DNA from: an uncultured Chloroflexia bacterium
Lineage (GTDB): Bacteria; Chloroflexota; Dehalococcoidia; Dehalococcoidales; UBA2162
Direction of reading: 5' to 3'
DNA: 64,000 bases
Assembly: GCA_963745605.1 (NCBI GenBank)
Contig: CAVUYC010000012.1
Location: 63,050 to 127,049, forward strand
Shown here: positions 1-64,000 of the stretch, one piece after another
How the letters are laid out: each line of letters starts with the position of its first letter
How positions within the stretch are numbered: position 1 is the stretch's first letter
The notes under the pieces: generated by a model
Database searches by the model: none
Seen by the model: the letters and a program-made list of their open reading frames with translations, nothing else
Told to the model about the DNA's origin: nothing
Made by a program: the position numbers and the translations under genes

Positions 1-1258
1 CGGCAAGAAAGGGCTTTTTTCTGCTTGCGTCCAAATGATACATATGACTGATCGCCTCTTCAGGCGTTGATCCGTTCTGCGATGGGCCTCGCCCAGGCAT
101 ACCCATTATCGCTATCAGCAAGTCAAAACCAGGGTCGTTCGCCATCATTTCCAGAATCAGCCCCACCGAGAAGCTCTCATCTTCCCGGATCGAAATATCG
201 GCCGGATTGCTCAGCCAATCCCAGACTGAGACGCCTTTCTTCTTAAGGACATCACGAAACGCGCTGGACAATGGAGGCACCTGAAGCCCGGACTGCTCAC
301 ACTGATCGGCTGCAAGCACACTCGAGCCACCGGCTCCCCCGGCGACTCCGACGCGATTCCCTTGGAAGGATGGTAGAAAATTGAAAGCGGCCGCCACGTC
401 CATGAGTTGCTCGATACTATCCACGGAAACCGCGTGCGCCTGGGCTAACATCGCCTCAAAGACGCGAGACGCTCCTGCAAGAGATGCAGTGTGGGACGCC
501 GTGGCACGCGCCCCTGCCTCCCCTCGCCCTCCTTTCAGGACAATTACCGGCTTAATCGCGGTTGCCTTCTGCAGCGCCTTGAAGAACTTGCGGCCCGCTT
601 TGATTCCCTCGATATACATCATGATGACCTTCGTATCGCTGTCGCAGGTCAGGTACTCGAGAAAGTCCACTTCGTTCAGATCGACGGCATTACCGTAGCT
701 AAAGACCTTGCTATAGAACATCCCGCGAAGTGGTCCGGCAAGCACGATCTCCCGTGCCAGCATTCCGCTTTGAGAGATGAGACCTACCGGGCCAGACTCC
801 TTGGGAAAGTCCGCGTGGAATGCCATGCCCCCTTTCGGATAATAGACGCCCATACAATTCGGGCCAATAAGCCTGAATCCGTGTCTCTTGGCTATCGCCA
901 AGATCCTCTTTTCCAGATCAATCGCTTCTTGTCGTCCCGTCTCGCTGAGTCGGGCGGTAAAAAGGTGTACCGTCTTCACCTGTTTTTCAGACGCTTCTTC
1001 AAGCATCTTGGGGACTTCAGAGGCAGGCACGCTGGATATCACGTAGTCCACAGTCTCAGGGATGTCTCTGAGGGACACGTAGGATTTTAGCCCCTGTATC
1101 TCAGGGTATTTGGGATTCACCGGGAAGACTTTGCCCTTATAACCAAACTGGGTCAGGCCTGCCACAAACCCTCCACCACCCCAGCCTTCGCTCCTGGTCG
1201 CTCCCACGACCGCCACTGAGCGGGAGTGAAGGACTTGTTCAATAGGGTTAACTGACAT
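1..1258 (-). CDS. ADP-forming acetyl-CoA synthetase-like / CoA-binding domain protein (first ~419 codons; 3' end beyond window start)
   Basis: Absent from ORF track because it runs off the edge. Manual minus-strand translation from ATG at 1258 stays open to nt 1: MSVNPIEQVLHSRSVAVVGATRSEGWGGGGF...LIGPNCMGVYYP...ISQSGMLA...VLKGGRGEAGARATASHTASLAG, the CoA-binding plus succinyl-CoA-synthetase-like domain pattern. Confidence 0.75.
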   Translation of the reverse strand, partial: MSVNPIEQVLHSRSVAVVGATRSEGWGGGGFVAGLTQFGYKGKVFPVNPKYPEIQGLKSYVSLRDIPETVDYVISSVPASEVPKMLEEASEKQVKTVHLFTARLSETGRQEAIDLEKRILAIAKRHGFRLIGPNCMGVYYPKGGMAFHADFPKESGPVGLISQSGMLAREIVLAGPLRGMFYSKVFSYGNAVDLNEVDFLEYLTCDSDTKVIMMYIEGIKAGRKFFKALQKATAIKPVIVLKGGRGEAGARATASHTASLAGASRVFEAMLAQAHAVSVDSIEQLMDVAAAFNFLPSFQGNRVGVAGGAGGSSVLAADQCEQSGLQVPPLSSAFRDVLKKKGVSVWDWLSNPADISIREDESFSVGLILEMMANDPGFDLLIAIMGMPGRGPSQNGSTPEEAISHMYHLDASRKKPFLA

Positions 1259-1403
1259 GGACACCGACCTCCAGGACACACATTCTGGCATTATATTCCG
1301 CTGGCTAAATCAAGGGCAACAGAAGATCACCGATTCCGGGGCGCCTCTGACGAGAGGACTAGCGCGTTTGCGGACGGCTGTCGTTGTGGCTTAGATTGTA
1401 CCG

Positions 1404-2084
1404 GTGAAGAGCGAAACCACGCGAGGCGTCGCAGAGACAATCGGGATAGTCGTGGCCCGCTTCGCCGTGGCTTACGGCACCGAACACTGGCATCCCGGCG
1501 GCGATCCGATCTCCACCCTGATAGAGACAGTCCTTTCTCAGAATACGTCTGATATCAACTCTCGCCGGGCGTTCCTTTCGCTTAGAAGGGCATTCCCGAG
1601 TTGGGAAGACGTTGCCTCGGCAGACTCGTCTTCTATCTCGAACGCAATCAGAGAGGGGGGATTGGCGCAGATCAAAGGGCTCAGAATCAAACAACTCCTC
1701 AACAAAATCAAAGATTTGCGGGGCCACCTTTCTCTCGATTTTTTGCGGGAACTTTCCGTCGCAGAGGCCGGAGCATGGCTCAAAGCGTTGCCCGGAGTAG
1801 GAGACAAGACGGCTGCTTGTGTTCTCCTTTTCTCCTTGGGAAAGCCCGTATTACCCGTGGATACGCATATTCTAAGAGTATCCAAACGGCTTGGGCTCAT
1901 CGGCGACCGAGCATCAGCCGATGAAGCACATATCGCGCTGCAAAGACTAGTCCCGGACTCGCTTGTATTCGATTTCCACGTGCTCACGATCGAGCACGGC
2001 CGTCGCACATGCAAATCCAGACATCCCTCTTGCACTCGATGCGCGGTCTCCGACCTTTGTCCATCTTGCTGCAAGATATCGTGA
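1404..2084 (+). CDS. nth: endonuclease III (HhH-GPD DNA glycosylase/AP lyase)
   Basis: 226-aa ORF with HhH-GPD motif (LPGVGDKTAACVLLFSLGKPVLPVDTHILRV) and C-terminal 4Fe-4S ladder CKSRHPSCTRCAVSDLC; GTG start. Confidence 0.85.
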   Translation: MKSETTRGVAETIGIVVARFAVAYGTEHWHPGGDPISTLIETVLSQNTSDINSRRAFLSLRRAFPSWEDVASADSSSISNAIREGGLAQIKGLRIKQLLNKIKDLRGHLSLDFLRELSVAEAGAWLKALPGVGDKTAACVLLFSLGKPVLPVDTHILRVSKRLGLIGDRASADEAHIALQRLVPDSLVFDFHVLTIEHGRRTCKSRHPSCTRCAVSDLCPSCCKIS

Positions 2085-2147
2085 ATTCCCATGCGGATGG
2101 CTCTTAACCGTCCCCTTCGAACTGACCTTGAATAATTCCCCAACGCA

Positions 2148-2681
2148 GTGGCACTGTGTTACAATCTCCGCTCAGGTGGCGCAATGGAAGAAAAAGGCCG
2201 ATGGTCAGGGATTTCAGGCGACCCCGCATTCACTTTGTGGAGGATTCTTGACCACGCGCGGTTCATGATTGCACGTTCGCGGGAGAAGGAGCTATCCGCC
2301 TATGGCCTCACGCCGGAACAGTCGCATGTTCTGGATGTTCTGATGGAGAGTGGAGGGTCCACCACCATAAATCAGTTGGTCCAAATCACCCAAAGGCAAC
2401 ATCATTCGATTTCGACTCTTATAGACCGCATGACCAAGCAAGGACTTGTCAGCAAGTCCAAAGGCGGCAGTGACAAACGGCGCTATGAGGTGGCGATCAC
2501 TACCAAAGGAAGGGAGTTGGCCCGCAGGATGAGCCGCCATTCCATAGAGGAGATTTTCTCGTGTCTATCTCCTGAGGAAATGACCGAAATGAGGGACGGC
2601 CTTCGGAGGCTGACTAGAAGAGCCTACGATGTTCTGCATCTCGACCCATCCGAACACGAAAGGGACGGGAACAGAGACTAG
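2148..2681 (+). CDS. MarR-family transcriptional regulator
   Basis: Winged-helix MarR pattern (LTPEQSHVLDVLMESGGSTTINQLVQITQRQHHSISTLIDRMTKQGLVSKSK..DKRRYEVAITTKGREL); alternative start ATG at 2184. Confidence 0.8.
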   Translation: MALCYNLRSGGAMEEKGRWSGISGDPAFTLWRILDHARFMIARSREKELSAYGLTPEQSHVLDVLMESGGSTTINQLVQITQRQHHSISTLIDRMTKQGLVSKSKGGSDKRRYEVAITTKGRELARRMSRHSIEEIFSCLSPEEMTEMRDGLRRLTRRAYDVLHLDPSEHERDGNRD

Positions 2682-2747
2682 CACAGATCAACGAACCTGT
2701 TAATGTCGAGGTCAGCTGACCTCGACGATTCGCCATCTGCCGCTTTG

Positions 2748-5318
2748 TCAATTGACCTCGACGGTCGAACCGTTGGGAGTCTTGATCACATCGATCCTCA
2801 CCGGGAAAGCATCGCGAAAGTCGTCCATATGCGTGATAACCAGTATCTTTTCAAAGCTCTCCTGAATCGAAGTGATGGCCTCTTTGACTTTTTCCATCCC
2901 ATTGGAATCCTGGGTCCCGAATCCTTCGTCAATGATCAACGTCGGAAGAGGAGCGCCGGCGCGTCTGGCCAGCATCTTCGACAGGGCTATCCTGACAGCA
3001 AAGTTGATCCTGAACGCCTCGCCACCACTGAACATCTCATAGCTGCGCGTGCCGAGCTCGTCTGAGATGTTGATATCGAGCGTCTCGAGGACATCTCCCC
3101 TCTTCGTCTCTCTCTGCGTCTCAAATCTCAGATGCATGCGGCTATCGGTCATTTTCGCCAAAAGAGTGTTGGCCTCTTCCTCGATTTCGGGTACAGCGGT
3201 CTCGATCAGGAGAGCCTGCACTCCCTTTTTCCCGAAAGCTTCGGCTAGCTCGCGATAGAGGGCCTCCTCCGTTGCCACAACAGACAGAACTCCTTCTCTT
3301 TCTTTCTTGAGGACTTCAAGCTGCTGGCAGCGCCTTACTCGTTCTCTTACTCTGCCCAACGCTTCCTGAGCTCTCCTGTGGCTATCGGCAAGATCAATAC
3401 GATGAGCCTCGGCGCTGGAAAGGTCTTCAGTTGCCGCCCGCAGCACCTGCAGTTCTGAGAGAAGATCGACTCTGGATTGCCTCAAGCCAACAATCGCAGC
3501 CCCAAGTTCCCCGGCCGCCTGTTGTCCCTTTGAGACGCTGTCCCTTGACTGTTCAACGAGTCGCAGGGCTTCGTCTAATCTTCGCTTGGCCGACTCGACC
3601 GGTTCCAGTTTGCCGATTTCGGCCCTTAGGCCCTCGTGGGCACCGGGGTCGTAACCGAGAGATATCAGGCTTTGGTCGAGCTCACGGATTTCCTCCTGCT
3701 CGACGGTCGCATAGTCTTTGCCCGACAGCTTCTCCTCCAGCTCCGACAGAGTCTCCCTTTCCTTCTCAACAGCAGCAGATGCAGAACGGGCACCGGCAAG
3801 TTCACTTTCAAGCAGGCCAATTCGAACCGACTGTGCGCTCTTGGTCTTCGCCACTTCGGATTCAGCGTCGCCGATCTGTCTCTCAAGCTGCAACAGCTGT
3901 CCCTTCTTGATGCGCAACCTCGCCGAGACAGACTCGGATAGATCAACCGCGGCGAGCTTCTCCTGGACATATTTACTGTGAATTACGACAAGGTGGTCCC
4001 CCGTCAACTCTTGCTCGCATAGGGGGCATTTTGCCTGGGGATTTGATTTGAGCAAGTCCAACTTCTCTTCAGTCATCGCAACGACGCCGTCAGACCTCAA
4101 CTTGTCTGCTTCCAGCATACGAATCTCAGCCAGTGCCATCTGGTGGTCATTCTTCTGCGATGCCACAGATTGTTCAAGACGCGCCGTTTCTTCAAGTCCA
4201 GATCGCTCTTCTTTGAGCTGATCCTCGATTATTGCTGTCCTTGCGGCTTTGCCTTCCAACTCCTCAACTCTTGCAGACAGGACCTTGTGTTCGGTCAACA
4301 CAGTTTGCCCCGCCCTTTGTACTGCCATGTCCAGCAAGTGTCGGCGTTGATTAAGGGCCGATGCGAGTCGAAGTCTCTGGTTATAGTCCTCGCTCTTCTT
4401 TCTTAGTTCCACAAGCTTCCCGTATTGTTCATCGATCGCCGACTGGTTGGCGATCACCTGCTCAAATTCTTGCACCCTCTGCTGACTGGCCTTAATCTGC
4501 CCCACCCAACGCTCCAGGTCTCTTGAAGCCTGAGTGATCTGCTCCTCGATTTGGGATGTCTGCTGCTGCTTGACTCTGAGCGATTCTCGGTTCTCCCGCA
4601 TCAATCGAAGGACGGACTCACACTCTGCGATACCTTGTTCGATCGCCTTCAATCGTTCCTCCACGGCGACCAGTTCGGCTTCGTAGGACGCCTTCTGTGC
4701 AAGCTCGACCCCGAATTCACGTATTGCGTTCTCGGCGACAGCCTTTTCAGAGGCACGCCGGACGGCCATTTGTCTTGCACCAATTTCAAGGCGATCGTAT
4801 TCAGAAAGCCCCAGTATGTTGGTGAGGACAGCCTTTCTCTCTGCCGGTGTCGAAACGGTGAATTGATCGGCGTGACCCTGGCGCAAGAAGGCACTGTTGA
4901 TGAAGGTCTCGTAGTCCATATGAAGGATATCAACGATCTTCTTCTCCGTCTGACCGATGCTGTCGCCCGTGATAGGCCTGAAATGACCTTCGTCTGATAT
5001 CTGAAGCTCGAGGGCACCTTGCCCGGAGGACCGCTGTGTCTTTGCCTTGGACCGTTTGCGCAACACGCGATAGGTCTGTCTTCCGACAGCAAAGTCGAAT
5101 TTGACCTCCATCGAGGACTCGCCCTGTCGTATCAGTTCATCATCTGATTTCGCCCTCGTCTTTCCCCACAACGCCCAGGTGATCGCATCGATGATCGAGG
5201 ACTTGCCGCTGCCGTTCTCCCCGCAGATGCTTGCGACGTGTATGCCAGCGAAGCTGAGAGTGGGAACGTTCTCGCCGAAGGGCATGAAATTCGAGAGAGT
5301 AAGGCTGACTGGAATCAT
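2748..5318 (-). CDS. sbcC: SbcC/Rad50-family DNA repair ATPase
   Basis: 856 aa; N-terminal Walker A GENGSGKSS, long coiled coil with central zinc hook CPLC, C-terminal signature FSGGE and Walker B LIIDEGFG. Confidence 0.85.
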   Translation of the reverse strand: MIPVSLTLSNFMPFGENVPTLSFAGIHVASICGENGSGKSSIIDAITWALWGKTRAKSDDELIRQGESSMEVKFDFAVGRQTYRVLRKRSKAKTQRSSGQGALELQISDEGHFRPITGDSIGQTEKKIVDILHMDYETFINSAFLRQGHADQFTVSTPAERKAVLTNILGLSEYDRLEIGARQMAVRRASEKAVAENAIREFGVELAQKASYEAELVAVEERLKAIEQGIAECESVLRLMRENRESLRVKQQQTSQIEEQITQASRDLERWVGQIKASQQRVQEFEQVIANQSAIDEQYGKLVELRKKSEDYNQRLRLASALNQRRHLLDMAVQRAGQTVLTEHKVLSARVEELEGKAARTAIIEDQLKEERSGLEETARLEQSVASQKNDHQMALAEIRMLEADKLRSDGVVAMTEEKLDLLKSNPQAKCPLCEQELTGDHLVVIHSKYVQEKLAAVDLSESVSARLRIKKGQLLQLERQIGDAESEVAKTKSAQSVRIGLLESELAGARSASAAVEKERETLSELEEKLSGKDYATVEQEEIRELDQSLISLGYDPGAHEGLRAEIGKLEPVESAKRRLDEALRLVEQSRDSVSKGQQAAGELGAAIVGLRQSRVDLLSELQVLRAATEDLSSAEAHRIDLADSHRRAQEALGRVRERVRRCQQLEVLKKEREGVLSVVATEEALYRELAEAFGKKGVQALLIETAVPEIEEEANTLLAKMTDSRMHLRFETQRETKRGDVLETLDINISDELGTRSYEMFSGGEAFRINFAVRIALSKMLARRAGAPLPTLIIDEGFGTQDSNGMEKVKEAITSIQESFEKILVITHMDDFRDAFPVRIDVIKTPNGSTVEVN

Positions 5319-5327
5319 AGATGGCCC

Positions 5328-5336
5328 ATTTTAGCA
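5328..5336 (-). promoter_or_regulatory. possible extended -10 element (TGcTAAAAT) giving a near-leaderless sbcC mRNA
   Basis: Sense strand reads caTGCTAAAATgggccatctATG; only 9 nt between -10 and ATG, no Shine-Dalgarno. Confidence 0.3.
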
Positions 5337-5400
5337 TGCCTTAGACGCGACACAGTATCCTTCGAGACCGCCGGGCTGAACTCAACCGTTGCACGTACAA

Positions 5401-5439
5401 GAAAACAACGAGGGCCATCCCTGTGTGGGATGGCCCTCG
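5401..5439 (-). terminator. rho-independent terminator after rpsI
   Basis: Perfect 13-bp stem CGAGGGCCATCCC / GGGATGGCCCTCG (5409-5421 / 5427-5439), 5-nt loop, followed on the minus strand by TTGTTTTC. Confidence 0.8.
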
Positions 5440-5458
5440 AGACAAATCAAGATCGGGA

Positions 5459-5851
5459 TTAGCGCTTTGGGGATTGAGCAGCTTTACGGGCACGCTTGAG
5501 CCCGACCTTCTTACGCTCCTTGGCCCTCGCATCCCGCGTCAAAAGTTTCTGCGCACGAAGAGTTGTTCTCAGGTTTGCGTCTGTTTCGACCAGCGCCCTG
5601 GATATTCCGTGCGCTATTGCAGTAGCCTGCCCTGACACACCTCCACCATGCACCTTCACAGAGACGTCAAATTTGTCCTGTGTCTGTGCCACGGCCATGG
5701 GCTTGTTGACCTCGTTCTGGTTCACCTGTCGGGGGAAAAACTCATCGTAGGGTTTGCCGTTCACAACTATAGAGCCGCCTCCCGGCGTCAGGCGCACCTG
5801 TGCGACGGCTGTCTTTCTTCTACCGGTACCGGTTACGTATGACTTATCCAA
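5459..5851 (-). CDS. rpsI: 30S ribosomal protein S9
   Basis: 130 aa, HGGGVSGQATAIAHGISRAL and C-terminal ...KAAQSPKR; follows rplM. Confidence 0.95.
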   Translation of the reverse strand: MDKSYVTGTGRRKTAVAQVRLTPGGGSIVVNGKPYDEFFPRQVNQNEVNKPMAVAQTQDKFDVSVKVHGGGVSGQATAIAHGISRALVETDANLRTTLRAQKLLTRDARAKERKKVGLKRARKAAQSPKR

Positions 5852-5871
5852 AGATATCTCCTCGCCTTAGC

Positions 5872-6324
5872 CTACACTTCTTTGACAGCCCGGGCTGGCT
5901 CATGCGCCTTTTCTTTGACCTGACCCATGTACGGGTGTTCGTCGCCATCGAAGACCTTCAGTCTCTCCATCATCCGGTCTTCGAGTCGGTTCTTAGGAAG
6001 CATCCCTCGTACAGCGTGCTGAATCGCCTTCCGAGGATCCTCTTCCATAACCTCCCCAAGACTGGTTTGCTTGAAACCTCCAGGATAATGGGAGTGACTG
6101 TAGTACATCTTCTGCTTCAACTTGTCGCCGGTCACGCGCACTTTGCCAGCGTTGATAACGACAACGTTGTCGCCCACATCCAGATGCCTGCAGAAGATGG
6201 CTTTGTGCTTTCCCATAAGCAGATTGGCTGCTTGCGTGGCAACTCCGCCCAGGACCTGACCCGAGGCATCTATAACATGCCACTCGCGCTTGATATCGCT
6301 TTCTTTAGTGCTGTACGTCTTCAT
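5872..6324 (-). CDS. rplM: 50S ribosomal protein L13
   Basis: MKTYSTKESDIKREWHVIDASGQVLGGVATQAANLLMGKHK...; ATG at 6324 preceded by GGAAGGA; the longer ORF-track N-terminus (to 6402) overlaps truA and is rejected. Confidence 0.93.
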   Translation of the reverse strand: MKTYSTKESDIKREWHVIDASGQVLGGVATQAANLLMGKHKAIFCRHLDVGDNVVVINAGKVRVTGDKLKQKMYYSHSHYPGGFKQTSLGEVMEEDPRKAIQHAVRGMLPKNRLEDRMMERLKVFDGDEHPYMGQVKEKAHEPARAVKEV

Positions 6325-7126
6325 AGGTTCCTTCCTCATCGAAGCGAGGGTAGTTAACCCTAACCAGGCGCAGACCGCAGGCGGGAGCCTTAGGGCCGCC
6401 AAGCCCGGGGATTTTCCGCTCCATTATATTACGAAAGTCAGCCACGCTCATCTTGTCCAGCCCAACCTGGACCAGCGCGCCGACCGTGTTCCTAATCTGG
6501 TGGATCAGAAACGAGTTCGCCTCCATTGTGAAGACTATCGTTCCCCCCACTTCGGCAACCGAGGCACTCCGGACCCGACGGACGGTGCTTCTGGACGTCT
6601 TACTCGTGAACGAGGCAAAGTCGTGCTCTCCGACCAATGATTGGCTTGCCAGGTCCATAAGACAGACGTCGAGAAGTCCTCTAACCACCCAGGCGAACCG
6701 CTCCGCAACCGGAGACCTCGTCTGGCTAACGATCATCCGATACTCATAGATCCGACCTATCGCGGAACGCTGCACATGGAACCCGTCCGCGGGCACGAAG
6801 GCAGACTTAATCGCTATGTCCTTAGGCAGGAAATGATTCAAACCGTCGACAAACGTTCTTGCCGGTAGCACGGAACCCGTCCTGAACGAAACCACTTGGC
6901 CCAATGCGTGAACACCCGCATCAGTCCGGCTTGCCGCTACGACCCGCACGCTCTCGCCCGTCAAACGGAATATTGCCTTCTCGAGTTCTCGCTGTACCGT
7001 CCCTCGATCATCCTGCCACTGAAATCCGAAATACCTCGTCCCGTCGTACTCTACGACCAAGGCGAGGCGATTTGTGACAGGCGGAGTCAAAGGAGCGACC
7101 TCAGGAAGGCACAACGCGGATAGCAT
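6305..7126 (-). CDS. truA: tRNA pseudouridine(38-40) synthase TruA
   Basis: 273 aa; LALVVEYDGTRYFGFQWQ and catalytic-Asp motif SRTDAGVHALGQV; ATG overlaps rplQ stop (TAATG). Confidence 0.9.
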   Translation of the reverse strand: MLSALCLPEVAPLTPPVTNRLALVVEYDGTRYFGFQWQDDRGTVQRELEKAIFRLTGESVRVVAASRTDAGVHALGQVVSFRTGSVLPARTFVDGLNHFLPKDIAIKSAFVPADGFHVQRSAIGRIYEYRMIVSQTRSPVAERFAWVVRGLLDVCLMDLASQSLVGEHDFASFTSKTSRSTVRRVRSASVAEVGGTIVFTMEANSFLIHQIRNTVGALVQVGLDKMSVADFRNIMERKIPGLGGPKAPACGLRLVRVNYPRFDEEGTYEDVQH

Positions 7127-7479
7127 TATTTCACCAGTTCTAACAGCACCATCGGAGCAGCATCACCGGCACGGTTTCCCACCTTGGCTATTCTTACATA
7201 GCCCCCTGGTCTGTCGGCATATCTCTTCGCCAGATCTGAAAAGATCTTTTCAGTTACGTCTTTGTCGAAAATATATGCCAGCGCTTGGCGCCTGTGATGC
7301 AAAGTGCCTTTCTTACCCAGGGTGATCATCTCCTCCGCTATGCCGCGTATGGCTTTGCCCCTGGCTTCAGTAGTCTGAATCTTCTCGTACCCAATCAAGT
7401 CAGTAACCAAATTGCGGTACATCGCCCTCTTGTAACTCGAGGTTTGTCCTTTTCTTCTCTGGTCAGTTCTTCGCCCCAT
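7126..7479 (-). CDS. rplQ: 50S ribosomal protein L17
   Basis: 117 aa, [12 protein letters not shown]...[28 protein letters not shown]; follows rpoA. Confidence 0.95.
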
Positions 7480-7490
7480 GTGAATATCCT

Positions 7491-8421
7491 TTAGCCAGGT
7501 AGATGAAGCCCCAATGTCTCGAGGCGCTCCTCCAACTCCTGTTTAGATTTGATACCGAAATTCCGCAGCGACATCAGCTCTTTTTCGCTCTTGGACATCA
7601 ACTCCCCTACGGTATTGATGTTGCCACGCCTCAGACAATTCAAAGTACGTACGGACAGGTTAAGCTGCTCCACGGGCATCTTTGCTAGTCCCTCATCGAT
7701 AGCAGGCAGCGCGAACTCTTTCTCTCCAGGCTGTACCGAAACATGGCTAAGGTTAGCCAGAGGTGACAGCTGCGAAATCAGTATGTCTGCGGCCGAAGAG
7801 ACAGCTTCGGCAGGAGTCACCGTCCCATCAGTCCACACCTCTAAGACAAGGCGTTCATGACCTGTCTCCTGCCCCACATGGATTGGCTCAACAGTAAAAT
7901 TCACCTTGCGAATCGGGGTGAAAATAGCATCAACAGGGATCGTCCCCACAGGCAGATTCCCACTGGACTCGGCCTCGCGATACCCACGTGCAAGCTCTAC
8001 GTCAAATTCCACGTTGAGCCAGCGCGTCCTCGGAATCGAGATTCGCCAGGTAAAGATCCGGATTGGCAATCTCGAAATCCGCTGAAGGGCGAATATCCGC
8101 CGCCGTTATAGCCCGCTCGCCTTCAACATCCAGCATCAGCTTGCCGGACTGCCCGCTAACCGGCTTGATTCTCAACGCCTTCACGTTCAGCAAAAACTCA
8201 GTAGTATCCTCTTTCACATGTGGAATTGTGGAGAACTCATGGTGAATGCCGTCGATTCTCACGCGGGTAACAGCCGCTCCCTCAAGAAAGCCCAGGAGAA
8301 CCCGGCGCATCGAGTTTCCAATAGTGACGCTAAATCCCTTCTCAATCGGTTCGACGGAGAAGCGGCCGTAGTTATCTCTGGTTTCGACAGTCTCCACCTT
8401 AGAGACTATTAGGTCAGACAC
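7491..8421 (-). CDS. rpoA: DNA-directed RNA polymerase subunit alpha, interrupted by an apparent 1-nt insertion (two overlapping ORFs 8002..8421 and 7491..8069)
   Basis: N-terminal [46 protein letters not shown]... and C-terminal ORF ...[17 protein letters not shown]...[18 protein letters not shown]... are both RpoA; they join if one nt is skipped at about 8016-8025. Confidence 0.9.
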
Positions 8422-8430
8422 AGTCCCTCC

Positions 8431-9051
8431 TTACCGGGAATAGTATTCCACTATTGCCTTGGATTCGTATTTTGCTTCGGCATCCTGCGGCGTCGGCAAA
8501 GAGACCACAGTGGCGACAAGTTTCTGCCTGTCAAGGGTCAACCATCCCGGAACCGACTTGCCCTTGATACTCTCAGTCAATTGCTTGCGGTATTCGGTCT
8601 TCTCCTTGTTCGGCTTCCAGCTTATCGCGTCCCCCGCTTTGAGCAAAACGGAGGGTATGTCGTTGGGATGATCATTCAGCATCAAATGGCCATGCCTGAC
8701 CAACTGTCGTGCCTGAGACCTGGAGTCGGCAAACCCTAAACGATACACAACATTGTCGAATCTACGCTCCAGCAGCACTTGAAGTGCATCCCCGGTTACC
8801 GGGGCTTTCTCTGCTTCTTCGTACAGGCCGCGGAACTGGCGTTCAAGGACTCCATAGATCCAACGAGCCTTCTGCTTTTCTCGAAGCTGTAGACCGCGAT
8901 CGGACACCTTGGTCCTCCGGTGGCTATGTTGCCCGGGCGGCTTTGGCCTGCGATCGATCGTACACTTGCTAAAGCACTTCATGCCTTTCAGGAACAACTT
9001 ATCGCCACTCCGACGGCACAGCCGGCATACAGGACCTGTATATCTTGCCAT
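8431..9051 (-). CDS. rpsD: 30S ribosomal protein S4
   Basis: 206 aa, MARYTGPVCRLCRRSGDKLFLKG... plus S4 RNA-binding domain. Confidence 0.95.
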   Translation of the reverse strand: MARYTGPVCRLCRRSGDKLFLKGMKCFSKCTIDRRPKPPGQHSHRRTKVSDRGLQLREKQKARWIYGVLERQFRGLYEEAEKAPVTGDALQVLLERRFDNVVYRLGFADSRSQARQLVRHGHLMLNDHPNDIPSVLLKAGDAISWKPNKEKTEYRKQLTESIKGKSVPGWLTLDRQKLVATVVSLPTPQDAEAKYESKAIVEYYSR

Positions 9052-9058
9052 ATGTTTC

Positions 9059-9457
9059 CTACACTCTCCTTCTCTTCGGAGGCCGGCACCCGTTATGCGG
9101 AATCGGCGTGACGTCCGTAATGCTCGTTATGTACAGGCCCGAATTCTGAAGAGAGCGTATTGCAGCTTCGCGTCCGCTACCAGGGCCTTTCACGAAGATC
9201 TCGATTTGCCGCAGGCCAAACTCCATCGCTTTTCGAGCGGCTTCCCGGGCGGCCAATTGGGCAGCATACGGAGTCCCTTTACGAGACCCCTTGAACCCGG
9301 CCGTCCCGCAGCTTCCCCATGACAGCACGTTTCCTCGCGGATCGGTCAAAGTAACCATCGTGTTATTAAAGGTAGACTGTATGTAAGCCCTACCTGTAGT
9401 GATTCCCTTCTTTTCCTGTTTCTTGGCTCGAGGTTTACGTCGTTCTTTTTCCGGCAT
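9059..9457 (-). CDS. rpsK: 30S ribosomal protein S11
   Basis: 132 aa, [18 protein letters not shown]...[14 protein letters not shown]...[11 protein letters not shown]. Confidence 0.95.
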
Positions 9458-9540
9458 TATGTTCTCCTATATACTTGCCGCCTCGCTCAACAGACTATGA
9501 AGCGCAACGCGCTTCTATCGCGCATGAGGCGTGTCGGGCG

Positions 9541-9930
9541 TTACTTCTTTGACGAGCCGCGCTTTCTGCCGCGCCCGGCTACCGTCTTCTTGGCGCCCCT
9601 CTGCGTTCTGGCGTTAGTGCGGGTCCGCTGACCACGCGAAGGCAGATTCCTGCGATGCCTGAGACCACGATATGAGCCTATCTCTATCAGGCGTTTAATA
9701 TCTTGGTTGATCTCGCGGCGCAACTCGCCTTCAACACGAAATCCTTTATCAATAATCTCGCGAATGCGGTTTACTTCCTGTTCGTTGAGCGAATCGCTGT
9801 TCGCATCAGGATCTATTCCGGCTTGCGCGAGAATCTGGAGGCTATTGGTTGGGCCAATGCCATAAATGTATCTCAGCGCCACGCCGATATGTTTGTTTCT
9901 GGGCAGATCAACCCCGGCGATACGTGCCAT
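9541..9930 (-). CDS. rpsM: 30S ribosomal protein S13
   Basis: 129 aa, [26 protein letters not shown]... Confidence 0.95.
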
Positions 9931-9945
9931 CGTTCTCCTCCTGCC

Positions 9946-10059
9946 TTACCCCTGCCTCTGTTTATGCTTTGGGTTGGAGCAAATAACCCGGACGACTCCC
10001 CGCCGCCGGATAATCTTGCATTTTTCACACCTTGGCTTTACGGACGCTCTTACTTTCAT
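9946..10059 (-). CDS. rpmJ: 50S ribosomal protein L36 (zinc-binding form)
   Basis: Below ORF-track cutoff. Manual translation: [37 protein letters not shown]; sits between infA and rpsM as expected. Confidence 0.93.
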
Positions 10060-10080
10060 CTTAAGCTACCTGAAAATACG

Positions 10081-10299
10081 TTATTTAAAACGATACGTGA
10101 TTCTGCCACGAGTCAGGTCATACGGCGACAACTCCACCAGCACCCTGTCTCCAGGCAGTATCTTTATATAATGCAGTCTAATCTTACCAGATATGTGGGC
10201 CAGTACCTTATGCCCGTTCGCCAACTCGACGCGAAACATAGCATTCGGTAATGGCTCGGCCACTACCCCTTCCACCTCGATCGTCTCTTTTTTTGCCAT
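10081..10299 (-). CDS. infA: translation initiation factor IF-1
   Basis: [72 protein letters not shown]; in the ORF track it is fused in frame to the upstream map ORF. Confidence 0.93.
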
Positions 10300-10307
10300 A
10301 ATCCTCG

Positions 10308-11058
10308 CTATAGGGCCGTCAACACTGTTCGCGGCGCCATCGGTAACGGCTATACTATGTTCAAAATGAGCTGCCCAGCCCCCGTCAACCGTGGACACCG
10401 TCCAGTTGTTAGGGCCCACTTCGGTATGCCAATCGCCCATACAGACCATCGGCTCCAAGGCAAACGTCATGCCTTTTCTCAGCATTGGCCCCTGCCCGCG
10501 TATCCCAAAATTCGGGATCTGAGGATCCTCGTGCATATCGCGTCCAATCCCGTGACCGGTGTACTCGCGGATCACAGCGAATCCTCTACCCTCAACATAA
10601 TCCTGAATCGCCGCGGAAACATCACCCATTCTAGCGCCAACTCTTGAAGCATCGATCCCGGCGTTGAGCGCACCCTCAGTTGTCTCCATCATCATCTGCA
10701 CTCGACTGTCCAGTTTCCCCACACCCACAGTGAACGCCGAATCGCCCTGATAACCCTTGTAGATAGCGCCAAAATCAATGGAGACCAAGTCCCCGGGTTT
10801 CAAAGCACGCTGGTCCGGAATCCCGTGGACTATTTCCTCATTCACCGAGACACAGATACTCGCCGGGTACCCTCTGTACCCCTTGAAAGAAGGCACTGCA
10901 CCCAGCCTTGCTACCTCTCTAACAGCTATCCGGTCCAACTCCCTGGTTGTAATACCGGAGCGAACCTCGGACTTCAATCGATCCAACACTTCCGCGACAA
11001 TGCGCCCCGCTTGTCGCATCAATTCAATCTCACCGGCCGATTTCAGCGTTATGCTCAT
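10308..11058 (-). CDS. map: type I methionine aminopeptidase (3' end frame-shifted; the literal ORF reads through into infA, 10081..11058)
   Basis: [24 protein letters not shown]...HGIP...[16 protein letters not shown]...[14 protein letters not shown]...ALEPM...[11 protein letters not shown]; skipping one nt at about 10330-10338 gives a typical end ...TDGARTVLTAL* (or [11 protein letters not shown]) with TAG at 10308-10310. Confidence 0.88.
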
Positions 11059-11723
11059 CTCTTCGCTTTGGTCGGCACCCCGCGAAGAGCATCGATGATC
11101 CGGCCTTCGATACCGTCTTCAGTTCCCTCACCGTCGACTTCCACTAGCTTGCCACTGGCGGTGTAGTATTTCACCAAAGGAGCAGTCTCTTCGGCGAATA
11201 CAACCAGTCTCTTCTTGATCGTTTCCGTCGTGTCGTCTGCTCGCTGGTATAGCTCGCCGCCGCATTTGTCGCATTTCCCTTTAACCTTTGGCGGCGAATA
11301 CACAGAATGATATGGAGTCTGACAGACACGGCAAATCCAGCGTCCTCCGAGTCTCTCAAGAAGCGACTTCTCACTAACCTTTATGTAAATGACCGAGTCG
11401 ATTGCCTTCCCCTGAGCGACCAACGCCTTGTCCAGAGCCTCAGCCTGATTCAAATTCCGAGGGAACCCGTCGAAAATCACGCCCGATTTGCAGTCCGCCG
11501 CATTAAGGCGATCCATCACCATGCCAATGGTGACTTCATCCGGAACCAGCTTTCCCGCTTCCATAAAGGCCTTGGCCTTCAAGCCTTGCTCGGTGCCCTT
11601 CTGAATCGCCTGACGAAACAGATCTCCAGTAGCAACATGGGCAAGCCCAAGGCGCTGCGATACTCTCATTGCCTGAGTGCCTTTGCCGGCTCCGGGAGCT
11701 CCAAGAAACACTACGTTCAACAA
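11055..11723 (-). CDS. adk: adenylate kinase (zinc-knuckle lid)
   Basis: 222 aa, P-loop [10 protein letters not shown], lid CRVC...CDKCGG. Confidence 0.93.
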
Positions 11724-11747
11724 AAACCTCTTCTTGCGGGTCTCCGG

Positions 11748-13070
11748 CTACATCTTTATGAAGCCTTCATAGCGGCGCATCACTAGTTGCGCCTCCATCT
11801 GCTTCATGGTGTCCAAGACTACTCCGACTACAATCAGGAGGCCCATGCTGGACAATTGAATCGACTGCACGCTGGTAATCTCACGTGACAGGAACGGGAT
11901 TATTGCGATCAATGCCAGATAAAGGGCGCCCGCCCATGTAATGCGATTAATGACGTGATTCAGATACTCGGAAGTGTTCTTGCCCGGTCTAATGCCAGGA
12001 ACGAACCCTCCTTGCCTCTGCAAGGTACCACCCAAATCCTGCTGTTGGAAGATCACGGTCGTATAGAAGAACGTAAATCCAACCACCAGCAAGAAGTAAA
12101 ACACCCAATAGAACAAGCCCATGGGCAACGCTGTCTGCGGGTTAAACAAGTTATAGATCACGTTTGCTGCATTCTGAGGCTCTCCGGCAGCCTTCATAAA
12201 ATAGGACGCTATGACCCCCGGAAATAGCACGATTGAAACAGCAAAAATCAAGGGTATCATCCCGGCCGCATTCACCCTGATCGGAATGTGAGTGGCGCCG
12301 GACTGCCTGTACATCCTTCCTCCCCGGAAGGTTGTCTTGGCATACTGCACCGGAATACGCCGGTGAGCTTCCGTGAAGATCACGATCGCCACAATGGTCG
12401 CAAGACTGATCACCCCGTAGAAGATCAGACCAAACGTCTGCCCGGCCGCGAGCAGCCCGGTGCCGATAAGCTGCGGGTAGCCTGCAACAATTCCAGCGAA
12501 AATGATAATCGAGACACCGTTGCCAATCCCGTGCTCCGTGATCAGTTCGCCAAGCCACACAAGAAATACCGTGCCCGCGATCAACGCGGCAATCATGGCA
12601 ACGGTTTCAATAGGCGTGGCGCTTCCAATAACACCTGCATTTCTCAGAATGGTGAGCTGCCCCCAACCCTGCAGCCCTGCCATAGGAATGGTCAGCCAGT
12701 GCGTTACCCTGTTCATCCTGTCGCGCCCCGCCTCACCCTCCTGGCTCATCGCCTGCAGCCGGGGAATGACCGGGACCATCAGCGTCATAATGATGGAAGC
12801 AGTGATATACGGATAAACGCCCATCGCCGCCACACTGAAGTTCCTCATCGCTCCACCGCTGAACATATCCAGCATGCCGAGCAACGCGTTGTTGCTGAAA
12901 AGGCTTCTCAACTTCACCGGATCGACACCGGGAAGAGGAATATGAGCAACAAACCGGAAAATGACGATCAGTGCGAGCGTGAGCAAAATCCTCCGTCTCA
13001 AATCGGGAAGACGGAAGGCGTCCACCATCGCCTGAATCAGCCGGGGTCGAGTCGACCTCGGTTGCGACAT
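11748..13070 (-). CDS. secY: preprotein translocase subunit SecY
   Basis: 440-aa polytopic membrane protein between rplO and adk; ...MLDMFSGGAMRNFSVAAMGVYPYITASII... Confidence 0.95.
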   Translation of the reverse strand: MSQPRSTRPRLIQAMVDAFRLPDLRRRILLTLALIVIFRFVAHIPLPGVDPVKLRSLFSNNALLGMLDMFSGGAMRNFSVAAMGVYPYITASIIMTLMVPVIPRLQAMSQEGEAGRDRMNRVTHWLTIPMAGLQGWGQLTILRNAGVIGSATPIETVAMIAALIAGTVFLVWLGELITEHGIGNGVSIIIFAGIVAGYPQLIGTGLLAAGQTFGLIFYGVISLATIVAIVIFTEAHRRIPVQYAKTTFRGGRMYRQSGATHIPIRVNAAGMIPLIFAVSIVLFPGVIASYFMKAAGEPQNAANVIYNLFNPQTALPMGLFYWVFYFLLVVGFTFFYTTVIFQQQDLGGTLQRQGGFVPGIRPGKNTSEYLNHVINRITWAGALYLALIAIIPFLSREITSVQSIQLSSMGLLIVVGVVLDTMKQMEAQLVMRRYEGFIKM

Positions 13071-13516
13071 TACCCGACCTCCTCGGCAGTCCCGCCAGCA
13101 GCCTCGATCTTTGCCTTGGCTGCAGTGGAAAACTTGTGGGCCTTCACGGTAATGGCGCGGTCCAATTCGCCATCTGCCAGGACCTTCACCGGCTTTGAGG
13201 CGTCTTTGACCAGCCCCGACGTCATCAGAACCTTAAGAGAAACCTCACTCCCCGCCTCAAACTCGTTCAAGGCAAAGAGGTTAACCACAGCATATTCGGT
13301 GCGAAACTTATTGTGGAAGCCTCGCTTCTTGGGCAACCGCTTAATGAGGGGTAGCTGTCCACCCTCAAACCCGGGGCGCATCTTTCCCCCCGCGCGTGCC
13401 TTCTGGCCCTTTTGACCGCGGCCGGAGTAGGAACCGTGTCCACTTGCATCACCGCGGCCCACTCGCTTGCTGGACTTCTTGGAACCCGGTGCGGGCGATA
13501 GGTCGTTCTGTTTCAC
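13070..13516 (-). CDS. rplO: 50S ribosomal protein L15
   Basis: 148 aa, [25 protein letters not shown]... Confidence 0.95.
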
Positions 13517-13695
13517 CCCTTTGCCTCCACGGTGACAAGGTGTCTAACTTTATTGATCATTCCCCGAATCGCGGCTGAATCCTCATGTTCCACAGTCTCA
13601 TTCATTCTGTGCAACCCAAGGGCTTTCAGAGTCCTTCTCTGGTCTTCCTTGTTTCCAATACCGCTCTTAACTTGTGTTACAGATAGCTTAGCCAC
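13513..13695 (-). CDS. rpmD: 50S ribosomal protein L30
   Basis: 60 aa, (GTG)[27 protein letters not shown]... Confidence 0.92.
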
Positions 13696-14209
13696 CTACT
13701 ACCGCTCCTTCAGCGGGCGGCGTTCCCTTCCGCCGGGCCTTCTCTATTTCAGGGTTCTTGAGCCTTGTCAGCGCGAGAATCGTTGCCTTCGCAACATTTA
13801 TCTTGTTAGCGCTTCCAAGCGATTTGGTCAGAATGTCCTTAACTCCAGCTGCCTCGAGTACCGCCCTTACGCTCCCGCCAGCTATGATCCCAGTGCCAGG
13901 CATCGCAGGCTTAAGAAGAACATCGGCCGCTCCAAAACGAGTCCTGATCTCGTACGGAATTGTCGTTCCGGTCATAGGAACCGTTATCAGACCCTTCTTG
14001 GCCGCAGCGCCCGCTTTGCTGATCGCGATAGGCACTTCATTGGCCTTTCCCAACCCAATTCCCACGTGGCCCTGTCCGTCGCCAGTGACAACCAACGCGG
14101 CGAACCTCAAGTGCTTGCCACCCTTAAGGACCTTTGCCACACGGTTAATCGAAATCAGTTTATCGTTGAGTGCCAATTCACTTGCTTCGATCTTGACGTT
14201 GCTTATCAA
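13688..14209 (-). CDS. rpsE: 30S ribosomal protein S5
   Basis: 173 aa, [46 protein letters not shown]. Confidence 0.95.
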
Positions 14210-14622
14210 ATTGCCCCCTCGTTCGCGCGGACAACTGCGATGCAGTTGTCGAAGCCTAGAATTTCAGCCCAGCCTGACGCGGCGGCATCCGCCAGAGCTT
14301 TCACTCTCCCGTGATATCGATAGCCGCCACGGTCAAACACCACCTGGCTGATACCCTTACCAAGAGCCTCTTTAGCAACCAACGAGCCGACCAGCTTGGC
14401 CTGGTCGATCTTGTTCTTTCCGTCTGCCGTCGTCTTCAAATCCGAAACGACAGTGGAAGCCGCGGCGAGCGTAGTGCCTTCATCATCATTGATAACCTGG
14501 GCATATATATGGTTCAGGCTACGAAACACGCACAGCCTTGGCTGCGCCGCAGTACCCTTCACATTAGCCCGCACCCTGCGGTGTCTTCTTATCCGAGCAT
14601 CACGTGGAGTGAGCTTACTCAT
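14206..14622 (-). CDS. rplR: 50S ribosomal protein L18 (literal ORF; the C-terminus is frame-shifted, native stop probably TAG at 14256-14258)
   Basis: [23 protein letters not shown]...[21 protein letters not shown] then aberrant [23 protein letters not shown]; skipping one nt at about 14278-14286 gives the canonical ...ALADAARQAGLKF*. Confidence 0.9.
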
Positions 14623-15177
14623 TTATGCCTTACCGCCTATAGCTTTAGCAGCTTTGCCGGCTTTATGCCGAACGACCTCGCCGGCGTACTTAATGCCCTT
14701 TCCCCTGTACACATCCGGCGGTCTAATGGCCCTAATTCGGGAGGCCATCTCACCGACAGTCTCTTTGTCCATGCCCTGAACCCTGATCTTGGTGGTCCCA
14801 TCCAGAGCGAAGGCAATGCCGAACATCGGTACGACTTCAACAGGTTTGGTGAAACCTACGCGTATCATCAGTTTCGTGCCCGCCTTTTCAGCTCGGTAAC
14901 CTACGCCGTTAATCTCCAGCCCTTTTTCGAAGCCTTTGGTAACGCCCTCAACCATGTTCGCCAACAGGGTCCTGCTGAGGCCATGCAACGACCTGTGCAG
15001 CCGGTCATCCGAAGGCCTTGAAACCTTCACCACCCCGTCCTCGAACACCAACTTCATGTCCGGGTGAAACTTTCGCGTAAGCTCGCCTTTGGGGCCCTTG
15101 ACGCTCACTTCATTGTTTTCTATCTTGACTGTTACGCCGGCCGGAACAGCCACAGGCATTTTCCCTATTCTTGACAT
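14623..15177 (-). CDS. rplF: 50S ribosomal protein L6
   Basis: 184 aa, MSRIGKMPVAVPAGVTVKIENNEVSVKGPKGELTRKF... Confidence 0.95.
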   Translation of the reverse strand: MSRIGKMPVAVPAGVTVKIENNEVSVKGPKGELTRKFHPDMKLVFEDGVVKVSRPSDDRLHRSLHGLSRTLLANMVEGVTKGFEKGLEINGVGYRAEKAGTKLMIRVGFTKPVEVVPMFGIAFALDGTTKIRVQGMDKETVGEMASRIRAIRPPDVYRGKGIKYAGEVVRHKAGKAAKAIGGKA

Positions 15178-15192
15178 ACCAGCACTCCAGTA

Positions 15193-15591
15193 TTACATCA
15201 CATAGCACAGAAGCTCGCCGCCAATACCTTGTCGACGTGCTTGCTGGCCACTCATAACACCCTTAGAAGTGGACACGATGGCTATTCCAAGTCCACCCGC
15301 CAGACGGGGGATCTCACCCTTCTCAACGTAAACCCTCAGCCCCGGCTTACTCACTCTCTCCAGAGAAGCGACTGCCGACGTATTCCGATCGAGGTATCTG
15401 AGGTACACCTTGATTACGCGATTTGGCTTGCCCTTGACCAGCTCATAGTCCGCGATGAAACCCTCGTCCTTGAGAATCTTGGCGATGGATATCTTCATCT
15501 TCGAAGCAGGGACCAGCACTGTATCATGGCGCACCATGACAGCGTTGCGGATCCGGGTTAACATATCTGCAATAGGATCGGAGATAGTCAC
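15193..15591 (-). CDS. rpsH: 30S ribosomal protein S8
   Basis: GTG start at 15591 (GGAAGAAGAGTG): (M)[32 protein letters not shown]...GGELLCYVM; the ORF-track N-terminal extension to 15720 overlaps rpsZ and is rejected. Confidence 0.93.
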
Positions 15592-15611
15592 TCTTCTTCC
15601 CCCAGGTCTAT

Positions 15612-15797
15612 TTACCAGCTCGACTTTCGCACGCCTGGAGTCTGTCCGGAAAGGGCAAGCTCCCTGAAACAAATTCGGCACAGGCCAAACTGTCTGATGA
15701 AAGCCCTCGGCCTGCCGCACTTACGGCAGCGATTATGACGCTGCACTTTAAACTTTGGGGGCCGCATCCACTTGGCGATAGATGATTTCTTTGCCAT
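15612..15797 (-). CDS. rpsZ: 30S ribosomal protein S14 type Z (zinc-binding)
   Basis: 61 aa, [48 protein letters not shown]... Confidence 0.95.
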
Positions 15798-15802
15798 AGT
15801 TC

Positions 15803-16345
15803 TTACTCTCGAGCAAACGGCATTCCGAGAAGCTCTAAGAGACTCCTTCCCTCGTCGTCGGTTTTCGCAGTGGTAACAATGGACACTTCAAGACCACGTA
15901 ATTTGTCTACCTTATCGTATTCGATCTCGGGAAATACTGTCTGTTCCCTGAAAGCGATGGTATAGCTGCCTCGTCCGTCAAATCCATTCCTCGGGACTCC
16001 GTTGAATTCCCGAATACGAAAAATAACGGCGTTCACCAACTTATCCAAAAAATCGTACATACGCTGCCCGCGCAATGTCACCTTCATCCCAATAGGCATC
16101 CCGGCCCTCAATCTAAAGGCAGAGATCGACCTCTTCGACCGGGTAATAATGGGATGCTGCCCGGTAATTGCTGTCAGGTCCTTTTCGGCCGCCTCAAGCA
16201 CCTTGGCGTTCGAAATCGCCTCACCGAGGCCGATGTTCAAAACCACCTTCTCGACATGAGGCACCTGCATGACGTTCTTGTAGCCGAACTTCTCCCGAAG
16301 CGCGGGAACCACTTCTTTCTGATACTTCTCTTTCAACTGAGACAT
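15803..16345 (-). CDS. rplE: 50S ribosomal protein L5
   Basis: 180 aa, [43 protein letters not shown]... Confidence 0.95.
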
Positions 16346-16657
16346 CTAGTCAATCACCTCATGGCAGACGCGGCAGACACGTGTCTTGCTACCGTCCTGA
16401 AGAAGCTGAGTGCCAACGCGAGTTGGCTTGCCGCACTTGGTGCACAGCAACATGACATTAGACATGTCGATAGGCGCCTCCCTCTCGATAATGCCGGCCT
16501 GCCTAACGTCTCGCACAGCCTTCACGTGCTTCTTAATTATGTTTACGCCTTCGACGATTACTCGTTTGTCATCCGGGTAAGAGAAACGGACTTTGCCTTT
16601 CTTTCCCTTGTCCTTTCCGGCGACGACCAGGACGGTATCCTCTTTTCGAATCTTCAT
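16346..16657 (-). CDS. rplX: 50S ribosomal protein L24 (with C-terminal CxxC...CxxC)
   Basis: 103 aa, [23 protein letters not shown]... KOW motif; C-terminal [11 protein letters not shown]...[10 protein letters not shown]. Confidence 0.93.
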
Positions 16658-17026
16658 CTACAAAACCTCAGGCGCGAGAGAGATGATCTTCGTGAATTCC
16701 TTCTCTCTCAGCTCTCTGGCTACAGGGCCAAAAATCCGCGTGCCCTTAGGGTTATTCTTGTCGCTGATAATAACCGCGGCATTCTCATCAAATCTGATGT
16801 AGGAACCGTCGTTACGGCGGCACGGGTGGGTGCTCCTCACGATGACAGCCCGAACTACGTCGCCCTTCTTCACGGTCCCACCAGGGGTCGCCCTTTTGAC
16901 CGACGCGACTACTATGTCACCCAACGCCGCATACTTCCTACCAGAGCCGCCAAGAAGGCCGATGCACATGATAGACCGAGCTCCCGTGTTGTCTGCTACT
17001 TTTAGTCTGCTATATTGCTGAATCAT
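16658..17026 (-). CDS. rplN: 50S ribosomal protein L14
   Basis: 122 aa, [33 protein letters not shown]... Confidence 0.95.
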
Positions 17027-17041
17027 AAGTCCACCAATGGT

Positions 17042-17323
17042 CTAGGCAATCTCTTTCGGCTGTACCTCGACCTTCTCTTTCTTAGTCACAATTTCTGCAA
17101 CCCGCCATCGTTTCTCTTTTGAAAGGGGTCGAACCTCGACGATGCGGACCGTGTCACCTTCAGCGCACTGCCCCTGCTCGTCATGCGCCTTGTAACGAAC
17201 CACCCTCTTCACATTCTTTGTGTAGAGGCGATGCCTGCGGACAGTTTCCACACCTACGATGACGGTCTTCTCCATCTTATTGCTGAGGACGCGACCGACC
17301 CTTGTTTTGTGAAGAACAACCAT
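17042..17323 (-). CDS. rpsQ: 30S ribosomal protein S17
   Basis: ATG at 17323: MVVLHKTRVGRVLSNKMEKTVIVGVETVRRHRLYTKNVKRVVRYKAHDE...; longer ORF-track N-terminus rejected. Confidence 0.93.
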   Translation of the reverse strand: MVVLHKTRVGRVLSNKMEKTVIVGVETVRRHRLYTKNVKRVVRYKAHDEQGQCAEGDTVRIVEVRPLSKEKRWRVAEIVTKKEKVEVQPKEIA

Positions 17324-17324
17324 T

Positions 17325-17558
17325 CTAACCTGCCTTGTCCGGCGACTTAGCTGTAGCCTCAACGCCCTCCGCCAGAGCCATTTCCTGCAATATCGTATTT
17401 ATCTGAGCGATCTTCTTCCTGGTCAGCATTAACCTTCGATGATTTACGAGTTGCTTGGTCGCGAGTTGGAAACGCAGATCAAGTAGCTCCTTATGAGCTG
17501 ACTCCAACTGCTTCGCCAGCTCGCCCTTGTTCAAACCGCGTATTTCACTGATCTTCAA
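17325..17558 (-). CDS. rpmC: 50S ribosomal protein L29
   Basis: 77 aa, [37 protein letters not shown]... Confidence 0.93.
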
Positions 17559-18004
17559 GTCGCACTCGCTCCTACGCCGTCATCGCCCTCAGGCACGCTA
17601 GGGCGCACCACGAACTTTGCATCAATGGGCAGCTTGTGCGCGGCCAGACGCATCGCTTCCTTTGCCGTCGCCTCATCGACCCCAGACATCTCGAACATGA
17701 TGCGTCCGGGCTTTACGACGGCCACCCAGTGATCCGGGGCGCCCTTGCCCGACCCTTGCCTGGTCTCGGCCGGCTTCTTGGTCACGGATTTGTCCGGGAA
17801 CAGACGAACCCAAATGCTTCCGCCCCTCTTAACGTGATGAGTAATGGCACGACGAGCGGCCTCGATTTGCCTGGCAGTCACCCAAGCGGGCTCCAAAGCC
17901 TGGAGTCCGTAGTCGCCAAAGGCAACGGTATTGCCAGCGTGGGCCGTGCCCTTCATGCGCCCGCGCTGAACCTTCCGAAACTTTACTCTTTTAGGTTGCA
18001 GCAT
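17555..18004 (-). CDS. rplP: 50S ribosomal protein L16
   Basis: ATG at 18004 after AGGAG: [38 protein letters not shown]... Confidence 0.94.
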
Positions 18005-18929
18005 GGTCTTCTCCTGGCTCAGATGACTCCGCCGGTGCCTCACCTGATTCAGCCTTCGGTGTTACCTTACGCGTTGTAGTCCTTCTCCGAGGCCGTGCCA
18101 CTTTCTTCTCACCCTCAACAGCATCGGCAACGGAAACGGCGGGAGCAGCTGACGAAACTACCTCAGGACTCTTCTCAACAACAACCTCCGGCTCGGGGGT
18201 CACCACTACGGCCGTCTCTCTCTTCTCTTCAGCTACCACAGCCTGAGCCACTTCAGTAACCACGACTGGAACTGGAGGCGCGGCCTCTTCCTCGGTCTTA
18301 ACTTCGGGGAGAATCTCCCCTTTGTATATCCAGGCCTTCACACCGATGCGACCCATAACCGTCTTCGCCTCGACGAATCCGTAGTCGATGTCCGCCCGCA
18401 ATGTGTGAAGTGGAACGCGCCCCTCATGCATATTGAGCCGCCGCGCAATTTCTGCTCCGCCAAGCCTGCCGGCGACAGCCACCTTGATACCCTTGCCCCC
18501 GGCCTGCATAGTCCGGGCCATCGCCTGCTTCATCGCCCTGCGGTACGCGATCCGCCTTTCGAGTTGGTCGGCAATAGACTTGGCAACGAGCTTTGCATCC
18601 AACTCAGGCTGTTGAACTTCTTTTATGTTGAGTTGGACCCTCTTGCCGAGCACCTTCTCAAGATAGCCACGGGCCTCGTCCACGCGCTGCCCACCACGAC
18701 CAATGACGATGCCAGGCCTCGCAGTGTTAATGGTGGCCACCACCTGATTCGCCTGCCGTTCGATTTCCACGCTCGATATGGCTGCATCAGGATACTTCTC
18801 GCCAATGGCCTTGCGGATCTTCAGATCTTCCTCAAGGTAGTTGGCATAGTGCCGGTCGGCGTACCACTTCCCCTGCCAACCCTTGATTACGCCAATTCTA
18901 AAACCTGTTGGGTTTACTTTATGTCCCAT
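17991..18929 (-). CDS. rpsC: 30S ribosomal protein S3 with ~95-aa low-complexity C-terminal tail
   Basis: ATG at 18929 after AGGAGAAC: [24 protein letters not shown]...; tail rich in V/E/P/A ends 17991, overlapping the rplP start. Confidence 0.94.
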
Positions 18930-19266
18930 GGTTCTCCTGTTCAGCGACGACAACAGTAATGTGGCTTGAGCGCTTGAGAATCGGGGCGACTCTACCCCTC
19001 GCGGCCGACCGGAAGCGCTTCATCGTCAATCCACCGTCGACAAAAATCGCCGAAATTCTCAGTTTCTCAGGCGCAATCTGGAAACCATTCTCAGCATTCG
19101 CCATCGCAGACTTAATAACATTAGCTACGGCCTTCGCGGTCGGCGTGGTGGTGAACTGAAGCATCACCAACGCCTCTTGCGCTTTTTTTCCACGCACCAT
19201 GTCCGCCACCAGCCGCACCTTGCTCGCCGAAATCCTTACGTTCTTGGCTAAAGCTCGTACTTCCAT
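18919..19266 (-). CDS. rplV: 50S ribosomal protein L22
   Basis: 115 aa, [33 protein letters not shown]...HITVVVAE. Confidence 0.95.
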
Positions 19267-19283
19267 TTGTCCAAGTCCTACAA

Positions 19284-19604
19284 CTAGCTCGCATTAGCTG
19301 CCGGGGCTGCCGGAGCTGCGGCTGCCGCCTTGGCCTCTTTTTCGGCCCTTGCGGTATGGCCACGGAACGTCCTCGTCGGTGCAAACTCGCCCAGACGATG
19401 ACCAACCATGTTTTCGGTCACAAAGATGGGCACGTGCCGGCGCCCATCATGCACTCCGATCGTAAGCCCGATCATCTCAGGCACAACCGTCGACCACCTG
19501 GCCCAAGTCTTAATGACCGTCTTCTCGCCAGACCGACTGACTGCCTCAATCTTCTTCATCAGTTTCGGATCTGTCGCCGGACCCTTCTTTGCTGACCTTG
19601 ACAT
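19284..19604 (-). CDS. rpsS: 30S ribosomal protein S19
   Basis: 106 aa, [20 protein letters not shown]...[51 protein letters not shown]. Confidence 0.95.
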
Positions 19605-19629
19605 GCTTTTACCTCAAATCTCGATACGC

Positions 19630-20460
19630 CTATTTACCGCGGCGCTTAATAATCATGCTGCTCGAAGGCTTATTCTTGTTTCGCGTCTTGTGCCCCAGGG
19701 TTGGCTTTCCCCACGGCGACTTGGGACCCGGATGTCCAATCGGACTTCGACCTTCACCACCACCATGTGGGTGGTCGCGAGGCGTCATGGCCGAGCCTCT
19801 AACACTTGGCCTGCGGCCTATCCAACGGCTTCGCCCGGCCTTACCTAATTTGACAGCCTGGTGATCGATGTTCCCCACCTGCCCTACCGTCGCAGTGCAT
19901 TCGCCCAGCACATATCGCATTTCCCCCGATGGAAGCCTGATAAGTGCCCGATCGCCTTCCTTCGCCATCAATTGGGCAGCCGATCCTGCGCTGCGCACCA
20001 TTTGCGCGCCCCGTCCTCTCTGCAACTCAACGCTATGTATTAGGGTTCCGCTCGGCATCAGCTTGATGGGCAAATTATTGCCCGGGCGAACCTCTGCTTC
20101 CGGCCCCGACACAATCGTGTCACCAACGCTAAGCCCAACGGGCGCCAGTATATATCGCTTCTCACCGTCAGCGTAATAAATCAAAGCAATACGCGCTGTA
20201 CGATTGGGATCGTATTCAATGGCTGCCACACGGCCCGGAATGCCCGCCTTCTCTCTTTTAAAGTCGAGAATACGTAGATTCCGCTTCGAGCCACCGCCGC
20301 GGTGCCTAACTGTAACTTTTCCCTGATTGTTCCGCCCAGATCTCTTCCTGAGGGCAACCAACAGAGATTTCTCCGGCTCGCTCTTTGTGATCTCCTCAAA
20401 GCTGTTGCCGGTCATCCCGCGACGCCCTGGAGATGTCGGACGATATTGCTTTACAGCCAC
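19630..20460 (-). CDS. rplB: 50S ribosomal protein L2
   Basis: GTG at 20460 after GGAGAAATAGA: (M)[25 protein letters not shown]...; the ORF-track start at 20493 would overlap rplW. Confidence 0.94.
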
Positions 20461-20476
20461 TCTATTTCTCCATGTT

Positions 20477-20764
20477 CTAGGACGCTGTTTCAAACAGCTC
20501 TATTTTGTCGCCTGGCTTCAACGTGACCACGGCCCTCTTCCAAGGCTTGGCCGGAAGAACACGTCTCCCGACTCGCCTGGGACGCCCCACCATATTCATC
20601 ATATTCAGAGAAGTCACTTTAACATTGAAAGCCTTTTCCACAGCCTCGCGGACCTGAGGCTTAGTCGCCGACGCAGAGACCTCGAAGGCATACTTGCCAA
20701 ACGCCTGCAGGACGGTGTATTTTTCCGTAATCAGAGGGCGTCTCAGCACCTCAAACTGATGCAT
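20477..20764 (-). CDS. rplW: 50S ribosomal protein L23
   Basis: 95 aa, [29 protein letters not shown]... Confidence 0.94.
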
Positions 20765-20787
20765 TATCGTCTCCTTCTACGGCCTTC

Positions 20788-21408
20788 TCACCCCACAGTT
20801 CTTCGAGCGCGGCGCACCGCACCTTCCGTCATAACCAGATTCTTATGCGAGAGGACATCAACTACGTTGAGCAGACTGGCTGAAATCGTCGCAACGCCAA
20901 TCAAATTCCGCGCCGACTTCACAAGATTGTCGTTTCGTTCAGTCGTGGCAATAAGCGCTGTCGATGCGACGCCGAGCGCGCCCAAAATGGCGGCCATCGC
21001 CTTTGTCTTCGGCTCCGACAATTCAAAACCATCAACAACGATCAACTCGCTTTCCGCGACCTTGCTCGACAGCACGGAGCGGATAGCCAGCCTCCGCATC
21101 CTCTTCGGCATATCCTGGTGGTAGTCCCTGGGCTTAGGAGGGAAAATAACCCCGCCTCCCCGTCTCAGCGGAGATTTCATACTGCCAGGACGCGCCCGCC
21201 CGGTATGTTTCTGAGCGTACAGCTTCTTAGTACTACCAGCTACTTCACCCCTGGTTTTGGCGCTTGCCGTCCCCTGACGCTGGTTCGCAAGCTGCCGAAG
21301 AAGCGCCTGGTGGGTTACAGTCTTGTTGACAGGCACACCAAAAACCGCGTCGCTTATCTCTATTTGTCTGAGTACTTCCCCTGAGGTGCTGCGAACAGGA
21401 ACTTGCAC
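20788..21408 (-). CDS. rplD: 50S ribosomal protein L4 (literal ORF; the C-terminus may be frame-shifted, alternative end at 20751)
   Basis: 206 aa, ...RQGTASAKTRGEVAGSTKKLYAQKHTGRARPGSMKSPLRRGGGVIFPPKPRDY...; the last 9 aa RRARRTVG are atypical, and skipping one nt at about 20808-20816 gives ...EGAVRALEELWGEK... Confidence 0.92.
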   Translation of the reverse strand: MQVPVRSTSGEVLRQIEISDAVFGVPVNKTVTHQALLRQLANQRQGTASAKTRGEVAGSTKKLYAQKHTGRARPGSMKSPLRRGGGVIFPPKPRDYHQDMPKRMRRLAIRSVLSSKVAESELIVVDGFELSEPKTKAMAAILGALGVASTALIATTERNDNLVKSARNLIGVATISASLLNVVDVLSHKNLVMTEGAVRRARRTVG

Positions 21409-21421
21409 TTGCTTAATTTCC

Positions 21422-22045
21422 TTACCGTGACTTTTTGATCAACACAATGCCGCCGTCGACCCCGGGCACCGACCCTTTTATCAGAAGCAGATTGCGATCG
21501 GCATCTATCCTTATCACTTCGAGGCCCTGGGCAGTAACTCTAGACGCGCCCATGTGCCCGGCCATCCGATGGCCTTTCTTCAAATGGCCTGGCGTAGTGG
21601 TCGAGCTGCTTGCGCCCGGATGCCGCTCCCTATCGGACTGTCCATGAGTGTGAGGTCCGCCCTTGAAGTGGTATCTCTTCACCACGCCAGCGAACCCTTT
21701 TCCTTTTGAGGTCCCGATAACATTCACCAGGTCGCCCGGCTTGAACAGGTTGACATCCAGCTTATCGCCGACCTTCATGTCGGCAGCTTTGTCAACCCTG
21801 AATTCGCGCAGGTGCGGAAACAGACCGACATCTTTCAGGTGCCCCTTTTCCGCTGAGTTCAGATCTTTGGCCTGACCGAAACCTATCTGGACGGCCTCGT
21901 ATCCTTCCTTGGCAGCTGTCTTTATCTGCGTTACCGCGCACGGACCAGCCTCAACAGCTGTTACGCATTCGACCTTACCGTTATCTCTGTAGACCTGGGT
22001 CATTCCCAGCTTGCGACCAATAATTCCTTCAAGCATATCAATCAC
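21422..22045 (-). CDS. rplC: 50S ribosomal protein L3
   Basis: 207 aa, ...[13 protein letters not shown]...[31 protein letters not shown]...; alternative start 22036. Confidence 0.95.
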
Positions 22046-22350
22046 AACTTAATATCGATTTCGACACCAGCGGGAAGGTTCAAACTCGTAAGAGAGTCGA
22101 TCGTCTTGGAGCTTGTCTCGATGATATCGATAAGCCGCTTATGTGTCCTGATCTCGAACTGTTCCTGAGACCTTTTATCGATAAAGGGAGAGCGAATGAC
22201 GCTGAACTTTTGGATCCGCGTCGGCAACGGAATCGGTCCTGATACTACCGCGCCCGTCCTCTCCACTGTCTCCACTATCTGTTCGGCGGCCTGGTCGACC
22301 AGCTTGTGATCGAAACCCTTGAGCTTGATTCGAATCTTTTGCTTAGGCAT
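22042..22350 (-). CDS. rpsJ: 30S ribosomal protein S10
   Basis: 102 aa, [44 protein letters not shown]... Confidence 0.95.
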
Positions 22351-22356
22351 TTTTGA

Positions 22357-24468
22357 TTACCCTGCTTTTTCGGTGATTTTTGCTGCGATCTCGTTAGGCA
22401 CCTGCTGGTACCGAGCGAATTCCATTGAGTGGTTAGCCCGACCTTGCGTCTTAGATCTCAACGACGTGGCATATCCAAAAGTCTCAGCGAGAGGAATAGT
22501 CCCGTGAATAGTAGTCAACTCACCATAGGTCTCGACCGACTCAACCTGCCCACGGCGTGAATGAACATCACTAAGGATGTCGCCCAGAAACTCCTCAGGG
22601 GTAACGATCTCCACCTTCATGATAGGCTCCAGAAGGATGGCTTTTCCTTTGCGCATGCCGTCCTTAAGTGCCATGGAAGCCGCGATCTTGAAAGCGAGTT
22701 CGGACGAATCAACCTCATGGTAGCTTCCGTCCACAAGGGTCGCCTTGATGTCGACCACGGGATACCCGGCCAACGCACCGCTTTCCAGGGCCTCTTTAAG
22801 GCCCGCCTGGACCGCGGGGATGAAGTTCCTGGGAATGGCAGTCCCCTTAATTGCATCGATGAACTGGAACCCTGACCCGGACTCGCCAGGCTCGAAATTG
22901 ATTTCCACATGCCCGTACTGCCCATGACCACCTGATTGACGAACAAACCGCCCTTCCGCCTCAACCGCTTTGGTGATGGTCTCCTTGTAAGCAACCCTGG
23001 GCCGACCAACCTTTGCGCTCACATTGAACTCGCTTAGCAGCCGACGGACTAGGACTTCCAGATGAAGCTCTCCCATGCCCGATATCAGCGTCTCGCCAGT
23101 CTCATTGTTGTATGCGACCTTGAAAGTGGGATCCTCTTCAGCCAACTTTTGCAGGGCCTCGCCCATGCGGTCCTGATCAGCCTTCGTCTTTGGTTCGATG
23201 GAAACGGACAGAACAGGCTCAGGAAATCGTATCGCTTCTAGCAACACTGGATCAGACGCGTCGCATAGAGTGTCGCCAGTAAATGTGGTCTTCAGACCAA
23301 GGGCGGCGACGATGCTGCCCGTGTCCGCAGTCCTGATCTCTTCACGCCGATTGGCGTGCATCAGAATGAGTCTTCCGATCCTCTCCCGCTTCCCGGCAAC
23401 CGAATTATGCACCTGGTCACCGGTCTCGACTTTGCCAGAATAAACCCTCAAATAGACGAGACGTCCAACGAACGGATCGGTCATAACTTTGAATGCGAGG
23501 GCCGTAAACGGCTCGGTATCTTCAGGCTTTCTCGTCACCTGCTCTTCAGTGCTCACCTTGGCAGCGCGTACCGAAGGCATGTCTGCCGGAGAGGGCAAGT
23601 AATTCACGATGGCGTCAAGAACAAACTGAACGCACTTGTTTCGCAGAGCGCTGCCACAGATAATCGGCACCGCCTTGCTGGCCACGGTAACCCGTCTAAT
23701 CGCTGATCGAAGCTCTTCAGGCGATATTTCCTTTCCGTCAAGGTATGAAGTCAGCAATTCGTCATCGTGTTCAGCGAGCTTCTCGACAAGGACTCTCCTT
23801 GCCTCCAAGGCGGGAGCCTTGTCGACATCGGGAGTCTCTATCGCCTTTGGGTCGGTTCCAGGCTCCCCGTCAAAACTCCAAGCCTGCATCGTCACCAAGT
23901 CGACAACACCGTAAAACGCCGACTCACTACCAAGTGGGTATTGTATGGCAAAAGGCTTAGCTTTCAGCCTGTCCTCTATCATCGATATGGTACGGGCGAA
24001 GTTGGCGCCCACCCGGTCCATCTTGTTGATAAAACAGACTCGGGACACCTGGTATTTGTTGGCTTGCCGCCAGACAGTTTCCGACTGCGCCTCAACGCCG
24101 GCGACAGCGTCAAACACCACGACCCCTCCGTCGAGCACTCTCAGGCTTCGCTCGACCTCGGCTGTGAAATCGACGTGACCGGGTGTATCGATAATATTGA
24201 TGCGGTGGTCCTTCCAGTAACACGTGGTGGCGGCAGCTGTGATAGTAATGCCTCGCTCGCGTTCTTGGTCCATCCAGTCCATCACGGCTGTGCCATCGTC
24301 AACCGCACCAACCTTGTAGGTCTGTCCTGTATAGAACAGGATCCTCTCGGTCACGGTCGTCTTACCGGCATCAATATGAGCGATGAACGCCATATTTCTG
24401 ATGTCGTTCAGAGGATAGCGCGCGGCGCTCTTCTCTTTTGTGTCAGTCTTTGTTACGGGTCTTACCAT
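22357..24468 (-). CDS. fusA: elongation factor G
   Basis: 703 aa, AHIDAGKTTVTERILFYTG...DTPGHVDFT...; between rpsG and rpsJ. Confidence 0.95.
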   Translation of the reverse strand: MVRPVTKTDTKEKSAARYPLNDIRNMAFIAHIDAGKTTVTERILFYTGQTYKVGAVDDGTAVMDWMDQERERGITITAAATTCYWKDHRINIIDTPGHVDFTAEVERSLRVLDGGVVVFDAVAGVEAQSETVWRQANKYQVSRVCFINKMDRVGANFARTISMIEDRLKAKPFAIQYPLGSESAFYGVVDLVTMQAWSFDGEPGTDPKAIETPDVDKAPALEARRVLVEKLAEHDDELLTSYLDGKEISPEELRSAIRRVTVASKAVPIICGSALRNKCVQFVLDAIVNYLPSPADMPSVRAAKVSTEEQVTRKPEDTEPFTALAFKVMTDPFVGRLVYLRVYSGKVETGDQVHNSVAGKRERIGRLILMHANRREEIRTADTGSIVAALGLKTTFTGDTLCDASDPVLLEAIRFPEPVLSVSIEPKTKADQDRMGEALQKLAEEDPTFKVAYNNETGETLISGMGELHLEVLVRRLLSEFNVSAKVGRPRVAYKETITKAVEAEGRFVRQSGGHGQYGHVEINFEPGESGSGFQFIDAIKGTAIPRNFIPAVQAGLKEALESGALAGYPVVDIKATLVDGSYHEVDSSELAFKIAASMALKDGMRKGKAILLEPIMKVEIVTPEEFLGDILSDVHSRRGQVESVETYGELTTIHGTIPLAETFGYATSLRSKTQGRANHSMEFARYQQVPNEIAAKITEKAG

Positions 24469-24486
24469 TCTACTTGGGTCAAATCC

Positions 24487-24957
24487 TTACCATCTGTAAT
24501 GGGCGAACGCCCTATTTGCCTCAGCCATCTTGTGGGTGTCGTCACGCTTCTTAATAGTCGCGCCCTGCCCCTTCGAGGCGTCAGTGAGTTCGCCAGCCAG
24601 TTTGTCAGCCATCGACTTTCCAGAACGAGCCACGGCCGAAGCCACCAGCCAGCGCATGGCAAGTGTCAACGCGCGACCCGCAGGCACCTCGACAGGAACC
24701 TGATATGTCGCACCACCAACGCGACGACCCTTAACCTCGAGTTGAGGAGTGGCATTCTTCACTGCCTGTTCCAGAACGGCGACGGCAGGCTTGGATTCCG
24801 ACTGCTCCATCTTTTCCATCGCGCCGTAGACTATCTTCTCTGCAACGCTCTTCTTGCCTTGCTTCATAATCCGGTTAACCAGCTTAGAAACGGTAACATT
24901 CTGGTACCGCGGATCAGGTATTGGCTCTCTGAGTAGTTTTCGGCTTCGCCTCGGCAT
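24487..24957 (-). CDS. rpsG: 30S ribosomal protein S7
   Basis: 156 aa, MPRRSRKLLREPIPDPRYQNVTVSKLVNRIMKQGKKSVAEKIVY...NRAFAHYRW. Confidence 0.95.
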   Translation of the reverse strand: MPRRSRKLLREPIPDPRYQNVTVSKLVNRIMKQGKKSVAEKIVYGAMEKMEQSESKPAVAVLEQAVKNATPQLEVKGRRVGGATYQVPVEVPAGRALTLAMRWLVASAVARSGKSMADKLAGELTDASKGQGATIKKRDDTHKMAEANRAFAHYRW

Positions 24958-24966
24958 ATTATCTCC

Positions 24967-25398
24967 TTAAGCAGTCGTCGCAGCAGCCTTGGCTTTCTTT
25001 GCGCCATAGAGGCTGCGGCCGCGCTTTCGATTGGCAACACCGGTCGCGTCGAGAGCGCCACGAATTATGTGATACCGTACACCCGGTAGATCAGGAACCC
25101 TGCCTCCACGGACAAGCACAACGGAGTGCTCCTGCAGCTCGTGCCCCTCACCGGGGATATAGGCTGTCACTTCGATGCCATTGGTCAGTCTGACCTTGGC
25201 GATCTTGCGCAAAGCAGAATTAGGCTTCTTGGGGGTGGTTGTCTTTACCTGGAGACAGACGCCCCTCTTTTGCGGGGAACCATCTCCACGCTTGGTCCGG
25301 TTCTTAAGAGCATTGAAAACAAACCTGAGCGCCGGAGTTTTGCTCTTTTTCCCCGGCCTGGTACGCCCTTTACGCACGAGCTGATTAATAGTCGGCAA
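24967..25398 (-). CDS. rpsL: 30S ribosomal protein S12 (TTG start; carries a ~14-aa internal insertion)
   Basis: AGGAGAAAGCAC-TTG at 25398: (M)[11 protein letters not shown]...PQKRGVC...[11 protein letters not shown]...[13 protein letters not shown]...; ORF-track N-terminal extension to 25449 rejected. Confidence 0.93.
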
Positions 25399-25424
25399 GT
25401 GCTTTCTCCTATCTTCAGAATCGA

Positions 25425-25450
25425 AATGGATGAGCCTGAGCTCATCCATT
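25425..25450 (-). promoter_or_regulatory. perfect 11-bp hairpin in the rpsL 5' leader
   Basis: AATGGATGAGC (25425-25435) / GCTCATCCATT (25440-25450), 4-nt loop, about 27 nt upstream of the TTG start. Confidence 0.5.
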
Positions 25451-25524
25451 CACGGCGACAGGCCTCTTGTGTGCCGGTGAAGCCTGCACTAACCTGTGAC
25501 TTGAATAACTAGTGCCAAAAGCGA

Positions 25525-25553
25525 ATGTTACCATAGCTACCTGGCACTGTCAA
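25525..25553 (-). promoter_or_regulatory. sigma-70-like promoter of the str/S10/spc/alpha cluster
   Basis: Sense strand TTGACA (25553-25548) - 17 nt - TAACAT (25530-25525). Confidence 0.5.
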
Positions 25554-25710
25554 CTAAGACAGCCTTCGTTCTTGCCTTTCGAAAGCTGTCTCGACGAGCT
25601 TTACCCGGAGTCTACAAGGATAGCAGCAATTAGTCTTCACTTCAACCTCCGGATAGCCGCGTTTACGCCGCCTGTGCAATAATAGGGGCGGTTCCGGGAG
25701 GAGAGCAGTA

Positions 25711-26604
25711 ATGCCAACCAAAGTCAGTCTTTGTCTCACCAAACATCGCGAAGAGGGCGTCCTCCACGCGTTGGGGCTTCTGGAAGTGAACCCTGTCAAG
25801 GGAAAGAACGTTGTCCTGAAGCCGAACTTCAACAGCGCCGACCTCTGTCCGGGTTCGACTCACATCGACACCCTGAGAGCATTGATTACGACGGTCAAAG
25901 ACATGGGCGCGCGGTCGATCACGTTGGCCGAGCGAAGTGGGCCAGGTGATCCGACGCGAGTAGTGATGGAAAAGAAAGGGGTGCTTGCCCTGGCGAAGGA
26001 GTTGGGATTCGCTATTGTGAACCTTGAGGAAATGCCCGCTCATGGATGGATGCACTTCGTTCCGCCGCAAAGCCATTGGGCCGATGGTTTCATGTTCCCG
26101 GTTATCTACCACAACGCCGAGTGCGTGGTCTCCACATGCTGCCTCAAGACCCATCAGTACGGGGGGCATTTCACGTTATCTCTGAAACTGGCGGTGGGCA
26201 TGGTTCCGAGGATCGACCAGCCATACATGCAGGAGATGCACCGCTCGCCATATCAGAGGCAGATGATCGCTGAATTGAACACAGCCTATAGTCCAAGCCT
26301 GATCGTCTTGGACGGAATAGATGCATTTGTGAAAGGAGGGCCGGCCAGCGGCACTCGTGTTGAGGCAGGGGTAATGCTGGGAGGGACTGACCGCATTGCC
26401 ATCGATGCGGTCGGAGTCTCAATCCTGCGTCATCTCGGGACAACCCCTGAGGTCGCTAAAGGCCCGGTCTTCAAGCAGGACCAGATAGCACGAGCCGTGG
26501 AGCTCGGCCTCGGGGTACAGTCTCCCGAAGAGATCGAGATTGTGACGCCAAACGCTGAAAGCGCCAGATACGCCGAAAAGATCCGGGAGATACTGAATAG
26601 TTGA
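25711..26604 (+). CDS. DUF362 domain-containing protein
   Basis: 297 aa; ...GKNVVLKPNFNSADLCPGSTHIDTLRALI...CLKTHQYGGHFTLSLKLAVG...DRIAIDAVG..., the pattern I associate with DUF362; function unknown. Confidence 0.7.
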   Translation: MPTKVSLCLTKHREEGVLHALGLLEVNPVKGKNVVLKPNFNSADLCPGSTHIDTLRALITTVKDMGARSITLAERSGPGDPTRVVMEKKGVLALAKELGFAIVNLEEMPAHGWMHFVPPQSHWADGFMFPVIYHNAECVVSTCCLKTHQYGGHFTLSLKLAVGMVPRIDQPYMQEMHRSPYQRQMIAELNTAYSPSLIVLDGIDAFVKGGPASGTRVEAGVMLGGTDRIAIDAVGVSILRHLGTTPEVAKGPVFKQDQIARAVELGLGVQSPEEIEIVTPNAESARYAEKIREILNS

Positions 26605-26632
26605 GTTCGGTGATAGCGAGTTTCCATTACGA

Positions 26633-27463
26633 ATGCCCGTTGTCCATCACCGCTGCGTTTCAGAAATGACCATGGGTCAATTTGACGGAACAGTCACTAG
26701 TAACACGTCCATGTTCCATGGGGATGCCGCGGACCTGGAAAGAAGATTCAGCGACATACGCCTGATGTGGCTTCACGCTCCTCATATCGCCAAGGCCGCC
26801 CGCCCAGGTCAGTTCGTGATGGTGAAGTGTGACGATTTGACCCTGGCGCGTCCCATCAGCATTCATCAAGTCGACGGTGAAAATGTCGCTTTGTTTTTCT
26901 CAGTGCTGGCCGACGGTAAAGGGACCGCCTGGCTCAGCCGGCGAGTAGAGGGACAAAAAGTCCAATTGCTGGGCCCGCTTGGCAACGGTTTCACTGTCAA
27001 TTCCAGTTCCCGGAGACTGGTGCTCATAGGCGGAGGGATGGGGATAGCTCCCCTGAACTTCCTGGCACAGACCACTGTCTCCCAGGGGAAAACCGTGACC
27101 CTTTTGATGGGAGCGAAGACGGATTCACTTCTTTATCCTCAACGGCTTCTCCCTGCAGAAGTTTCCGTCTCAGTTGCCACCGAGGACGGGTCTGCGGGCC
27201 ATCATGGTCTCATAACCGAAATTATCGAGAGACATGCTCCGACGGCCGATCAAGTATTCGCTTGCGGTCCGTCACCCATGTACCGGCAAATGGCAATGAA
27301 CAGACGGAAATACGGCCTTGACATGCCCGTCCAGGTCTCGCTGGAGGCAAGGATGGCTTGCGGCCACGGCGTTTGTTACAGTTGCACGCTCAAAACAAGA
27401 CAGGGCTTGAAACAAGTATGCAAGGACGGCCCGGTCTTCCACCTGAACGAACTGATTGTTTGA
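26633..27463 (+). CDS. PyrK-like FAD/NAD(P)-binding electron-transfer subunit with C-terminal 2Fe-2S site
   Basis: PGQFVMVKC...RPISIH...LGPLGNGF...LIGGGMGIAPL...ACGPSPMY...SLEARMACGHGVCYSCT...VCKDGPVF; start uncertain (26633 or ATG 26666); no pyrD adjacent. Confidence 0.8.
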   Translation: MPVVHHRCVSEMTMGQFDGTVTSNTSMFHGDAADLERRFSDIRLMWLHAPHIAKAARPGQFVMVKCDDLTLARPISIHQVDGENVALFFSVLADGKGTAWLSRRVEGQKVQLLGPLGNGFTVNSSSRRLVLIGGGMGIAPLNFLAQTTVSQGKTVTLLMGAKTDSLLYPQRLLPAEVSVSVATEDGSAGHHGLITEIIERHAPTADQVFACGPSPMYRQMAMNRRKYGLDMPVQVSLEARMACGHGVCYSCTLKTRQGLKQVCKDGPVFHLNELIV

Positions 27464-27513
27464 TCAGTTCAGGGACCCGCAAAGCGTTCCGCACGTTGAG
27501 TATCGAGGCACGA

Positions 27514-27930
27514 ATGGTCTTCACCGGAACTCTTCAGATTGAAACCCAAGGGGACATGGATATCATCGACATCACACCCAGGATCGCCGGCTTTCTTGGA
27601 GAAAGCAAGCTTGCGTCGGGAGTAGTCACTGTTTACGTCTCACACACCACGGCCGGAGTGTCCGTAATCGAATGTGAAACTGGGCTGCTCAGTGATTTCA
27701 AACGCATGTTTGAGAGGGTATACCCGACGGCTATCCGCTACGAACATGACAATCACTCTACTGAGGGAAACGGGTATGCTCACGTGCGGGCGTCGATGGT
27801 GGGACCTTCGGTAGCGGTCCCCTTCGTTCAGGGCACTATGTCACTTGGCATCTGGCAGAGGATCGTTCTGGTGGACTTTGACAACGGCCCCAGGTCTCGC
27901 CACGTGATTGTCCAGATAATGGGTGCATGA
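27514..27930 (+). CDS. YjbQ/UPF0047-family protein (secondary thiamine-phosphate synthase-like)
   Basis: ATG at 27514: MVFTGTLQIETQGDMDIIDITPRIAGFL...VTVYVSHTTAGVSVIECE...GYAHVRASMVGPSVAVPF..GTMSLGIWQRIVLVDFD; ORF-track N-extension overlaps the PyrK-like gene and is rejected. Confidence 0.8.
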   Translation: MVFTGTLQIETQGDMDIIDITPRIAGFLGESKLASGVVTVYVSHTTAGVSVIECETGLLSDFKRMFERVYPTAIRYEHDNHSTEGNGYAHVRASMVGPSVAVPFVQGTMSLGIWQRIVLVDFDNGPRSRHVIVQIMGA

Positions 27931-27987
27931 AACCTCCCCACCGCATTGGCTGCTGTGATTCGCGGAAAACCTTTGCGCTTCTCACCC

Positions 27988-28017
27988 TTGACCGCATTTT
28001 TGGCGTGACAATATAAT
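27988..28017 (+). promoter_or_regulatory. near-consensus sigma-70 promoter for the two mini-ORFs
   Basis: TTGACC (27988-27993) - 18 nt - TATAAT (28012-28017). Confidence 0.55.
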
Positions 28018-28069
28018 GGTGAAGGCGTGTCTGCCCATAAACGCAGAGTCTAGATAAGGTGGTGTCCAC

Positions 28070-28189
28070 ATGGCAAACCAGATTGGCAAGCGTTACGTCT
28101 GCACGAAGTGCGGGGCTGAACTAATTGTGACGAAGGGCGGAACGGGGACGCTTCAGCATTGTGGCCAGAATATGGAACAAAAGAAGTAG
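28070..28189 (+). CDS. desulforedoxin-like small metal-binding protein (39 aa)
   Basis: Below ORF-track cutoff. AAGGTGGTG RBS then MANQIGKRYVCTKCGAELIVTKGGTGTLQHCGQNMEQKK*, resembling desulforedoxin (..[27 protein letters not shown]..) with HC instead of CC. Confidence 0.7.
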   Translation: MANQIGKRYVCTKCGAELIVTKGGTGTLQHCGQNMEQKK

Positions 28190-28210
28190 GGAGCTGAAAA
28201 GGAGATCTCC

Positions 28211-28354
28211 ATGGCTAGTGAGCTAGGTAAGAGATATCGCTGCAAGAAATGCGGCACGGAAGCGCTGTGTGTCAAGGCTGGCGAAGGCACCCCTTCCTGC
28301 GATGGCGAGGATATGGAACTCGTGCAACCGAGACCTGTTCCCTCTTCTGACTAA
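28211..28354 (+). CDS. desulforedoxin-like small metal-binding protein (47 aa), paralog of the preceding ORF
   Basis: Below ORF-track cutoff. AGGAG RBS then MASELGKRYRCKKCGTEALCVKAGEGTPSCDGEDMELVQPRPVPSSD*. Confidence 0.7.
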   Translation: MASELGKRYRCKKCGTEALCVKAGEGTPSCDGEDMELVQPRPVPSSD

Positions 28355-28403
28355 ACTGACAGCCGACCGCGGGACGACTCAATTAGTGCGACCGAGTCGA
28401 TGC

Positions 28404-28973
28404 CTATTTGTTGTGCTCAAGGAGCGAGAAGAACTCGCTCCTTGTTTTTGATCGGCTGCGGAAGGTGCCCCTGACCGCCGACGTAAGTATCCGGCTCCCC
28501 GGTTTCTTTATCCCACGCATGGTCATACAAAGATGCTCCGCTTCAATTACAACGCCCACCCCATCCGGCCGGATACCTTGAACGATCGCCTCGGCTATCT
28601 GAGTAGTCATTCGTTCCTGTAATTGAGGCCTGCGCGCAATAGTTTCAACCACCCTCGCGATCTTGCTCGCCCCAACCACCCTTCCGCTGGTATTCGGTAT
28701 ATATCCCACGTGAGCCAGCCCGTAGAAGGGCAGCAGATGGTGCTCGCACATCGAATAGAAGGGAATGTCTTTCAGCACGACCATTTCGCGATGGCCTTCC
28801 TCGAAGCCGACCGCCAGTTCTTCACAAGGGTCGACGCCAAGGCCACTAAAGAGTTCTTCAAACATCTCCGCCACCCGGTTGGGAGTACCGACGAGGCCCT
28901 CCCTGGTCGGGTCTTCGCCGATGGCCGGGATGATCTCAGCCACTGCCTTTCTTATAGCTTCTTTATCAACCAT
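28404..28973 (-). CDS. folE: GTP cyclohydrolase I
   Basis: ATG at 28973: [44 protein letters not shown]...[14 protein letters not shown]... Confidence 0.9.
28418..28449 (+). terminator. rho-independent terminator of the mini-ORF operon, embedded in the 3' coding end of convergent folE
   Basis: CAAGGAGCGAG (28418-28428) / CTCGCTCCTTG (28434-28444), 5-nt loop, then TTTTT (28445-28449). Confidence 0.6.
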
Positions 28974-28977
28974 ACGA

Positions 28978-30039
28978 TTAGGCCCACCCAAGACCGCGTT
29001 CGATCGACGCCATGTCAGGCTCGACCTCTAGAAACTTCGCCGGGCTTTTTAAGACGATATCAGTATCCTTCAGGCCATTTCCAGTCACAACGCAGACAAC
29101 TCTCTTTCCAGAGAAGTCTGTGCCCGCTTGCGCAAGTTTGAGCAACCCGGCCAGGGGCGCAGCTGACGCGGGCTCCCCAAATACTCCCGCCTTGCTCGCC
29201 ATCATTCCCTGTGCCGCAAGGATCTGATCGTCAGTCACCGTTCCTATGCTCCCCTGGGACTCGTCCCTGGCCGCCACAGCCTTCTTCCAACTCGCCGGAT
29301 TGCCTATCTTGATCGCTGTCGCGACTGTGTGTGGATCGTCTACGGGTCGCCCCAACACGAGGGGGGCCGCTCCCTCAGCCTGAAAGCCAGTCATCTTCGG
29401 CAGCGTCTTCGATCTGCCAAGTCTATGATACTCTTTGAATCCCATCCAGTAAGCACTTATGTTGCCAGCGTTCCCCACCGGGATTACTAGATAGTCCGGC
29501 GCGTCGCCAAGGACATCGACGATTTCAAACGCCGCGGTCTTTTGCCCCTCGAGTCTGAACGGGTTCACCGAATTCACCAACGTGACAGGATGTCTGGAAG
29601 TAAGCGCGAGCACCATTTCCAGCGCCTTGTCGAAATTCCCATTGACGGTGACAATTTTGGCCCCGTAAATGATCGCCTGGGCCAGTTTCCCCAGAGCTAT
29701 GTTTCCTTTTGGCACCATGATTATCGCATCGAGATTGCAGTGGGCGGCGTACGCGGCGGCAGAGGCGCTCGTATTGCCGGTTGACGCGCACATCACAGAC
29801 TTGCTGCCAGCTTCCAACGCCTTGGCTATCGCCATTACCATGCCGCGGTCTTTGAAAGACCCCGTAGGATTACAGCCTTCAAACTTGAAATAAAGCTCCT
29901 TACACCCCACTTCAGATTCGAGACGCTTGGCCCTGATCAAAGGCGTGTTCCCTTCACCCATTGAGAAGACAGGTGTGGAAGGACCTATTGGCAGGAAGTC
30001 TTTGTATTTGAAGAGGACTCCGCTATTCATCATGTTCAC
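28978..30039 (-). CDS. thrC: threonine synthase
   Basis: 353 aa, ...[21 protein letters not shown]... (PLP lysine motif), ...[14 protein letters not shown]... Confidence 0.9.
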
Positions 30040-30078
30040 CAGACCAAAACCTACTGGGCATTGGGCACAAAAACCGGC

Positions 30079-30681
30079 CTAGCTTCCGCCAGGTCTCACA
30101 AGAGTCTTCCCGCCTCTGCACAAGGGACAATTCTCAGGCTTGTACAAGAGTTCGTCAGTCTTGTGGCAGGCGAACAAAGGATACCCGAACTCGTTACGCC
30201 TTTCGGAACGGTCCACCAAAATCCCTATCCCCACAATGTTCCCCTTAAGCTTCCTGACTGCGTCTATCGTTTCGTTGATTGAACCACCGGTAGTCATAAT
30301 GTCGTCTACGATTAGGACACGCTCGCCCGGTTCGATCTTGAACCCGCGTCTGAATGCCCTCTCTCCGGTGGACGCCTTCTCAGCAAAAATGCCTCGCACG
30401 CCCAGCTGACGAGCTACTTCGTATGCCAGTACAACCCCACCTGTAGTAGGCCCAGCCACCACGTCCACTCGCTGGTCCTTGAACCGGTTCGCAATCATCC
30501 GGCAAAGCTCTTCAGTATAGGCGGGGTACTGCAACACCTGAAACTTCTCCCAATAAACGGGAGAATGTAGGCCTGAAGCGAGAAGAAAATGCCCTTTCCT
30601 GATTACTCCTGCCTTGCTTAGAATCTCTTCAGCGTCGTTCATACGCCCCATTTCAATATCCCTTGGTTTGCCAACGCGCAA
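30079..30681 (-). CDS. pyrE: orotate phosphoribosyltransferase
   Basis: ...GHFLLASGLHSPVYWEKF...VAGPTTGGVVLAY...VLIVDDIMTTGGSI (PRPP motif); start uncertain (30681, 30651 or 30642). Confidence 0.85.
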   Translation of the reverse strand: MRVGKPRDIEMGRMNDAEEILSKAGVIRKGHFLLASGLHSPVYWEKFQVLQYPAYTEELCRMIANRFKDQRVDVVAGPTTGGVVLAYEVARQLGVRGIFAEKASTGERAFRRGFKIEPGERVLIVDDIMTTGGSINETIDAVRKLKGNIVGIGILVDRSERRNEFGYPLFACHKTDELLYKPENCPLCRGGKTLVRPGGS

Positions 30682-30684
30682 CTC

Positions 30685-31242
30685 CTACGGCACCGCTGAC
30701 ACTAGGTCTTCCACTGGGTGTCTGTTAGCTGCCAGACCCCAGTCACCGGGAGGCCATGTAGACAGCCATGTCTTGCCCGCAATATCACGCATTGGGACCA
30801 ACCACCCATATCTGGAATCGTCCGCGACGTTGCGATGATCTCCGAGGACAAAGATCTCGCCTTCAGGTATTGTTTGTCCGACAAACGGCCTGGTATCAGG
30901 GTATGTTATATACGGCTCTTCTAGGCGAATAATCTTGCCATCCGCCTCGTGGACGTACACCGTCCCGTTCCTTAGTTCCACAGATTCACCAGGAAGACCG
31001 ATGACGCGCTTAATCAGGTTGCTATTACGGTCGTGTGGAGATTTGAAGACTATGACATCGCCACGCGTTGGAGGGTGCAGCTTGTATATCAGTTTGTTCA
31101 CCAACACCCATTGCCCGGTTTGGAAATTGGGTTGCATACTTGGTCCATCTACTCGGTAGCTCTGGACGGCAGTTCGCAACCCGAGATACACCACCACAGC
31201 GATGAGCAGGGTGACAACAATGTCGCGGACAGCACCTTTCAT
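30685..31242 (-). CDS. lepB: signal peptidase I
   Basis: 185 aa; N-terminal TM, GPSMQPNF (catalytic Ser), ...KRVIGLPGE..., ...VLGDHRNVADDSRYWG-like box. Confidence 0.88.
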   Translation of the reverse strand: MKGAVRDIVVTLLIAVVVYLGLRTAVQSYRVDGPSMQPNFQTGQWVLVNKLIYKLHPPTRGDVIVFKSPHDRNSNLIKRVIGLPGESVELRNGTVYVHEADGKIIRLEEPYITYPDTRPFVGQTIPEGEIFVLGDHRNVADDSRYGWLVPMRDIAGKTWLSTWPPGDWGLAANRHPVEDLVSAVP

Positions 31243-31319
31243 CTCGCCGAAAACAACCTCAAATCAAACACATCGTACTTCGGGATGCTCGCGTTTCTAA
31301 AGCTCTGGCAGGGGTTGGT

Positions 31320-32861
31320 TCAGGCCCGCCCTTCCTCAGTTCGCAGATTCGAGGAGGGGGTAGCCGAAACACTGCCTGAAGTCACTTTCTCGGCGACTTT
31401 CCTGAAGTGATAACCGAAGACGGCGAGGTTGAAAGAGATAGGCAGAAGCCGCGGGCGCCGCACCGAAGTGGAAATCAATAACTGCCAGAAATGCGCCCGT
31501 CCTTTGTCCAGCACTCCGAGAACCCAGATAATTCTGAAGAAAGCCGGAACATGAAACCATCGGAAGGCCTTCGCTACCCTCAGCTTGGGTGGCTTGTACT
31601 CTTTCAGGAACGTCGAGATTCTGGGATAGTAATGGCGCGGAGAATAGATGGTATTCAGGATATGTCTGTAACCCTCGAGCAGCGTCTGGCGATTCATCTT
31701 AGGCTCAAAGTTGAGAGACGAATCGGTATTGTCGCCACTCATGTCGGAGAGGAGTCTATTCTCCTTCTTCATCCGCTGGTATAGCCTTGTCCCACGCGGG
31801 GCATTGAGCAACCCCACCATCGCGGCCACAATTCCGGTCTTCTCAATGAAGTTGATCTGAGACTTGAATATGGTCGTTGGGTCGCTGTCAAAACCTACTA
31901 TGAACCCACCCTGTACCTCAAAACCATGGTTCTGTATAGACTTGACGCACTGGGCAAGATCCCTACCCGTGTTCTGCGACTTGTTGCACTCAGCCAGGCT
32001 GTCCTCATTCGGTGTTTCTATCCCAATGAAAACCCGGTTGAAACCCGCTCGAGCCATCAGTTGCATCAATTCTTCATCGTCGGCAAGATTGATCGACGCT
32101 TCGGTGAAAAACGAGAAGGGGTGCCGATGATTTTCCGACCAATTCGCCATGGCCGGCAGAATCTCTGCCTTCAGCTTTTTCTTATTCCCGATGAAATTGT
32201 CATCTACGATGAACACGCTGCCACGCCAGCCGGCGCTACGCAACGCATCTAGTTCCGCTTCCAGGCGCTCCCTCGATTTGGTCCGAGGTTGATGGCCATT
32301 AAGCAGCACAATGTCGCAAAACTCACAGTCGAACGGACATCCCCTTGAATACTGGATATTCATTGTTGCGTAGTGTCTCATATCTATCAGAGACCACTGG
32401 GGAATCGGAGTATTATCGAGGGAAGGGCGCTCCATCGAACGATAGACCGGCTTGGCGCAACCTGCCGCGAGGTCCGTTAGAAACTCAGGAAGGGTGACTT
32501 CCGCCTCACCCAAAACCAGGTGGGACACCCCCGGATGCGTTTCCTCGGCCATGGTGAAGTACGATCCTCCGGCCACAACCTTTGTCCCGAGGCGATTGCA
32601 GCGGTCGATGATTTCGCGAGCTGATTTCTTTTGAACGGCCATAGCGCTCAAGAATACGTAATCGGACGCCTTGATATCCTCGTCCTTGAGCGGACTCACA
32701 TTAAGGTCAACGAGCTTCTTTTCCCACTCCTGAGGCAACATCGAGGCGACAGTCAGTAAGCCAAGTGGGGGAAACGAAGCTTTCTTAGCTACAAAACGGA
32801 GCGCGTGCCGGAAGCTCCAAAAGGTGTCGGGGTAAGCAGGGTACACCATGAGAATTCTCAT
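31320..32861 (-). CDS. B12-binding radical SAM protein with DUF4070-type C-terminus (HpnP/HpnR-like class B)
   Basis: ATG at 32861: MRILMVYPAYPDTFWSFRHALRFVAKKASFPPLGLLTVASMLPQEW...; radical SAM cluster YSRGCPFDCEFCD. Confidence 0.8.
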   Translation of the reverse strand: MRILMVYPAYPDTFWSFRHALRFVAKKASFPPLGLLTVASMLPQEWEKKLVDLNVSPLKDEDIKASDYVFLSAMAVQKKSAREIIDRCNRLGTKVVAGGSYFTMAEETHPGVSHLVLGEAEVTLPEFLTDLAAGCAKPVYRSMERPSLDNTPIPQWSLIDMRHYATMNIQYSRGCPFDCEFCDIVLLNGHQPRTKSRERLEAELDALRSAGWRGSVFIVDDNFIGNKKKLKAEILPAMANWSENHRHPFSFFTEASINLADDEELMQLMARAGFNRVFIGIETPNEDSLAECNKSQNTGRDLAQCVKSIQNHGFEVQGGFIVGFDSDPTTIFKSQINFIEKTGIVAAMVGLLNAPRGTRLYQRMKKENRLLSDMSGDNTDSSLNFEPKMNRQTLLEGYRHILNTIYSPRHYYPRISTFLKEYKPPKLRVAKAFRWFHVPAFFRIIWVLGVLDKGRAHFWQLLISTSVRRPRLLPISFNLAVFGYHFRKVAEKVTSGSVSATPSSNLRTEEGRA

Positions 32862-32961
32862 AACCGCTCCCATCGCCAGGTCCAAGTCCCAGTCTGGACA
32901 ACCTCGAGTCATTATGCTACTCTGGAATATCCGGTGTCAATCGCCGGGAAGCTGATTATGC

Positions 32962-32990
32962 TTGACACCAGTCTTGAGGGCTGGTAGCAT
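32962..32990 (+). promoter_or_regulatory. sigma-70-like promoter of rplU-rpmA-rpmE
   Basis: TTGACA (32962-32967) - 17 nt - TAGCAT (32985-32990), then GGAGG at 33000-33004. Confidence 0.55.
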
Positions 32991-33010
32991 TTTTCTTTTG
33001 GAGGCCCAAT

Positions 33011-33409
33011 ATTTACGCGATCATTGAAACCGGCGGAAAGCAATATCGGGTTTCGCCCGGACAGGAAATTGAAGTCGATTTTCTGGATGCGATAGACGGC
33101 AGTACCGTTGAACTCGACCGAGTGTTACTGTTCGGTGACGGCGAGAAGGTTACCCCTGGCAAGCCCACCGTCGAGGGTGTGAAAGTTGTCGCAACCTCCA
33201 AGGGAGATGCCCGGGGCCGCAAAGTAACATCTTTCCGGTACAAGAGCAAGACACGATATAACAAGAAGAAAGGGCATCATCAGACCTACACTCGCCTATC
33301 CATTGACAAGATCGTCACTCCGGACAGCGCAAGCGCTGAGAAACAGGAAGAGCCTGCCAAGAAGCGGACCAGGCGGACCAAGAAAGAGGTAACTGAAAAT
33401 GGCGCATAA
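33011..33409 (+). CDS. rplU: 50S ribosomal protein L21, apparently initiating at ATT
   Basis: Frame from 33011 reads (I/M)[46 protein letters not shown]..., the canonical L21 N-terminus. GGAGG lies 6 nt upstream, an in-frame TGA at 32975, and no ATG/GTG/TTG between. The ORF track starts only at the internal GTG 33122. Confidence 0.88.
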
Positions 33410-33653
33410 AAAGGGGGCCGGAAGGACCCATAACGGTCGAGACAGTGCGGGTCAACGTCTCGGAATTAAGAAATATGCAGGCGAGACCGTAAGCGCCGGC
33501 GCGATTATCGTTCGACAGCGCGGCAGCGAAATCAAAGCGGGGACTAACGTGGGGACTGGCAAAGATTTCACGCTCTATTCTTTGGTTGACGGGGCCGTCA
33601 AATTCGAACCGGCCAGCAAGACCAGGAGGAAAGTTAGCGTTTACGCTATCTAG
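33399..33653 (+). CDS. rpmA: 50S ribosomal protein L27
   Basis: 84 aa, [48 protein letters not shown]. Confidence 0.95.
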
Positions 33654-33656
33654 GAT

Positions 33657-33896
33657 ATGAAAGAGAAGATACATCCACAGTACTACCCCGACGCTCAGGT
33701 GATCTGCGCCTGTGGCAACAGCTTCACTACTGGTTCAACACAAAAAGTAATCAAGGTTGAGCTTTGCAGCAAGTGCCATCCATTCTTGACGGGCGAACGC
33801 CGCATGATGGACACGGCCGGTAGAGTCGAGAGGTTCAAGCGGCGCTATCAAGCCAAGGATACTAAGGACCAGAAGGCCGCTGAGGCCAAGAAGTAA
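33657..33896 (+). CDS. rpmE: 50S ribosomal protein L31 (Cys-containing form)
   Basis: 79 aa, [28 protein letters not shown]...[10 protein letters not shown]. Confidence 0.93.
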
Positions 33897-33923
33897 CTCC
33901 CAGCAGTTCGATTCGTCGATGTC

Positions 33924-33956
33924 AACGGAGCGGCCCAATGCCGCTCCGTTTTGTTT
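33924..33956 (+). terminator. rho-independent terminator after rpmE
   Basis: AACGGAGCGGC / GCCGCTCCGTT 11-bp stem, loop CCAAT, then TTGTTT. Confidence 0.8.
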
Positions 33957-33993
33957 GGTACCCTATTCAAGCTCGCGGCGTCTGCGGAGGACA

Positions 33994-34900
33994 ATGGCTG
34001 AAAGATATTACTACGGCGGGCAGGCTGTCATCGATGGAGTGATGATCCGCGGCAGAACGTCTTTAGTTACTGCTGTAAGACATCCCAATGGGTCCATCGT
34101 CACAGATACACAGGTACTATCGCAACTCTACTCCGGACGGGCACGACACCTTCCTTTCCTGCGAGGGGTCATCGTTCTTATTGAATCGCTCGTGCTTGGA
34201 ATCAAGTCTCTGATGTACTCCGCCAACATCTCACTCGAAGAGGAACAGGAAAAGGTATCAGGGCCTCTCATCTGGCTCATGCTCGCTGTCGCTCTCGGCA
34301 TGGTGGTGGTTCTGTTCTTTATCATCCCGCTGCTCCTGACAAAACTGCTCCATATCCAGTCATCTATTCTTTTCAACCTGGTAGATGGCTTGATCCGCGT
34401 GACAATTTTCGTAATATATTTCCGCGTTATGGGTACTATGCGGGACCTTCGCCGGCGTCTTCGCCTATCACGGCGCCGAGCACAAGGCCGTGAATGCCTA
34501 CGAGGCAGGGGCAACGCTGGACGTTGCGTCGGTACAGAGATACAGCACATCGCACGTAAGATGCGGCACCAGCTTTCTCTTCGCAGTGGTCATCATCTCG
34601 GTACTGGTGTTCTCCCTCGCCGGAGTCCATTCTACGTGGATCATGGCACTTACCAGAGTTCTCCTCGTTCCTGTGATTTCCGGGATAAGCTACGAATTGA
34701 TCTATTTCGCCGGCAGGCACACCGAGAACGTAGTGGCAAGAACTGTATCAAGACCGGGCCTGTGGCTGCAGGCGTTGACCACACGGCAGCCGGATGACAG
34801 CCAGGTCGAAGTGGCCGTTGTCGCCCTGCAGAAGGTGATCGATTCGGAACGGACCGTGATTGCCAGTCCAAGTCAAGGAGTAGCGAGCGCTCCATCATAG
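33994..34900 (+). CDS. DUF1385 family membrane protein, interrupted by an apparent 1-nt insertion (ORFs 33919..34797 and 34490..34900)
   Basis: GGAGG then ATG 33994: MAERYYYGGQAVIDGVMIRG...FRVMGTMRDLRR | VFAYHGAEHKAVNAYEAG...RCGTSFLF...PGLWLQALTTRQPDDSQVEVA; the halves join if one nt in CGCCGGCG (34450-34457) is skipped. Confidence 0.8.
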
Positions 34901-34919
34901 AACGGTGCCGCCAGTGAAC

Positions 34920-35444
34920 TCAGGCCCTCACGCTATATTCGCAACCACAATAATGCTGCCGGTAGAGTCTCCACTCTTTGGCGAGCTCGCCCGAACGCTT
35001 GAAACCATCCTGTTTCTTGAAGTCCCTTACGAGGAAATGCTCTCCCGCCAGATCAATGCCGACCTGGTTCACGGCGGCCGCCTTCTTCCTAGGGCTGACG
35101 GTGAGAGTGGTCGTAAAGGCATCCGCTCCACGATCTTTCATGAAATCGTAGGCCCTCCCCAACCTGAGGCGATAGCAGACCAGGCACCTCGAACCGTCTT
35201 CCGGCTCGTCCCGCAAATGACCGGCAACCCGGTACCATTCGTCGGGTACATAAGCGGGAGCTTCAAGTGGGAAATCAAGGTTCTCGGCGACTAACCGGGC
35301 AACATCCAGTCGTTTTTCAAACTCAAGGGGAGGATACACATTGGGGTTGTAAAAGAATCCGATGATGTCGTGATTCTCTTTCTTCAGTCTTTCTGCGACG
35401 GCTGCTGCACAGACTCCGCAGCAGATGTGAAGGACTATTTTCAC
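34920..35444 (-). CDS. queH: epoxyqueuosine reductase QueH (DUF208)
   Basis: 174 aa, MKIVLHICCGVCAA...GFFYNPNVYP...CLVCYRLRL...TTTLTVSPRK...YRQHYCGCEYS. Confidence 0.85.
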   Translation of the reverse strand: MKIVLHICCGVCAAAVAERLKKENHDIIGFFYNPNVYPPLEFEKRLDVARLVAENLDFPLEAPAYVPDEWYRVAGHLRDEPEDGSRCLVCYRLRLGRAYDFMKDRGADAFTTTLTVSPRKKAAAVNQVGIDLAGEHFLVRDFKKQDGFKRSGELAKEWRLYRQHYCGCEYSVRA

Positions 35445-36115
35445 TAGCTTTGACTTTCGCTTTGCATCGCCCTTTCGATCTCGTTGAAGTCGTCAAAGTG
35501 GCAGTGGGCGACGCCAGACTCAATGCACTTTCGAAGCAACGTGCCGGTAGCGAAGATTCTGTCGCATTGCCGGGCTGGAACATAGTCCGATGAACCGTCG
35601 CCTATGTAGACTACACGGTAACCCTCATCCAGGAAATGCGACACGAACCTGGCTTTGAAAGCATCATCAACAGGCCGTCCATCAGGACCGTAATATTGCA
35701 CTGAGAGGGAATTGCCGCCAAAACGTGTACTGGCTGCGTGTACTTCGACATCCTGAAGGCCTTCGCGCGCCAGAATGTCTTCAATATAGAAGTCCAACCC
35801 GTTGCTGACGATCGCGAGCCTGAGCCCAGTGCGCCTGCAGAAACTCACAAACTGGCGGAAACCAGGGCGTACCTTCACCTTCCCTTCGATCGACTTTAGC
35901 ATTTCCTCCCTGGTCGCAGTCACTAGACCGAAGGCTTCATCATTGAACTTACCCACTGTCATGAGACCAGCTTCATAAACCCGATTGATCTCCCGCCAGT
36001 CGCCTCTGGCAAACGTGTCAAGCATCAGGAAACTGGCGTCTTCGAAAGTGACAGTGCCGTCAAAGTCGCATTGAATCAGTGTGGGGGCGGCTTGCCTTGC
36101 GGACGGTTGGATCAT
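35444..36115 (-). CDS. HAD-IB phosphatase, MtnX-like
   Basis: 223 aa; CDFDGTVT (motif I), RPGFRQFVSFC, VSNGLDFY, IGDGSSD (motif IV), ...HCHFDDFNEI. Confidence 0.7.
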   Translation of the reverse strand: MIQPSARQAAPTLIQCDFDGTVTFEDASFLMLDTFARGDWREINRVYEAGLMTVGKFNDEAFGLVTATREEMLKSIEGKVKVRPGFRQFVSFCRRTGLRLAIVSNGLDFYIEDILAREGLQDVEVHAASTRFGGNSLSVQYYGPDGRPVDDAFKARFVSHFLDEGYRVVYIGDGSSDYVPARQCDRIFATGTLLRKCIESGVAHCHFDDFNEIERAMQSESQS

Positions 36116-36172
36116 GCTGGTTGGCTTCGTAATTCAATTCTACCAAGCTGGGGCCGGTATTGTATACGCGGG

Positions 36173-38176
36173 CTAGCCGGGCTTGACAGCCATCATGGAT
36201 CGCATGTGGGTGATATCGTCCAGCCACAGCTTGGGCTCCGCCTCAGAAGGCATTCGCCAATCGCCCCTGGGCGACAGGCTGACAGAGCCGACTTTCGGAC
36301 CTTCGGGGAGGCACGTTCGCTTGAATTGATTCGCGAAGAATCGCCGGATGAAGCTTCTTTCCCACTTCTCTATCTCGTCCAGAGAGTATCTCTTTTCGAA
36401 GAGACCTTGACCGGAGACCAGATTGCAGAGGTAGAGTATCTTTCCGGGCGCCATCCCGAATCTGATGAACGGATACAGGAAGAAGTCCGCCAGTTCCACA
36501 GGGCCGATAACCTCTTCACTTAATTGGGTGATCTTGCCTTCTTCGGGTCGCTGCAGCTCAGGCGAGATCGGCGTGTCCAGGATATCATGCAATATCGCGT
36601 GCGCCGGACTATCTGCGAGTTCCTCTTCCGCCACCCACCTCACGAGATACTGCACCAGAGTCTTCGGCACTGACGCGTTGACGTGATAGTGAGACATGTG
36701 GTCGCCCGAGAAGGTGGACCACCCCAATGCTATCTCGGTAAGATCTGCCGTTCCCAGAAGAAGGGCATCCACTTGGTTTGCCTTGTTGAAAAGGAAATCA
36801 GTCCGATACCTGGCCTGGACATTCTCGAACACTACGTCGCCATCGCCCGCATGTTCCAGGTCTCGGAGATGGCTTTCGCTGCTCTCAACAATGCTCACCT
36901 CGGTCAGACTCACGCCTAGCGAACGCGCAAGCTCAATGGCGTTCTTCTTCGTACGCCCTGTCGTGCCAAACCCGGGCAAAGTGAATGCCTGAATGTTCTG
37001 GCGCGGCAGCTTACAGAAGTCCATCGTCTTCGCTGCGACCAGCAAAGCATGTGTCGAATCAAGTCCGCCAGAGATGCCTATCACCAGTCTCTGTTTCTTC
37101 GCTCCGCGCAGCTTCTGGGCCAGGCCGGCGATCTGCATCGAGAATATATCGCGGCATCGTTCAGCCCTTCTGGCTGTGTCTTGAGGCACAAACGGGTAGG
37201 CGTCCAGAGAGCGAACCAGCGCTCCCGCCGGGGGGTCTGTCACTTCGACGTCGACCATACGGCAAGGCTCGACCTGAGAAGCCATGATTCTGAAGCTGTT
37301 CTTGTTTCTGCGGTCGTAAACGAGGCGTTCGACATCTATATCGTTCACCAGCAGCTGGGGCTCCGAAACAAGTACCTCAGACTCTTTGAGTATTACTCCG
37401 TTTTCAGCGATTAGGGCGTGTCCGCTGTAAACGATATCGTTTGACGACTCGCCTATCCCCGAAGACGTGTAGCAGTATGCAGCCGAACATCTTCCTGATT
37501 CGGAGGACAGCATCGTTCTGCGCCATTCTGACTTCCCCAGAATCTCGTTGCTGGCGGACAGGTTGACCAGGATGGTTGCGCCGGCAAGAGCCTGACTCTC
37601 GTGGGGAGCGAGAGGCAGCCACATGTCCTCACAAATCTCCACTCCTACCAACGCGTCGCCGCCGTTCAGCCTGAACAACACGTCAGGCCCAAAAGGAGCT
37701 GATTGGCCGGCTAGCGTGACCGACTCGATGTTCGGGTCCGATCCGCTCCACCACCTCTCTTCATAGAACTCCTTGTACGTAGGCGGAAGGGACTTGGGGA
37801 CAACTCCTGCGATCATCCCAGACGACAGCCCAACAGCGCAATTGAAGATCCGCTGGCCGGCTGCTACAGGCATGCCCACGAAGATCAGCATTGGCGGGCC
37901 GGCTGCACTCAGCTTCAGGAGACGCCCAAGCCCACTCTCAGCTTTCTGTAGGAGCACTCTGTGATGGACCAGGTCCGCAAGCGTGTAGCTGGTAAGCGCC
38001 ATCTCGGGAAACGCCAGGACCTGCACTCCGAGATCTCGTGCCTGTTCCACGATCTTGGCTATCTCGGACACATTGAAGTCAACGTCGGCTACCCGTAACG
38101 CGGGGACGGCCACTCCAACTCGAACAAACCCCAAGGTTCCGGTAAGGCTAACCCTGCCTTTTCTGGAAGGTGGCAT
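36173..38176 (-). CDS. nadE: glutamine-dependent NAD+ synthetase (long form: nitrilase-like + synthetase domains)
   Basis: 667 aa; N-terminal CN-hydrolase domain (…FPEMALTSY…, …EICEDMW…), then the SGGLDS PP-loop. Confidence 0.88.
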   Translation of the reverse strand: MPPSRKGRVSLTGTLGFVRVGVAVPALRVADVDFNVSEIAKIVEQARDLGVQVLAFPEMALTSYTLADLVHHRVLLQKAESGLGRLLKLSAAGPPMLIFVGMPVAAGQRIFNCAVGLSSGMIAGVVPKSLPPTYKEFYEERWWSGSDPNIESVTLAGQSAPFGPDVLFRLNGGDALVGVEICEDMWLPLAPHESQALAGATILVNLSASNEILGKSEWRRTMLSSESGRCSAAYCYTSSGIGESSNDIVYSGHALIAENGVILKESEVLVSEPQLLVNDIDVERLVYDRRNKNSFRIMASQVEPCRMVDVEVTDPPAGALVRSLDAYPFVPQDTARRAERCRDIFSMQIAGLAQKLRGAKKQRLVIGISGGLDSTHALLVAAKTMDFCKLPRQNIQAFTLPGFGTTGRTKKNAIELARSLGVSLTEVSIVESSESHLRDLEHAGDGDVVFENVQARYRTDFLFNKANQVDALLLGTADLTEIALGWSTFSGDHMSHYHVNASVPKTLVQYLVRWVAEEELADSPAHAILHDILDTPISPELQRPEEGKITQLSEEVIGPVELADFFLYPFIRFGMAPGKILYLCNLVSGQGLFEKRYSLDEIEKWERSFIRRFFANQFKRTCLPEGPKVGSVSLSPRGDWRMPSEAEPKLWLDDITHMRSMMAVKPG

Positions 38177-38213
38177 TTCTTCGATCCTTTACTGCGAGAG
38201 CAGCTGGCTCGGA

Positions 38214-39563
38214 CTACAAAATCGGATAGTACTTTTCCAGCTCATACCCGGTGACCTGAACCCTGTACTGGTCCCATTCAATCCTCTTATTCTTCACGAA
38301 AGCGTCGAAAAGGTGGTCGCCGAGAGTCTCACGCATTAACTTGCTATTCTCGAAAAGCTGAAGCGCCTCCTGAAGGCTGCCGGGAAGCTGACCAATGCCT
38401 CGCCTGTTTCTTTCTGCCTCGCTCATGTGGTATACGTTTTCTTCCACGGGTGGGGGCAGTTCCAGCCCTTCCTTTATTCCCGCCAGGCCGGCGGCTAGAA
38501 GTACGCTGAAGCACAGGTATGGGTTGGCGGCGGGATCGGGAGAGCGTATCTCAAATCTTGTCTCTTTTTCGCCACCAACCTTGTAGTTCGGCAGCCTGAT
38601 CAAGTCAGAGCGATTCCGTTGTGCCCAGGACAGGTACACCGGAGCCTCATATCCCGGAACAAGTCGCTTGTATGAATTGACCCACTGGCTCGTTACTGCG
38701 GTGAACTCAGGCGCATACTTCAGCAGTCCCGCCAGAAAGCTTCCACCAATCTTCGACAGATAATATTTCGATTTGGGATCAAAGAACGCATTCGAGTCTC
38801 CACGGAAGAGTGACTGATGGACGTGCATGCCGCTTCCATTGATGCCGAAGACTGGCTTTGGCATGAACGTCGCGTACACGCCATGCATCAGAGCGATCTG
38901 CTTGACTACCAGTCGGTAAGTCATCACGTTATCGGCCATGGTCAGAGCATCGTCGTAGCGCATGTCAATCTCATGCTGGCTGATGGCAACTTCATGGTGC
39001 GACTTGTCAACAGCTATGCCCAATTCCTCCAACGCCAGTACGGTGTCTCGTCTCAAATCATGCGCCGCGTCATGGGGGTCCATATCGAAATAACCGCCAT
39101 TATCGAGCGGTTCGGTCCCCTTGTTGTCCTTGAAGTAGAAGTACTCCAGCTCGGGACCCACGTAGTAAATGTATCCGAGATCAGCAGCCTTCTTCAGATT
39201 TCGCTTCAAAACATACCGAGGGTCGCCATCGAAGGGGACCAGTTCGGGCGTGTATACGTCGCAGATCATCCTCGCGACCGGTCCATACTCTCTGGGCCTC
39301 CATGGAAGCAGCTGAAAAGTATCTGGGTCTGGCATCGCGATCATATCGCTTTCGTCGATGCGGACAAATCCTTGAATGGATGATCCGTCAAAACCGACCC
39401 CGTCCTCGAGGGCTCCCTCGAGTCCCTCTACTGGAATGGCAAAACTCTTCAGAAAACCCAGGATGTCGGTGAACCACAGTCGGACGAACTTAACGCCTTG
39501 TTCCTTGGCGGTCTTCAGGACATAGGCCTTGGCTTCTTTAGCGCTTTTCTCGGGGAGAGGCAT
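38214..39563 (-). CDS. glnA: glutamine synthetase type I
   Basis: 449 aa; ...FVRLWFTDILGFLKSF...FDGSSIQGF...GSGMHVHQSLF...NSYKRLVPGYEAP... Confidence 0.93.
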   Translation of the reverse strand: MPLPEKSAKEAKAYVLKTAKEQGVKFVRLWFTDILGFLKSFAIPVEGLEGALEDGVGFDGSSIQGFVRIDESDMIAMPDPDTFQLLPWRPREYGPVARMICDVYTPELVPFDGDPRYVLKRNLKKAADLGYIYYVGPELEYFYFKDNKGTEPLDNGGYFDMDPHDAAHDLRRDTVLALEELGIAVDKSHHEVAISQHEIDMRYDDALTMADNVMTYRLVVKQIALMHGVYATFMPKPVFGINGSGMHVHQSLFRGDSNAFFDPKSKYYLSKIGGSFLAGLLKYAPEFTAVTSQWVNSYKRLVPGYEAPVYLSWAQRNRSDLIRLPNYKVGGEKETRFEIRSPDPAANPYLCFSVLLAAGLAGIKEGLELPPPVEENVYHMSEAERNRRGIGQLPGSLQEALQLFENSKLMRETLGDHLFDAFVKNKRIEWDQYRVQVTGYELEKYYPIL

Positions 39564-39692
39564 AGGTCCTCCTCACGTTTCCGGAATGCCGGAATTATAT
39601 CATATAGACACGCCGCGTCCTTAAGGTCTGGCCAGCATCGAGCAATCCACATCTCTTCTATGGGTTGGTTCTGCCAAGTCTGCAGCGCATAA

Positions 39693-39730
39693 GACAGAGG
39701 AGGGCACCCTTGAGGGTGCCCTCCTCTGTC
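39693..39730 (-). terminator. 16-bp GC-rich hairpin downstream of glnK (terminator or attenuator; weak U-tract)
   Basis: GACAGAGGAGGGCACC (39693-39708) / GGTGCCCTCCTCTGTC (39715-39730), 6-nt loop; only TTAT follows on the minus strand. Confidence 0.5.
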
Positions 39731-39836
39731 GCAGATCTGAACAGGCCCAGATGTCGTAATAAAGATAGAACTCGTAAGGGTGATGGCGTAGCGCCACTGC
39801 CTCATATTCGACTTTGATTTTTAGGATGAGTGCCGT

Positions 39837-40208
<372 letters not shown>

Positions 40209-41441
40209 CTATGGGAGACCTCCGTAAGCTCTTTCACCGTGCTGAGATATGTCCAGACCGACCCTCTCTTCGACTTCGTTGACTCTCAGGCCGATGGTTG
40301 CCTTGACGGCCTGCGCCAGAAGCCAACTAGCTCCAAAAGAGTACGCCCACACCACCGCTACCGCGACGAACTGCTTGCCAAGAAGCGCGACGTTGCCCCC
40401 TATCAGACCGTTTGCCCCAGCAGAGTTTACGGACGCCAGGGCGAAGATCCCGGTAGCGATGGCTCCCCATGTTCCACCCATCCCATGGCAGGCCCAAACA
40501 TCGAGTGACTCATCCACGCCCATCTTCCTTGCACGAAAGACCATCAGGTAGTAAGAGATGAGCGACGCGATCGCACCGATCGGAATGCCGGCCCAGGGGG
40601 GGACGAACCCCGCCCCAGGGGTGATCGCAACCAACCCCACGACAGCTCCGGTAACGGTGCCGAGTAAAGATGGCCTCTTGTGAAACCAGCTCAGGAGCAT
40701 CCATGTGAAAGCAGCGGCAGCGGCAGCGGTGTTGGTAGCCACGAAGGCACTCGAGGCAAGGCCGCCCGCTGTAAGAGCGCTGCCTGCATTAAAGCCGAAC
40801 CAGCCAAACCACAACAGGGCCGCGCCGAGAACGACCATGCCTATGTTGTGAGGTTCCATGGCATCTTTCTTGTAGCCCTTTCGCGGACCGAGCACCATGG
40901 CCAGAGCCAGGGCTGCTACGCCGGCGTTAATGTGGACAACCGTTCCACCTGCAAAATCAAGGGCCCCTAGCTTGGACAGCCAGCCTCCTGACGCCCACAC
41001 CCAATGCGCCACCGGGGCGTACACTAGCGTTAGCCACAGGCCAGCAAACACCATCAAAGCGCTGAACTTCACCCTCTCCACCACCGCGCCTGTGAAAAGC
41101 GCAACGGTGATAATGGCAAACATGCCCTGGTACATCATGAACGCCAGATGAGGCACTGTAGTCGCGTACGTGGACGAGGGACTCTGGCCTACGTTAGCAA
41201 GGCCAAACCAGTCCAGGCCCCCTATTATCCCTGCCTTGTCCGGACCGAAGCTGAGACTATACCCATACAAAACCCAGAGCAGGCCCACCATCGCCAGAAT
41301 CGCGAAGCTCATCATGATGGTGGAAAGCGCATTCTTCCGCCTTACCATCCCGCCGTAGAAGAGGGCAAGGCCGGGAGTCATTAGCATCACCAACGCAGCG
41401 GACATCAAGATCCAGGCAGTATCGCCCGAGTTGATACCCAT
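40209..41441 (-). CDS. amt: ammonium transporter (copy 2, linked to glnK)
   Basis: 410 aa; MGINSGDTAWILMSAALVMLMTPGLALFYGGMVRRKN...DFAGGTVVHINAG... Confidence 0.93.
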   Translation of the reverse strand: MGINSGDTAWILMSAALVMLMTPGLALFYGGMVRRKNALSTIMMSFAILAMVGLLWVLYGYSLSFGPDKAGIIGGLDWFGLANVGQSPSSTYATTVPHLAFMMYQGMFAIITVALFTGAVVERVKFSALMVFAGLWLTLVYAPVAHWVWASGGWLSKLGALDFAGGTVVHINAGVAALALAMVLGPRKGYKKDAMEPHNIGMVVLGAALLWFGWFGFNAGSALTAGGLASSAFVATNTAAAAAAFTWMLLSWFHKRPSLLGTVTGAVVGLVAITPGAGFVPPWAGIPIGAIASLISYYLMVFRARKMGVDESLDVWACHGMGGTWGAIATGIFALASVNSAGANGLIGGNVALLGKQFVAVAVVWAYSFGASWLLAQAVKATIGLRVNEVEERVGLDISQHGERAYGGLP

Positions 41442-41488
41442 CTTTGCTAAACCTCCTCCTTCTTATATTTCTACTATGCGGTTGGTAT

Positions 41489-41526
41489 GTTTCTGACTCA
41501 TTTCGAGCGTGTTACGCCCGGGTTAA
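41489..41526 (-). promoter_or_regulatory. four direct pentamers with exact 11-bp phasing upstream of amt copy 2 (candidate OmpR/GlnR-type box array)
   Basis: Sense strand TTAAC-ccgggc-GTAAC-acgctc-GAAAT-gagtca-GAAAC (plus-strand pentamers at 41522, 41511, 41500, 41489); lies in the 96-bp amt-amt spacer. Confidence 0.5.
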
Positions 41527-41537
41527 AGTTCCAGGCG

Positions 41538-42773
41538 CTAAGGAACCGGGCCGGAGAACGTCTCACCGTGCTGGGAAATATCTAGCCCAACACGCTCCTC
41601 GACCTCGTTCACTCTGAAACCCACCACTGCCTTAAGTGCAGTGGCAAGCACCCATGTCATGCCAAATGAAAATGCAGCGATTACGCCCACTCCGACTAGT
41701 TGCTTCCATAGCAATGCACTTCCGCCAGATATCAACCCGTTGGCCCCGGCTGGGTTAACCGCTACTGTGGCGAAGATTCCGACAGCTATGACTCCCCACG
41801 CTCCTCCTATTCCATGGCAGGCCCAAACGTCGAGGGACTCATCCACACCCATCCGTTTCGCTCTGAACAACATCACGTGATATGAGAGGAGCGCCGCGAC
41901 CACTCCTATGGGCAACCCCGCCCAGGGTTGGATAAACCCCGCCGCCGGTGTGACCGCTGCCAGGCCTACTACAGCCCCGGTAGCCGCTCCCAGTAGGGAC
42001 GGTCTCCTGTGAAACCAGGACAAAAGCATCCAAGTCAGGCCCGCGGCCGCGCCAGCGGTATTGGTGGCCACAAACGCACTCGAGGCAAGGCCACCGGCAG
42101 TGAGCGTGCTTCCAGCATTGAATCCGAACCATCCGAACCACAGCAGGGCCGCCCCGAGCACTACCATCGCTATGTTGCTCGGCTCCATCGGTTCTCTCTC
42201 GCGGAAACCTTTTCGAGGACCGAGGACAATGGCGAGTGCCAGAGCGGAGACACCCGCATTCACATGCACTACCAGCCCGCCGGCAAAGTCGAGCGCGCCG
42301 AGCTTGCCCAACCACCCACCAGACCCCCAGACCCAATGCGCCACAGGGGCGTACACAAAGGTGAGCCAAAGAATAGCAAATACCATCAACGAGCTGAACC
42401 TGATTCTCTCAACTACCGCTCCAGTGAAGAGGGCAACCGTGATGATCGCAAACATGGCCTGATAGATCATGAAAGCTAGGTGAGGCACCGTGGTCGCGTA
42501 GACAGTCGACGGCGATTGACCTACGTTGACTAACCCGAACCAGTCGAGGCCTCCAATAATACCTCCCTTATCCGGGCCGAAACTGATGCTATATCCGTAG
42601 ATTACCCAAAGGACTCCTATCAGAAGCATGATGGCAAAGCTCATCATGATCGTTGATAAGACATTCTTCCGACGGACCATGCCTCCATAGAAAAATGCCA
42701 GCCCCGGCGTCATGAGCATGACCAGCGCCGACGAGGTCAGAATCCATGCGGTATCCCCGGCGTTAATCCCCAC
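41538..42773 (-). CDS. amt: ammonium transporter (copy 1)
   Basis: 411 aa, GTG start after GGAGGA; MGINAGDTAWILTSSALVMLMTPGLAFFYGGMVRRKN...; close paralog of copy 2. Confidence 0.93.
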   Translation of the reverse strand: MGINAGDTAWILTSSALVMLMTPGLAFFYGGMVRRKNVLSTIMMSFAIMLLIGVLWVIYGYSISFGPDKGGIIGGLDWFGLVNVGQSPSTVYATTVPHLAFMIYQAMFAIITVALFTGAVVERIRFSSLMVFAILWLTFVYAPVAHWVWGSGGWLGKLGALDFAGGLVVHVNAGVSALALAIVLGPRKGFREREPMEPSNIAMVVLGAALLWFGWFGFNAGSTLTAGGLASSAFVATNTAGAAAGLTWMLLSWFHRRPSLLGAATGAVVGLAAVTPAAGFIQPWAGLPIGVVAALLSYHVMLFRAKRMGVDESLDVWACHGIGGAWGVIAVGIFATVAVNPAGANGLISGGSALLWKQLVGVGVIAAFSFGMTWVLATALKAVVGFRVNEVEERVGLDISQHGETFSGPVP

Positions 42774-42856
42774 TTGACGTCCTCCAATAATTCACGAGTT
42801 GAGCCAATACGAGCTTTCGGCAGCAAAACACGAAACAACAAGCATATTGCGAAAAT

Positions 42857-42883
42857 GTTTCAGATATGTTTCGTGCACGTTAA
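42857..42883 (-). promoter_or_regulatory. three direct pentamers with 11-bp phasing upstream of amt copy 1
   Basis: Sense strand TTAAC-gtgcac-GAAAC-atatct-GAAAC (plus-strand pentamers at 42879, 42868, 42857); aligns with the promoter-proximal three of the amt copy 2 array, both followed by AT. Confidence 0.5.
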
Positions 42884-42886
42884 ATA

Positions 42887-42924
42887 GAAGCGGGGGCAAC
42901 TCAACCAGGAGTTGCCCCCGCTTC
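42887..42924 (-). terminator. strong hairpin terminator directly after the response-regulator stop codon
   Basis: GAAGCGGGGGCAACTC (42887-42902) / GAGTTGCCCCCGCTTC (42909-42924), 16-bp perfect stem, 6-nt loop, followed on the minus strand by TATTTAA. Confidence 0.7.
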
Positions 42925-42928
42925 TGCA

Positions 42929-43612
42929 CTAATGAGGGTCAAAATTTAGCTGTCGGCGCGGCAAACGGTAGCCGATATTCCGAACCGTCTCGATAAACGA
43001 GTGTGTGGGATCTTCTATCTTGCTTCTCAATCGTCGGATGTGCACGTCCACAGTTCGATCGCCTCCGAAATAGTCGAACCCCCACACTTTGTCCAACAGC
43101 ATTTCGCGTGTGCACACTCGGCCCTGATTGATAATCAGAAACTTCAGAAGTTCGTATTCCTTAAAAGTAAGTACAATTGGTCGATCGCCGACGAAGACCT
43201 CGCACCGTGCCTGGTCAATCCTGAGATCTCCGCAGACCAACTCTTGCTCGCTTAACGCGTTCGATGTGTGCAGGAGCCGTTTTACCCTGAGCTGCACTTC
43301 GTCGATGTTGATGGGCTTGGTGGCGAAGTCGTCGATCTTGCTGAATTGGCCGTTTGCTCGGCCTAGCAGGTCCCCGCGCACGACTCCCAGGATGGGCAAT
43401 CCGCTGTCTCCTTTGATCTCCGAAGACAGCTCCGATACCCTGGAATAGCTGTCACTCTCAATGATCACCAAATCAGGCTCCTGCCCACCACGCCAGTCTG
43501 TTAACGATCCGTCATCGAGAGCAAAGGCACATGTGTAACCGCTCTGGGAGAGATAACGTGTTAGCATCTCCCCACTGGCTCTATCCTGAGCAATAATGGA
43601 GACTCTGACCAA
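42929..43612 (-). CDS. orphan OmpR/PhoB-family response regulator with aspartate-less receiver domain (GlnR-like by context)
   Basis: 227 aa; winged helix LTFKEYELLKFLIINQGRVCTREMLLDKVWGFDYFGGDRTVDVHIRRLRSKI...VRNIGYRL; receiver has IIAQDRA (no DD), PDLVIIESD (Glu at the phospho-Asp position), ILGVVRG (no Thr/Ser), ATKP retained. Confidence 0.85.
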   Translation of the reverse strand: MVRVSIIAQDRASGEMLTRYLSQSGYTCAFALDDGSLTDWRGGQEPDLVIIESDSYSRVSELSSEIKGDSGLPILGVVRGDLLGRANGQFSKIDDFATKPINIDEVQLRVKRLLHTSNALSEQELVCGDLRIDQARCEVFVGDRPIVLTFKEYELLKFLIINQGRVCTREMLLDKVWGFDYFGGDRTVDVHIRRLRSKIEDPTHSFIETVRNIGYRLPRRQLNFDPH

Positions 43613-43620
43613 TTGCCCCC

Positions 43621-44379
43621 CTAATAGGCGTAAAGACGCCCGTAAGGTCGCAGATACTTTGGCGTAAGTTTGATGTACTTGTCCCCGAGTATCTTGTTCG
43701 TGTCGAGTCCGAAGTGCGCTCCGTACTCGGCAAGTAGCCCGTTGAGCACCTCGCGATCGCCGTCGTCTAGGCTGCCCATGCCAACTTCCTTGCCGACCTG
43801 ATAGTCGTCTACTGTGCCCCGGATGTAGATGACCCCGGCGTGCATCCCCGTGCCTATAAAGTCGGCTTTGTGATGCATGGACCCATTCAAAGTGAGACCA
43901 AGCAGGACCAATACGCCTCCCGCCATGTACTCACCGGCGAAGTCCTGCGCCGTTCCACCAACCACCACTATTGGCTTCTTGCCTCTGTACTCTTTCATGT
44001 GGATGGCAGCTCGATATCCCACGTTGTCACGCACGAAGATCTTGCCACCGCGAGCCGACATGCCTATGATGTCCCCCGCATGGCCCTCTATCACAATCTC
44101 TCCCTCGTTCATTGTGTTGCCACATCCGTCCTGAGCGTTGCCATGAACAGTGATCCGGGGCCCATTCATAAACATGCCAAGGTCGTTTCCGGGAGTACCT
44201 TGAATATCAATCGTTACGGGGCGGTCAAGATCTGTACCGATATAGCGCTGCCCGCAGACATTCTTTAGCTCGATGATATCGATGCCACGGGACACAGCAT
44301 CTCGCAGCTTCGTATTGAGGTCTTTGAACAGGAGGCCACAGGCATCCACAGTGACTCTGGTTTCAACAGTCGTCTTCAT
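43621..44379 (-). CDS. glutamate synthase GXGXG-domain subunit (GltB C-terminal domain as a separate protein)
   Basis: 252 aa; beta-helix repeats ...IQGTPGNDLGMFMNGPRITVHGNAQDGCGNTMNEGEIVIEGHAGDIIG... Confidence 0.85.
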   Translation of the reverse strand: MKTTVETRVTVDACGLLFKDLNTKLRDAVSRGIDIIELKNVCGQRYIGTDLDRPVTIDIQGTPGNDLGMFMNGPRITVHGNAQDGCGNTMNEGEIVIEGHAGDIIGMSARGGKIFVRDNVGYRAAIHMKEYRGKKPIVVVGGTAQDFAGEYMAGGVLVLLGLTLNGSMHHKADFIGTGMHAGVIYIRGTVDDYQVGKEVGMGSLDDGDREVLNGLLAEYGAHFGLDTNKILGDKYIKLTPKYLRPYGRLYAY

Positions 44380-44380
44380 T

Positions 44381-45886
44381 CTAGTCCCCTACCATTCTTA
44401 CACCGAGGATGTCGAGCTCTTTATCACTTAAGCCGATCCCCCTGAGATGAAGCCGGTTCCCCCGCAGACTCTCGATGGCGTTCACCCCGAGTCCTCCCAG
44501 GATATCCTTGAGTTCCAGGCTCCAGCCCCTGAGCAACCCGGCAAGTCTGCGTGAACTGATCTCAGGGTTCAAACGCTTTCCGAGAAATAGGTCGCTTGTC
44601 GATATGCCCCAGGCGCATTTTCCGGTGTGGCATTGCTGACAGATGGTACATCCCATAGCCACCAACGCGGCCGTACCGATGTTGACGGCGTCTGCGCCAA
44701 GTGCAATTGCTTTCGCAACATCACCTGCGCTTCTGATGCCCCCGGAGATTACGATGGACGCCTGGTTCCGTATGCCTTCTTGTCTCAACCTGGTGTCCAC
44801 CGCTGCGAGTGCCATTTCGATGGGAATCCCCACGTTATCGCGGATTACCTTTGGCGCCGACCCAGTCGCGCCCCTGAGACCGTCAAGCACGATTATGTCG
44901 GCTCCGGCCCTGACCATTCCGCTGGCAATTGCCGCCGAGTTGTGCACCGCAGCAATTTTCACCGAGATGGGTTTCGTGTAATTCGTGGCTTCCTTCAGAG
45001 CGAAGATGAGCTGAGCCAAATCCTCGATCGAATATATATCATGTTGAGGTGCAGGAGACAGGGCATCGGTTCCCTTGGGTATCATGCGAACAGCCGATAC
45101 TTCAGCGCTTACCTTTTCTCCTGGCAAATGTCCGCCTATGCCCGGCTTGGCTCCCTGGCCGATCTTGATTTCCACAATTCTGCCAGCGTCGAGGTACTCC
45201 TGATGCACTCCGAACCTACCCGATGCCACTTGAACGATAGTGTTCTGGGCATACTTGTAGAGGCTCGGATGAAGCCCACCCTCTCCGGTATTCCACATTG
45301 TTCCCATCTCTGTGGCGGCCCTGGCCAGCGACTCCTGAGCGTTTAGACTGACGGCGCCGTAAGACATGGCCGAGAACATCACGGGCACCAGCAGCTTCAC
45401 CTGGGGGGCAATATTCGTTTTTAGACTCACCCCGTCCAACCCCACCTCCACCCTGTCCGGCTTCCTGCCCAGGTAAGTAGTCAACTCCATGGGTTCCCGA
45501 AGAGGATCAATCGAGGGATTGGTAACCTGACTGGCGTTAAGGACCAGGTGGTCCCAGTACACCTTCTGACCCTTGTCATCACCCATGCCGGTCAGCAGCA
45601 CGCCACCAGTCTCGGCCTGCTTGATGATGTCTTCGATATACTCCGGTCGCCAGTTGTCATTCTGCCTGTAGGCGAGCTCGTTCTTTTTTATGTTCAACGC
45701 TTTCGTAGGGCAGAAAAGGACGCATCGATGGCACCCTACACAATTACCCTCGTTGCTCTTGACCTCGTCGTCATCAGCATCGTAGTAGTGCGTCTCAAAG
45801 CTGCATTGGTTCACGCAGACTTTGCACCGGATGCACCTCTCTTTGTTCCGCTCAACTTCGAATCGGCCTGGCAAATAGGTCTTCAT
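44381..45886 (-). CDS. glutamate synthase FMN/synthase-domain subunit with N-terminal 2x[4Fe-4S] ferredoxin domain
   Basis: 501 aa; CIRCKVCVNQC...CVGCHRCVLFCP, then ...MSYGAVSLNAQESLARAA...NTGEGG...KIGQGAKPGIGGHLPG... Confidence 0.88.
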   Translation of the reverse strand: MKTYLPGRFEVERNKERCIRCKVCVNQCSFETHYYDADDDEVKSNEGNCVGCHRCVLFCPTKALNIKKNELAYRQNDNWRPEYIEDIIKQAETGGVLLTGMGDDKGQKVYWDHLVLNASQVTNPSIDPLREPMELTTYLGRKPDRVEVGLDGVSLKTNIAPQVKLLVPVMFSAMSYGAVSLNAQESLARAATEMGTMWNTGEGGLHPSLYKYAQNTIVQVASGRFGVHQEYLDAGRIVEIKIGQGAKPGIGGHLPGEKVSAEVSAVRMIPKGTDALSPAPQHDIYSIEDLAQLIFALKEATNYTKPISVKIAAVHNSAAIASGMVRAGADIIVLDGLRGATGSAPKVIRDNVGIPIEMALAAVDTRLRQEGIRNQASIVISGGIRSAGDVAKAIALGADAVNIGTAALVAMGCTICQQCHTGKCAWGISTSDLFLGKRLNPEISSRRLAGLLRGWSLELKDILGGLGVNAIESLRGNRLHLRGIGLSDKELDILGVRMVGD

Positions 45887-45895
45887 GGTTCTTCC

Positions 45896-46672
45896 TTAGG
45901 TCCTCACTGGAATGCCCCTCTGGGCAAGGTACTCTTTTGTCTGTTTGATTGAGTAAGTGCCGTAGTGAAATATGCTCGCCGCAAGCACAGCGTCCGCCTT
46001 GCCAGCGACTACCGCCTGGTAGAGGTCTTCGGGAGTTCCCGCCCCGCCGCTGGCGACGACCGGCACCGTGACGCTTTCGGATATTGCTTTAAGAAGCTCA
46101 AGATCATACCCTGCTTTCGTTCCGTCAGCGTCGATGCTATTCACCACTATCTCGCCCGCTCCGAGTTGGACTGCCTTCTGAGCCCACTCAACAGCATCCA
46201 GTCCTGTGCCTCGGCCCCCGTCGGCGCCCGTGTAAATGAAGACCTCCCAACGGGTGGGATCCAAACCTGGAACTCGCTTGGCATCCATCCCGAGTACTAT
46301 GCACTGACTTCCAAAATGTCTGGCTCCGTCACGTATAAGTTCAGGAGTGCGCACTGCGGCCGTGTTGATAGACACTTTGTCAGCACCTGCCTCAAGCATT
46401 CGCCGCATATCGTCGACAGATCTTAGTCCGCCACCCACCGTCAGGGGAATGAATATCTGCCTGGCCGTCCTCTCCACAACATCCATCATGATCGGTCTGT
46501 AGTCACTGGAAGCCGTGATGTCATAGAACACAAGCTCATCGGCACCTTCCTCGTAATAATGCGCCGCCAGCTCAACGGGGTCTCCGGCATCTCGGTGTCC
46601 CTTGAATTGCACTCCTTTTACTACCCTGCCGCCCTTGACATCAAGGCAGGGAATGATGCGTTTTGTAAGCAC
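45896..46672 (-). CDS. hisF: imidazole glycerol phosphate synthase cyclase subunit HisF
   Basis: GTG at 46672 overlapping the upstream stop (TAGTG): (M)[54 protein letters not shown]...SINTAAV...VASGGAG...AASIFHYG. Confidence 0.9.
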
Positions 46673-47808
46673 TATCCTATCCTGCTTATCGCAGCCTCCG
46701 GTGTGACCAGCGGACGCTTCAGGCTGCCGATAATCGGTTCGCCGCCAGTCGGACTCCACGACTTGTCCAAATCTGGACAAATCAGCCTTATCGCCGACTC
46801 TTCCGACGAAAGGAAGAGCACTTGACCCTTGACCCCCACCGTCAATGGCCGCAGCCTGATACGGTCAGTAAGTCCGATCATCTCTCCTTCATGGGCGATG
46901 ATTATAGTGAACGGACCATTCATGAGAAGGCTTGCGTAGACCTGCCTCAACGCTCGGACCAGCGCCTTCTCCTTTTCCGGCATTCGCTCGATCGCATCCC
47001 ACAGGGGAGGGGCGAATACCTTCGCTACCAGCTCAATCGGCAAGTTATGTCTTCGCACAAGCAGATCCACAGCGTACGCCAGCACTTCAGTATCGGTCTG
47101 CATGGTGCACACATATCCAAACTGCTCGAGATATCTCCTGTTGATCCCGTAGGACGAAATCTCGCCGTTATGAACTACGGTCCAATCGAGGATTGAAAAT
47201 GGGTGCGCGCCCCCCCACCAGCCTGGGGTGTTCGTCGGAAAGCGGCCGTGGGTAGTCCACAGATACCCCTCGTACTCCTCCAGTCTGAAATAATCGGCAA
47301 TCTCCTCCGGATACCCCACTCCCTTGAAGACACCCATGTTCTTTCCACTTGAAAACACAAAGCTGTCCTCAAGTTTGGTGTTGATCTGCATCACTTTTTC
47401 CACGACATAGTCGTCCGCCGATCTGCCCTCTAGCTTGATGGGCGGGATGTCGAGGAAGTAGCGCCGCACGACCGGACCGATTGGTATCGCCGCAGTTGGT
47501 CTCGTTGGTATTTCTTGAGCATCGACGACACGGAATTGGCTCTTGAGAAAATTCTCCGTGGCGTCCTGCCCGGCCTCGCTCGAGAACATGATATGAAATG
47601 CATAAAGGTCCGCGTGTTCCGGGTAAAGACCGTACACAGCGAAACCACCACCCAGCCCGTTTCCTCGAAAATGCATGTTTGCGATCGCTTTGATCACGCC
47701 CTCGCCAGAAAACCTCTTGCCCGAGGTGTCCATAGCCCCGAAGAGCGAACAGGCATCGATTACTTTCTCGTCATCATTCGGATTGCTGATTATGCGCAGG
47801 TCTTTCAT
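46672..47808 (-). CDS. class II glutamine amidotransferase subunit (GltB N-terminal domain as a separate protein)
   Basis: 378 aa; ...[42 protein letters not shown]...[21 protein letters not shown]...[10 protein letters not shown]; the nucleophile Cys is preceded by about 19 aa (propeptide or mis-set start). Confidence 0.8.
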
Positions 47809-47885
47809 TTCGTGCTCCGATTTACCTCACCGGTAGGCCTTGGCGTGAGAAATGCTTCCCTATCGACCCTGGCCTTCTCGTCCGG

Positions 47886-49229
47886 CTAGTCTCCGCCCAT
47901 GTCTTCTTTCGTTTCGTCTTTCACGGTCAAAGCATGAAAGCCCTCGGGCACCAGCCCCAATCTTTCTTTGAGCAGCGTTTCCGGCAGGGAAGTGAGACCG
48001 AAATTGGCAGAGACCAGTTCACTTTTGAACTTACCGACTTTAACCCTGTCTCTCATCAGGCCCAGCATGACGCCTGACCTGTCGACGTCGCCACAAAGCA
48101 CCATTCCCACCACAATATCGTCCTTGATGACGACCTTCCTGATCTGATGATCTGTGCGAGTCCCTATGGTTTCAAAGCTGTTGTCGGGAGGAACCGATAT
48201 TCCCGCAGACGCTATTGCTAGTCCGAAGTACTTCAGCGAATTCATTGCCGTTCCGCCGCTGTATTCGGTGGGCCGTCCTGCCATGTTAAGTCCGGCAACC
48301 CTTCCGCCGATGTAGGCGTTTGGCCATATCGGGCTCAGCCGATTGCTTTGGTACACGAAATCATAGGCCTCGGCAGCATCACCGCAGGCATATATCCCGT
48401 CAGAAGAAGTCATCATGTGCCTGTCTACCAGAATTCCGCGGTTGGTCTTGATGGGGGTGCCTGCCACAAGGTCAAGCCTGGGTCTTACTCCGATGGCCAT
48501 TACCAGCATCTGGCACACGATTTCGCGACCATCGTCCAGCGAAACGCTCGTAATCCCGCCTTGTTCCGTTTTGGCCTTGGCGACAGTATGGTTGGTCACC
48601 ACCTCAATTCCCGCCTGCTCAAGCGCCTCCCTGGCGACCGCAGATGTCTCTTCATCGATGATCGTGTTAAGGACCCTGTCCTTCATTTCCACAATGGTAA
48701 CCGAGACATTCCTTTTGACAAGAGCCTCGCTCACGCTGAAGCCGATGAGGCCTCCGCCTATTACTACCGCATGAGTACGTTCGCTGCCCCGCCTCTCCAG
48801 GAATTTGTCTATCGCTTTGGCGTCATCGAGAGTGGTAAACGTAAAGAAGTCGTCTTTGGTTGCCCCCACCACCTGAGACACAATAGGGGTCCCGCCCGGA
48901 GCGAGCAGTAGGCTCTCCCAAGCTACGGTCTGGGAATCGCCCAATTCAACGGTGCGGCACGCGACATCAACTTTTGTTACTTTCTTTCCAAACATCGTGT
49001 TGACGCCGTTCTTCACATAGAAGTTCGAAGGGCGGTAAAGCATTCGATCCAGGGTCGCGTGCTTGGCCAGATACTCGGAGATCATCGGCCTTGAATATGC
49101 CGGATACGGCTCTTCCGAGATGAGAGTGATAGAGCCGGCCTTGTCTACCAACCTTATCGCCTCGATCGCGCCGATTCCGCCGGCCGAATTGCCTATTATG
49201 AGATATTTCGCCTTAATCTCTTCTGCCAT
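47886..49229 (-). CDS. FAD-dependent pyridine nucleotide-disulfide oxidoreductase family protein (NADH-oxidase-like; probable electron-input subunit of the split GOGAT)
   Basis: 447 aa; YLIIGNSAGGIGAIEAI (FAD fold), HAVVIGGGLIGFSVSEAL (NAD fold), ...IYACGDAAE... Confidence 0.75.
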   Translation of the reverse strand: MAEEIKAKYLIIGNSAGGIGAIEAIRLVDKAGSITLISEEPYPAYSRPMISEYLAKHATLDRMLYRPSNFYVKNGVNTMFGKKVTKVDVACRTVELGDSQTVAWESLLLAPGGTPIVSQVVGATKDDFFTFTTLDDAKAIDKFLERRGSERTHAVVIGGGLIGFSVSEALVKRNVSVTIVEMKDRVLNTIIDEETSAVAREALEQAGIEVVTNHTVAKAKTEQGGITSVSLDDGREIVCQMLVMAIGVRPRLDLVAGTPIKTNRGILVDRHMMTSSDGIYACGDAAEAYDFVYQSNRLSPIWPNAYIGGRVAGLNMAGRPTEYSGGTAMNSLKYFGLAIASAGISVPPDNSFETIGTRTDHQIRKVVIKDDIVVGMVLCGDVDRSGVMLGLMRDRVKVGKFKSELVSANFGLTSLPETLLKERLGLVPEGFHALTVKDETKEDMGGD

Positions 49230-49243
49230 GGAACTTCCTTACC

Positions 49244-49864
49244 CTACTGGATTGCGCGCCTGATAAAGTTGTCGTACATCCGCAACCCTGGCACACCGCT
49301 CTTCTCCGGGTGAAATTGGGTTGCCACCAGATTGCCTTTTGCGATAGCGCTGCATACATTGACCCCGTATTCTGCTTCCCCGATGACAACGGACCTGTCT
49401 TCCGGCACGGCATAGTAGCTGTGCACGAAATAGAAATTCGTGTTATCGGCAATGCCTTCGAAGACGGGATGCTTCTTCAACTGTTTTACCTGATTCCAGC
49501 CCATATGCGGGGTCTTTAGCCCCGGTGGCAGCAACTTCACCTGACCACGAATCACGTCAAGGCAATCGCAGTTTCCGTCTTCTTCGCTACGGGTGAGAAG
49601 CACCTGAAGCCCAAGACATACGCCGAAGAACGGCTTGTCCTCCGCTATATACTCTCGGATGGGATCCATCATCTGCCTTTTCTTTAAGCTGCTCATGGCC
49701 TGGGCCGCCGCCCCCTGCCCGGGGAAAATGACTGCCTTCGCGGTGCGTAGATCCGCAACTGAGTCGGTTATTTTGGGACTGTAACCAAGCTTCGACAGAG
49801 CATTGGCAACGCTCTTGATATTGCCGGCACCGTAATCCAGGATCAGGACTTCAATTAGTGACAT
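49244..49864 (-). CDS. hisH: imidazole glycerol phosphate synthase glutamine amidotransferase subunit HisH
   Basis: ATG at 49864: MSLIEVLILDYGAGNIKSVANALSKLG...PGQGAAAQAM...FFGVCLGLQVL (Cys nucleophile)...FVHSYY...ATQFHPEKSG. Confidence 0.9.
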   Translation of the reverse strand: MSLIEVLILDYGAGNIKSVANALSKLGYSPKITDSVADLRTAKAVIFPGQGAAAQAMSSLKKRQMMDPIREYIAEDKPFFGVCLGLQVLLTRSEEDGNCDCLDVIRGQVKLLPPGLKTPHMGWNQVKQLKKHPVFEGIADNTNFYFVHSYYAVPEDRSVVIGEAEYGVNVCSAIAKGNLVATQFHPEKSGVPGLRMYDNFIRRAIQ

Positions 49865-50309
49865 CGGTTGCTGGAGCCTCGCCATAGACTAGTGCTTCGT
49901 TGGGGCAATTCGCGACGCAGTACGGCATTTCTTTCCCCTGGCACAAGTCACATTTTATAATTTTGCCCTGGTTCGTGTCTCTCTTTGGAGCCGATACAGG
50001 ACAGGCGAGGACACAGGTCCAACAGCCAATGCATTTTTCGGTATCCACGGTGACCACGCCGGTGTCTGGATTCTTGCTCAATGCACCGCTCAGGCACGAA
50101 TACACGCACAGCGGCTCGTCGCAATGGCGGCACTGAAGAGCAAAGGACACCGGACGGGCTTCCTCAACGCGCACGGCTGCCAGTGGGGGAGCCGTCTTCC
50201 CGTTGAACGCCTTGATCAGATCCTCGGTCGGAGAGTGAGCCAGCCTGCAATACACCTCACAGAGGTGACATCCAATACAAACATCGCTCTTTGCGTAGAC
50301 TCTCTTCAA
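49851..50309 (-). CDS. 4Fe-4S dicluster/polyferredoxin-like protein
   Basis: 152 aa, TTG start after GGGGGA; CIGCHLCEVYC, CRHCDEPLCVYSC, CIGCWTCVLACP, CDLC...CVANCP. Confidence 0.8.
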   Translation of the reverse strand: MKRVYAKSDVCIGCHLCEVYCRLAHSPTEDLIKAFNGKTAPPLAAVRVEEARPVSFALQCRHCDEPLCVYSCLSGALSKNPDTGVVTVDTEKCIGCWTCVLACPVSAPKRDTNQGKIIKCDLCQGKEMPYCVANCPNEALVYGEAPATDVTN

Positions 50310-50363
50310 GGTGTTCCCCCGTAGCGGTAGACGGCAACCATTTACCGTCTACATTATTTCAAT

Positions 50364-50393
50364 ATTCTAACCGGTTAGTCAGGGTAGTGTCAA
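50364..50393 (-). promoter_or_regulatory. sigma-70-like promoter of the Fd-hisH-GOGAT-regulator operon with an embedded 12-bp palindrome
   Basis: Sense TTGACA (50393-50388) - 18 nt - TAGAAT (50369-50364); perfect palindrome CTAACCGGTTAG (50367-50378) spans the spacer/-10 junction. Confidence 0.5.
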
Positions 50394-50518
50394 CGAAACC
50401 GGGTGACTGGTCGAACCCTCTCCCAGCGATCGACACCTGATGACCATATTGTAATGAGATTTCGACGATGGAAATGGGGTATCGGAACTTGTTGAAGCGA
50501 AGCCCTCGGGATCTGGTT

Positions 50519-53095
50519 CTATCCTCCGCTGGCGCGCTTCTTGAGCTCGTATAGCTTCGTCAGAGCCTCGAGGGGAGTAAGGGAATCGATGTCGAGACCC
50601 TCGATGTCTTGAACAAGCGGCGACTTCTCACCGAAAAGCGTAATCTGGAGGGGCGTCTCCTCTCTACGCCGTCCTCTGCGAGCCTCTGGTTTACGGCTGT
50701 CAGATTCCATATCTTCCAGCAGTTCGTACGCTCTGCGAAGCAGCGGCCTTGGAAGACCGGCGAGCCGGGCTACGTGTATCCCGTAACTCTTATCAGCCCC
50801 TCCCTCCACAATTTTACGAAGAAAGACCACCTCGCCTCGATTCTCAGACACGGACACATTGAAATTCCGGACCCGGGCCAGATATTCGGCCAGTCCAACC
50901 ATTTCGTGATAGTGAGTGGCGAAGATGGTCTTTGATCCAAGTCGGGGATTATTCTGAATGAATTCGACGACTGCCTTCGCAATTGAGAGACCGTCGTACG
51001 TACTGGTGCCCCTTCCAATCTCGTCGAGGATCAGCAGCGAGCGCGGGGTTGCGTTGTTCAGGATATTTGCCGTCTCGATCATTTCCACCATGAAAGTGGA
51101 CTGGCCACCCGAAAGGTCCTCACGAGCCCCAATTCGCGTAAAGATTCGGTCCACCAAGCCAATCCTTGCCCTCGCCGCCGGTACGAAACTCCCCACTTGA
51201 GCCATCAGCACAATCAGAGCGACTTGCTTTAGGTAGGTTGACTTGCCCGCCATGTTGGGCCCAGTAAGGACTATGACCTGAACGTCCGAATTGTCCAGAT
51301 GAACGTCATTCGGAACGAAAGCAGTACTTCGCAAGCTCGCCTCTACCACGGGATGCCGTCCATCCTTGACGTCTATGCAGGTCCCCTCGTCCAACTCCGG
51401 ACGGACGTAGTCGCGCTTAACGGCTACTTCTGCCAGCGCTGTAACGACGTCCAAGCGTGCAATGCTGGCCGCCACTGACAGCACGGGCTCGCGTTGTGCC
51501 CCGATTTGATGGCAGACCTGCCGGTACAGGCTGTTCTCCAACTCCTTGGCCATTTCCTTGGCGTTCAGAATCGTCGATTCGTGCTCTTTGAGTTCGGGAG
51601 TGATGAAGCGCTCACCACCCACGAGAGTCTGCTTTCTCAGATATTCCGCAGGCACCTGGGCAAGGTTTGAATTGGAGATCTCGATGTAGTAACCGAAGAC
51701 TCTGTTGTACCCAACCTTCAACGATTTGATGCCCGTACGCTCTTGTTCACTGCGCTCGAGGTTCGCCAGAAAATGGGTTGCATCGGAGGATGCGAGCCTG
51801 AGCTTGTCCAGCTCTTCTGAGAAGCCTTCGCGTATCACTCGACCCTCACCGGGACTTGAGGATGGCTCGTCAAGAATGGATACCTCAATCAGCCTGGCGA
51901 TTTCCGCGAAAGGGCGAATCCCCTCCCTGAGCCACGATGGAGCGCTGCACTCGTCGAGCACCCTGCATAGGTCAGGCAACACTTCGAGGCTCGCTCTAAG
52001 TGACGTGACTTCCCTGGGGAAAGCTATTCCTGAGGCGATCCGATTGATTGATCGCTCTATGTCATTCAATTTCGAGAGCAGGGACGACATTTCGGCGCGG
52101 ACCAACGCAGATGCGTGGCACCATGCGACGCCGTCCTGACGCTCGCGGAGAGCGTTCAGGTCTAGAAGTGGCTGGCTCAACCATCTGCGCAAGAGACGGC
52201 CGCCCATCGGAGTACGGGTCAAATCGATCACTCCGAGTAGCGACCCTTCGGTGGCGAGCGTCCTCCCGTTCCTGAGAACGTCAAGGTTGCTTACTGTCTG
52301 CTCATCAAGGACCATATAAGAACCCGTTGAATAAGTCGACAGAGTAACGATTTGCTCCAGCGCCGCCTTCTGCGTTCGGCTGAGGTAGGAGATCACTGCA
52401 CCTGCGGCCTTTATCGCGAGAGGCATTCCCGCGCAACCAAACCCTTCGAGAGAGGATGACTTGAAATGGTCGAGCAAGCATTTCGTTGCCTCCTCCAACT
52501 CGAAGTCGAGGTCGTCGCATCTGGAGATCACTGCATCAGATTCTCCCAGCCAATCGATGCTTGCGCCCGCCGCACAGAGTACTTCCGAAGGGCCGAGACG
52601 GCTCACTTCGAGCGGCGCCCGGCTGATCCCCAATTGGGTCGTCGCAAACTCACTCGTGGTGATATCGACATGAGCAATCCCGACCTCGTGATCGCCCACG
52701 GCAATGCTTACCAGATAATTGTTCCTGCGGCTGTCCAACAAAGCCGGCTCTACGACCGTCCCCGGAGTCACCACCCTGGTCACTGCGCGCTCAACGATGC
52801 CCCGCGTTGCCCCGGGCTCAGTCATTTGTTCGCAGATAGCAACCTTGTGTCCACGGCCGACCAGGCGGGCTAGATAATTGTCCAGGGCATGATATGGAAT
52901 CCCGGCCATGGGCACTCGCTTCCCCTTACCCATCTCGCGGGAGGTGAGCACGATCTCAAGTTCTTTGGAGACTACTCTCGCGTCTTCGTCAAACGTCTCG
53001 TAAAAGTCTCCGAGCCTGAAGAGCACCAGCGCCTGAGGGTTCTCTTTCTTGACGCGCAAATACTGACGGCGGACGGGAGTCATCTCATCTTTCAT
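50519..53095 (-). CDS. mutS: DNA mismatch repair protein MutS
   Basis: About 858 aa; ...TPVRRQYLRVKKENPQALVLFRLGDFYETF...; Walker A GPNMAGKSTYLKQ; start at 53095 or 53083 (ORF-track 53128 less likely). Confidence 0.92.
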   Translation of the reverse strand: MKDEMTPVRRQYLRVKKENPQALVLFRLGDFYETFDEDARVVSKELEIVLTSREMGKGKRVPMAGIPYHALDNYLARLVGRGHKVAICEQMTEPGATRGIVERAVTRVVTPGTVVEPALLDSRRNNYLVSIAVGDHEVGIAHVDITTSEFATTQLGISRAPLEVSRLGPSEVLCAAGASIDWLGESDAVISRCDDLDFELEEATKCLLDHFKSSSLEGFGCAGMPLAIKAAGAVISYLSRTQKAALEQIVTLSTYSTGSYMVLDEQTVSNLDVLRNGRTLATEGSLLGVIDLTRTPMGGRLLRRWLSQPLLDLNALRERQDGVAWCHASALVRAEMSSLLSKLNDIERSINRIASGIAFPREVTSLRASLEVLPDLCRVLDECSAPSWLREGIRPFAEIARLIEVSILDEPSSSPGEGRVIREGFSEELDKLRLASSDATHFLANLERSEQERTGIKSLKVGYNRVFGYYIEISNSNLAQVPAEYLRKQTLVGGERFITPELKEHESTILNAKEMAKELENSLYRQVCHQIGAQREPVLSVAASIARLDVVTALAEVAVKRDYVRPELDEGTCIDVKDGRHPVVEASLRSTAFVPNDVHLDNSDVQVIVLTGPNMAGKSTYLKQVALIVLMAQVGSFVPAARARIGLVDRIFTRIGAREDLSGGQSTFMVEMIETANILNNATPRSLLILDEIGRGTSTYDGLSIAKAVVEFIQNNPRLGSKTIFATHYHEMVGLAEYLARVRNFNVSVSENRGEVVFLRKIVEGGADKSYGIHVARLAGLPRPLLRRAYELLEDMESDSRKPEARRGRRREETPLQITLFGEKSPLVQDIEGLDIDSLTPLEALTKLYELKKRASGG

Positions 53096-53700
53096 CGTAG
53101 GCACTATTCTACAGGACACTGAGAACACTGAGAAAGTGTGGATGCGCCAAGGATCGATGGTTGTCCGATCCCGCTCGGCCGACTTGTCTGCAACTGCTCT
53201 GATCGCACATTCAGCGTATAATCATTGCTGTGGCTGTAATGGATTTGCTATACGGTCTGTCGACGCTGAGGTCCGGTCCGGATGAGAGTTGAAGGGTTTC
53301 CTTTAGAGGCTTGCATGGATTCCTGCAGTCTGAAGCCAGGACACGCAGGCCGCGCCGTCGAGGGTTCGAATGGCCCCCTCGCGAGCGCCTTCGTCAGAGC
53401 TGCCTGTGAAGCGTGCCGCGACCGGAGGACTCGCCGTCAAGCCGTCCTGGACGCCGTGCTCTCAATGGTGAGAGAAGAGGCAGGGTCGTCGGGTCTCACC
53501 CGCATTCCTGAGCCCGTTCGCGTTCCCGCCGCCAAACCCTCGCCGCGGCTGTAATCCTCGAACGCCCGTCCTGCTCATGCCTCCCGTTCAATCACCACCC
53601 AGGACAAACCTGGCCGGGCTGCCAAGGTCCAACTGTTCTTACGGACAGTGTGCTATATCGCCGGCACTGCTAATCTGGCTGTAAGTCTCGGAGGTGAAAC

Positions 53701-54093
53701 ATGCAGGCTGTTCAGATGTCAAAGCCAATCAAAGGAACCTGGAAATCCACTACCGCGGGAATCCTCGAGATCATAGACGGCTCTTTCAGTGCCCTTATCT
53801 CAGTCACAATGATCATCGGTGCTGCCGTTATCGGATCGGGCGCCGCGTGGTTGGGTCTGAACGCGAGTGATTTCGATGGAATGGCGCTCTCCGTCGTAGC
53901 CACCATCCTCTTGGTCGTCGCACTCGTCGTCTTAGCGTTTGCCGTCCTCGAGATCCTGGGGGGCATATCAGCCGTTCAAAGGAAGCGATGGGGGTTAGCA
54001 CTGGCTGGCGGCATTGCCTCTGCCATCCCTTTCAATCTCATCGGCATTTTTGCTATCATTCTCCTTGCGTTGTCCAAGGATGAATTCGTCTAG
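53701..54093 (+). CDS. small multi-pass membrane protein, unknown family
   Basis: 130 aa, GGAGGTG RBS; 3-4 predicted TM segments; ...GGISAVQRKRWGLALAGGIASAI...LSKDEFV. Confidence 0.65.
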   Translation: MQAVQMSKPIKGTWKSTTAGILEIIDGSFSALISVTMIIGAAVIGSGAAWLGLNASDFDGMALSVVATILLVVALVVLAFAVLEILGGISAVQRKRWGLALAGGIASAIPFNLIGIFAIILLALSKDEFV

Positions 54094-54124
54094 ACCCGAG
54101 GAGGAGACCCGATTTAGGGCATAC

Positions 54125-54535
54125 ATGGATAGTCCAGAAGTAAGTGCGCCGAACCCTCCACCACCTGCAGCACCCCGACCGACATGGCGACCGCTTGTGG
54201 GGGGAATGCTCAGCATCACCGCCGGCACGATCGACATTCTTTTTGCCCTGGCTCTCGTCATCGGAATCGTGGCAGTCGGCACGAGTAACATACTCACAGA
54301 GCAAGATATCGCGCCGATGACAATGTCCTTCGTCGAAGTCTTTCTCAAGGGGATGGCGGTCTTCTTCGCCGTCGCTGGGATGCTGGCCGTCGCCGGAGGA
54401 ATAATGTCGCTTCAGCGGAAGAATTGGGGCATTGCTTTGGTGGGTGCGATAGCTGCCGCCGTGTCGCTTTGGATGGCCATATTGGGGATTCCAGCCGTCG
54501 TTCTCACTTCCATCTCCAAGAGTGAGTTCTCCTAG
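54125..54535 (+). CDS. small multi-pass membrane protein, paralog of the preceding gene, Pro-rich N-terminus
   Basis: ATG 54125 (or 54080): MDSPEVSAPNPPPPAAPRPTW...GGIMSLQRKNWGIALVGAIAAAV...ISKSEFS. Confidence 0.6.
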   Translation: MDSPEVSAPNPPPPAAPRPTWRPLVGGMLSITAGTIDILFALALVIGIVAVGTSNILTEQDIAPMTMSFVEVFLKGMAVFFAVAGMLAVAGGIMSLQRKNWGIALVGAIAAAVSLWMAILGIPAVVLTSISKSEFS

Positions 54536-54549
54536 CCAGCGGGTGCTGA

Positions 54550-54927
54550 CTACCACTGCCTCAATTCGATCGCGATTCCGCTGGGATCCTTGATTTCAGC
54601 TCGCTTGCTCTTACCTATCGCATTTGGGCCGCGCGTCATGACAACTCCCTTGCTTTTGAGATATTCGACCGTTTTGTCCATGTCTTCCACCTCCAGGGCC
54701 ATCATGCGGTAGCCCACCGTCGGGGCCTCCGTAGCTGCCGTGGGCTCTTTGAAAGCAAGCATCTCAATCATCGTATCGCCCAGGGTGAGATAGCTGATCT
54801 CGGTCAACCCCGGCATACTCATCTTGTTCCTTTCTTTAATCTTGAAGCCGAGCACGGTCGTGTAAAATTCTATCGACTCCTCAATATTCCTCGGAATGAT
54901 TTCAACATGGTCTATCCTCTTGAACAT
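54550..54927 (-). CDS. VOC/glyoxalase-family protein
   Basis: 125 aa; MFKRIDHVEIIPRNIEESIEFYTTVLGFKIKER... Confidence 0.75.
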   Translation of the reverse strand: MFKRIDHVEIIPRNIEESIEFYTTVLGFKIKERNKMSMPGLTEISYLTLGDTMIEMLAFKEPTAATEAPTVGYRMMALEVEDMDKTVEYLKSKGVVMTRGPNAIGKSKRAEIKDPSGIAIELRQW

Positions 54928-55101
54928 CGCACCCTCCTTCAGGAAATGAACTCATTGTAGACTTAGAAGATCTCTTTATCAAAACGTGACTTTCGTTCAC
55001 GCTCACACACGTTGCTTTGCCGGGAAGCGTTGATATACTATTGAATTGATTATTGTGATCAGCGCGCTCACTTCTACGGAGTGTAAGCAGAGGTAAGAAA
55101 T

Positions 55102-56061
55102 ATGTGGCTTCAAGTAAGAATGTATCTCTTGATCGCCGTGCTGGGTGCCATCCTTTGGTCCGCCTTGTACCTGATAGGACAGGCAATGGGGATCGGAAAC
55201 TCGGTATCCTATTTGGTCATGGCTCTCGGAGTGCTTGGCCTCCAGTACCTCATTAGCCCGGCGCTTGTCGGCTGGACGATGCGCGTGAAATGGGTGACCC
55301 CGGAACAGGAGCCCGACCTTCACCAGATGGTGACTGAACTGGCAAAGGAATCAGGCCTGCCCAAGCCCAAAGTGGGGATTTCAGAACTATCTATTCCGAA
55401 CGCTTTCGCCTACGGACGCAGTCAACATGACGGACGTATCTGTGTTACTCGCGGTATTCTGGGCATCCTGGACAGGAACGAGCTCCGTGCCGTTCTCGGC
55501 CATGAGATGTCTCACATCAAGCACCGCGACATGGCCGTGATTACAATCCTCTCCGCCATCCCCATGATCCTTTATTGGGTCGCTTTCAGCTTCATGTGGG
55601 GAGGAGGTGGTCGAAGGGACAAGGGTAATCTTGGCCTTCTCGTTGGGCTTGGAGCGTTCGTCCTCTATTTTGTCACCAACCTTCTGGTTCTCTATGGCTC
55701 GCGCATTCGAGAGTACTACGCTGATCTTGGCAGCACCAAATTGGGCAGCAAGCCTCACTATCTTGCCAGCGCCCTTTACAAATTGAGTCAGGCAAGCGCC
55801 AGGCCTCGAGTAAAAGAGGAGCTCAAAAAGACCGAAGCTGTAAGAGCGTTTTTCGTCACCGATCCCTCCCGAGCTTCGATGGAAGTAAGACAGATCCAGC
55901 AGATCGACCGAGGGGACAGAGGAATCATCACCTATGACGATCTCATGGACCTTCGTCAGAAAACCATCAATATCAGTTTCGGTGACAAGCTCGCTGAGAT
56001 CTTCATGACCCACCCCAACATGGTAAAAAGGATCAAGCACCTTTCGACCCTCATTGGCTGA
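55102..56061 (+). CDS. htpX: M48-family zinc metalloprotease HtpX-like
   Basis: 319 aa; TM segments plus HEMSHIKHRD (HExxH). Confidence 0.85.
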   Translation: MWLQVRMYLLIAVLGAILWSALYLIGQAMGIGNSVSYLVMALGVLGLQYLISPALVGWTMRVKWVTPEQEPDLHQMVTELAKESGLPKPKVGISELSIPNAFAYGRSQHDGRICVTRGILGILDRNELRAVLGHEMSHIKHRDMAVITILSAIPMILYWVAFSFMWGGGGRRDKGNLGLLVGLGAFVLYFVTNLLVLYGSRIREYYADLGSTKLGSKPHYLASALYKLSQASARPRVKEELKKTEAVRAFFVTDPSRASMEVRQIQQIDRGDRGIITYDDLMDLRQKTINISFGDKLAEIFMTHPNMVKRIKHLSTLIG

Positions 56062-56087
56062 ACCAGACCCCAGGATAGTCTCGTCCA

Positions 56088-56116
56088 GGGCGACCCATGC
56101 GGGTCGCCCCTTTTTT
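56088..56116 (+). terminator. rho-independent terminator after htpX
   Basis: GGGCGACCC / GGGTCGCCC 9-bp stem, loop ATGC, then C-TTTTTT. Confidence 0.8.
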
Positions 56117-56139
56117 CGCCGGGGCAAGACCCCGGCTGT

Positions 56140-57183
56140 TTGAACAAAGCCATGAACATCGCTGATTTCGATTACAGCCTCCCCAATGAGCTTATCGCCC
56201 AGACGCCCGTTGAACCGAGAGACCGTTCGCGGTTGATGGTCCTGAGCCGGTCGTCCCGATCGATCGCCCACGGCCACTTCTTCGAGCTGCCCAGGCTTCT
56301 TAACCCAGGCGACGTCCTGGTGTTTAACGATACCCGGGTGATACCGGCGCGGCTTCAGGCCCGCAAAGACTCCGGAGCCAAACTTGAGATTCTGCTTCTC
56401 ACCAGGCTTGAGCCGCGTCTTTGGCAAGCGCTTGTCAGGCCCGCCAGGAGGATGCCTGTCGGCACCAGGTTCATCGTAAACAAGGAAGGCTCTGTGACCG
56501 AAGGATTGTCGGGCACTGTCGTCGGAGCCCTTGATGCAGGGGTGAGAGTCATAAAGCTGGAGAACGATGCTGGTCTTGCCTCTTTGGGCGCCATGCCTCT
56601 TCCACCCTACATTCACGCGCCCCTTGCCGATCCCGAGCGCTACCAGACCGTCTACTCCCGAGTCGAAGGCAGCGCTGCCGCCCCTACCGCCGGCCTGCAT
56701 TTCACGCCCACTTTGCTGTCGAGTCTCAAGGCCAGAGGCATCCGCACCACCTACGTCACTCTTCACGTCGGTCTCGATACGTTTCAGCCCGTCCGCGAGA
56801 CCGATCCTTCAACCCACAAAATACACAGGGAATTCGGCTCGATTCCCGTCGCGGCAGCGGAGGAGATATTGTCGGCCAAGGAAGAGGGCCGCCGCGTCAT
56901 TTGTGTCGGCACCACCTCAATGCGTCTGGTCGAGGCCGCTGCGGCTTCCGAGGCTTTAACCCGGGAGCGGGTTTTCTCAGGTTGGGTTGATCTATTTATC
57001 CTGCCTGGCTATCGGTTCAGAGTAGCCGATGCAATGATTACCAACTTCCATCTTCCAAGAACAACCCTCATAATGCTCGTGTCTGCCTTTGCCGGGCGTG
57101 ACCTCGTACTCGACGCATATCGCGAAGCGATCCGCGAGCAGTACCGCTTCTACAGCTTTGGCGACGCCATGCTCATCACGTGA
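56140..57183 (+). CDS. queA: S-adenosylmethionine:tRNA ribosyltransferase-isomerase
   Basis: 347 aa; ...DFDYSLPNELIAQTPVEPRDRSRLMVL...VFNDTRVIPARL...PLPPYI...YQTVYS...TAGLHFT... Confidence 0.9.
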   Translation: MNKAMNIADFDYSLPNELIAQTPVEPRDRSRLMVLSRSSRSIAHGHFFELPRLLNPGDVLVFNDTRVIPARLQARKDSGAKLEILLLTRLEPRLWQALVRPARRMPVGTRFIVNKEGSVTEGLSGTVVGALDAGVRVIKLENDAGLASLGAMPLPPYIHAPLADPERYQTVYSRVEGSAAAPTAGLHFTPTLLSSLKARGIRTTYVTLHVGLDTFQPVRETDPSTHKIHREFGSIPVAAAEEILSAKEEGRRVICVGTTSMRLVEAAAASEALTRERVFSGWVDLFILPGYRFRVADAMITNFHLPRTTLIMLVSAFAGRDLVLDAYREAIREQYRFYSFGDAMLIT

Positions 57184-57257
57184 TCGGAGGCAGATCACAC
57201 ATCAACCGGGGGGCATAAACACCACGCCGGCGCCGTGGGTTCGAACACCTCTATGTC

Positions 57258-60200
57258 CTATCGCCGCCTCGCAAGGACGACAACCAGCAGCCCGATCAGG
57301 CTCAGCGCTATCACTCCAACTCCGAGAGCAGCGTAAGCGACCCAATGCGGCAAAGAAGGCTCCGGTGCAGGTACGTTGAAGACCACCGTGGGTGCCGGAC
57401 CGGGAACGGCGGCCGTGAGCGTCACCAGCGGCGCCATGGGACTATCAGTAAGAGGCTCTTGTACGGTGAAAGCCCCGGTGTTGCTCCAGGAACTCGACGT
57501 CTTGTTCCCCGTCGCCCTGACCTTCCAGTAGTAAGTTCGGCCGTATTCCAGTGAGAGCGCTTCGCTCCAGGCTGTCCCCGGCAGAGCATCTCCGCCCTCT
57601 TTGCGAACCACCGTTGACAGAAAGGCTGGATCGGTGCTCAAAATGAACTCGTAGTGTTCAGCGTCGGCGATCGAAGTCCATTGGAAAATCGGATTCCGTG
57701 GAACTGCGTTTGCGCCAGCAACCGGGCTGAGCAAATCGGGAGCGAGAACAGAGCCTCCCAATCTGGTCCTGAAAGATGACTTCTCAGACCATGGGGAGAG
57801 AACCGGCCCGATGGCACGGACGCGCCACTGGTACTCCGTTGCAAGCTCGAGCTGAGATAACAGCGACGAACAGGACTGAGTGCTAGCGTCAAATCCAAGA
57901 GTGGTGTCCGAGAAGTCTCCGTCGCTATCCACCTGCCACTGATACGTTGTCGCTCCGTCAAGGCCAGTCCACTGCAACCTTACGTTCTTGACGTTCACAC
58001 CGCCGGCGCCGTCGACGGGCGACTGAGGCGTTGGAGATTCACTCAACGTGTCCGTGAAGGAGACAAGTCTAAGATTGACATTGTCCATGCACCAAAGTTG
58101 GTGTCCCGCCAAGGAAAGACCGATGAGAAGCGATCCGTCATTCAGGCCGTTGTTGACAGTCTCAAACACACCGGTTGCCCCCGGATCCAGGGCCCGTTCC
58201 ATCCCACCCTGGGGACTTGCCGAGACCACTCCCTTGGAGTTGTTCGCATAGAGCGTTCCATCTGCCGACATCGCCAGGTCCGTCACGATGGACCCGACAG
58301 GAAGCGTGCTGTCGATGCCCTCCCATGCGGTGCTCTTGCCGATGACGAAAGTGAAAATGCGTTCTTTGTTCGACGCAGTGGAGGGGGCATCCGTTGCGGC
58401 GAAAACGCGTCGTGTCTGGGCGAAATTGTGATCGAGGGTGAGACTAACACCACCCGCGCCTGACACTGACAGAGGAAGCTGCTGCCCCATTTGTTTGAAC
58501 GATCCGCCGTTATCTGTCGAAAGGTAGACCTTGCCAACCGTACTCCCCGCCAGAATAGTCTTATCATGGGCCATCGCAGGTGATACTGCGACCGACTTCA
58601 ACGGCTGGCCACATACTCTGACCGGGGCCGTGAAGAAGAAACCCCCGTTTGCCGTGGAGTAGATAAGGCCGTTGCTACCATCGTAGCTCGCAACCCATAG
58701 AGAATCCTGGTCGAGAACGCTCCAGGCATCCACCGCGTGAACGAGCATCCTCTGGGCAAAAGTATTGCCGCCGTCCAATGAACGCCATAGTACTGCCGAA
58801 CTGCCCGACCGGCCCGAAACGTATAACGGGTCGGCCCCCTCGCCCGATGCCTTGCCATAAGTGATCATGCTCAGGCTGGTCACGCCACTTAACGACGACG
58901 AAAAGACTCGCATCCAGGTACGGGCCTGGTCAGTGGTCCTCCACAGGCTATTCTTCGACCCGAAGGTAAGCAGGAAGATGGCAGAATCCCCCTCGACCGT
59001 CCCCGACACGGCCAGGTCTACCATTCCATTTGAGCCTATTGTCGTATCTACAAAGGCCGTCTGGTTCCAGCTGACCCCACAATCATCGCTTCTGGAAAAG
59101 GCACTTTCTATCCCGGAAGTTGATGCACACAAACGTCCTGAACTGGCGAAATCAGCATCAACCAACAAGCCGGTCACCGACTGGCCAGTCGGCTCTTTTG
59201 AGGACTTTTTCCAGGTCGAGCCATTGTCCGAGCTAAGTACTATTGTCGAACCGCTAGCGGCGCCAGCGACCAGAGTTGACGCAACCCCGTTGTTCGCGCC
59301 GACAAGGGCGCTGATATCCAGGCTCCTCAAGCCGAACGCGACAGCACAGTTAAGGTCCAAGGTCGTGCCAGAACCTGAACGATCCCATTCTACCTTGTAG
59401 ACATCGCCTCCTCCGGTACCCGTGTTCAACCCGACATAGAGTTCCTGTGGCTCAAGGGCAATGAACCCTCTCGGCAAGACCACAGATGCCGCCAGGGGAG
59501 TCAGTCCGCGGATGGCGGCCGGTTTCTGCAGAATGCCCCAACCCGCCGATCCCGCCCTGCTGATGACGATCGCATCGGTCTCGTTTGAAGCCAGTGCGAC
59601 CAGTTGACGATCGGTTTCGTACTGGGGCGATACTGCTAAAGCCAATACGTCCAGATTGCCGATGCCGGAATCTTTCCATGAGCCAAGCGCCTGGCCCAGG
59701 TCGAACGTATACACGCCCCCGAACCGCCCGGCATCGGAATTGCGAGTGCCAGCGACGATTGTGAGGTTTTGCCCACTCGCGGCGACGGCCATCGATGTGA
59801 TGGCGACATTGCCAGCGCCTGCACCCCCTGGCGAGGGCAGCGAGGCGAAGGTTGCCCCCGCGTCAAGAGACTGATAAACGTTTGAGGAGGTGGCATAGTA
59901 AACCATCGAGGAGTCTTCCCCCGCGCACGCGATGTCTACGATGGAGGATGTCACGAGGCCAGTCGCCGACCAGGATGTACCGTTGTCGGCACTCTTGAAG
60001 AGTGTCTGGTTGGTGACTGAAGTGGTGACATAGGCATACAGCGTGCCGTCGGCCGCCGATTGGATATGCTTGACGTCAGAACCCGATGCAAGTACCCAGT
60101 TCCCCAGCTCACCTTGCGATGGGATGGATACTCCCGTCCATTTTCCTCCAGGCATATCGGCTCTCGCGCCTGTCGGCAGCATCGCCAGGAAGATCGCACC

Positions 60201-60269
60201 GGCTAGAAAGAGCGCTCTCATCTCTGACATAATGGCACATACTATAGCCATCGTAAAGCCAATAGTCAA
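57258..60269 (-). CDS. large BNR/Asp-box repeat cell-surface protein with signal peptide, two FN3-like modules and a C-terminal TM anchor
   Basis: 1003 aa; signal-like ...ALFLAGAIFLAMLPTGARA; Asp-boxes SADNGTSW, SSDNGSTW, SDDCGVSW, SLDGGNTF, STDNGGSF; repeats ...LQWTGLDGATTYQWQV...YQWRVRA and ...FQWTSIADAEHYEFIL...YYWKVRA; C-terminal WVAYAALGVGVIALSLIGLLVVVLARRR; true start probably 60227 or nearby. Confidence 0.8.
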   Translation of the reverse strand: MTIGFTMAIVCAIMSEMRALFLAGAIFLAMLPTGARADMPGGKWTGVSIPSQGELGNWVLASGSDVKHIQSAADGTLYAYVTTSVTNQTLFKSADNGTSWSATGLVTSSIVDIACAGEDSSMVYYATSSNVYQSLDAGATFASLPSPGGAGAGNVAITSMAVAASGQNLTIVAGTRNSDAGRFGGVYTFDLGQALGSWKDSGIGNLDVLALAVSPQYETDRQLVALASNETDAIVISRAGSAGWGILQKPAAIRGLTPLAASVVLPRGFIALEPQELYVGLNTGTGGGDVYKVEWDRSGSGTTLDLNCAVAFGLRSLDISALVGANNGVASTLVAGAASGSTIVLSSDNGSTWKKSSKEPTGQSVTGLLVDADFASSGRLCASTSGIESAFSRSDDCGVSWNQTAFVDTTIGSNGMVDLAVSGTVEGDSAIFLLTFGSKNSLWRTTDQARTWMRVFSSSLSGVTSLSMITYGKASGEGADPLYVSGRSGSSAVLWRSLDGGNTFAQRMLVHAVDAWSVLDQDSLWVASYDGSNGLIYSTANGGFFFTAPVRVCGQPLKSVAVSPAMAHDKTILAGSTVGKVYLSTDNGGSFKQMGQQLPLSVSGAGGVSLTLDHNFAQTRRVFAATDAPSTASNKERIFTFVIGKSTAWEGIDSTLPVGSIVTDLAMSADGTLYANNSKGVVSASPQGGMERALDPGATGVFETVNNGLNDGSLLIGLSLAGHQLWCMDNVNLRLVSFTDTLSESPTPQSPVDGAGGVNVKNVRLQWTGLDGATTYQWQVDSDGDFSDTTLGFDASTQSCSSLLSQLELATEYQWRVRAIGPVLSPWSEKSSFRTRLGGSVLAPDLLSPVAGANAVPRNPIFQWTSIADAEHYEFILSTDPAFLSTVVRKEGGDALPGTAWSEALSLEYGRTYYWKVRATGNKTSSSWSNTGAFTVQEPLTDSPMAPLVTLTAAVPGPAPTVVFNVPAPEPSLPHWVAYAALGVGVIALSLIGLLVVVLARRR

Positions 60270-60342
60270 TATGGATTGTCATTGTCGTTCGGCTGGATTC
60301 GCCGCCTCATCGTCATTAAGCCTATGCCCACCTGACAAGCTC

Positions 60343-60368
60343 TTGACAAAACCGCCCTGTGCTATAAT
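60343..60368 (+). promoter_or_regulatory. extended -10 promoter upstream of ruvB
   Basis: TTGACA (60343-60348), only a 14-nt spacer, then TGc-TATAAT (60360-60368); ATG 15 nt downstream without an obvious SD. Confidence 0.4.
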
Positions 60369-60383
60369 ACGCGCACTAAAGCG

Positions 60384-61433
60384 ATGCCACGTGTGATCTC
60401 CAGCAAGCCAGCCGGTGAAGACGCCCCCCTCGACGCCAGTTTGAGGCCCCGATCGCTTGGCGATTTCGTAGGCCAGAATAAGATCAAGGACAATATCGGC
60501 ATTGCCGTCTCGGCCGCAAAGGGCCGCGGCGAACCGCTGGACCACATCCTCCTCTACGGGCCTCCCGGGCTCGGTAAGACCACGCTCGCACATATCATCG
60601 GCCTCGAAATGAAAGTCAACGTCCGCATCACCTCGGGGCCCGCCATCGAGAGGGGTGGCGACCTTGCCGCAATTCTCACCGGACTCAAGGCGCATGACGT
60701 CTTGTTCATCGACGAGATTCACCGCCTCAACCGCAGCGTCGAAGAGGTACTCTACCCCGCTATGGAAGACTTCGCTCTCGACCTCATCATCGGCAAGGGC
60801 CCGGGTGCCAAGAGCCTTCGCCTTCCGCTTCCCAAATTCACTCTGATTGGCGCAACGACGAGATACGCCCTCCTCAGCGCCCCTCTCAGGGACCGCTTCG
60901 GCTCGGTCTATCGACTGGACTTTTACGATGAGCATTCCATCAAGACAATTCTTCAGAGATCGGGCCAAATACTTGGCGTGAAAGCCGAGGACGAAGGGTT
61001 CCAGGAAATCGCCCGGCGCTCCCGTGGAACGCCAAGGGTGGCCAACCGTCTGCTACGCAGGGTGAGAGACTATGCCCAGGTCAAGGCCAACGGCAAGGCT
61101 AGTCGCGAAGTCGTGAAGGAAGCTCTCGCCATGCTGGAGGTCGATGCCATTGGCCTCGACCAGATCGACCACAAGCTGCTTCACACCATTATTGACAAGT
61201 TCAATGGCGGACCGGTAGGGCTGGAGACCATCGCCGCGGCGATAAGCGAAGAGGCCGATACCATCATGGACGTTTACGAGCCCTATCTCCTTCAGCTTGC
61301 CTTCCTGGAGCGCACCCCGCGTGGTCGCGTCGCCACCGGACTCGCCTACAAGCACCTTAACGTCCCCTACCGCAGAGACAAAGAACAGGAAAGGACGGAA
61401 CAGCCCGGTCTATGGGGCAAGAACCCGGAGTAG
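60384..61433 (+). CDS. ruvB: Holliday junction branch migration helicase RuvB
   Basis: 349 aa; [12 protein letters not shown]...[14 protein letters not shown]...LFIDEIHRL... Confidence 0.93.
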
Positions 61434-61496
61434 GGTGCAGCCCGGCCCGAAACTGACAGCAACTCAATCTCGACCCGGAGATGAGCCCGCTACGAT

Positions 61497-62048
61497 CTAC
61501 AGCCCGAGTTCGGCCGACGCCCCTTGCATCGCCTTGACACTGAGTTCGATGAACTCGTCCAGTTCGATACCGAGAGCACTGCAGGCAGCGATGTTCTGCC
61601 TGTTGGCGCCGGCAGCGAAGCTTTTTTCCTTGAAACGCTTCCGGACCGATTTAGCTTCCACCCCAGCCAGCTTCCGATCCGGCCTCACCAGGGCGGAGGC
61701 TGTGATCAGCCCGGTGACTGGATCGGCGCAGAAGAGCGCCTTGTCCATCTGGCTCTCCGCCGCCACGCCGTGAGCCTCGTTGTGCGTGAGTATCGCATGG
61801 GAAATGGCATCACTCGCGCCCATCTGTCTCACCATCTCCGAGCCCAGCCGGCTGTGGTCTTTCATGTCGCCGTTGAGCAGCTCAATGTCTATATCATGCA
61901 GCAGGCCTGCCAGTCCCCACTCCTGTTCATCCGCACCGAAGCGCTTCGACAAAGCCACCATGATGGCCTCAGTCGCTATCATGTGTCGCACCAGGTTCTC
62001 GTTCTTGACCTTTTCTCTGATGGTCTTGAGAGCTTCATCTCTCGTCAT
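61497..62048 (-). CDS. HD/HDIG-domain metal-dependent phosphohydrolase
   Basis: 183 aa; ...VRHMIATEAIMVAL...GLLHDIDIE... (H..HD motif). Confidence 0.7.
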   Translation of the reverse strand: MTRDEALKTIREKVKNENLVRHMIATEAIMVALSKRFGADEQEWGLAGLLHDIDIELLNGDMKDHSRLGSEMVRQMGASDAISHAILTHNEAHGVAAESQMDKALFCADPVTGLITASALVRPDRKLAGVEAKSVRKRFKEKSFAAGANRQNIAACSALGIELDEFIELSVKAMQGASAELGL

Positions 62049-63301
62049 CTGAGTCTTTCCCTCCCCGGTATTGGCTTCAGCAAGGCAAGCAACACCGTTC
62101 CCACGCCGGCGGCGATGGCCAGTATCAGAAATGCCGTAGTGTAGCTTGCCGTCCGGTCGAATATCTCACCCGCCAGCAACGGCCCCCCGGCGCCCCCGAC
62201 GGTGCCGCCGAAGATAACCACTCCGTAAATCGCTCCCTGTGAACGAGTCCCGAACAACTTGGCCACCAGCGGCGAGATCAGGGAATAGGTTGACCCGTGG
62301 GCAAAGCCGTAGAAGGGGATAATGGCGTACAGCATCCAGGGTTGCCTCACCAGCATCAACGCCACCAGAGACAGGCACAGGACAACTGCTGAGAATACAT
62401 AAGTGCGGCGGATACCGAGCTTATCTCCTACCGCCCCCATCCCGAACCTGCCAACAATGCTCGAACCACCGATGATCGATAGAAATGCAGCCGACGCGGC
62501 GACCGAGAAACCCAGGCCGCTGGCGTAAGCGGCGACGTGTACCTGGACAGTGTAGGTGCAGAAGAGCACGGTGAAATAGATCGCCACCGCCGACCAGAAC
62601 TGCCAGGTCCTTGATGCCTGCTTCAGAGACAGCCCGGATTCCGGTCCGGCTACGCCTGACCCGTTTCCGTCAGCCTTCAGCCCCATCGTCGACGGGTCTC
62701 GCCGGAGAAATTGAGACACCAGCAATATGACGAAGACGTTGACTCCGGCCAGGATGGCATAGGAACTGCGCCAGTCAAGAGCTACGATCATCAGCCCAGC
62801 CGTAAGGGGGATGGTGAGATGCCCTGCTCCCGCGCCGGCTTTGACGATGCCGGTCATGATCCCCCGCCGGTTGTTGAACCACCGGGCGATGGCCGATAGT
62901 AGAACAACGTCCAGCGCAGCCACCCCGATGCCCGCGATCACGCCATAGGTGATGTAAAGCTGCCAGAGCGCAGTAGTACGCGAGGTGAGGAAGATGCCAA
63001 GAGCGTAAATCACGCCGCAGGCGCTCATAACTACACGTGGACCGAACCTGTCGCTCAGATTGCCCATCACAATGCTGAATATCCCGTGCACGAGGAGCAC
63101 CAGAGAAGCGACTCCGGAGACGGCCGCCCGCGAGGTCTCGAACTGAGTCTGAAATGGCTTTACAAACACCCCGAACGCCCCGAAAGTGCCCCAGCCGACT
63201 AGCTGGATAACCACGGCTGCGGCAACGACGACGTAGCCGTAGTACAGGCGCGAAGGCCTGGATTTATCTGGCTGACTGGTCATGCCGGTTCCTTTGACCA
63301 C
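62045..63301 (-). CDS. MFS transporter
   Basis: 418 aa, about 12 TM; ...GNLSDRFGPRVVM... MFS loop motif; stop overlaps the HD-gene start (ATGA). Confidence 0.8.
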   Translation of the reverse strand: MVKGTGMTSQPDKSRPSRLYYGYVVVAAAVVIQLVGWGTFGAFGVFVKPFQTQFETSRAAVSGVASLVLLVHGIFSIVMGNLSDRFGPRVVMSACGVIYALGIFLTSRTTALWQLYITYGVIAGIGVAALDVVLLSAIARWFNNRRGIMTGIVKAGAGAGHLTIPLTAGLMIVALDWRSSYAILAGVNVFVILLVSQFLRRDPSTMGLKADGNGSGVAGPESGLSLKQASRTWQFWSAVAIYFTVLFCTYTVQVHVAAYASGLGFSVAASAAFLSIIGGSSIVGRFGMGAVGDKLGIRRTYVFSAVVLCLSLVALMLVRQPWMLYAIIPFYGFAHGSTYSLISPLVAKLFGTRSQGAIYGVVIFGGTVGGAGGPLLAGEIFDRTASYTTAFLILAIAAGVGTVLLALLKPIPGRERLR

Positions 63302-63395
63302 CCGTAAAGGGTGGGATCCAAAGATAGAAGTTGGAGGTGACGCACTCGGAAATATTAGCAGAAAAGCCTGATTGAGGCTAAAAGGCGCGCATCCT

Positions 63396-64000
63396 TCATT
63401 TGACCAGATTAAGCTTGATCGCCATTGCTACCGCTTCAGTGCGGCTCGAAGCAGCCAACTTGGAGAGGATGTTGCTCACATGGAACTTCACCGTCGACTG
63501 GCTCACAATCAGCCTTGCCGCAATGTCGGCGTTTGAAAGCCCTTCCACCATTAGGGCCAGGATGTCCTTTTCCCTTTCCGTAATGTCGTACGTCGGTTGA
63601 GCCGGCTCGTTTACCTTCCTAATGAGGACCTGGGCCGCCTCCGGAGACAGGCTTGGCTGACCCGACGCCGCCCTTCGAATCGAAGAAATCAGCTCATCTG
63701 CCGTAACATTCTTCAGCAGATAGCCCGTTGCCCCAGCTTTGAGGGCGCCCTCCACATATTCTTTTTCCTTGAAGCTGGTGAGCGCGATCACCTTTGTCTG
63801 CGGCCATGACTTGAGGATCGCCTGTGTGGCGGCCACTCCGTCCATCTTGGGCATAAGCAAGTCCATCAGCACAACGTCAGGATTCACCTTCCCGCAAGCA
63901 CGGACCGCCTCCTCGCCATCGCTGGCCTCGGCCACCAGTTCCATGTCGTCGCAGGCCATGAGCACGGCAGCGAGCCCGCTCCTTACCACCGTGTGGTCAT
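63396..64000 (-). CDS. NarL/FixJ (LuxR-type) response regulator, 5' end beyond window
   Basis: Frame stays open to nt 64000 (…DHTVVRSGLAAVLMA...); receiver PDVVLMDLLMPKMDG, TSF, KAGATGYLLK; HTH ...LTEREKDILALMVEGLSNADIAARLIVSQSTVKFHVSNILSKL. Confidence 0.88.
   Translation of the reverse strand, partial: DHTVVRSGLAAVLMACDDMELVAEASDGEEAVRACGKVNPDVVLMDLLMPKMDGVAATQAILKSWPQTKVIALTSFKEKEYVEGALKAGATGYLLKNVTADELISSIRRAASGQPSLSPEAAQVLIRKVNEPAQPTYDITEREKDILALMVEGLSNADIAARLIVSQSTVKFHVSNILSKLAASSRTEAVAMAIKLNLVK

Follow-up and report, generated by a model that had tools for sequence, protein, structure and literature searches.

A phased four-box array in the amt1–amt2 spacer of a Chloroflexota locus is a candidate operator of the adjacent GlnR-like regulator

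Organization of the locus

The 64-kb stretch of DNA analysed here, referred to as the window, contains a block of genes that all lie on the minus strand in the order hisH-like GATase, Pyr_redox_2, GATase_2, hisF-like, Glu_synthase with Fer4, GXGXG and a regulator gene, followed by amt1, amt2, glnK, a hairpin, glnA and a glutamine-dependent NAD synthetase gene. The segment at 43621-49885 (minus strand) holds split archaeal-type glutamate-synthase genes (GATase_2, Glu_synthase with Fer4, GXGXG and Pyr_redox_2) amid the hisH- and hisF-like genes. The distance from the end of these glutamate-synthase genes to the regulator gene is 8 nt, suggesting that the regulator is co-transcribed with them. 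The regulator gene itself (42929..43612, minus strand) codes for an orphan OmpR/PhoB-family winged-helix protein that is GlnR-like, has a degenerate receiver and is the proposed binder of two box arrays, one upstream of each amt gene.

The first amt copy, amt1 (41538..42773, minus strand), codes for a 411 residue protein that is 78% identical to the product of amt2 (40209..41441, minus strand), a 410 residue ammonium transporter (Pfam Ammonium_transp, E=1e-129). The P-II gene glnK (39837..40208, minus strand; Pfam P-II, E=2e-29, and NCBIfam P-II) directly abuts amt2, which would be the first gene of a putative amt2–glnK unit. A G+C-rich hairpin past glnK (39693..39730, minus strand) is the likely end of the amt2–glnK transcript, and glnA (38214-39563, minus strand) lies downstream of this hairpin. 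The glnK–glnA spacer includes an AT-rich TATATGATATAAT stretch, a possible glnA promoter that has no boxes. A 96 residue ORF (39515-39805, minus strand) that runs across the glnK terminator hairpin and into the start of glnA has no family match and is probably spurious.

A four-box array in the amt1–amt2 spacer

The spacer between the two amt genes contains four pentamer boxes on the minus strand, TTAAC (box 1, 41522..41526), GTAAC (box 2, 41511..41515), GAAAT (box 3, 41500..41504) and GAAAC (box 4, 41489..41493). Neighbouring boxes are 6 nt apart, and the array TTAAC-n6-GTAAC-n6-GAAAT-n6-GAAAC occupies 38 bp (41526-41489). Read on the minus strand, the whole spacer is TAG(stop)-cgcctggaact-TTAAC-ccgggc-GTAAC-acgctc-GAAAT-gagtca-GAAAC-ataccaaccg-CATAGT-agaaatata-AGAAGGAGGAGG-tttagcaaag-ATG. 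This direct reading agrees exactly with the box sequences, coordinates and 11-bp phasing reported in the initial annotation. Box 1 begins 11 nt beyond the amt1 stop codon (TAG, 41540-41538). The distance of 48 nt from the array to the amt2 start codon (ATG, 41441-41439), as first annotated, is right when counted to the A of the ATG, but not as the length of the intervening sequence, since 47 nt separate box 4 from the ATG.

Two separate scans bear on the probability of such an arrangement. The pattern AAY-n8-AAY-n8-AAY-n8-AAY has exactly two matches in the 64 kb, with both strands counted. From 100 dinucleotide-preserving shuffles the expectation was 0.05 ± 0.22, and no shuffle (0/100) gave two or more matches. 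Both matches in the window are on the sense strand, and each lies directly upstream of an amt paralogue. A 38-nt weight matrix, trained on 11 orthologous arrays with the window left out, gives 30.8 bits for the array upstream of amt1 and 25.8 bits for the array in the amt2 spacer. In 100 Markov simulations, the per-64-kb maximum averaged 5.1 (sd 3.3) and the largest value was 14.9. No third matrix site is present in the 64-kb window, and a two-box scan of the window returned nothing credible besides the two arrays, the next matches (3986, 21329 and 15558) lying inside long ORFs. Neither the matrix nor the two-box scan identified an array upstream of the glnA, nadE or glutamate-synthase genes of the window.

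Putative promoter signals and spacer RNA

Exactly 10 nt past box 4 lies a putative -10 hexamer, CATAGT (41473..41478, minus strand), for which the family consensus is TAnAcT. Positions 2, 4 and 6 of the hexamer are invariant among 11 aligned promoters and position 1 is at least 90% T; the window has C, not T, at position 1. The same 10-nt spacing between box 4 and the -10 hexamer is found in 13 of ~20 arrays. Relative to the inferred transcription start, the promoter-distal box 1 would extend from ~-60 to -56, box 2 from ~-49 to -45, box 3 from ~-38 to -34, over the -35 position, and box 4 from ~-27 to -23, downstream of that position. At -35 the sequence is ATGAGT, a 3/6 match that is not a good -35. 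A ribosome-binding site, AAGGAGGAGG (41452..41461, minus strand), is located 10 nt before the amt2 ATG, and its GGAGG is conserved in the promoter alignment. A sigma-70 consensus scan of positions 39400-43700 identified no stand-alone promoter, which is expected for a promoter without a -35 and was therefore not counted against the model.

A terminator or riboswitch in the spacer was considered and rejected: the terminator scan called no intrinsic terminator between amt1 and amt2, the spacer RNA fold is no more stable than that of shuffled sequence (z-score +1.0), and no Rfam family matches the spacer, the near-matches being chance hairpin ones at the glnK terminator. Because the spacer is free of terminators and structured RNA, a promoter for amt2–glnK would add to read-through from amt1 and not replace it. 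The initial annotation had proposed that amt2 and glnK may have a regulated promoter of their own inside the duplication; the -10 hexamer at a fixed 10 nt after box 4 and the unstructured, terminator-free spacer support this proposal.

A paralogous array upstream of amt1

The second array, TTAAC-n6-GAAAC-n6-GAAAC-n6-GCAAT (42846..42883, minus strand; 30.8 bits), ends 72 nt before the amt1 start codon. A strong terminator-like hairpin after the regulator gene (42886..42925, minus strand) ends 2 nt before this array. The orthologous array in L001, one of the related loci described below, scores 39.4. There is no convincing -10 hexamer at +10 of the amt1 array, where the sequence is TTTCGT, and thus the simple box/-10 geometry is not valid for both arrays. 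The hexamer 36 nt past the last box is TATTGG in the window and CATTAT in copy A of L001, and amt1 may have a different promoter geometry than amt2.

Conservation of the arrays in related loci

Homologues of the regulator come from Chloroflexota/Dehalococcoidia metagenomes and MAGs, and 11 genome loci (L001-L009, L016 and L019) share the gene order regulator, amt(-amt), glnK, glnA. Comparisons of these loci show that the arrays are retained, as the initial annotation had asked of relatives and of orthologous spacers in particular. First, a four-box array in 11-bp phase precedes amt in ten of the eleven loci (L001-L009 and L016), where it scores 34–49 bits and sits 39–248 nt upstream of amt; the relatives' consensus is GTAAC-n6-TTAAC-n6-GTAAT-n6-GAAAC, and L019 has phased two-box pairs only. 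Second, L001, L005 and L006, the three remaining loci in which amt is present as a tandem pair, all carry a canonical array in the amt–amt spacer. The array before the first amt copy is canonical in L001, whereas in L005 and L006 it has decayed or lost its phase, and in these latter two loci the glnK-proximal promoter seems better conserved than the first-copy one. The first-copy arrays of L005 (~3800-3859) and L006 (~12640-12714) are down to two boxes or phase-broken by an 8-nt jump. Third, in 1.06 Mb of fetched loci, every matrix match of at least 34 bits lies 40–250 nt upstream of amt, and matches of 20–28 bits precede glnA-type genes. Such weaker arrays are located before glnA-type genes in L017, L038, L039, L041 and L123, and before a Glu_synthase-like gene in L102.

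An alignment of ~100 nt from 11 promoters, comprising that of the window amt2, the B copies and the single-copy genes, resolves which positions are kept. The only invariant columns are those of the boxes (TAAC in box 1, TAAC in box 2, G.AA in box 3, and AAC plus the next A in box 4) and -10 positions 2, 4 and 6; the n6 spacers and the flanks vary freely. Window amt1 is 85% identical to copy A of L001 and window amt2 is 87% identical to copy B, compared with 78% between amt1 and amt2, and the duplication is therefore older than the split between the window and L001. The tandem amt genes of L005 and L006 seem to have arisen in a duplication of their own. Identity at four-fold degenerate sites is 25–37% in every comparison, which means saturation; since synonymous sites are saturated while the boxes are kept, box conservation reflects selection. 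The array is a real and non-random feature of the spacer, and it is conserved under selection together with a -10 hexamer and the regulator gene.

Several related loci exhibit further features. In L002 (7123-7305) and L003 (8936-9133), the array is separated from amt by a small ORF of 60 and 65 residues, respectively; both ORF products contain the motif LW..LSPRLA.G and have an acidic tail, and the window has no such ORF. No Rfam family was found in the long leaders of L002, L003 and L117. Upstream of amt in L125 (minus strand, from ~666 down) are the eight boxes GTAAC, TTAAC, GAAAC, GAAAC, GCAAC, TTAAC, GAAAT and GAAAC in perfect 11-bp phase, followed by 10 nt and then TATCAT, an arrangement reminiscent of the six-site S. 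coelicolor amtB promoter.

The adjacent regulator

Pfam detects the winged-helix domain alone in the regulator. No NCBIfam model is passed; the best, MtrA, reaches 120 bits against a cutoff of 300, and NblR is also below its cutoff. The receiver is without the N-terminal acidic pair and the conserved Thr, and in the acceptor region, ‘DLVIIESDS’, Glu52 replaces the acceptor Asp. In 41 family members the residues at the acceptor position are E23/D6/A5/V3/G2/Q1, and variation also affects the conserved Lys, so that the whole family looks phosphorylation-independent. No histidine kinase gene adjoins the regulator gene, the neighbours being the GXGXG/glutamate-synthase genes and amt1. Sensing by this protein would accordingly proceed by a route other than canonical Asp phosphorylation.

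The solved structures closest to the regulator are those of Mtb GlnR (8hih), RegX3 and S. erythraea GlnR (8hig, 8hml). When only the DBDs of PDB chains are compared, GlnR is the best match (96 versus ~75 bits with the single sequence, 133.8 versus 109.6 with the family profile), whereas RegX3 scores as high as GlnR in the full-length comparison. In its DBD, the window regulator shares 51–52% identity with GlnR and 48% with RegX3; the corresponding values across the wider Chloroflexota family are 51–61% and 41–47%. An NJ tree (94 columns), in which bootstrap values of the GlnR-containing clade are 3–18%, joins the family with Mtb and Sae GlnR apart from RegX3, places all 30 of 30 homologues with amt or glnA context inside that clade, and includes Acidimicrobiia regulators adjoining glnA in the GlnR group. 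A GlnR signature based on the base-contacting residues R186, V190, R193 and R194 was considered but discarded, since alignment with RegX3 reveals that the RTVDVHxRRLR helix is widespread among OmpR-family proteins. Since the Asp50/Arg52/Thr9 feature of GlnR is absent, the protein is called GlnR-like; by its sequence it would be GlnR-like rather than a proven GlnR orthologue, and it is most likely a Chloroflexota GlnR-like variant with a pseudo-receiver.

Homologues also lie immediately downstream of glnA in Acidimicrobiia/Solirubrobacterales MAGs (L032, L033, L036, L037, L042, L047, L054, L057, L063, L076 and L078), with 57–65% DBD identity to Mtb GlnR except in L076 (51%). The Chloroflexota-trained matrix identified no array in these glnA–regulator loci.

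One box per helical turn had initially been likened to the sites of tandemly binding OmpR-family proteins. An OmpR/PhoB-family gene two positions upstream, and an array that travels with this regulator and amt, are consistent with that assignment and make the regulator the most likely binder.

Proposed mechanism and alternative explanations

Taken together, these features make it likely that the 38-bp array is a four-site operator of the adjacent GlnR-like regulator and, with the -10 hexamer, forms an activator-dependent internal promoter for amt2–glnK. Because the layout of the window boxes equals the geometry of GlnR-TAC, we infer a promoter of the activator-dependent type. The identity of the binder, activation rather than repression, and nitrogen limitation as the trigger are inferences too. 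Four protomers would bind head-to-tail, one per helical turn, at ~-60, -49, -38 and -27, by analogy with that complex. The boxes and CATAGT, without a good -35, would constitute an activator-dependent promoter inside the amt1–amt2 tandem, and amt2–glnK would be driven from it besides any read-through that starts at the amt1 promoter, where a separate copy of the array is present.

The same regulator could instead bind the array and repress, blocking RNA polymerase and keeping amt2–glnK off under plentiful nitrogen. The boxes span ~-60 to -23, including the -35 position, and GlnR can be an activator or a repressor by binding position (PMC10235972). Against repression, the -35 is poor (ATGAGT, 3/6) and the region 39400-43700 has no stand-alone sigma-70 promoter, so there would be little to repress without an activator, and the geometry is that solved for the activation complex. 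In addition, amt–glnK operons are typically induced on nitrogen limitation, which also argues for activation. Repression by the adjacent regulator is therefore regarded as unlikely.

A third reading concerns the identity of the binder. The array might be a Pho-type box, or it might be bound by a different OmpR-family response regulator whose gene lies elsewhere; in the Pho case, ammonium uptake would be linked to phosphate status. A metagenome scan with the exact pattern KTAAC-n6-KTAAC-n6-GWAAY-n6-GWAAC is relevant here, in which the matches listed are mostly plain 11-bp tandem repeats and which involved no quantitative enrichment test. Among the matches listed, the nitrogen class consists of amt in L117, L125, L134, L138, L144 and L147, a glnA-type gene in L123 and a Glu_synthase-like gene in L102, with the regulator gene on the same contig in about half of these cases; L101, also among the matches listed, has a regulator fragment on a contig that ends before any downstream gene. 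The phosphate class among the matches listed consists of PstS-type PBP_like_2 genes in L084, L097, L122, L145, L149 and L157, a PstB-like ATPase gene in L086 and PhoU_div in L090. In at least eight contigs, the pattern is located 15–270 nt upstream of such PstS-type, PstB-like or PhoU_div genes, and from their sequence these sites resemble Pho boxes of other bacteria, built on a GTAAC/TTAAC core. Long perfect 11-bp GTAAC repeats also occur (L087, L100, L105, L110, L129, L136, L143, L158 and others); they are simple satellites with no relation to the operator, and exact-pattern searches for it are swamped by them.

Since the pentamer pattern is common to Pho-type boxes, the motif alone is not diagnostic of a regulator, and its presence before pst genes means that another OmpR-family protein could recognise the array. 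Two further points lean the same way: in S. coelicolor the amtB and glnA promoters are targets of PhoP as well as GlnR (PMC3561978), and JGI auto-annotation labels some of the regulator homologues ‘PhoP’. The array is assigned to the adjacent regulator because of conserved co-occurrence, not because of the motif. In the window and in every syntenic locus, amt is the only gene preceded by strong arrays and no phosphate gene has one. Array, amt and orphan regulator stay together across Chloroflexota, with a regulator identity of 42–56%. Furthermore, a Pho regulator needs a phosphorylatable Asp and a kinase, and the adjacent protein has no such Asp and no kinase gene beside it. A Pho-type or other distant regulator in place of the adjacent one is thus improbable, more so than repression.

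It could also be argued that the array is an inert relic of the amt duplication and that amt2–glnK is expressed by amt1 read-through only. In favor of this reading, the arrays are paralogues of each other, the amt1–amt2 spacer has no terminator, and box 1 lies 11 nt past the amt1 stop codon. However, the amt genes were duplicated before the window and L001 diverged, and saturation has been reached at four-fold sites, yet the boxes and the -10 spacing are kept; the n6 spacers diverged while the boxes stayed; and in L005 and L006 it is the copy-A array that decays and the spacer (copy-B) array that stays canonical. A relic is very hard to reconcile with this pattern. Finally, a chance origin of the phased pentamers, favored by the shortness of each box and nothing else, is refuted by two AAY matches against 0.05 expected in shuffles, by 25.8 bits against a null maximum of 14.9 from a matrix blind to the window, and by conservation of the boxes in relatives, and its probability is negligible.

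Significance of a proposed GlnR-like operator in Chloroflexota

The searchable literature, which is incomplete, treats the OmpR-type GlnR as an actinobacterial regulator and yielded no paper linking GlnR to Chloroflexota or Dehalococcoidia. If activation by the adjacent regulator is correct, nitrogen control in a large, mostly uncultured phylum would be readable from sequence, the 38-bp matrix would find the regulon in MAGs, and four-protomer activation would work with a receiver that is without the Asp considered essential in GlnR. The locus would also represent a case of tandem paralogues that each keep their own operator, and separate operators would allow glnK and the second transporter to be controlled apart from the first. 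A broader and more speculative proposal, of low probability, is that nitrogen control in Chloroflexota, Dehalococcoidia-like lineages included, runs via a sister family of actinobacterial GlnR, with the Asp-less receiver as a ligand or P-II sensor and the internal promoter separating GlnK from amt1. Control by the regulator of GlnK, its own signal transducer, would then be uncoupled from amt1, and four-site activation would be ancient and common to Chloroflexota and Actinobacteria, not an actinobacterial speciality.

Comparison with known regulatory systems

Known systems resemble the window arrays or their regulator to different degrees. Pho boxes of PhoB/PhoP consist of 11-nt direct repeat units (PMC3561978, PMC2275107), and like the window arrays these repeats replace the -35. 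Unlike a Pho regulon, in which sites precede phosphate-acquisition genes, the window has arrays before amt1 and amt2 only, that is, before ammonium transporters. The arrays co-occur with a regulator that has no phospho-acceptor Asp and no adjacent kinase, in contrast to the phosphorylatable regulator paired with PhoR in a Pho system.

Atypical, phosphorylation-independent response regulators of the OmpR family include NblR, HP1043 and ChxR. The window regulator is similar to these proteins in its degenerate receiver, the lack of a partner kinase and a winged-helix DBD that would act on direct repeats, but their targets and boxes are different. We know of no regulator of this type that controls amt–glnK.

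The closest resemblance is to actinobacterial GlnR. Its cis-element is a1(gTnAc)-n6-b1(GaAAC)-n6-a2-n6-b2, with the co-crystal consensus GTAAC, and in GlnR-TAC (8HIH) four protomers are arranged head-to-tail on a1-b1-a2-b2, with b2 downstream of a non-optimal -35 and a scaffold that starts at -64; the GlnR_DBD-DNA structure is 8HML, and GlnR activates or represses depending on where it binds (PMC10235972). The window array likewise consists of four 5-nt sites in direct repeat and 11-bp phase, with a consensus of GTAAC. Given a -10 hexamer 10 nt past box 4 and the start predicted from it, the window boxes would lie at ~-27, -38, -49 and -60, with the proximal site downstream of a poor -35 and the -10 ~10 nt further on, as in GlnR-TAC. 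The targets are also of the nitrogen-assimilation type, arrays preceding amt in ten syntenic loci and none being present at the window glnA, and the regulator is, as far as its receiver can tell, an orphan OmpR-family protein independent of Asp phosphorylation. Equivalents of R186, V190, R193 and R194 are present in the window regulator, although these are common in the wider family.

Several differences set the window system apart. The host phylum is Chloroflexota/Dehalococcoidia-like, not Actinobacteria, and the gene for the regulator forms part of a glutamate-synthase operon that lies immediately before amt. Support for orthology of the regulator with GlnR is weak. Dimerisation of actinobacterial GlnR needs unphosphorylated Asp50 with Arg52 and Thr9 (PMC10704036); this charge network is absent here, the window regulator having Glu52-Ser53-Asp54 and the family being variable. 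The order of box types is a-b-a-b in GlnR and a-a-b-b or a-a-a-b here, and with this exception the likeness to GlnR boxes that was noted initially is borne out by the pentamers and n6 spacing of published boxes (PMC10235972, PMC10704036) and by GlnR as the best DBD-only structure match. The M. smegmatis GlnR box, t/gTAAC-n6-Gc/aAAC (PMC10704036, Table 2), is nearly letter-for-letter the TTAAC-n6-GAAAC of the amt1 array and also differs little from the TTAAC-n6-GTAAC and GAAAT-n6-GAAAC pairs in the amt2 array. That box is defined as a 16-bp pair, whereas the Chloroflexota arrays extend the same unit to four, and in L125 to eight, consecutive phased sites.

Follow-up and report, generated by a model that had tools for sequence, protein, structure and literature searches.

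The regulator gene that closes the glutamate synthase operon in this DNA probably encodes a Chloroflexota variant of the GlnR clade, a kinase-free protein predicted to activate transcription from pentamer arrays in the promoters of two ammonium transporter genes. It was found in a window of 64 kb, a term that here denotes the whole stretch of DNA analyzed. The positions of all features are collected in Table 1.

The open reading frame starts with a TTG codon, a plausible start since the resulting N-terminus MVRVSIIA aligns with MFRILIIA of the homologues. The sole Pfam match in the product is Trans_reg_C (PF00486; residues 144-217, E 8.6e-28), which bears out the standard OmpR/PhoB winged helix noted in the first-pass annotation of the sequence, and Response_reg gave no match in the protein at E<=1e-3. 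The NCBIfam full-length models for MtrA and PhoB span residues 3-217, with scores far under their cut-offs. An AlphaFold model with a pLDDT of 83.8 shows a confident two-domain fold in which the receiver fold is kept, and as evidenced by Foldseek the effector domain matches PhoB, YycF and GlnR at TM values of 0.86-0.91. Note that a search of the PDB with the full-length model returned generic OmpR/PhoB regulators, PhoP being the top match, and did not discriminate between subfamilies. Homologues are numerous and full-length, with approximately 221 aa and 39 invariant columns that are concentrated in the DNA-binding domain. Across the family this domain hardly varies, in contrast to the drifting receiver half, a pattern expected of a working DNA binder. 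With respect to the 97%-identical P0001, the C-terminal tail of the regulator is altered by a 1-nt indel.

With the DNA-binding domain as a query against the PDB, the three top chains were all GlnR (8hml, 8hig and 8hih, at 96-98 bits; 8HIH and 8HML were confirmed as GlnR entries), about 15 bits ahead of the next matches, RegX3 at 82.7 bits and WalR at 77.3 bits. The receiver half aligns to GlnR only from residue ~70. A sister member from the Chloroflexota, L010, acts as a bridge between the group of the regulator and bona fide GlnR: it matches M. tuberculosis GlnR over residues 41-221 with 132.6 bits, as compared to 102 bits for RegX3, and the two have the D-x-R motif at the phospho-site in common. 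In SaeGlnR, the bases of GTAAC are read by R186, V190, R193 and R194, and all four are identical in the regulator, under the same residue numbers. The residues in contact with the DNA phosphates are identical as well. Further residues identical to GlnR are T149, K151, R169, W177, T187, H191, R196, T209, R211, N212 and Y215. Note that the DNA-contact residues are not unique to GlnR; WalR retains them, and the recognition helix RTVDVHIRRLR is nearly identical in WalR/YycF. A signature shared with GlnR is formed by G184 (100%, versus 5% in canonical regulators) and N212 (82% versus 2%), and L83, A76, V78 and K157 are likewise common to GlnR and rare in canonical regulators. A neighbor-joining tree of 147 columns included two partial sequences of bona fide GlnR and drew its outgroups from the same pattern search; in it, the GlnR-like group of 76 sequences, with both GlnR and the regulator, was separated from 41 canonical regulators in 59 of 60 bootstraps. 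The comparison with GlnR, originally drawn from gene architecture, is supported by the PDB matches, by this clade and by the promoter boxes described below, which together argue for homology rather than analogy.

The residues of the receiver pocket were assigned by residue-level alignment to RegX3 and by a MAFFT alignment with 20 canonical regulators. Except for K99, the catalytic quintet of canonical OmpR/PhoB receivers is absent: where the canonical proteins carry E/D-D, D, T and K, the regulator has A8-Q9, E52, V78 (V77/V78 at the Thr/Ser position) and K99. In the AlphaFold model these residues occupy the expected sites, namely the C-terminal ends of beta1, beta3, beta4 and beta5, and with E52 at the end of beta3 both alignment and model define an aspartate-less receiver. 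The first-pass annotation had listed Q-D in place of the acidic pair, a glutamate at the phospho-Asp position, no conserved Thr/Ser and the lysine as the only residue kept. The glutamate and the missing Thr/Ser were read correctly, as both alignments show, and no intact phospho-acceptor Asp was found. The loss of the acidic pair is seen in either alignment, but its identity had to be corrected, with D10 aligning one residue later. The lysine is indeed kept in the regulator, but only 51 of its 120 closest homologues retain it. The acidic pair and the threonine are missing from all 120, and position 52 varies among them between E, A, D, V, G, T, Q and S, with E in 70, A in 19 and D in 18 cases. 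Glutamate is the most common replacement of the aspartate in aspartate-less receivers. We consider it most likely that the receiver half is a pseudo-receiver, retained only as a dimerization or tetramerization module via its alpha4-beta5-alpha5 face, and Glu52 may be a built-in phosphomimic or merely a structural residue.

Neither HisKA nor HATPase_c was detected in any open reading frame of at least 150 aa, which extends to the entire window the earlier statement that no kinase gene lies within about 20 kb. In the related loci examined, no histidine kinase, and hence no adjacent cognate one, flanks the orthologues. These findings support a regulator that needs no kinase, while a kinase gene could be present elsewhere in the genome.

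Table 1. Features of the nitrogen locus, in order of position in the window.
Feature	Position	Strand	Description
nadE	36173..38176	(-)	glutamine-dependent NAD synthase; 37 nt after glnA
glnA	38214..39563	(-)	type I glutamine synthetase; no GlnR-type array in promoter
Hairpin 3' of glnK	39693..39730	(-)	17 bp, -38.8 kcal/mol; parts amt2-glnK from glnA
glnK	39837..40208	(-)	P-II protein; abuts the end of amt2
amt2	40209..41441	(-)	ammonium transporter
Box array, amt2 promoter	41489..41526	(-)	GlnR-type; TTAAC-n6-GTAAC-n6-GAAAT-n6-GAAAC
amt1	41538..42773	(-)	ammonium transporter
Box array, amt1 promoter	42846..42883	(-)	GlnR-type; TTAAC-n6-GAAAC-n6-GAAAC-n6-GCAAT
Hairpin after regulator stop codon	42886..42925	(-)	17 bp, -35.3 kcal/mol, z -7.98; probable terminator
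glnR-like gene	42929..43612	(-)	227-aa orphan OmpR/PhoB-type regulator; pseudo-receiver and intact winged-helix DNA-binding domain
GXGXG-domain subunit	43621..44379	(-)	split glutamate synthase; 8 nt before the start codon of the regulator
Rest of GOGAT operon	44381..50309	(-)	six genes upstream of the GXGXG gene
Glu_synthase/FMN	44381-45886	(-)	sixth in operon
hisF	45896-46780	(-)	fifth in operon; position as listed, true start probably near 46670
GATase_2	46672-47808	(-)	fourth in operon
Pyridine-nucleotide oxidoreductase	47886-49229	(-)	third in operon
hisH	49244-49885	(-)	second in operon
fer4	49851-50309	(-)	first in operon in order of transcription
Palindrome	50327..50352	(-)	GTAGACGGTAAATGGTTGCCGTCTAC; core GGTAA-N4-TTGCC, shortly after the operon promoter
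Promoter of GOGAT-regulator operon	50364..50393	(-)	sigma70-like, TTGACA-18-TAGAAT (11/12), best in the 13-kb region scanned

The regulator gene ends the GOGAT operon, 8 nt after the GXGXG gene, and is followed by amt, amt, glnK, glnA and nadE, all as first annotated. Of the strong terminator proposed between the two groups of genes, the stable hairpin was recovered, but its T-tract is weak (UAUUU), and we regard it as probably terminating the GOGAT-regulator operon. The arrangement of the regulator followed by amt-(amt)-glnK-glnA recurs in L001-L009, L016, L019, L081-L083 and on the P0007 contig, and in MAGs of Actinobacteriota from this clade glnA precedes the regulator. No second OmpR-type gene was found in the related loci examined. 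The whole window, searched against Rfam at gathering thresholds, gave no match, so that the conserved 5' elements are not explained by a known riboswitch or leader.

Both amt promoters contain pentamers of the form G(T/A)AA(C/T) at a spacing of exactly 6 nt, in agreement with the published GlnR box consensus gTnAc-n6-GaAAc and with t/gTAAC-n6-Gc/aAAC in M. smegmatis. The phased pentamer boxes of the first-pass annotation are real: the triple-box pattern occurs three times in the window versus 0.05 expected matches, in all cases within the two amt promoters. Across 17 loci (316 kb) there were 34 matches, versus 0.93 in shuffled sequences, and all of these were obtained with the 6-nt spacer, while other spacers of 3-9 nt yielded 0-2. 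Only arrays of at least three boxes are significant, and the two-box patterns GAAAC-n6-GAAAC with one mismatch (5 versus 4.1 expected in the window) and GWAAY-n6-GWAAY (3 versus 1.3) were discarded. In the window, in 16 related Chloroflexota loci and in L081, the arrays always occupy the coding strand in the interval from the regulator gene to amt or glnA, and in most loci a -10-like hexamer follows 10-11 nt after the end of the last box; in the amt1 promoter TATGCT follows 10 nt after the third box. No sigma70-like -35/-10 pair was found upstream of either amt gene, and the lack of a recognizable -35 element is a feature typical of activator-dependent promoters. In several relatives, arrays also precede glnA or glnA-like genes. 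In the window, however, none was found upstream of glnA or the GOGAT operon, so that the predicted direct targets are the two amt promoters only. The regulon in this organism may therefore be narrow.

We infer from these sequence data that the regulator would bind to the boxes and activate amt. Several protomers would bind head-to-tail to the three or four pentamers, which are set 11 bp apart and overlap and flank the weak -35 regions of both amt promoters. The bound protomers would recruit RNA polymerase and turn on ammonium uptake and GlnK when nitrogen is limiting. Such a head-to-tail activating mode has been shown structurally for M. tuberculosis GlnR.

The type of box alone does not single out GlnR, since the recognition helix is shared with WalR, and WalR and MtrA recognize similar GTAA-type direct repeats; another OmpR-family protein could thus occupy the pentamers. 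That the arrays are in fact operators of another, canonical OmpR-family regulator, similar to MtrA, WalR or PhoP and encoded elsewhere in the genome, with the pseudo-receiver protein being inert or controlling something else, nevertheless appears distinctly improbable to us. The genome is known only within the window, and the nitrogen genes under GlnR control in Streptomyces are regulated by MtrA as well (PMC9151340), but the arrays are consistently located directly downstream of the regulator gene, its DNA-binding domain is nearly invariant in spite of the drifting receiver, and the related loci examined hold no other OmpR-type gene. It is also unlikely that the protein binds to the boxes yet represses amt and glnK, occluding the promoter when nitrogen is plentiful. 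The boxes do cover the region from -35 to -24 and might block RNA polymerase, and a strong promoter drives transcription of the regulator together with GOGAT. However, in the solved GlnR-RNAP complex, which has its b2 site 3' of the -35 element, the same geometry activates, the amt promoters lack a recognizable -35 element, and GlnR as a rule activates amtB.

A regulator still controlled by phosphorylation, be it on Glu52, on a neighboring Asp (D54, or D47 of the conserved PD motif) or on Ser/Thr, would have to rely on an unlinked kinase, and we rate this as very unlikely. Although D54 and D47 are close by, GlnR from S. coelicolor is modified on Ser/Thr and Lys, and 18 of the 120 closest homologues do have an Asp at position 52, this position is otherwise highly variable, the acidic pair and the threonine are lost throughout, most homologues lack the lysine, and none of the loci examined contains a linked kinase. 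Finally, the degenerate pocket, the receiver domain that escapes detection by Pfam and the indel in the C-terminal tail could all be signs of a decaying, non-functional two-component remnant. In view of the many full-length homologues with their invariant columns, of the conserved synteny and adjoining cis-element and of the confident two-domain model, we consider this extremely improbable.

The promoter of the GOGAT-regulator operon is followed by a palindrome that we regard as a candidate NrpR-type operator or, alternatively, as a hairpin in the 5'-UTR. In its strict form GGTAA-N4-TTRCC (GGAAA-N4-TTTCC in L008), it is confined to the 5' regions of operons in the nitrogen locus, and it precedes the operon or gene encoding the regulator in the window and in L003, L005, L006, L008 and L009. 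The operator of NrpR is GGAA-N6-TTCC, which the palindrome resembles in spite of its different core. A loose pattern, GG[TA]A-N6-T[TAG]CC, was found 44 times versus 27.3 +/- 4.9 in shuffled sequences, barely above expectation, and as it is not clearly enriched only the strict, locus-specific form was kept. In a tblastn search the window contained no NrpR gene. In relatives, NrpR homologues consisting of NRD1_2 and a wHTH domain (E down to 1e-74) adjoin the regulator in L003, L004, L008 and L009 and are encoded nearby in L001, L005, L007 and L081-L083.

Based on the conserved palindrome after the strong operon promoter and on the NrpR genes that adjoin the regulator in most close relatives, our preferred guess is that the nitrogen signal acts through the synthesis of the regulator itself, via a cascade from repressor to activator. 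In a broader, rather doubtful scheme, GlnR-type pseudo-receiver activators would be old and common to Chloroflexota and Actinobacteriota and would form the second tier of a hybrid cascade in Dehalococcoidia-like bacteria. In this scheme an archaeal-type NrpR repressor would sense 2-oxoglutarate at the palindrome 3' of the operon promoter and thereby set the synthesis of the GlnR-like protein along with GOGAT and HisHF, and the GlnR-like protein, constitutively active with Glu52 as a natural phosphomimic, would then switch on amt-glnK. If true, this would explain how a regulator with neither kinase nor acceptor residue can track nitrogen.

The closest known counterpart is actinobacterial GlnR, as exemplified by M. 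tuberculosis Rv0818 and the proteins from S. coelicolor, S. erythraea and A. mediterranei. Like the regulator, as judged from its sequence, this protein is a kinase-less orphan that acts without phosphorylation. The two have in common G184, N212, the PxxAxV motif in beta4 and a Val at the Thr position, and both are tied to amt-glnK/glnA genes. Their sites, predicted in the case of the regulator, are GTAAC/GAAAC boxes separated by 6 nt, with 3-4 boxes per array on the coding strand and the last one between -35 and -10. Differences are nevertheless evident. The regulator belongs to the Chloroflexota rather than the Actinobacteriota and is shorter (227 versus ~255 aa), its gene, the final one of a split-GOGAT/hisHF operon, lies immediately in front of the predicted targets, boxes are found in the window only at the amt promoters, and NrpR is a frequent neighbor in its relatives. 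Moreover, in actinomycete GlnR a conserved, unphosphorylated Asp50 stabilizes the homodimer together with Arg52 and Thr9, while the regulator has Glu52 (E, A, D or V in the subfamily), Asp54 and Ala8 instead. The T...D-x-R triad is present in the sister Chloroflexota members L010, L014, L018 and L030, and in L011, L015 and L028 its T is replaced by S.

Streptomyces GlnRII, compared here by its description, is also an OmpR-type nitrogen regulator with a GlnR-like recognition helix that has lost all three phosphorylation residues and has no linked kinase, but it reportedly lacks alpha4/beta5, while beta5 and alpha5 are kept in our model. The combination of pseudo-receiver and winged helix is also found in HP1043 from H. 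pylori, ChxR from C. trachomatis and RitR from S. pneumoniae, which are of a type that is active without phosphorylation, usually as a constitutive dimer. These proteins come from unrelated lineages and control other regulons, none of them tied to nitrogen assimilation, and RitR and HP1043 (2hqr) were merely generic Foldseek matches. Euryarchaeal NrpR responds to 2-oxoglutarate and has operators at nif and glnA; its homologues are encoded beside the regulator in relatives, but not in the window.

In the literature consulted, the OmpR-type GlnR is treated as an actinobacterial regulator. Literature searches for GlnR or NrpR in Dehalococcoides, in Dehalococcoidia and in Chloroflexota (Chloroflexi) retrieved nothing relevant, and no published description of such a regulator from Chloroflexota was found. 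A relative of GlnR that is encoded beside ammonium-uptake genes whose promoters carry GlnR-type boxes supports the presence in a second phylum of a circuit thought to be typical of Actinobacteria. If the assignment to the clade holds, GlnR, its box and its unusual promoter geometry either predate the split of the two large phyla or have moved between them, and a testable nitrogen regulator with its operator becomes available for the largely uncultured Dehalococcoidia, including organisms used in bioremediation. The subfamily also constitutes a natural experiment on the GlnR receiver, in which an Asp required in mycobacteria has freely given way to Glu, Ala or Val, and the neighboring NrpR genes suggest a testable route by which the nitrogen signal may reach orphan GlnR-type proteins, a matter long debated as open.

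The best PDB sequence matches of the regulator are 8hih_O, 8hig_A and 8hml_A; 8HIH contains M. tuberculosis GlnR within a transcription-activation complex, 8HML is the DNA-binding domain of S. erythraea GlnR on DNA, and 8hig, according to the Foldseek listing, is this S. erythraea domain bound to its cognate site. When only the DNA-binding domain was used as query, the three GlnR chains scored 96-98 bits, against 82.7 for RegX3 and 77.3 for WalR. The residue numbers of the regulator happen to match those of S. erythraea GlnR (SaeGlnR), where R186, V190, R193 and R194 read the bases; these four, together with all listed SaeGlnR phosphate contacts, are identical in the regulator and invariant or nearly so in its family. 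Among the columns that distinguish the clade from canonical OmpR/PhoB regulators and are common to GlnR are G184 (100% vs 5%) and N212 (82% vs 2%), the latter touching both DNA and the adjacent protomer in SaeGlnR; L83, A76, V78 and K157 behave likewise. In a neighbour-joining tree of 117 sequences (residues 70-217), with GlnR represented by two solved sequences, 41 canonical regulators are separated (59 of 60 bootstraps) from a cluster of 76. This cluster comprises the window protein with its Dehalococcoidia family, further Chloroflexota, the two solved GlnRs and glnA-linked regulators from Acidimicrobiia and Solirubrobacterales MAGs. The likeness to GlnR proposed in the first-pass annotation is supported, and is raised from analogy to homology by the PDB matches, contact residues and signature columns, and by the phylogeny it had suggested as a check.

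A bridging member, from comparison locus L010, aligns to M. tuberculosis GlnR over residues 41-221 with 132.6 bits (RegX3: 102) and possesses a D-x-R motif as well as Thr in position 8. In GlnR, this motif and Thr (Asp50/Arg52/Thr9) form a charge network. In the window subfamily, however, the network is replaced by E52, D54 and A8, and for this reason we call the window protein a GlnR variant and not a plain member. In the naming sources, its homologues appear only as generic response regulators.

The only domain that Pfam recognised in the regulator is the OmpR/PhoB winged helix (E 8.6e-28 for residues 144-217); a receiver domain was not detected at E<=1e-3, and the full-length NCBIfam models MtrA, PhoB and YycF align end to end with scores of about one third of their cut-offs. 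An AlphaFold model with 34 homologues as input is confident (mean pLDDT 83.8) and retains the receiver beta-sheet with alpha1, alpha3 and alpha5; alpha2 is absent and alpha4 short. Pocket residues were assigned from a HMMER alignment to RegX3 and from a second alignment, made with MAFFT, that included 20 canonical regulators. Under either alignment the acidic pair is lost, as had been claimed, with the earlier 'Q-D' being off by one residue from the correct A8-Q9; the Glu at the phospho-Asp position, the missing Thr/Ser and the retained Lys were all recovered. This degeneracy runs through the family. In none of the 120 closest homologues is position 8 acidic; position 52 holds E in 70 of them, A in 19 and D in 18, the others having V, G, T, Q or S; the Thr position is occupied by V, L or I in 119, and only 51 retain the Lys. 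In contrast to the receiver, the DNA-binding half holds most of the 39 invariant family columns.

The TTG start of the gene is credible, as the N-terminus MVRVSIIA aligns with MFRILIIA-type N-termini of homologues of about 221 residues, and a Shine-Dalgarno-like G-rich run lies within the 8 nt that separate it from the GXGXG gene. Compared with P0001, a homologue of 97% identity whose C-terminus is GYRLRADS, the 3' end carries an additional C in GCCGCGCC. This moves the frame after L217, so that the protein ends in GYRLPRRQLNFDPH, past the last DNA-contact residue, Y215; the extra C reflects natural variation or, alternatively, an error in the assembly.

When every substantial ORF was searched against Pfam, neither HisKA nor HATPase_c was found anywhere in the 64-kb window, and no kinase was found beside orthologues in related contigs, in line with the earlier statement of no histidine kinase within about 20 kb on either side. 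The sole other response regulator in the window is a canonical NarL/LuxR-type protein (Response_reg + GerE) at its edge, unrelated to the OmpR-type regulator; its start and any partner kinase would lie beyond position 64000.

The gene order is as the first-pass annotation had described it, with the regulator as last cistron of the GOGAT operon, a hairpin, and then amt, amt-glnK, glnA and nadE. By its homologues and the related loci, the lineage is an uncultured, Dehalococcoidia-like member of the Chloroflexota. Within the single GOGAT operon, hisH and hisF, for the two imidazole glycerol phosphate synthase subunits (HisF above the TIGR00735 cut-off), are interspersed among the genes of a glutamate synthase that is split in archaeal style, an arrangement also kept in L002, L003, L009 and the P0007 contig. 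In L001, L007, L008 and L081 the regulator comes after hisH-hisF, with nrpR in between in L008 and nothing in between in the others. In many relatives glnA is separated from glnK (or from the regulator) by a further, divergent glutamine-synthetase-like gene, which the window lacks; its identity to the window glnA is 35-39%, and it often has a box array directly before it. Elsewhere in the window, a single 325-aa ORF joins Peptidase_M24 (methionine aminopeptidase, residues 12-240) to IF-1 (residues 260-323), so that either map and infA are fused or a stop codon is missing, and an RNA polymerase alpha match of only 192 aa, with a partial dimerisation domain and the C-terminal domain, suggests a frameshift or else an upstream start in a different frame.

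Features of the window and of comparison loci (L numbers)
Feature	Location	Strand	Description
Regulator gene	42929..43612	-	TTG start, 227 aa
Phospho-Asp position	E52		model: end of beta3
Thr/Ser position	V78 (V77 by other alignment)		model: end of beta4
Lys position	K99		model: end of beta5
Acidic pair	A8-Q9		model: end of beta1
Extra C, regulator 3' end	42929-42965	-	GCCGCGCC
Operon, in order		-	fer4, hisH, pyridine-nucleotide oxidoreductase, GATase_2, hisF, Glu_synthase (FMN/Fe-S), GXGXG, regulator
hisH	49244-49885
hisF	45896-46780
After regulator		-	17-bp hairpin, -35.3 kcal/mol, weak U-tract
Then		-	amt1; amt2-glnK; second strong hairpin; glnA-nadE
Operon promoter	50393-50364	-	TTGACA-18-TAGAAT, best sigma70-like of region
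Perfect palindrome, 26 nt	50352-50327	-	core GGTAA-N4-TTGCC; directly after operon promoter
Palindrome counterparts	L003:2181; L009:34; L005:2879, 5137; L006:9853, 15972; L008:2760
amt1 upstream array	42883-42846	-	TTAAC-n6-GAAAC-n6-GAAAC-n6-GCAAT
amt2 upstream array	41526-41489	-	TTAAC-n6-GTAAC-n6-GAAAT-n6-GAAAC
glnA palindrome	39579-39594	-	TTCCGGCATTCCGGAA, perfect
NrpR homologues	L003:8957-9955; L008:4224-5222; L009:6776-7786; L001:5559-6533; L004:3-356; L005:8301-9263; L007:19910-20611; L081:5567-6628
Second glutamine-synthetase-like gene	L003:12775-14175; L006:17708-19132; L016:6636-8075		also L017, L021, L023, L039, L041
Peptidase_M24/IF-1 ORF	10081-11058	-
Short alpha ORF	7491-8069	-
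NarL/LuxR-type regulator	63396-63989	-

Phased pentamer boxes had been noticed nearby, and a triple-box pattern of G(T/A)AA(C/T)-type pentamers spaced by 6 nt indeed has three matches in the window, where 0.05 would be expected, always at the two amt promoters. The sequence of the motif is that of the GlnR box in the literature (gTnAc-n6-GaAAc-n6-GtnAC-n6-GAAAc; in M. smegmatis t/gTAAC-n6-Gc/aAAC; co-crystal core GTAAC). Equivalent arrays in related Chloroflexota loci are confined to the regulator-amt interval or to the region 5' of glnA or a glnA-like gene, on the coding strand in every case. Across 17 loci (316 kb) there were 34 triple-box windows against 0.93 in shuffles, and replacing the 6-nt spacer by others in the 3-9 nt range left 0-2 matches. 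As a positive control, boxes were found directly before glnA in two Actinobacteriota-type loci, and canonical-regulator loci, the negative control, gave only scattered AT-rich matches. The last box usually ends 10-11 nt 5' of a -10-like hexamer; no sigma70-type -35/-10 pair was detected before either amt gene, as is expected of activator-dependent promoters. In the window neither glnA nor the GOGAT operon has a box array, so that the predicted direct regulon there is the ammonium-uptake module. Before glnA, the perfect palindrome TTCCGGCATTCCGGAA extends from the last base of the -10 hexamer (TATAAT) to 8 nt 5' of the Shine-Dalgarno sequence and looks like an operator for some other regulator.

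In principle a different OmpR-family protein could use the boxes, as the recognition helix is common to WalR, and similar repeats are recognised by MtrA and WalR; against this, gene and boxes are invariably adjacent. The regulator is probably a kinase-independent protein of the GlnR clade acting on the amt promoter boxes. It would bind the arrays as a head-to-tail oligomer held together by the pseudo-receiver and, once bound, activate amt1 and amt2-glnK. Observed directly are the homology, the matching contact residues, the box arrays with their geometry, the synteny and the lack of a kinase.

A further tier may lie upstream. Among the loci compared, strict GGTAA-N4-TTRCC occurs only in L003 and L009, 5' of the GOGAT operon, and in L005 and L006, each with one copy before the regulator gene and another before amt2, where it abuts the box array; L008 has GGAAATGGGTTTCC 5' of hisH-hisF-nrpR-regulator. 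The operator of NrpR is GGAA-N6-TTCC. In L003, L008 and L009 a clear NrpR homologue (NRD1_2 + wHTH, E 1e-64 to 1e-74) separates GOGAT/hisF from the regulator, and NrpR is also near the regulator in L001, L004, L005, L007 and L081-L083, so that most close relatives have it beside or near the GlnR-like gene. In methanogens, NrpR represses nif and glnA and responds to 2-oxoglutarate. The promoter and conserved palindrome at the regulator's operon, with NrpR genes adjoining in relatives, suggest a cascade, which we put forward tentatively, in which NrpR might gate the synthesis of a constitutively active GlnR-like activator. Glu in place of the Asp is the most frequent replacement in aspartate-less receivers and is known to act as a phosphomimic, which would fit this picture; the lack of an NrpR gene in the 64-kb window and of clear enrichment of a looser NrpR operator pattern weakens it. 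It is weakened further in that the palindrome may equally be a hairpin in the 5'-UTR of the RNA (-15.8 kcal/mol) rather than an NrpR-type operator.

A literature search found no paper tying an OmpR-type GlnR or NrpR to Chloroflexota or Dehalococcoidia. The circuit is of the GlnR type and hence not categorically new; what it adds is a second phylum for that type, where the regulator is aspartate-less and an archaeal-type upstream tier possibly exists.
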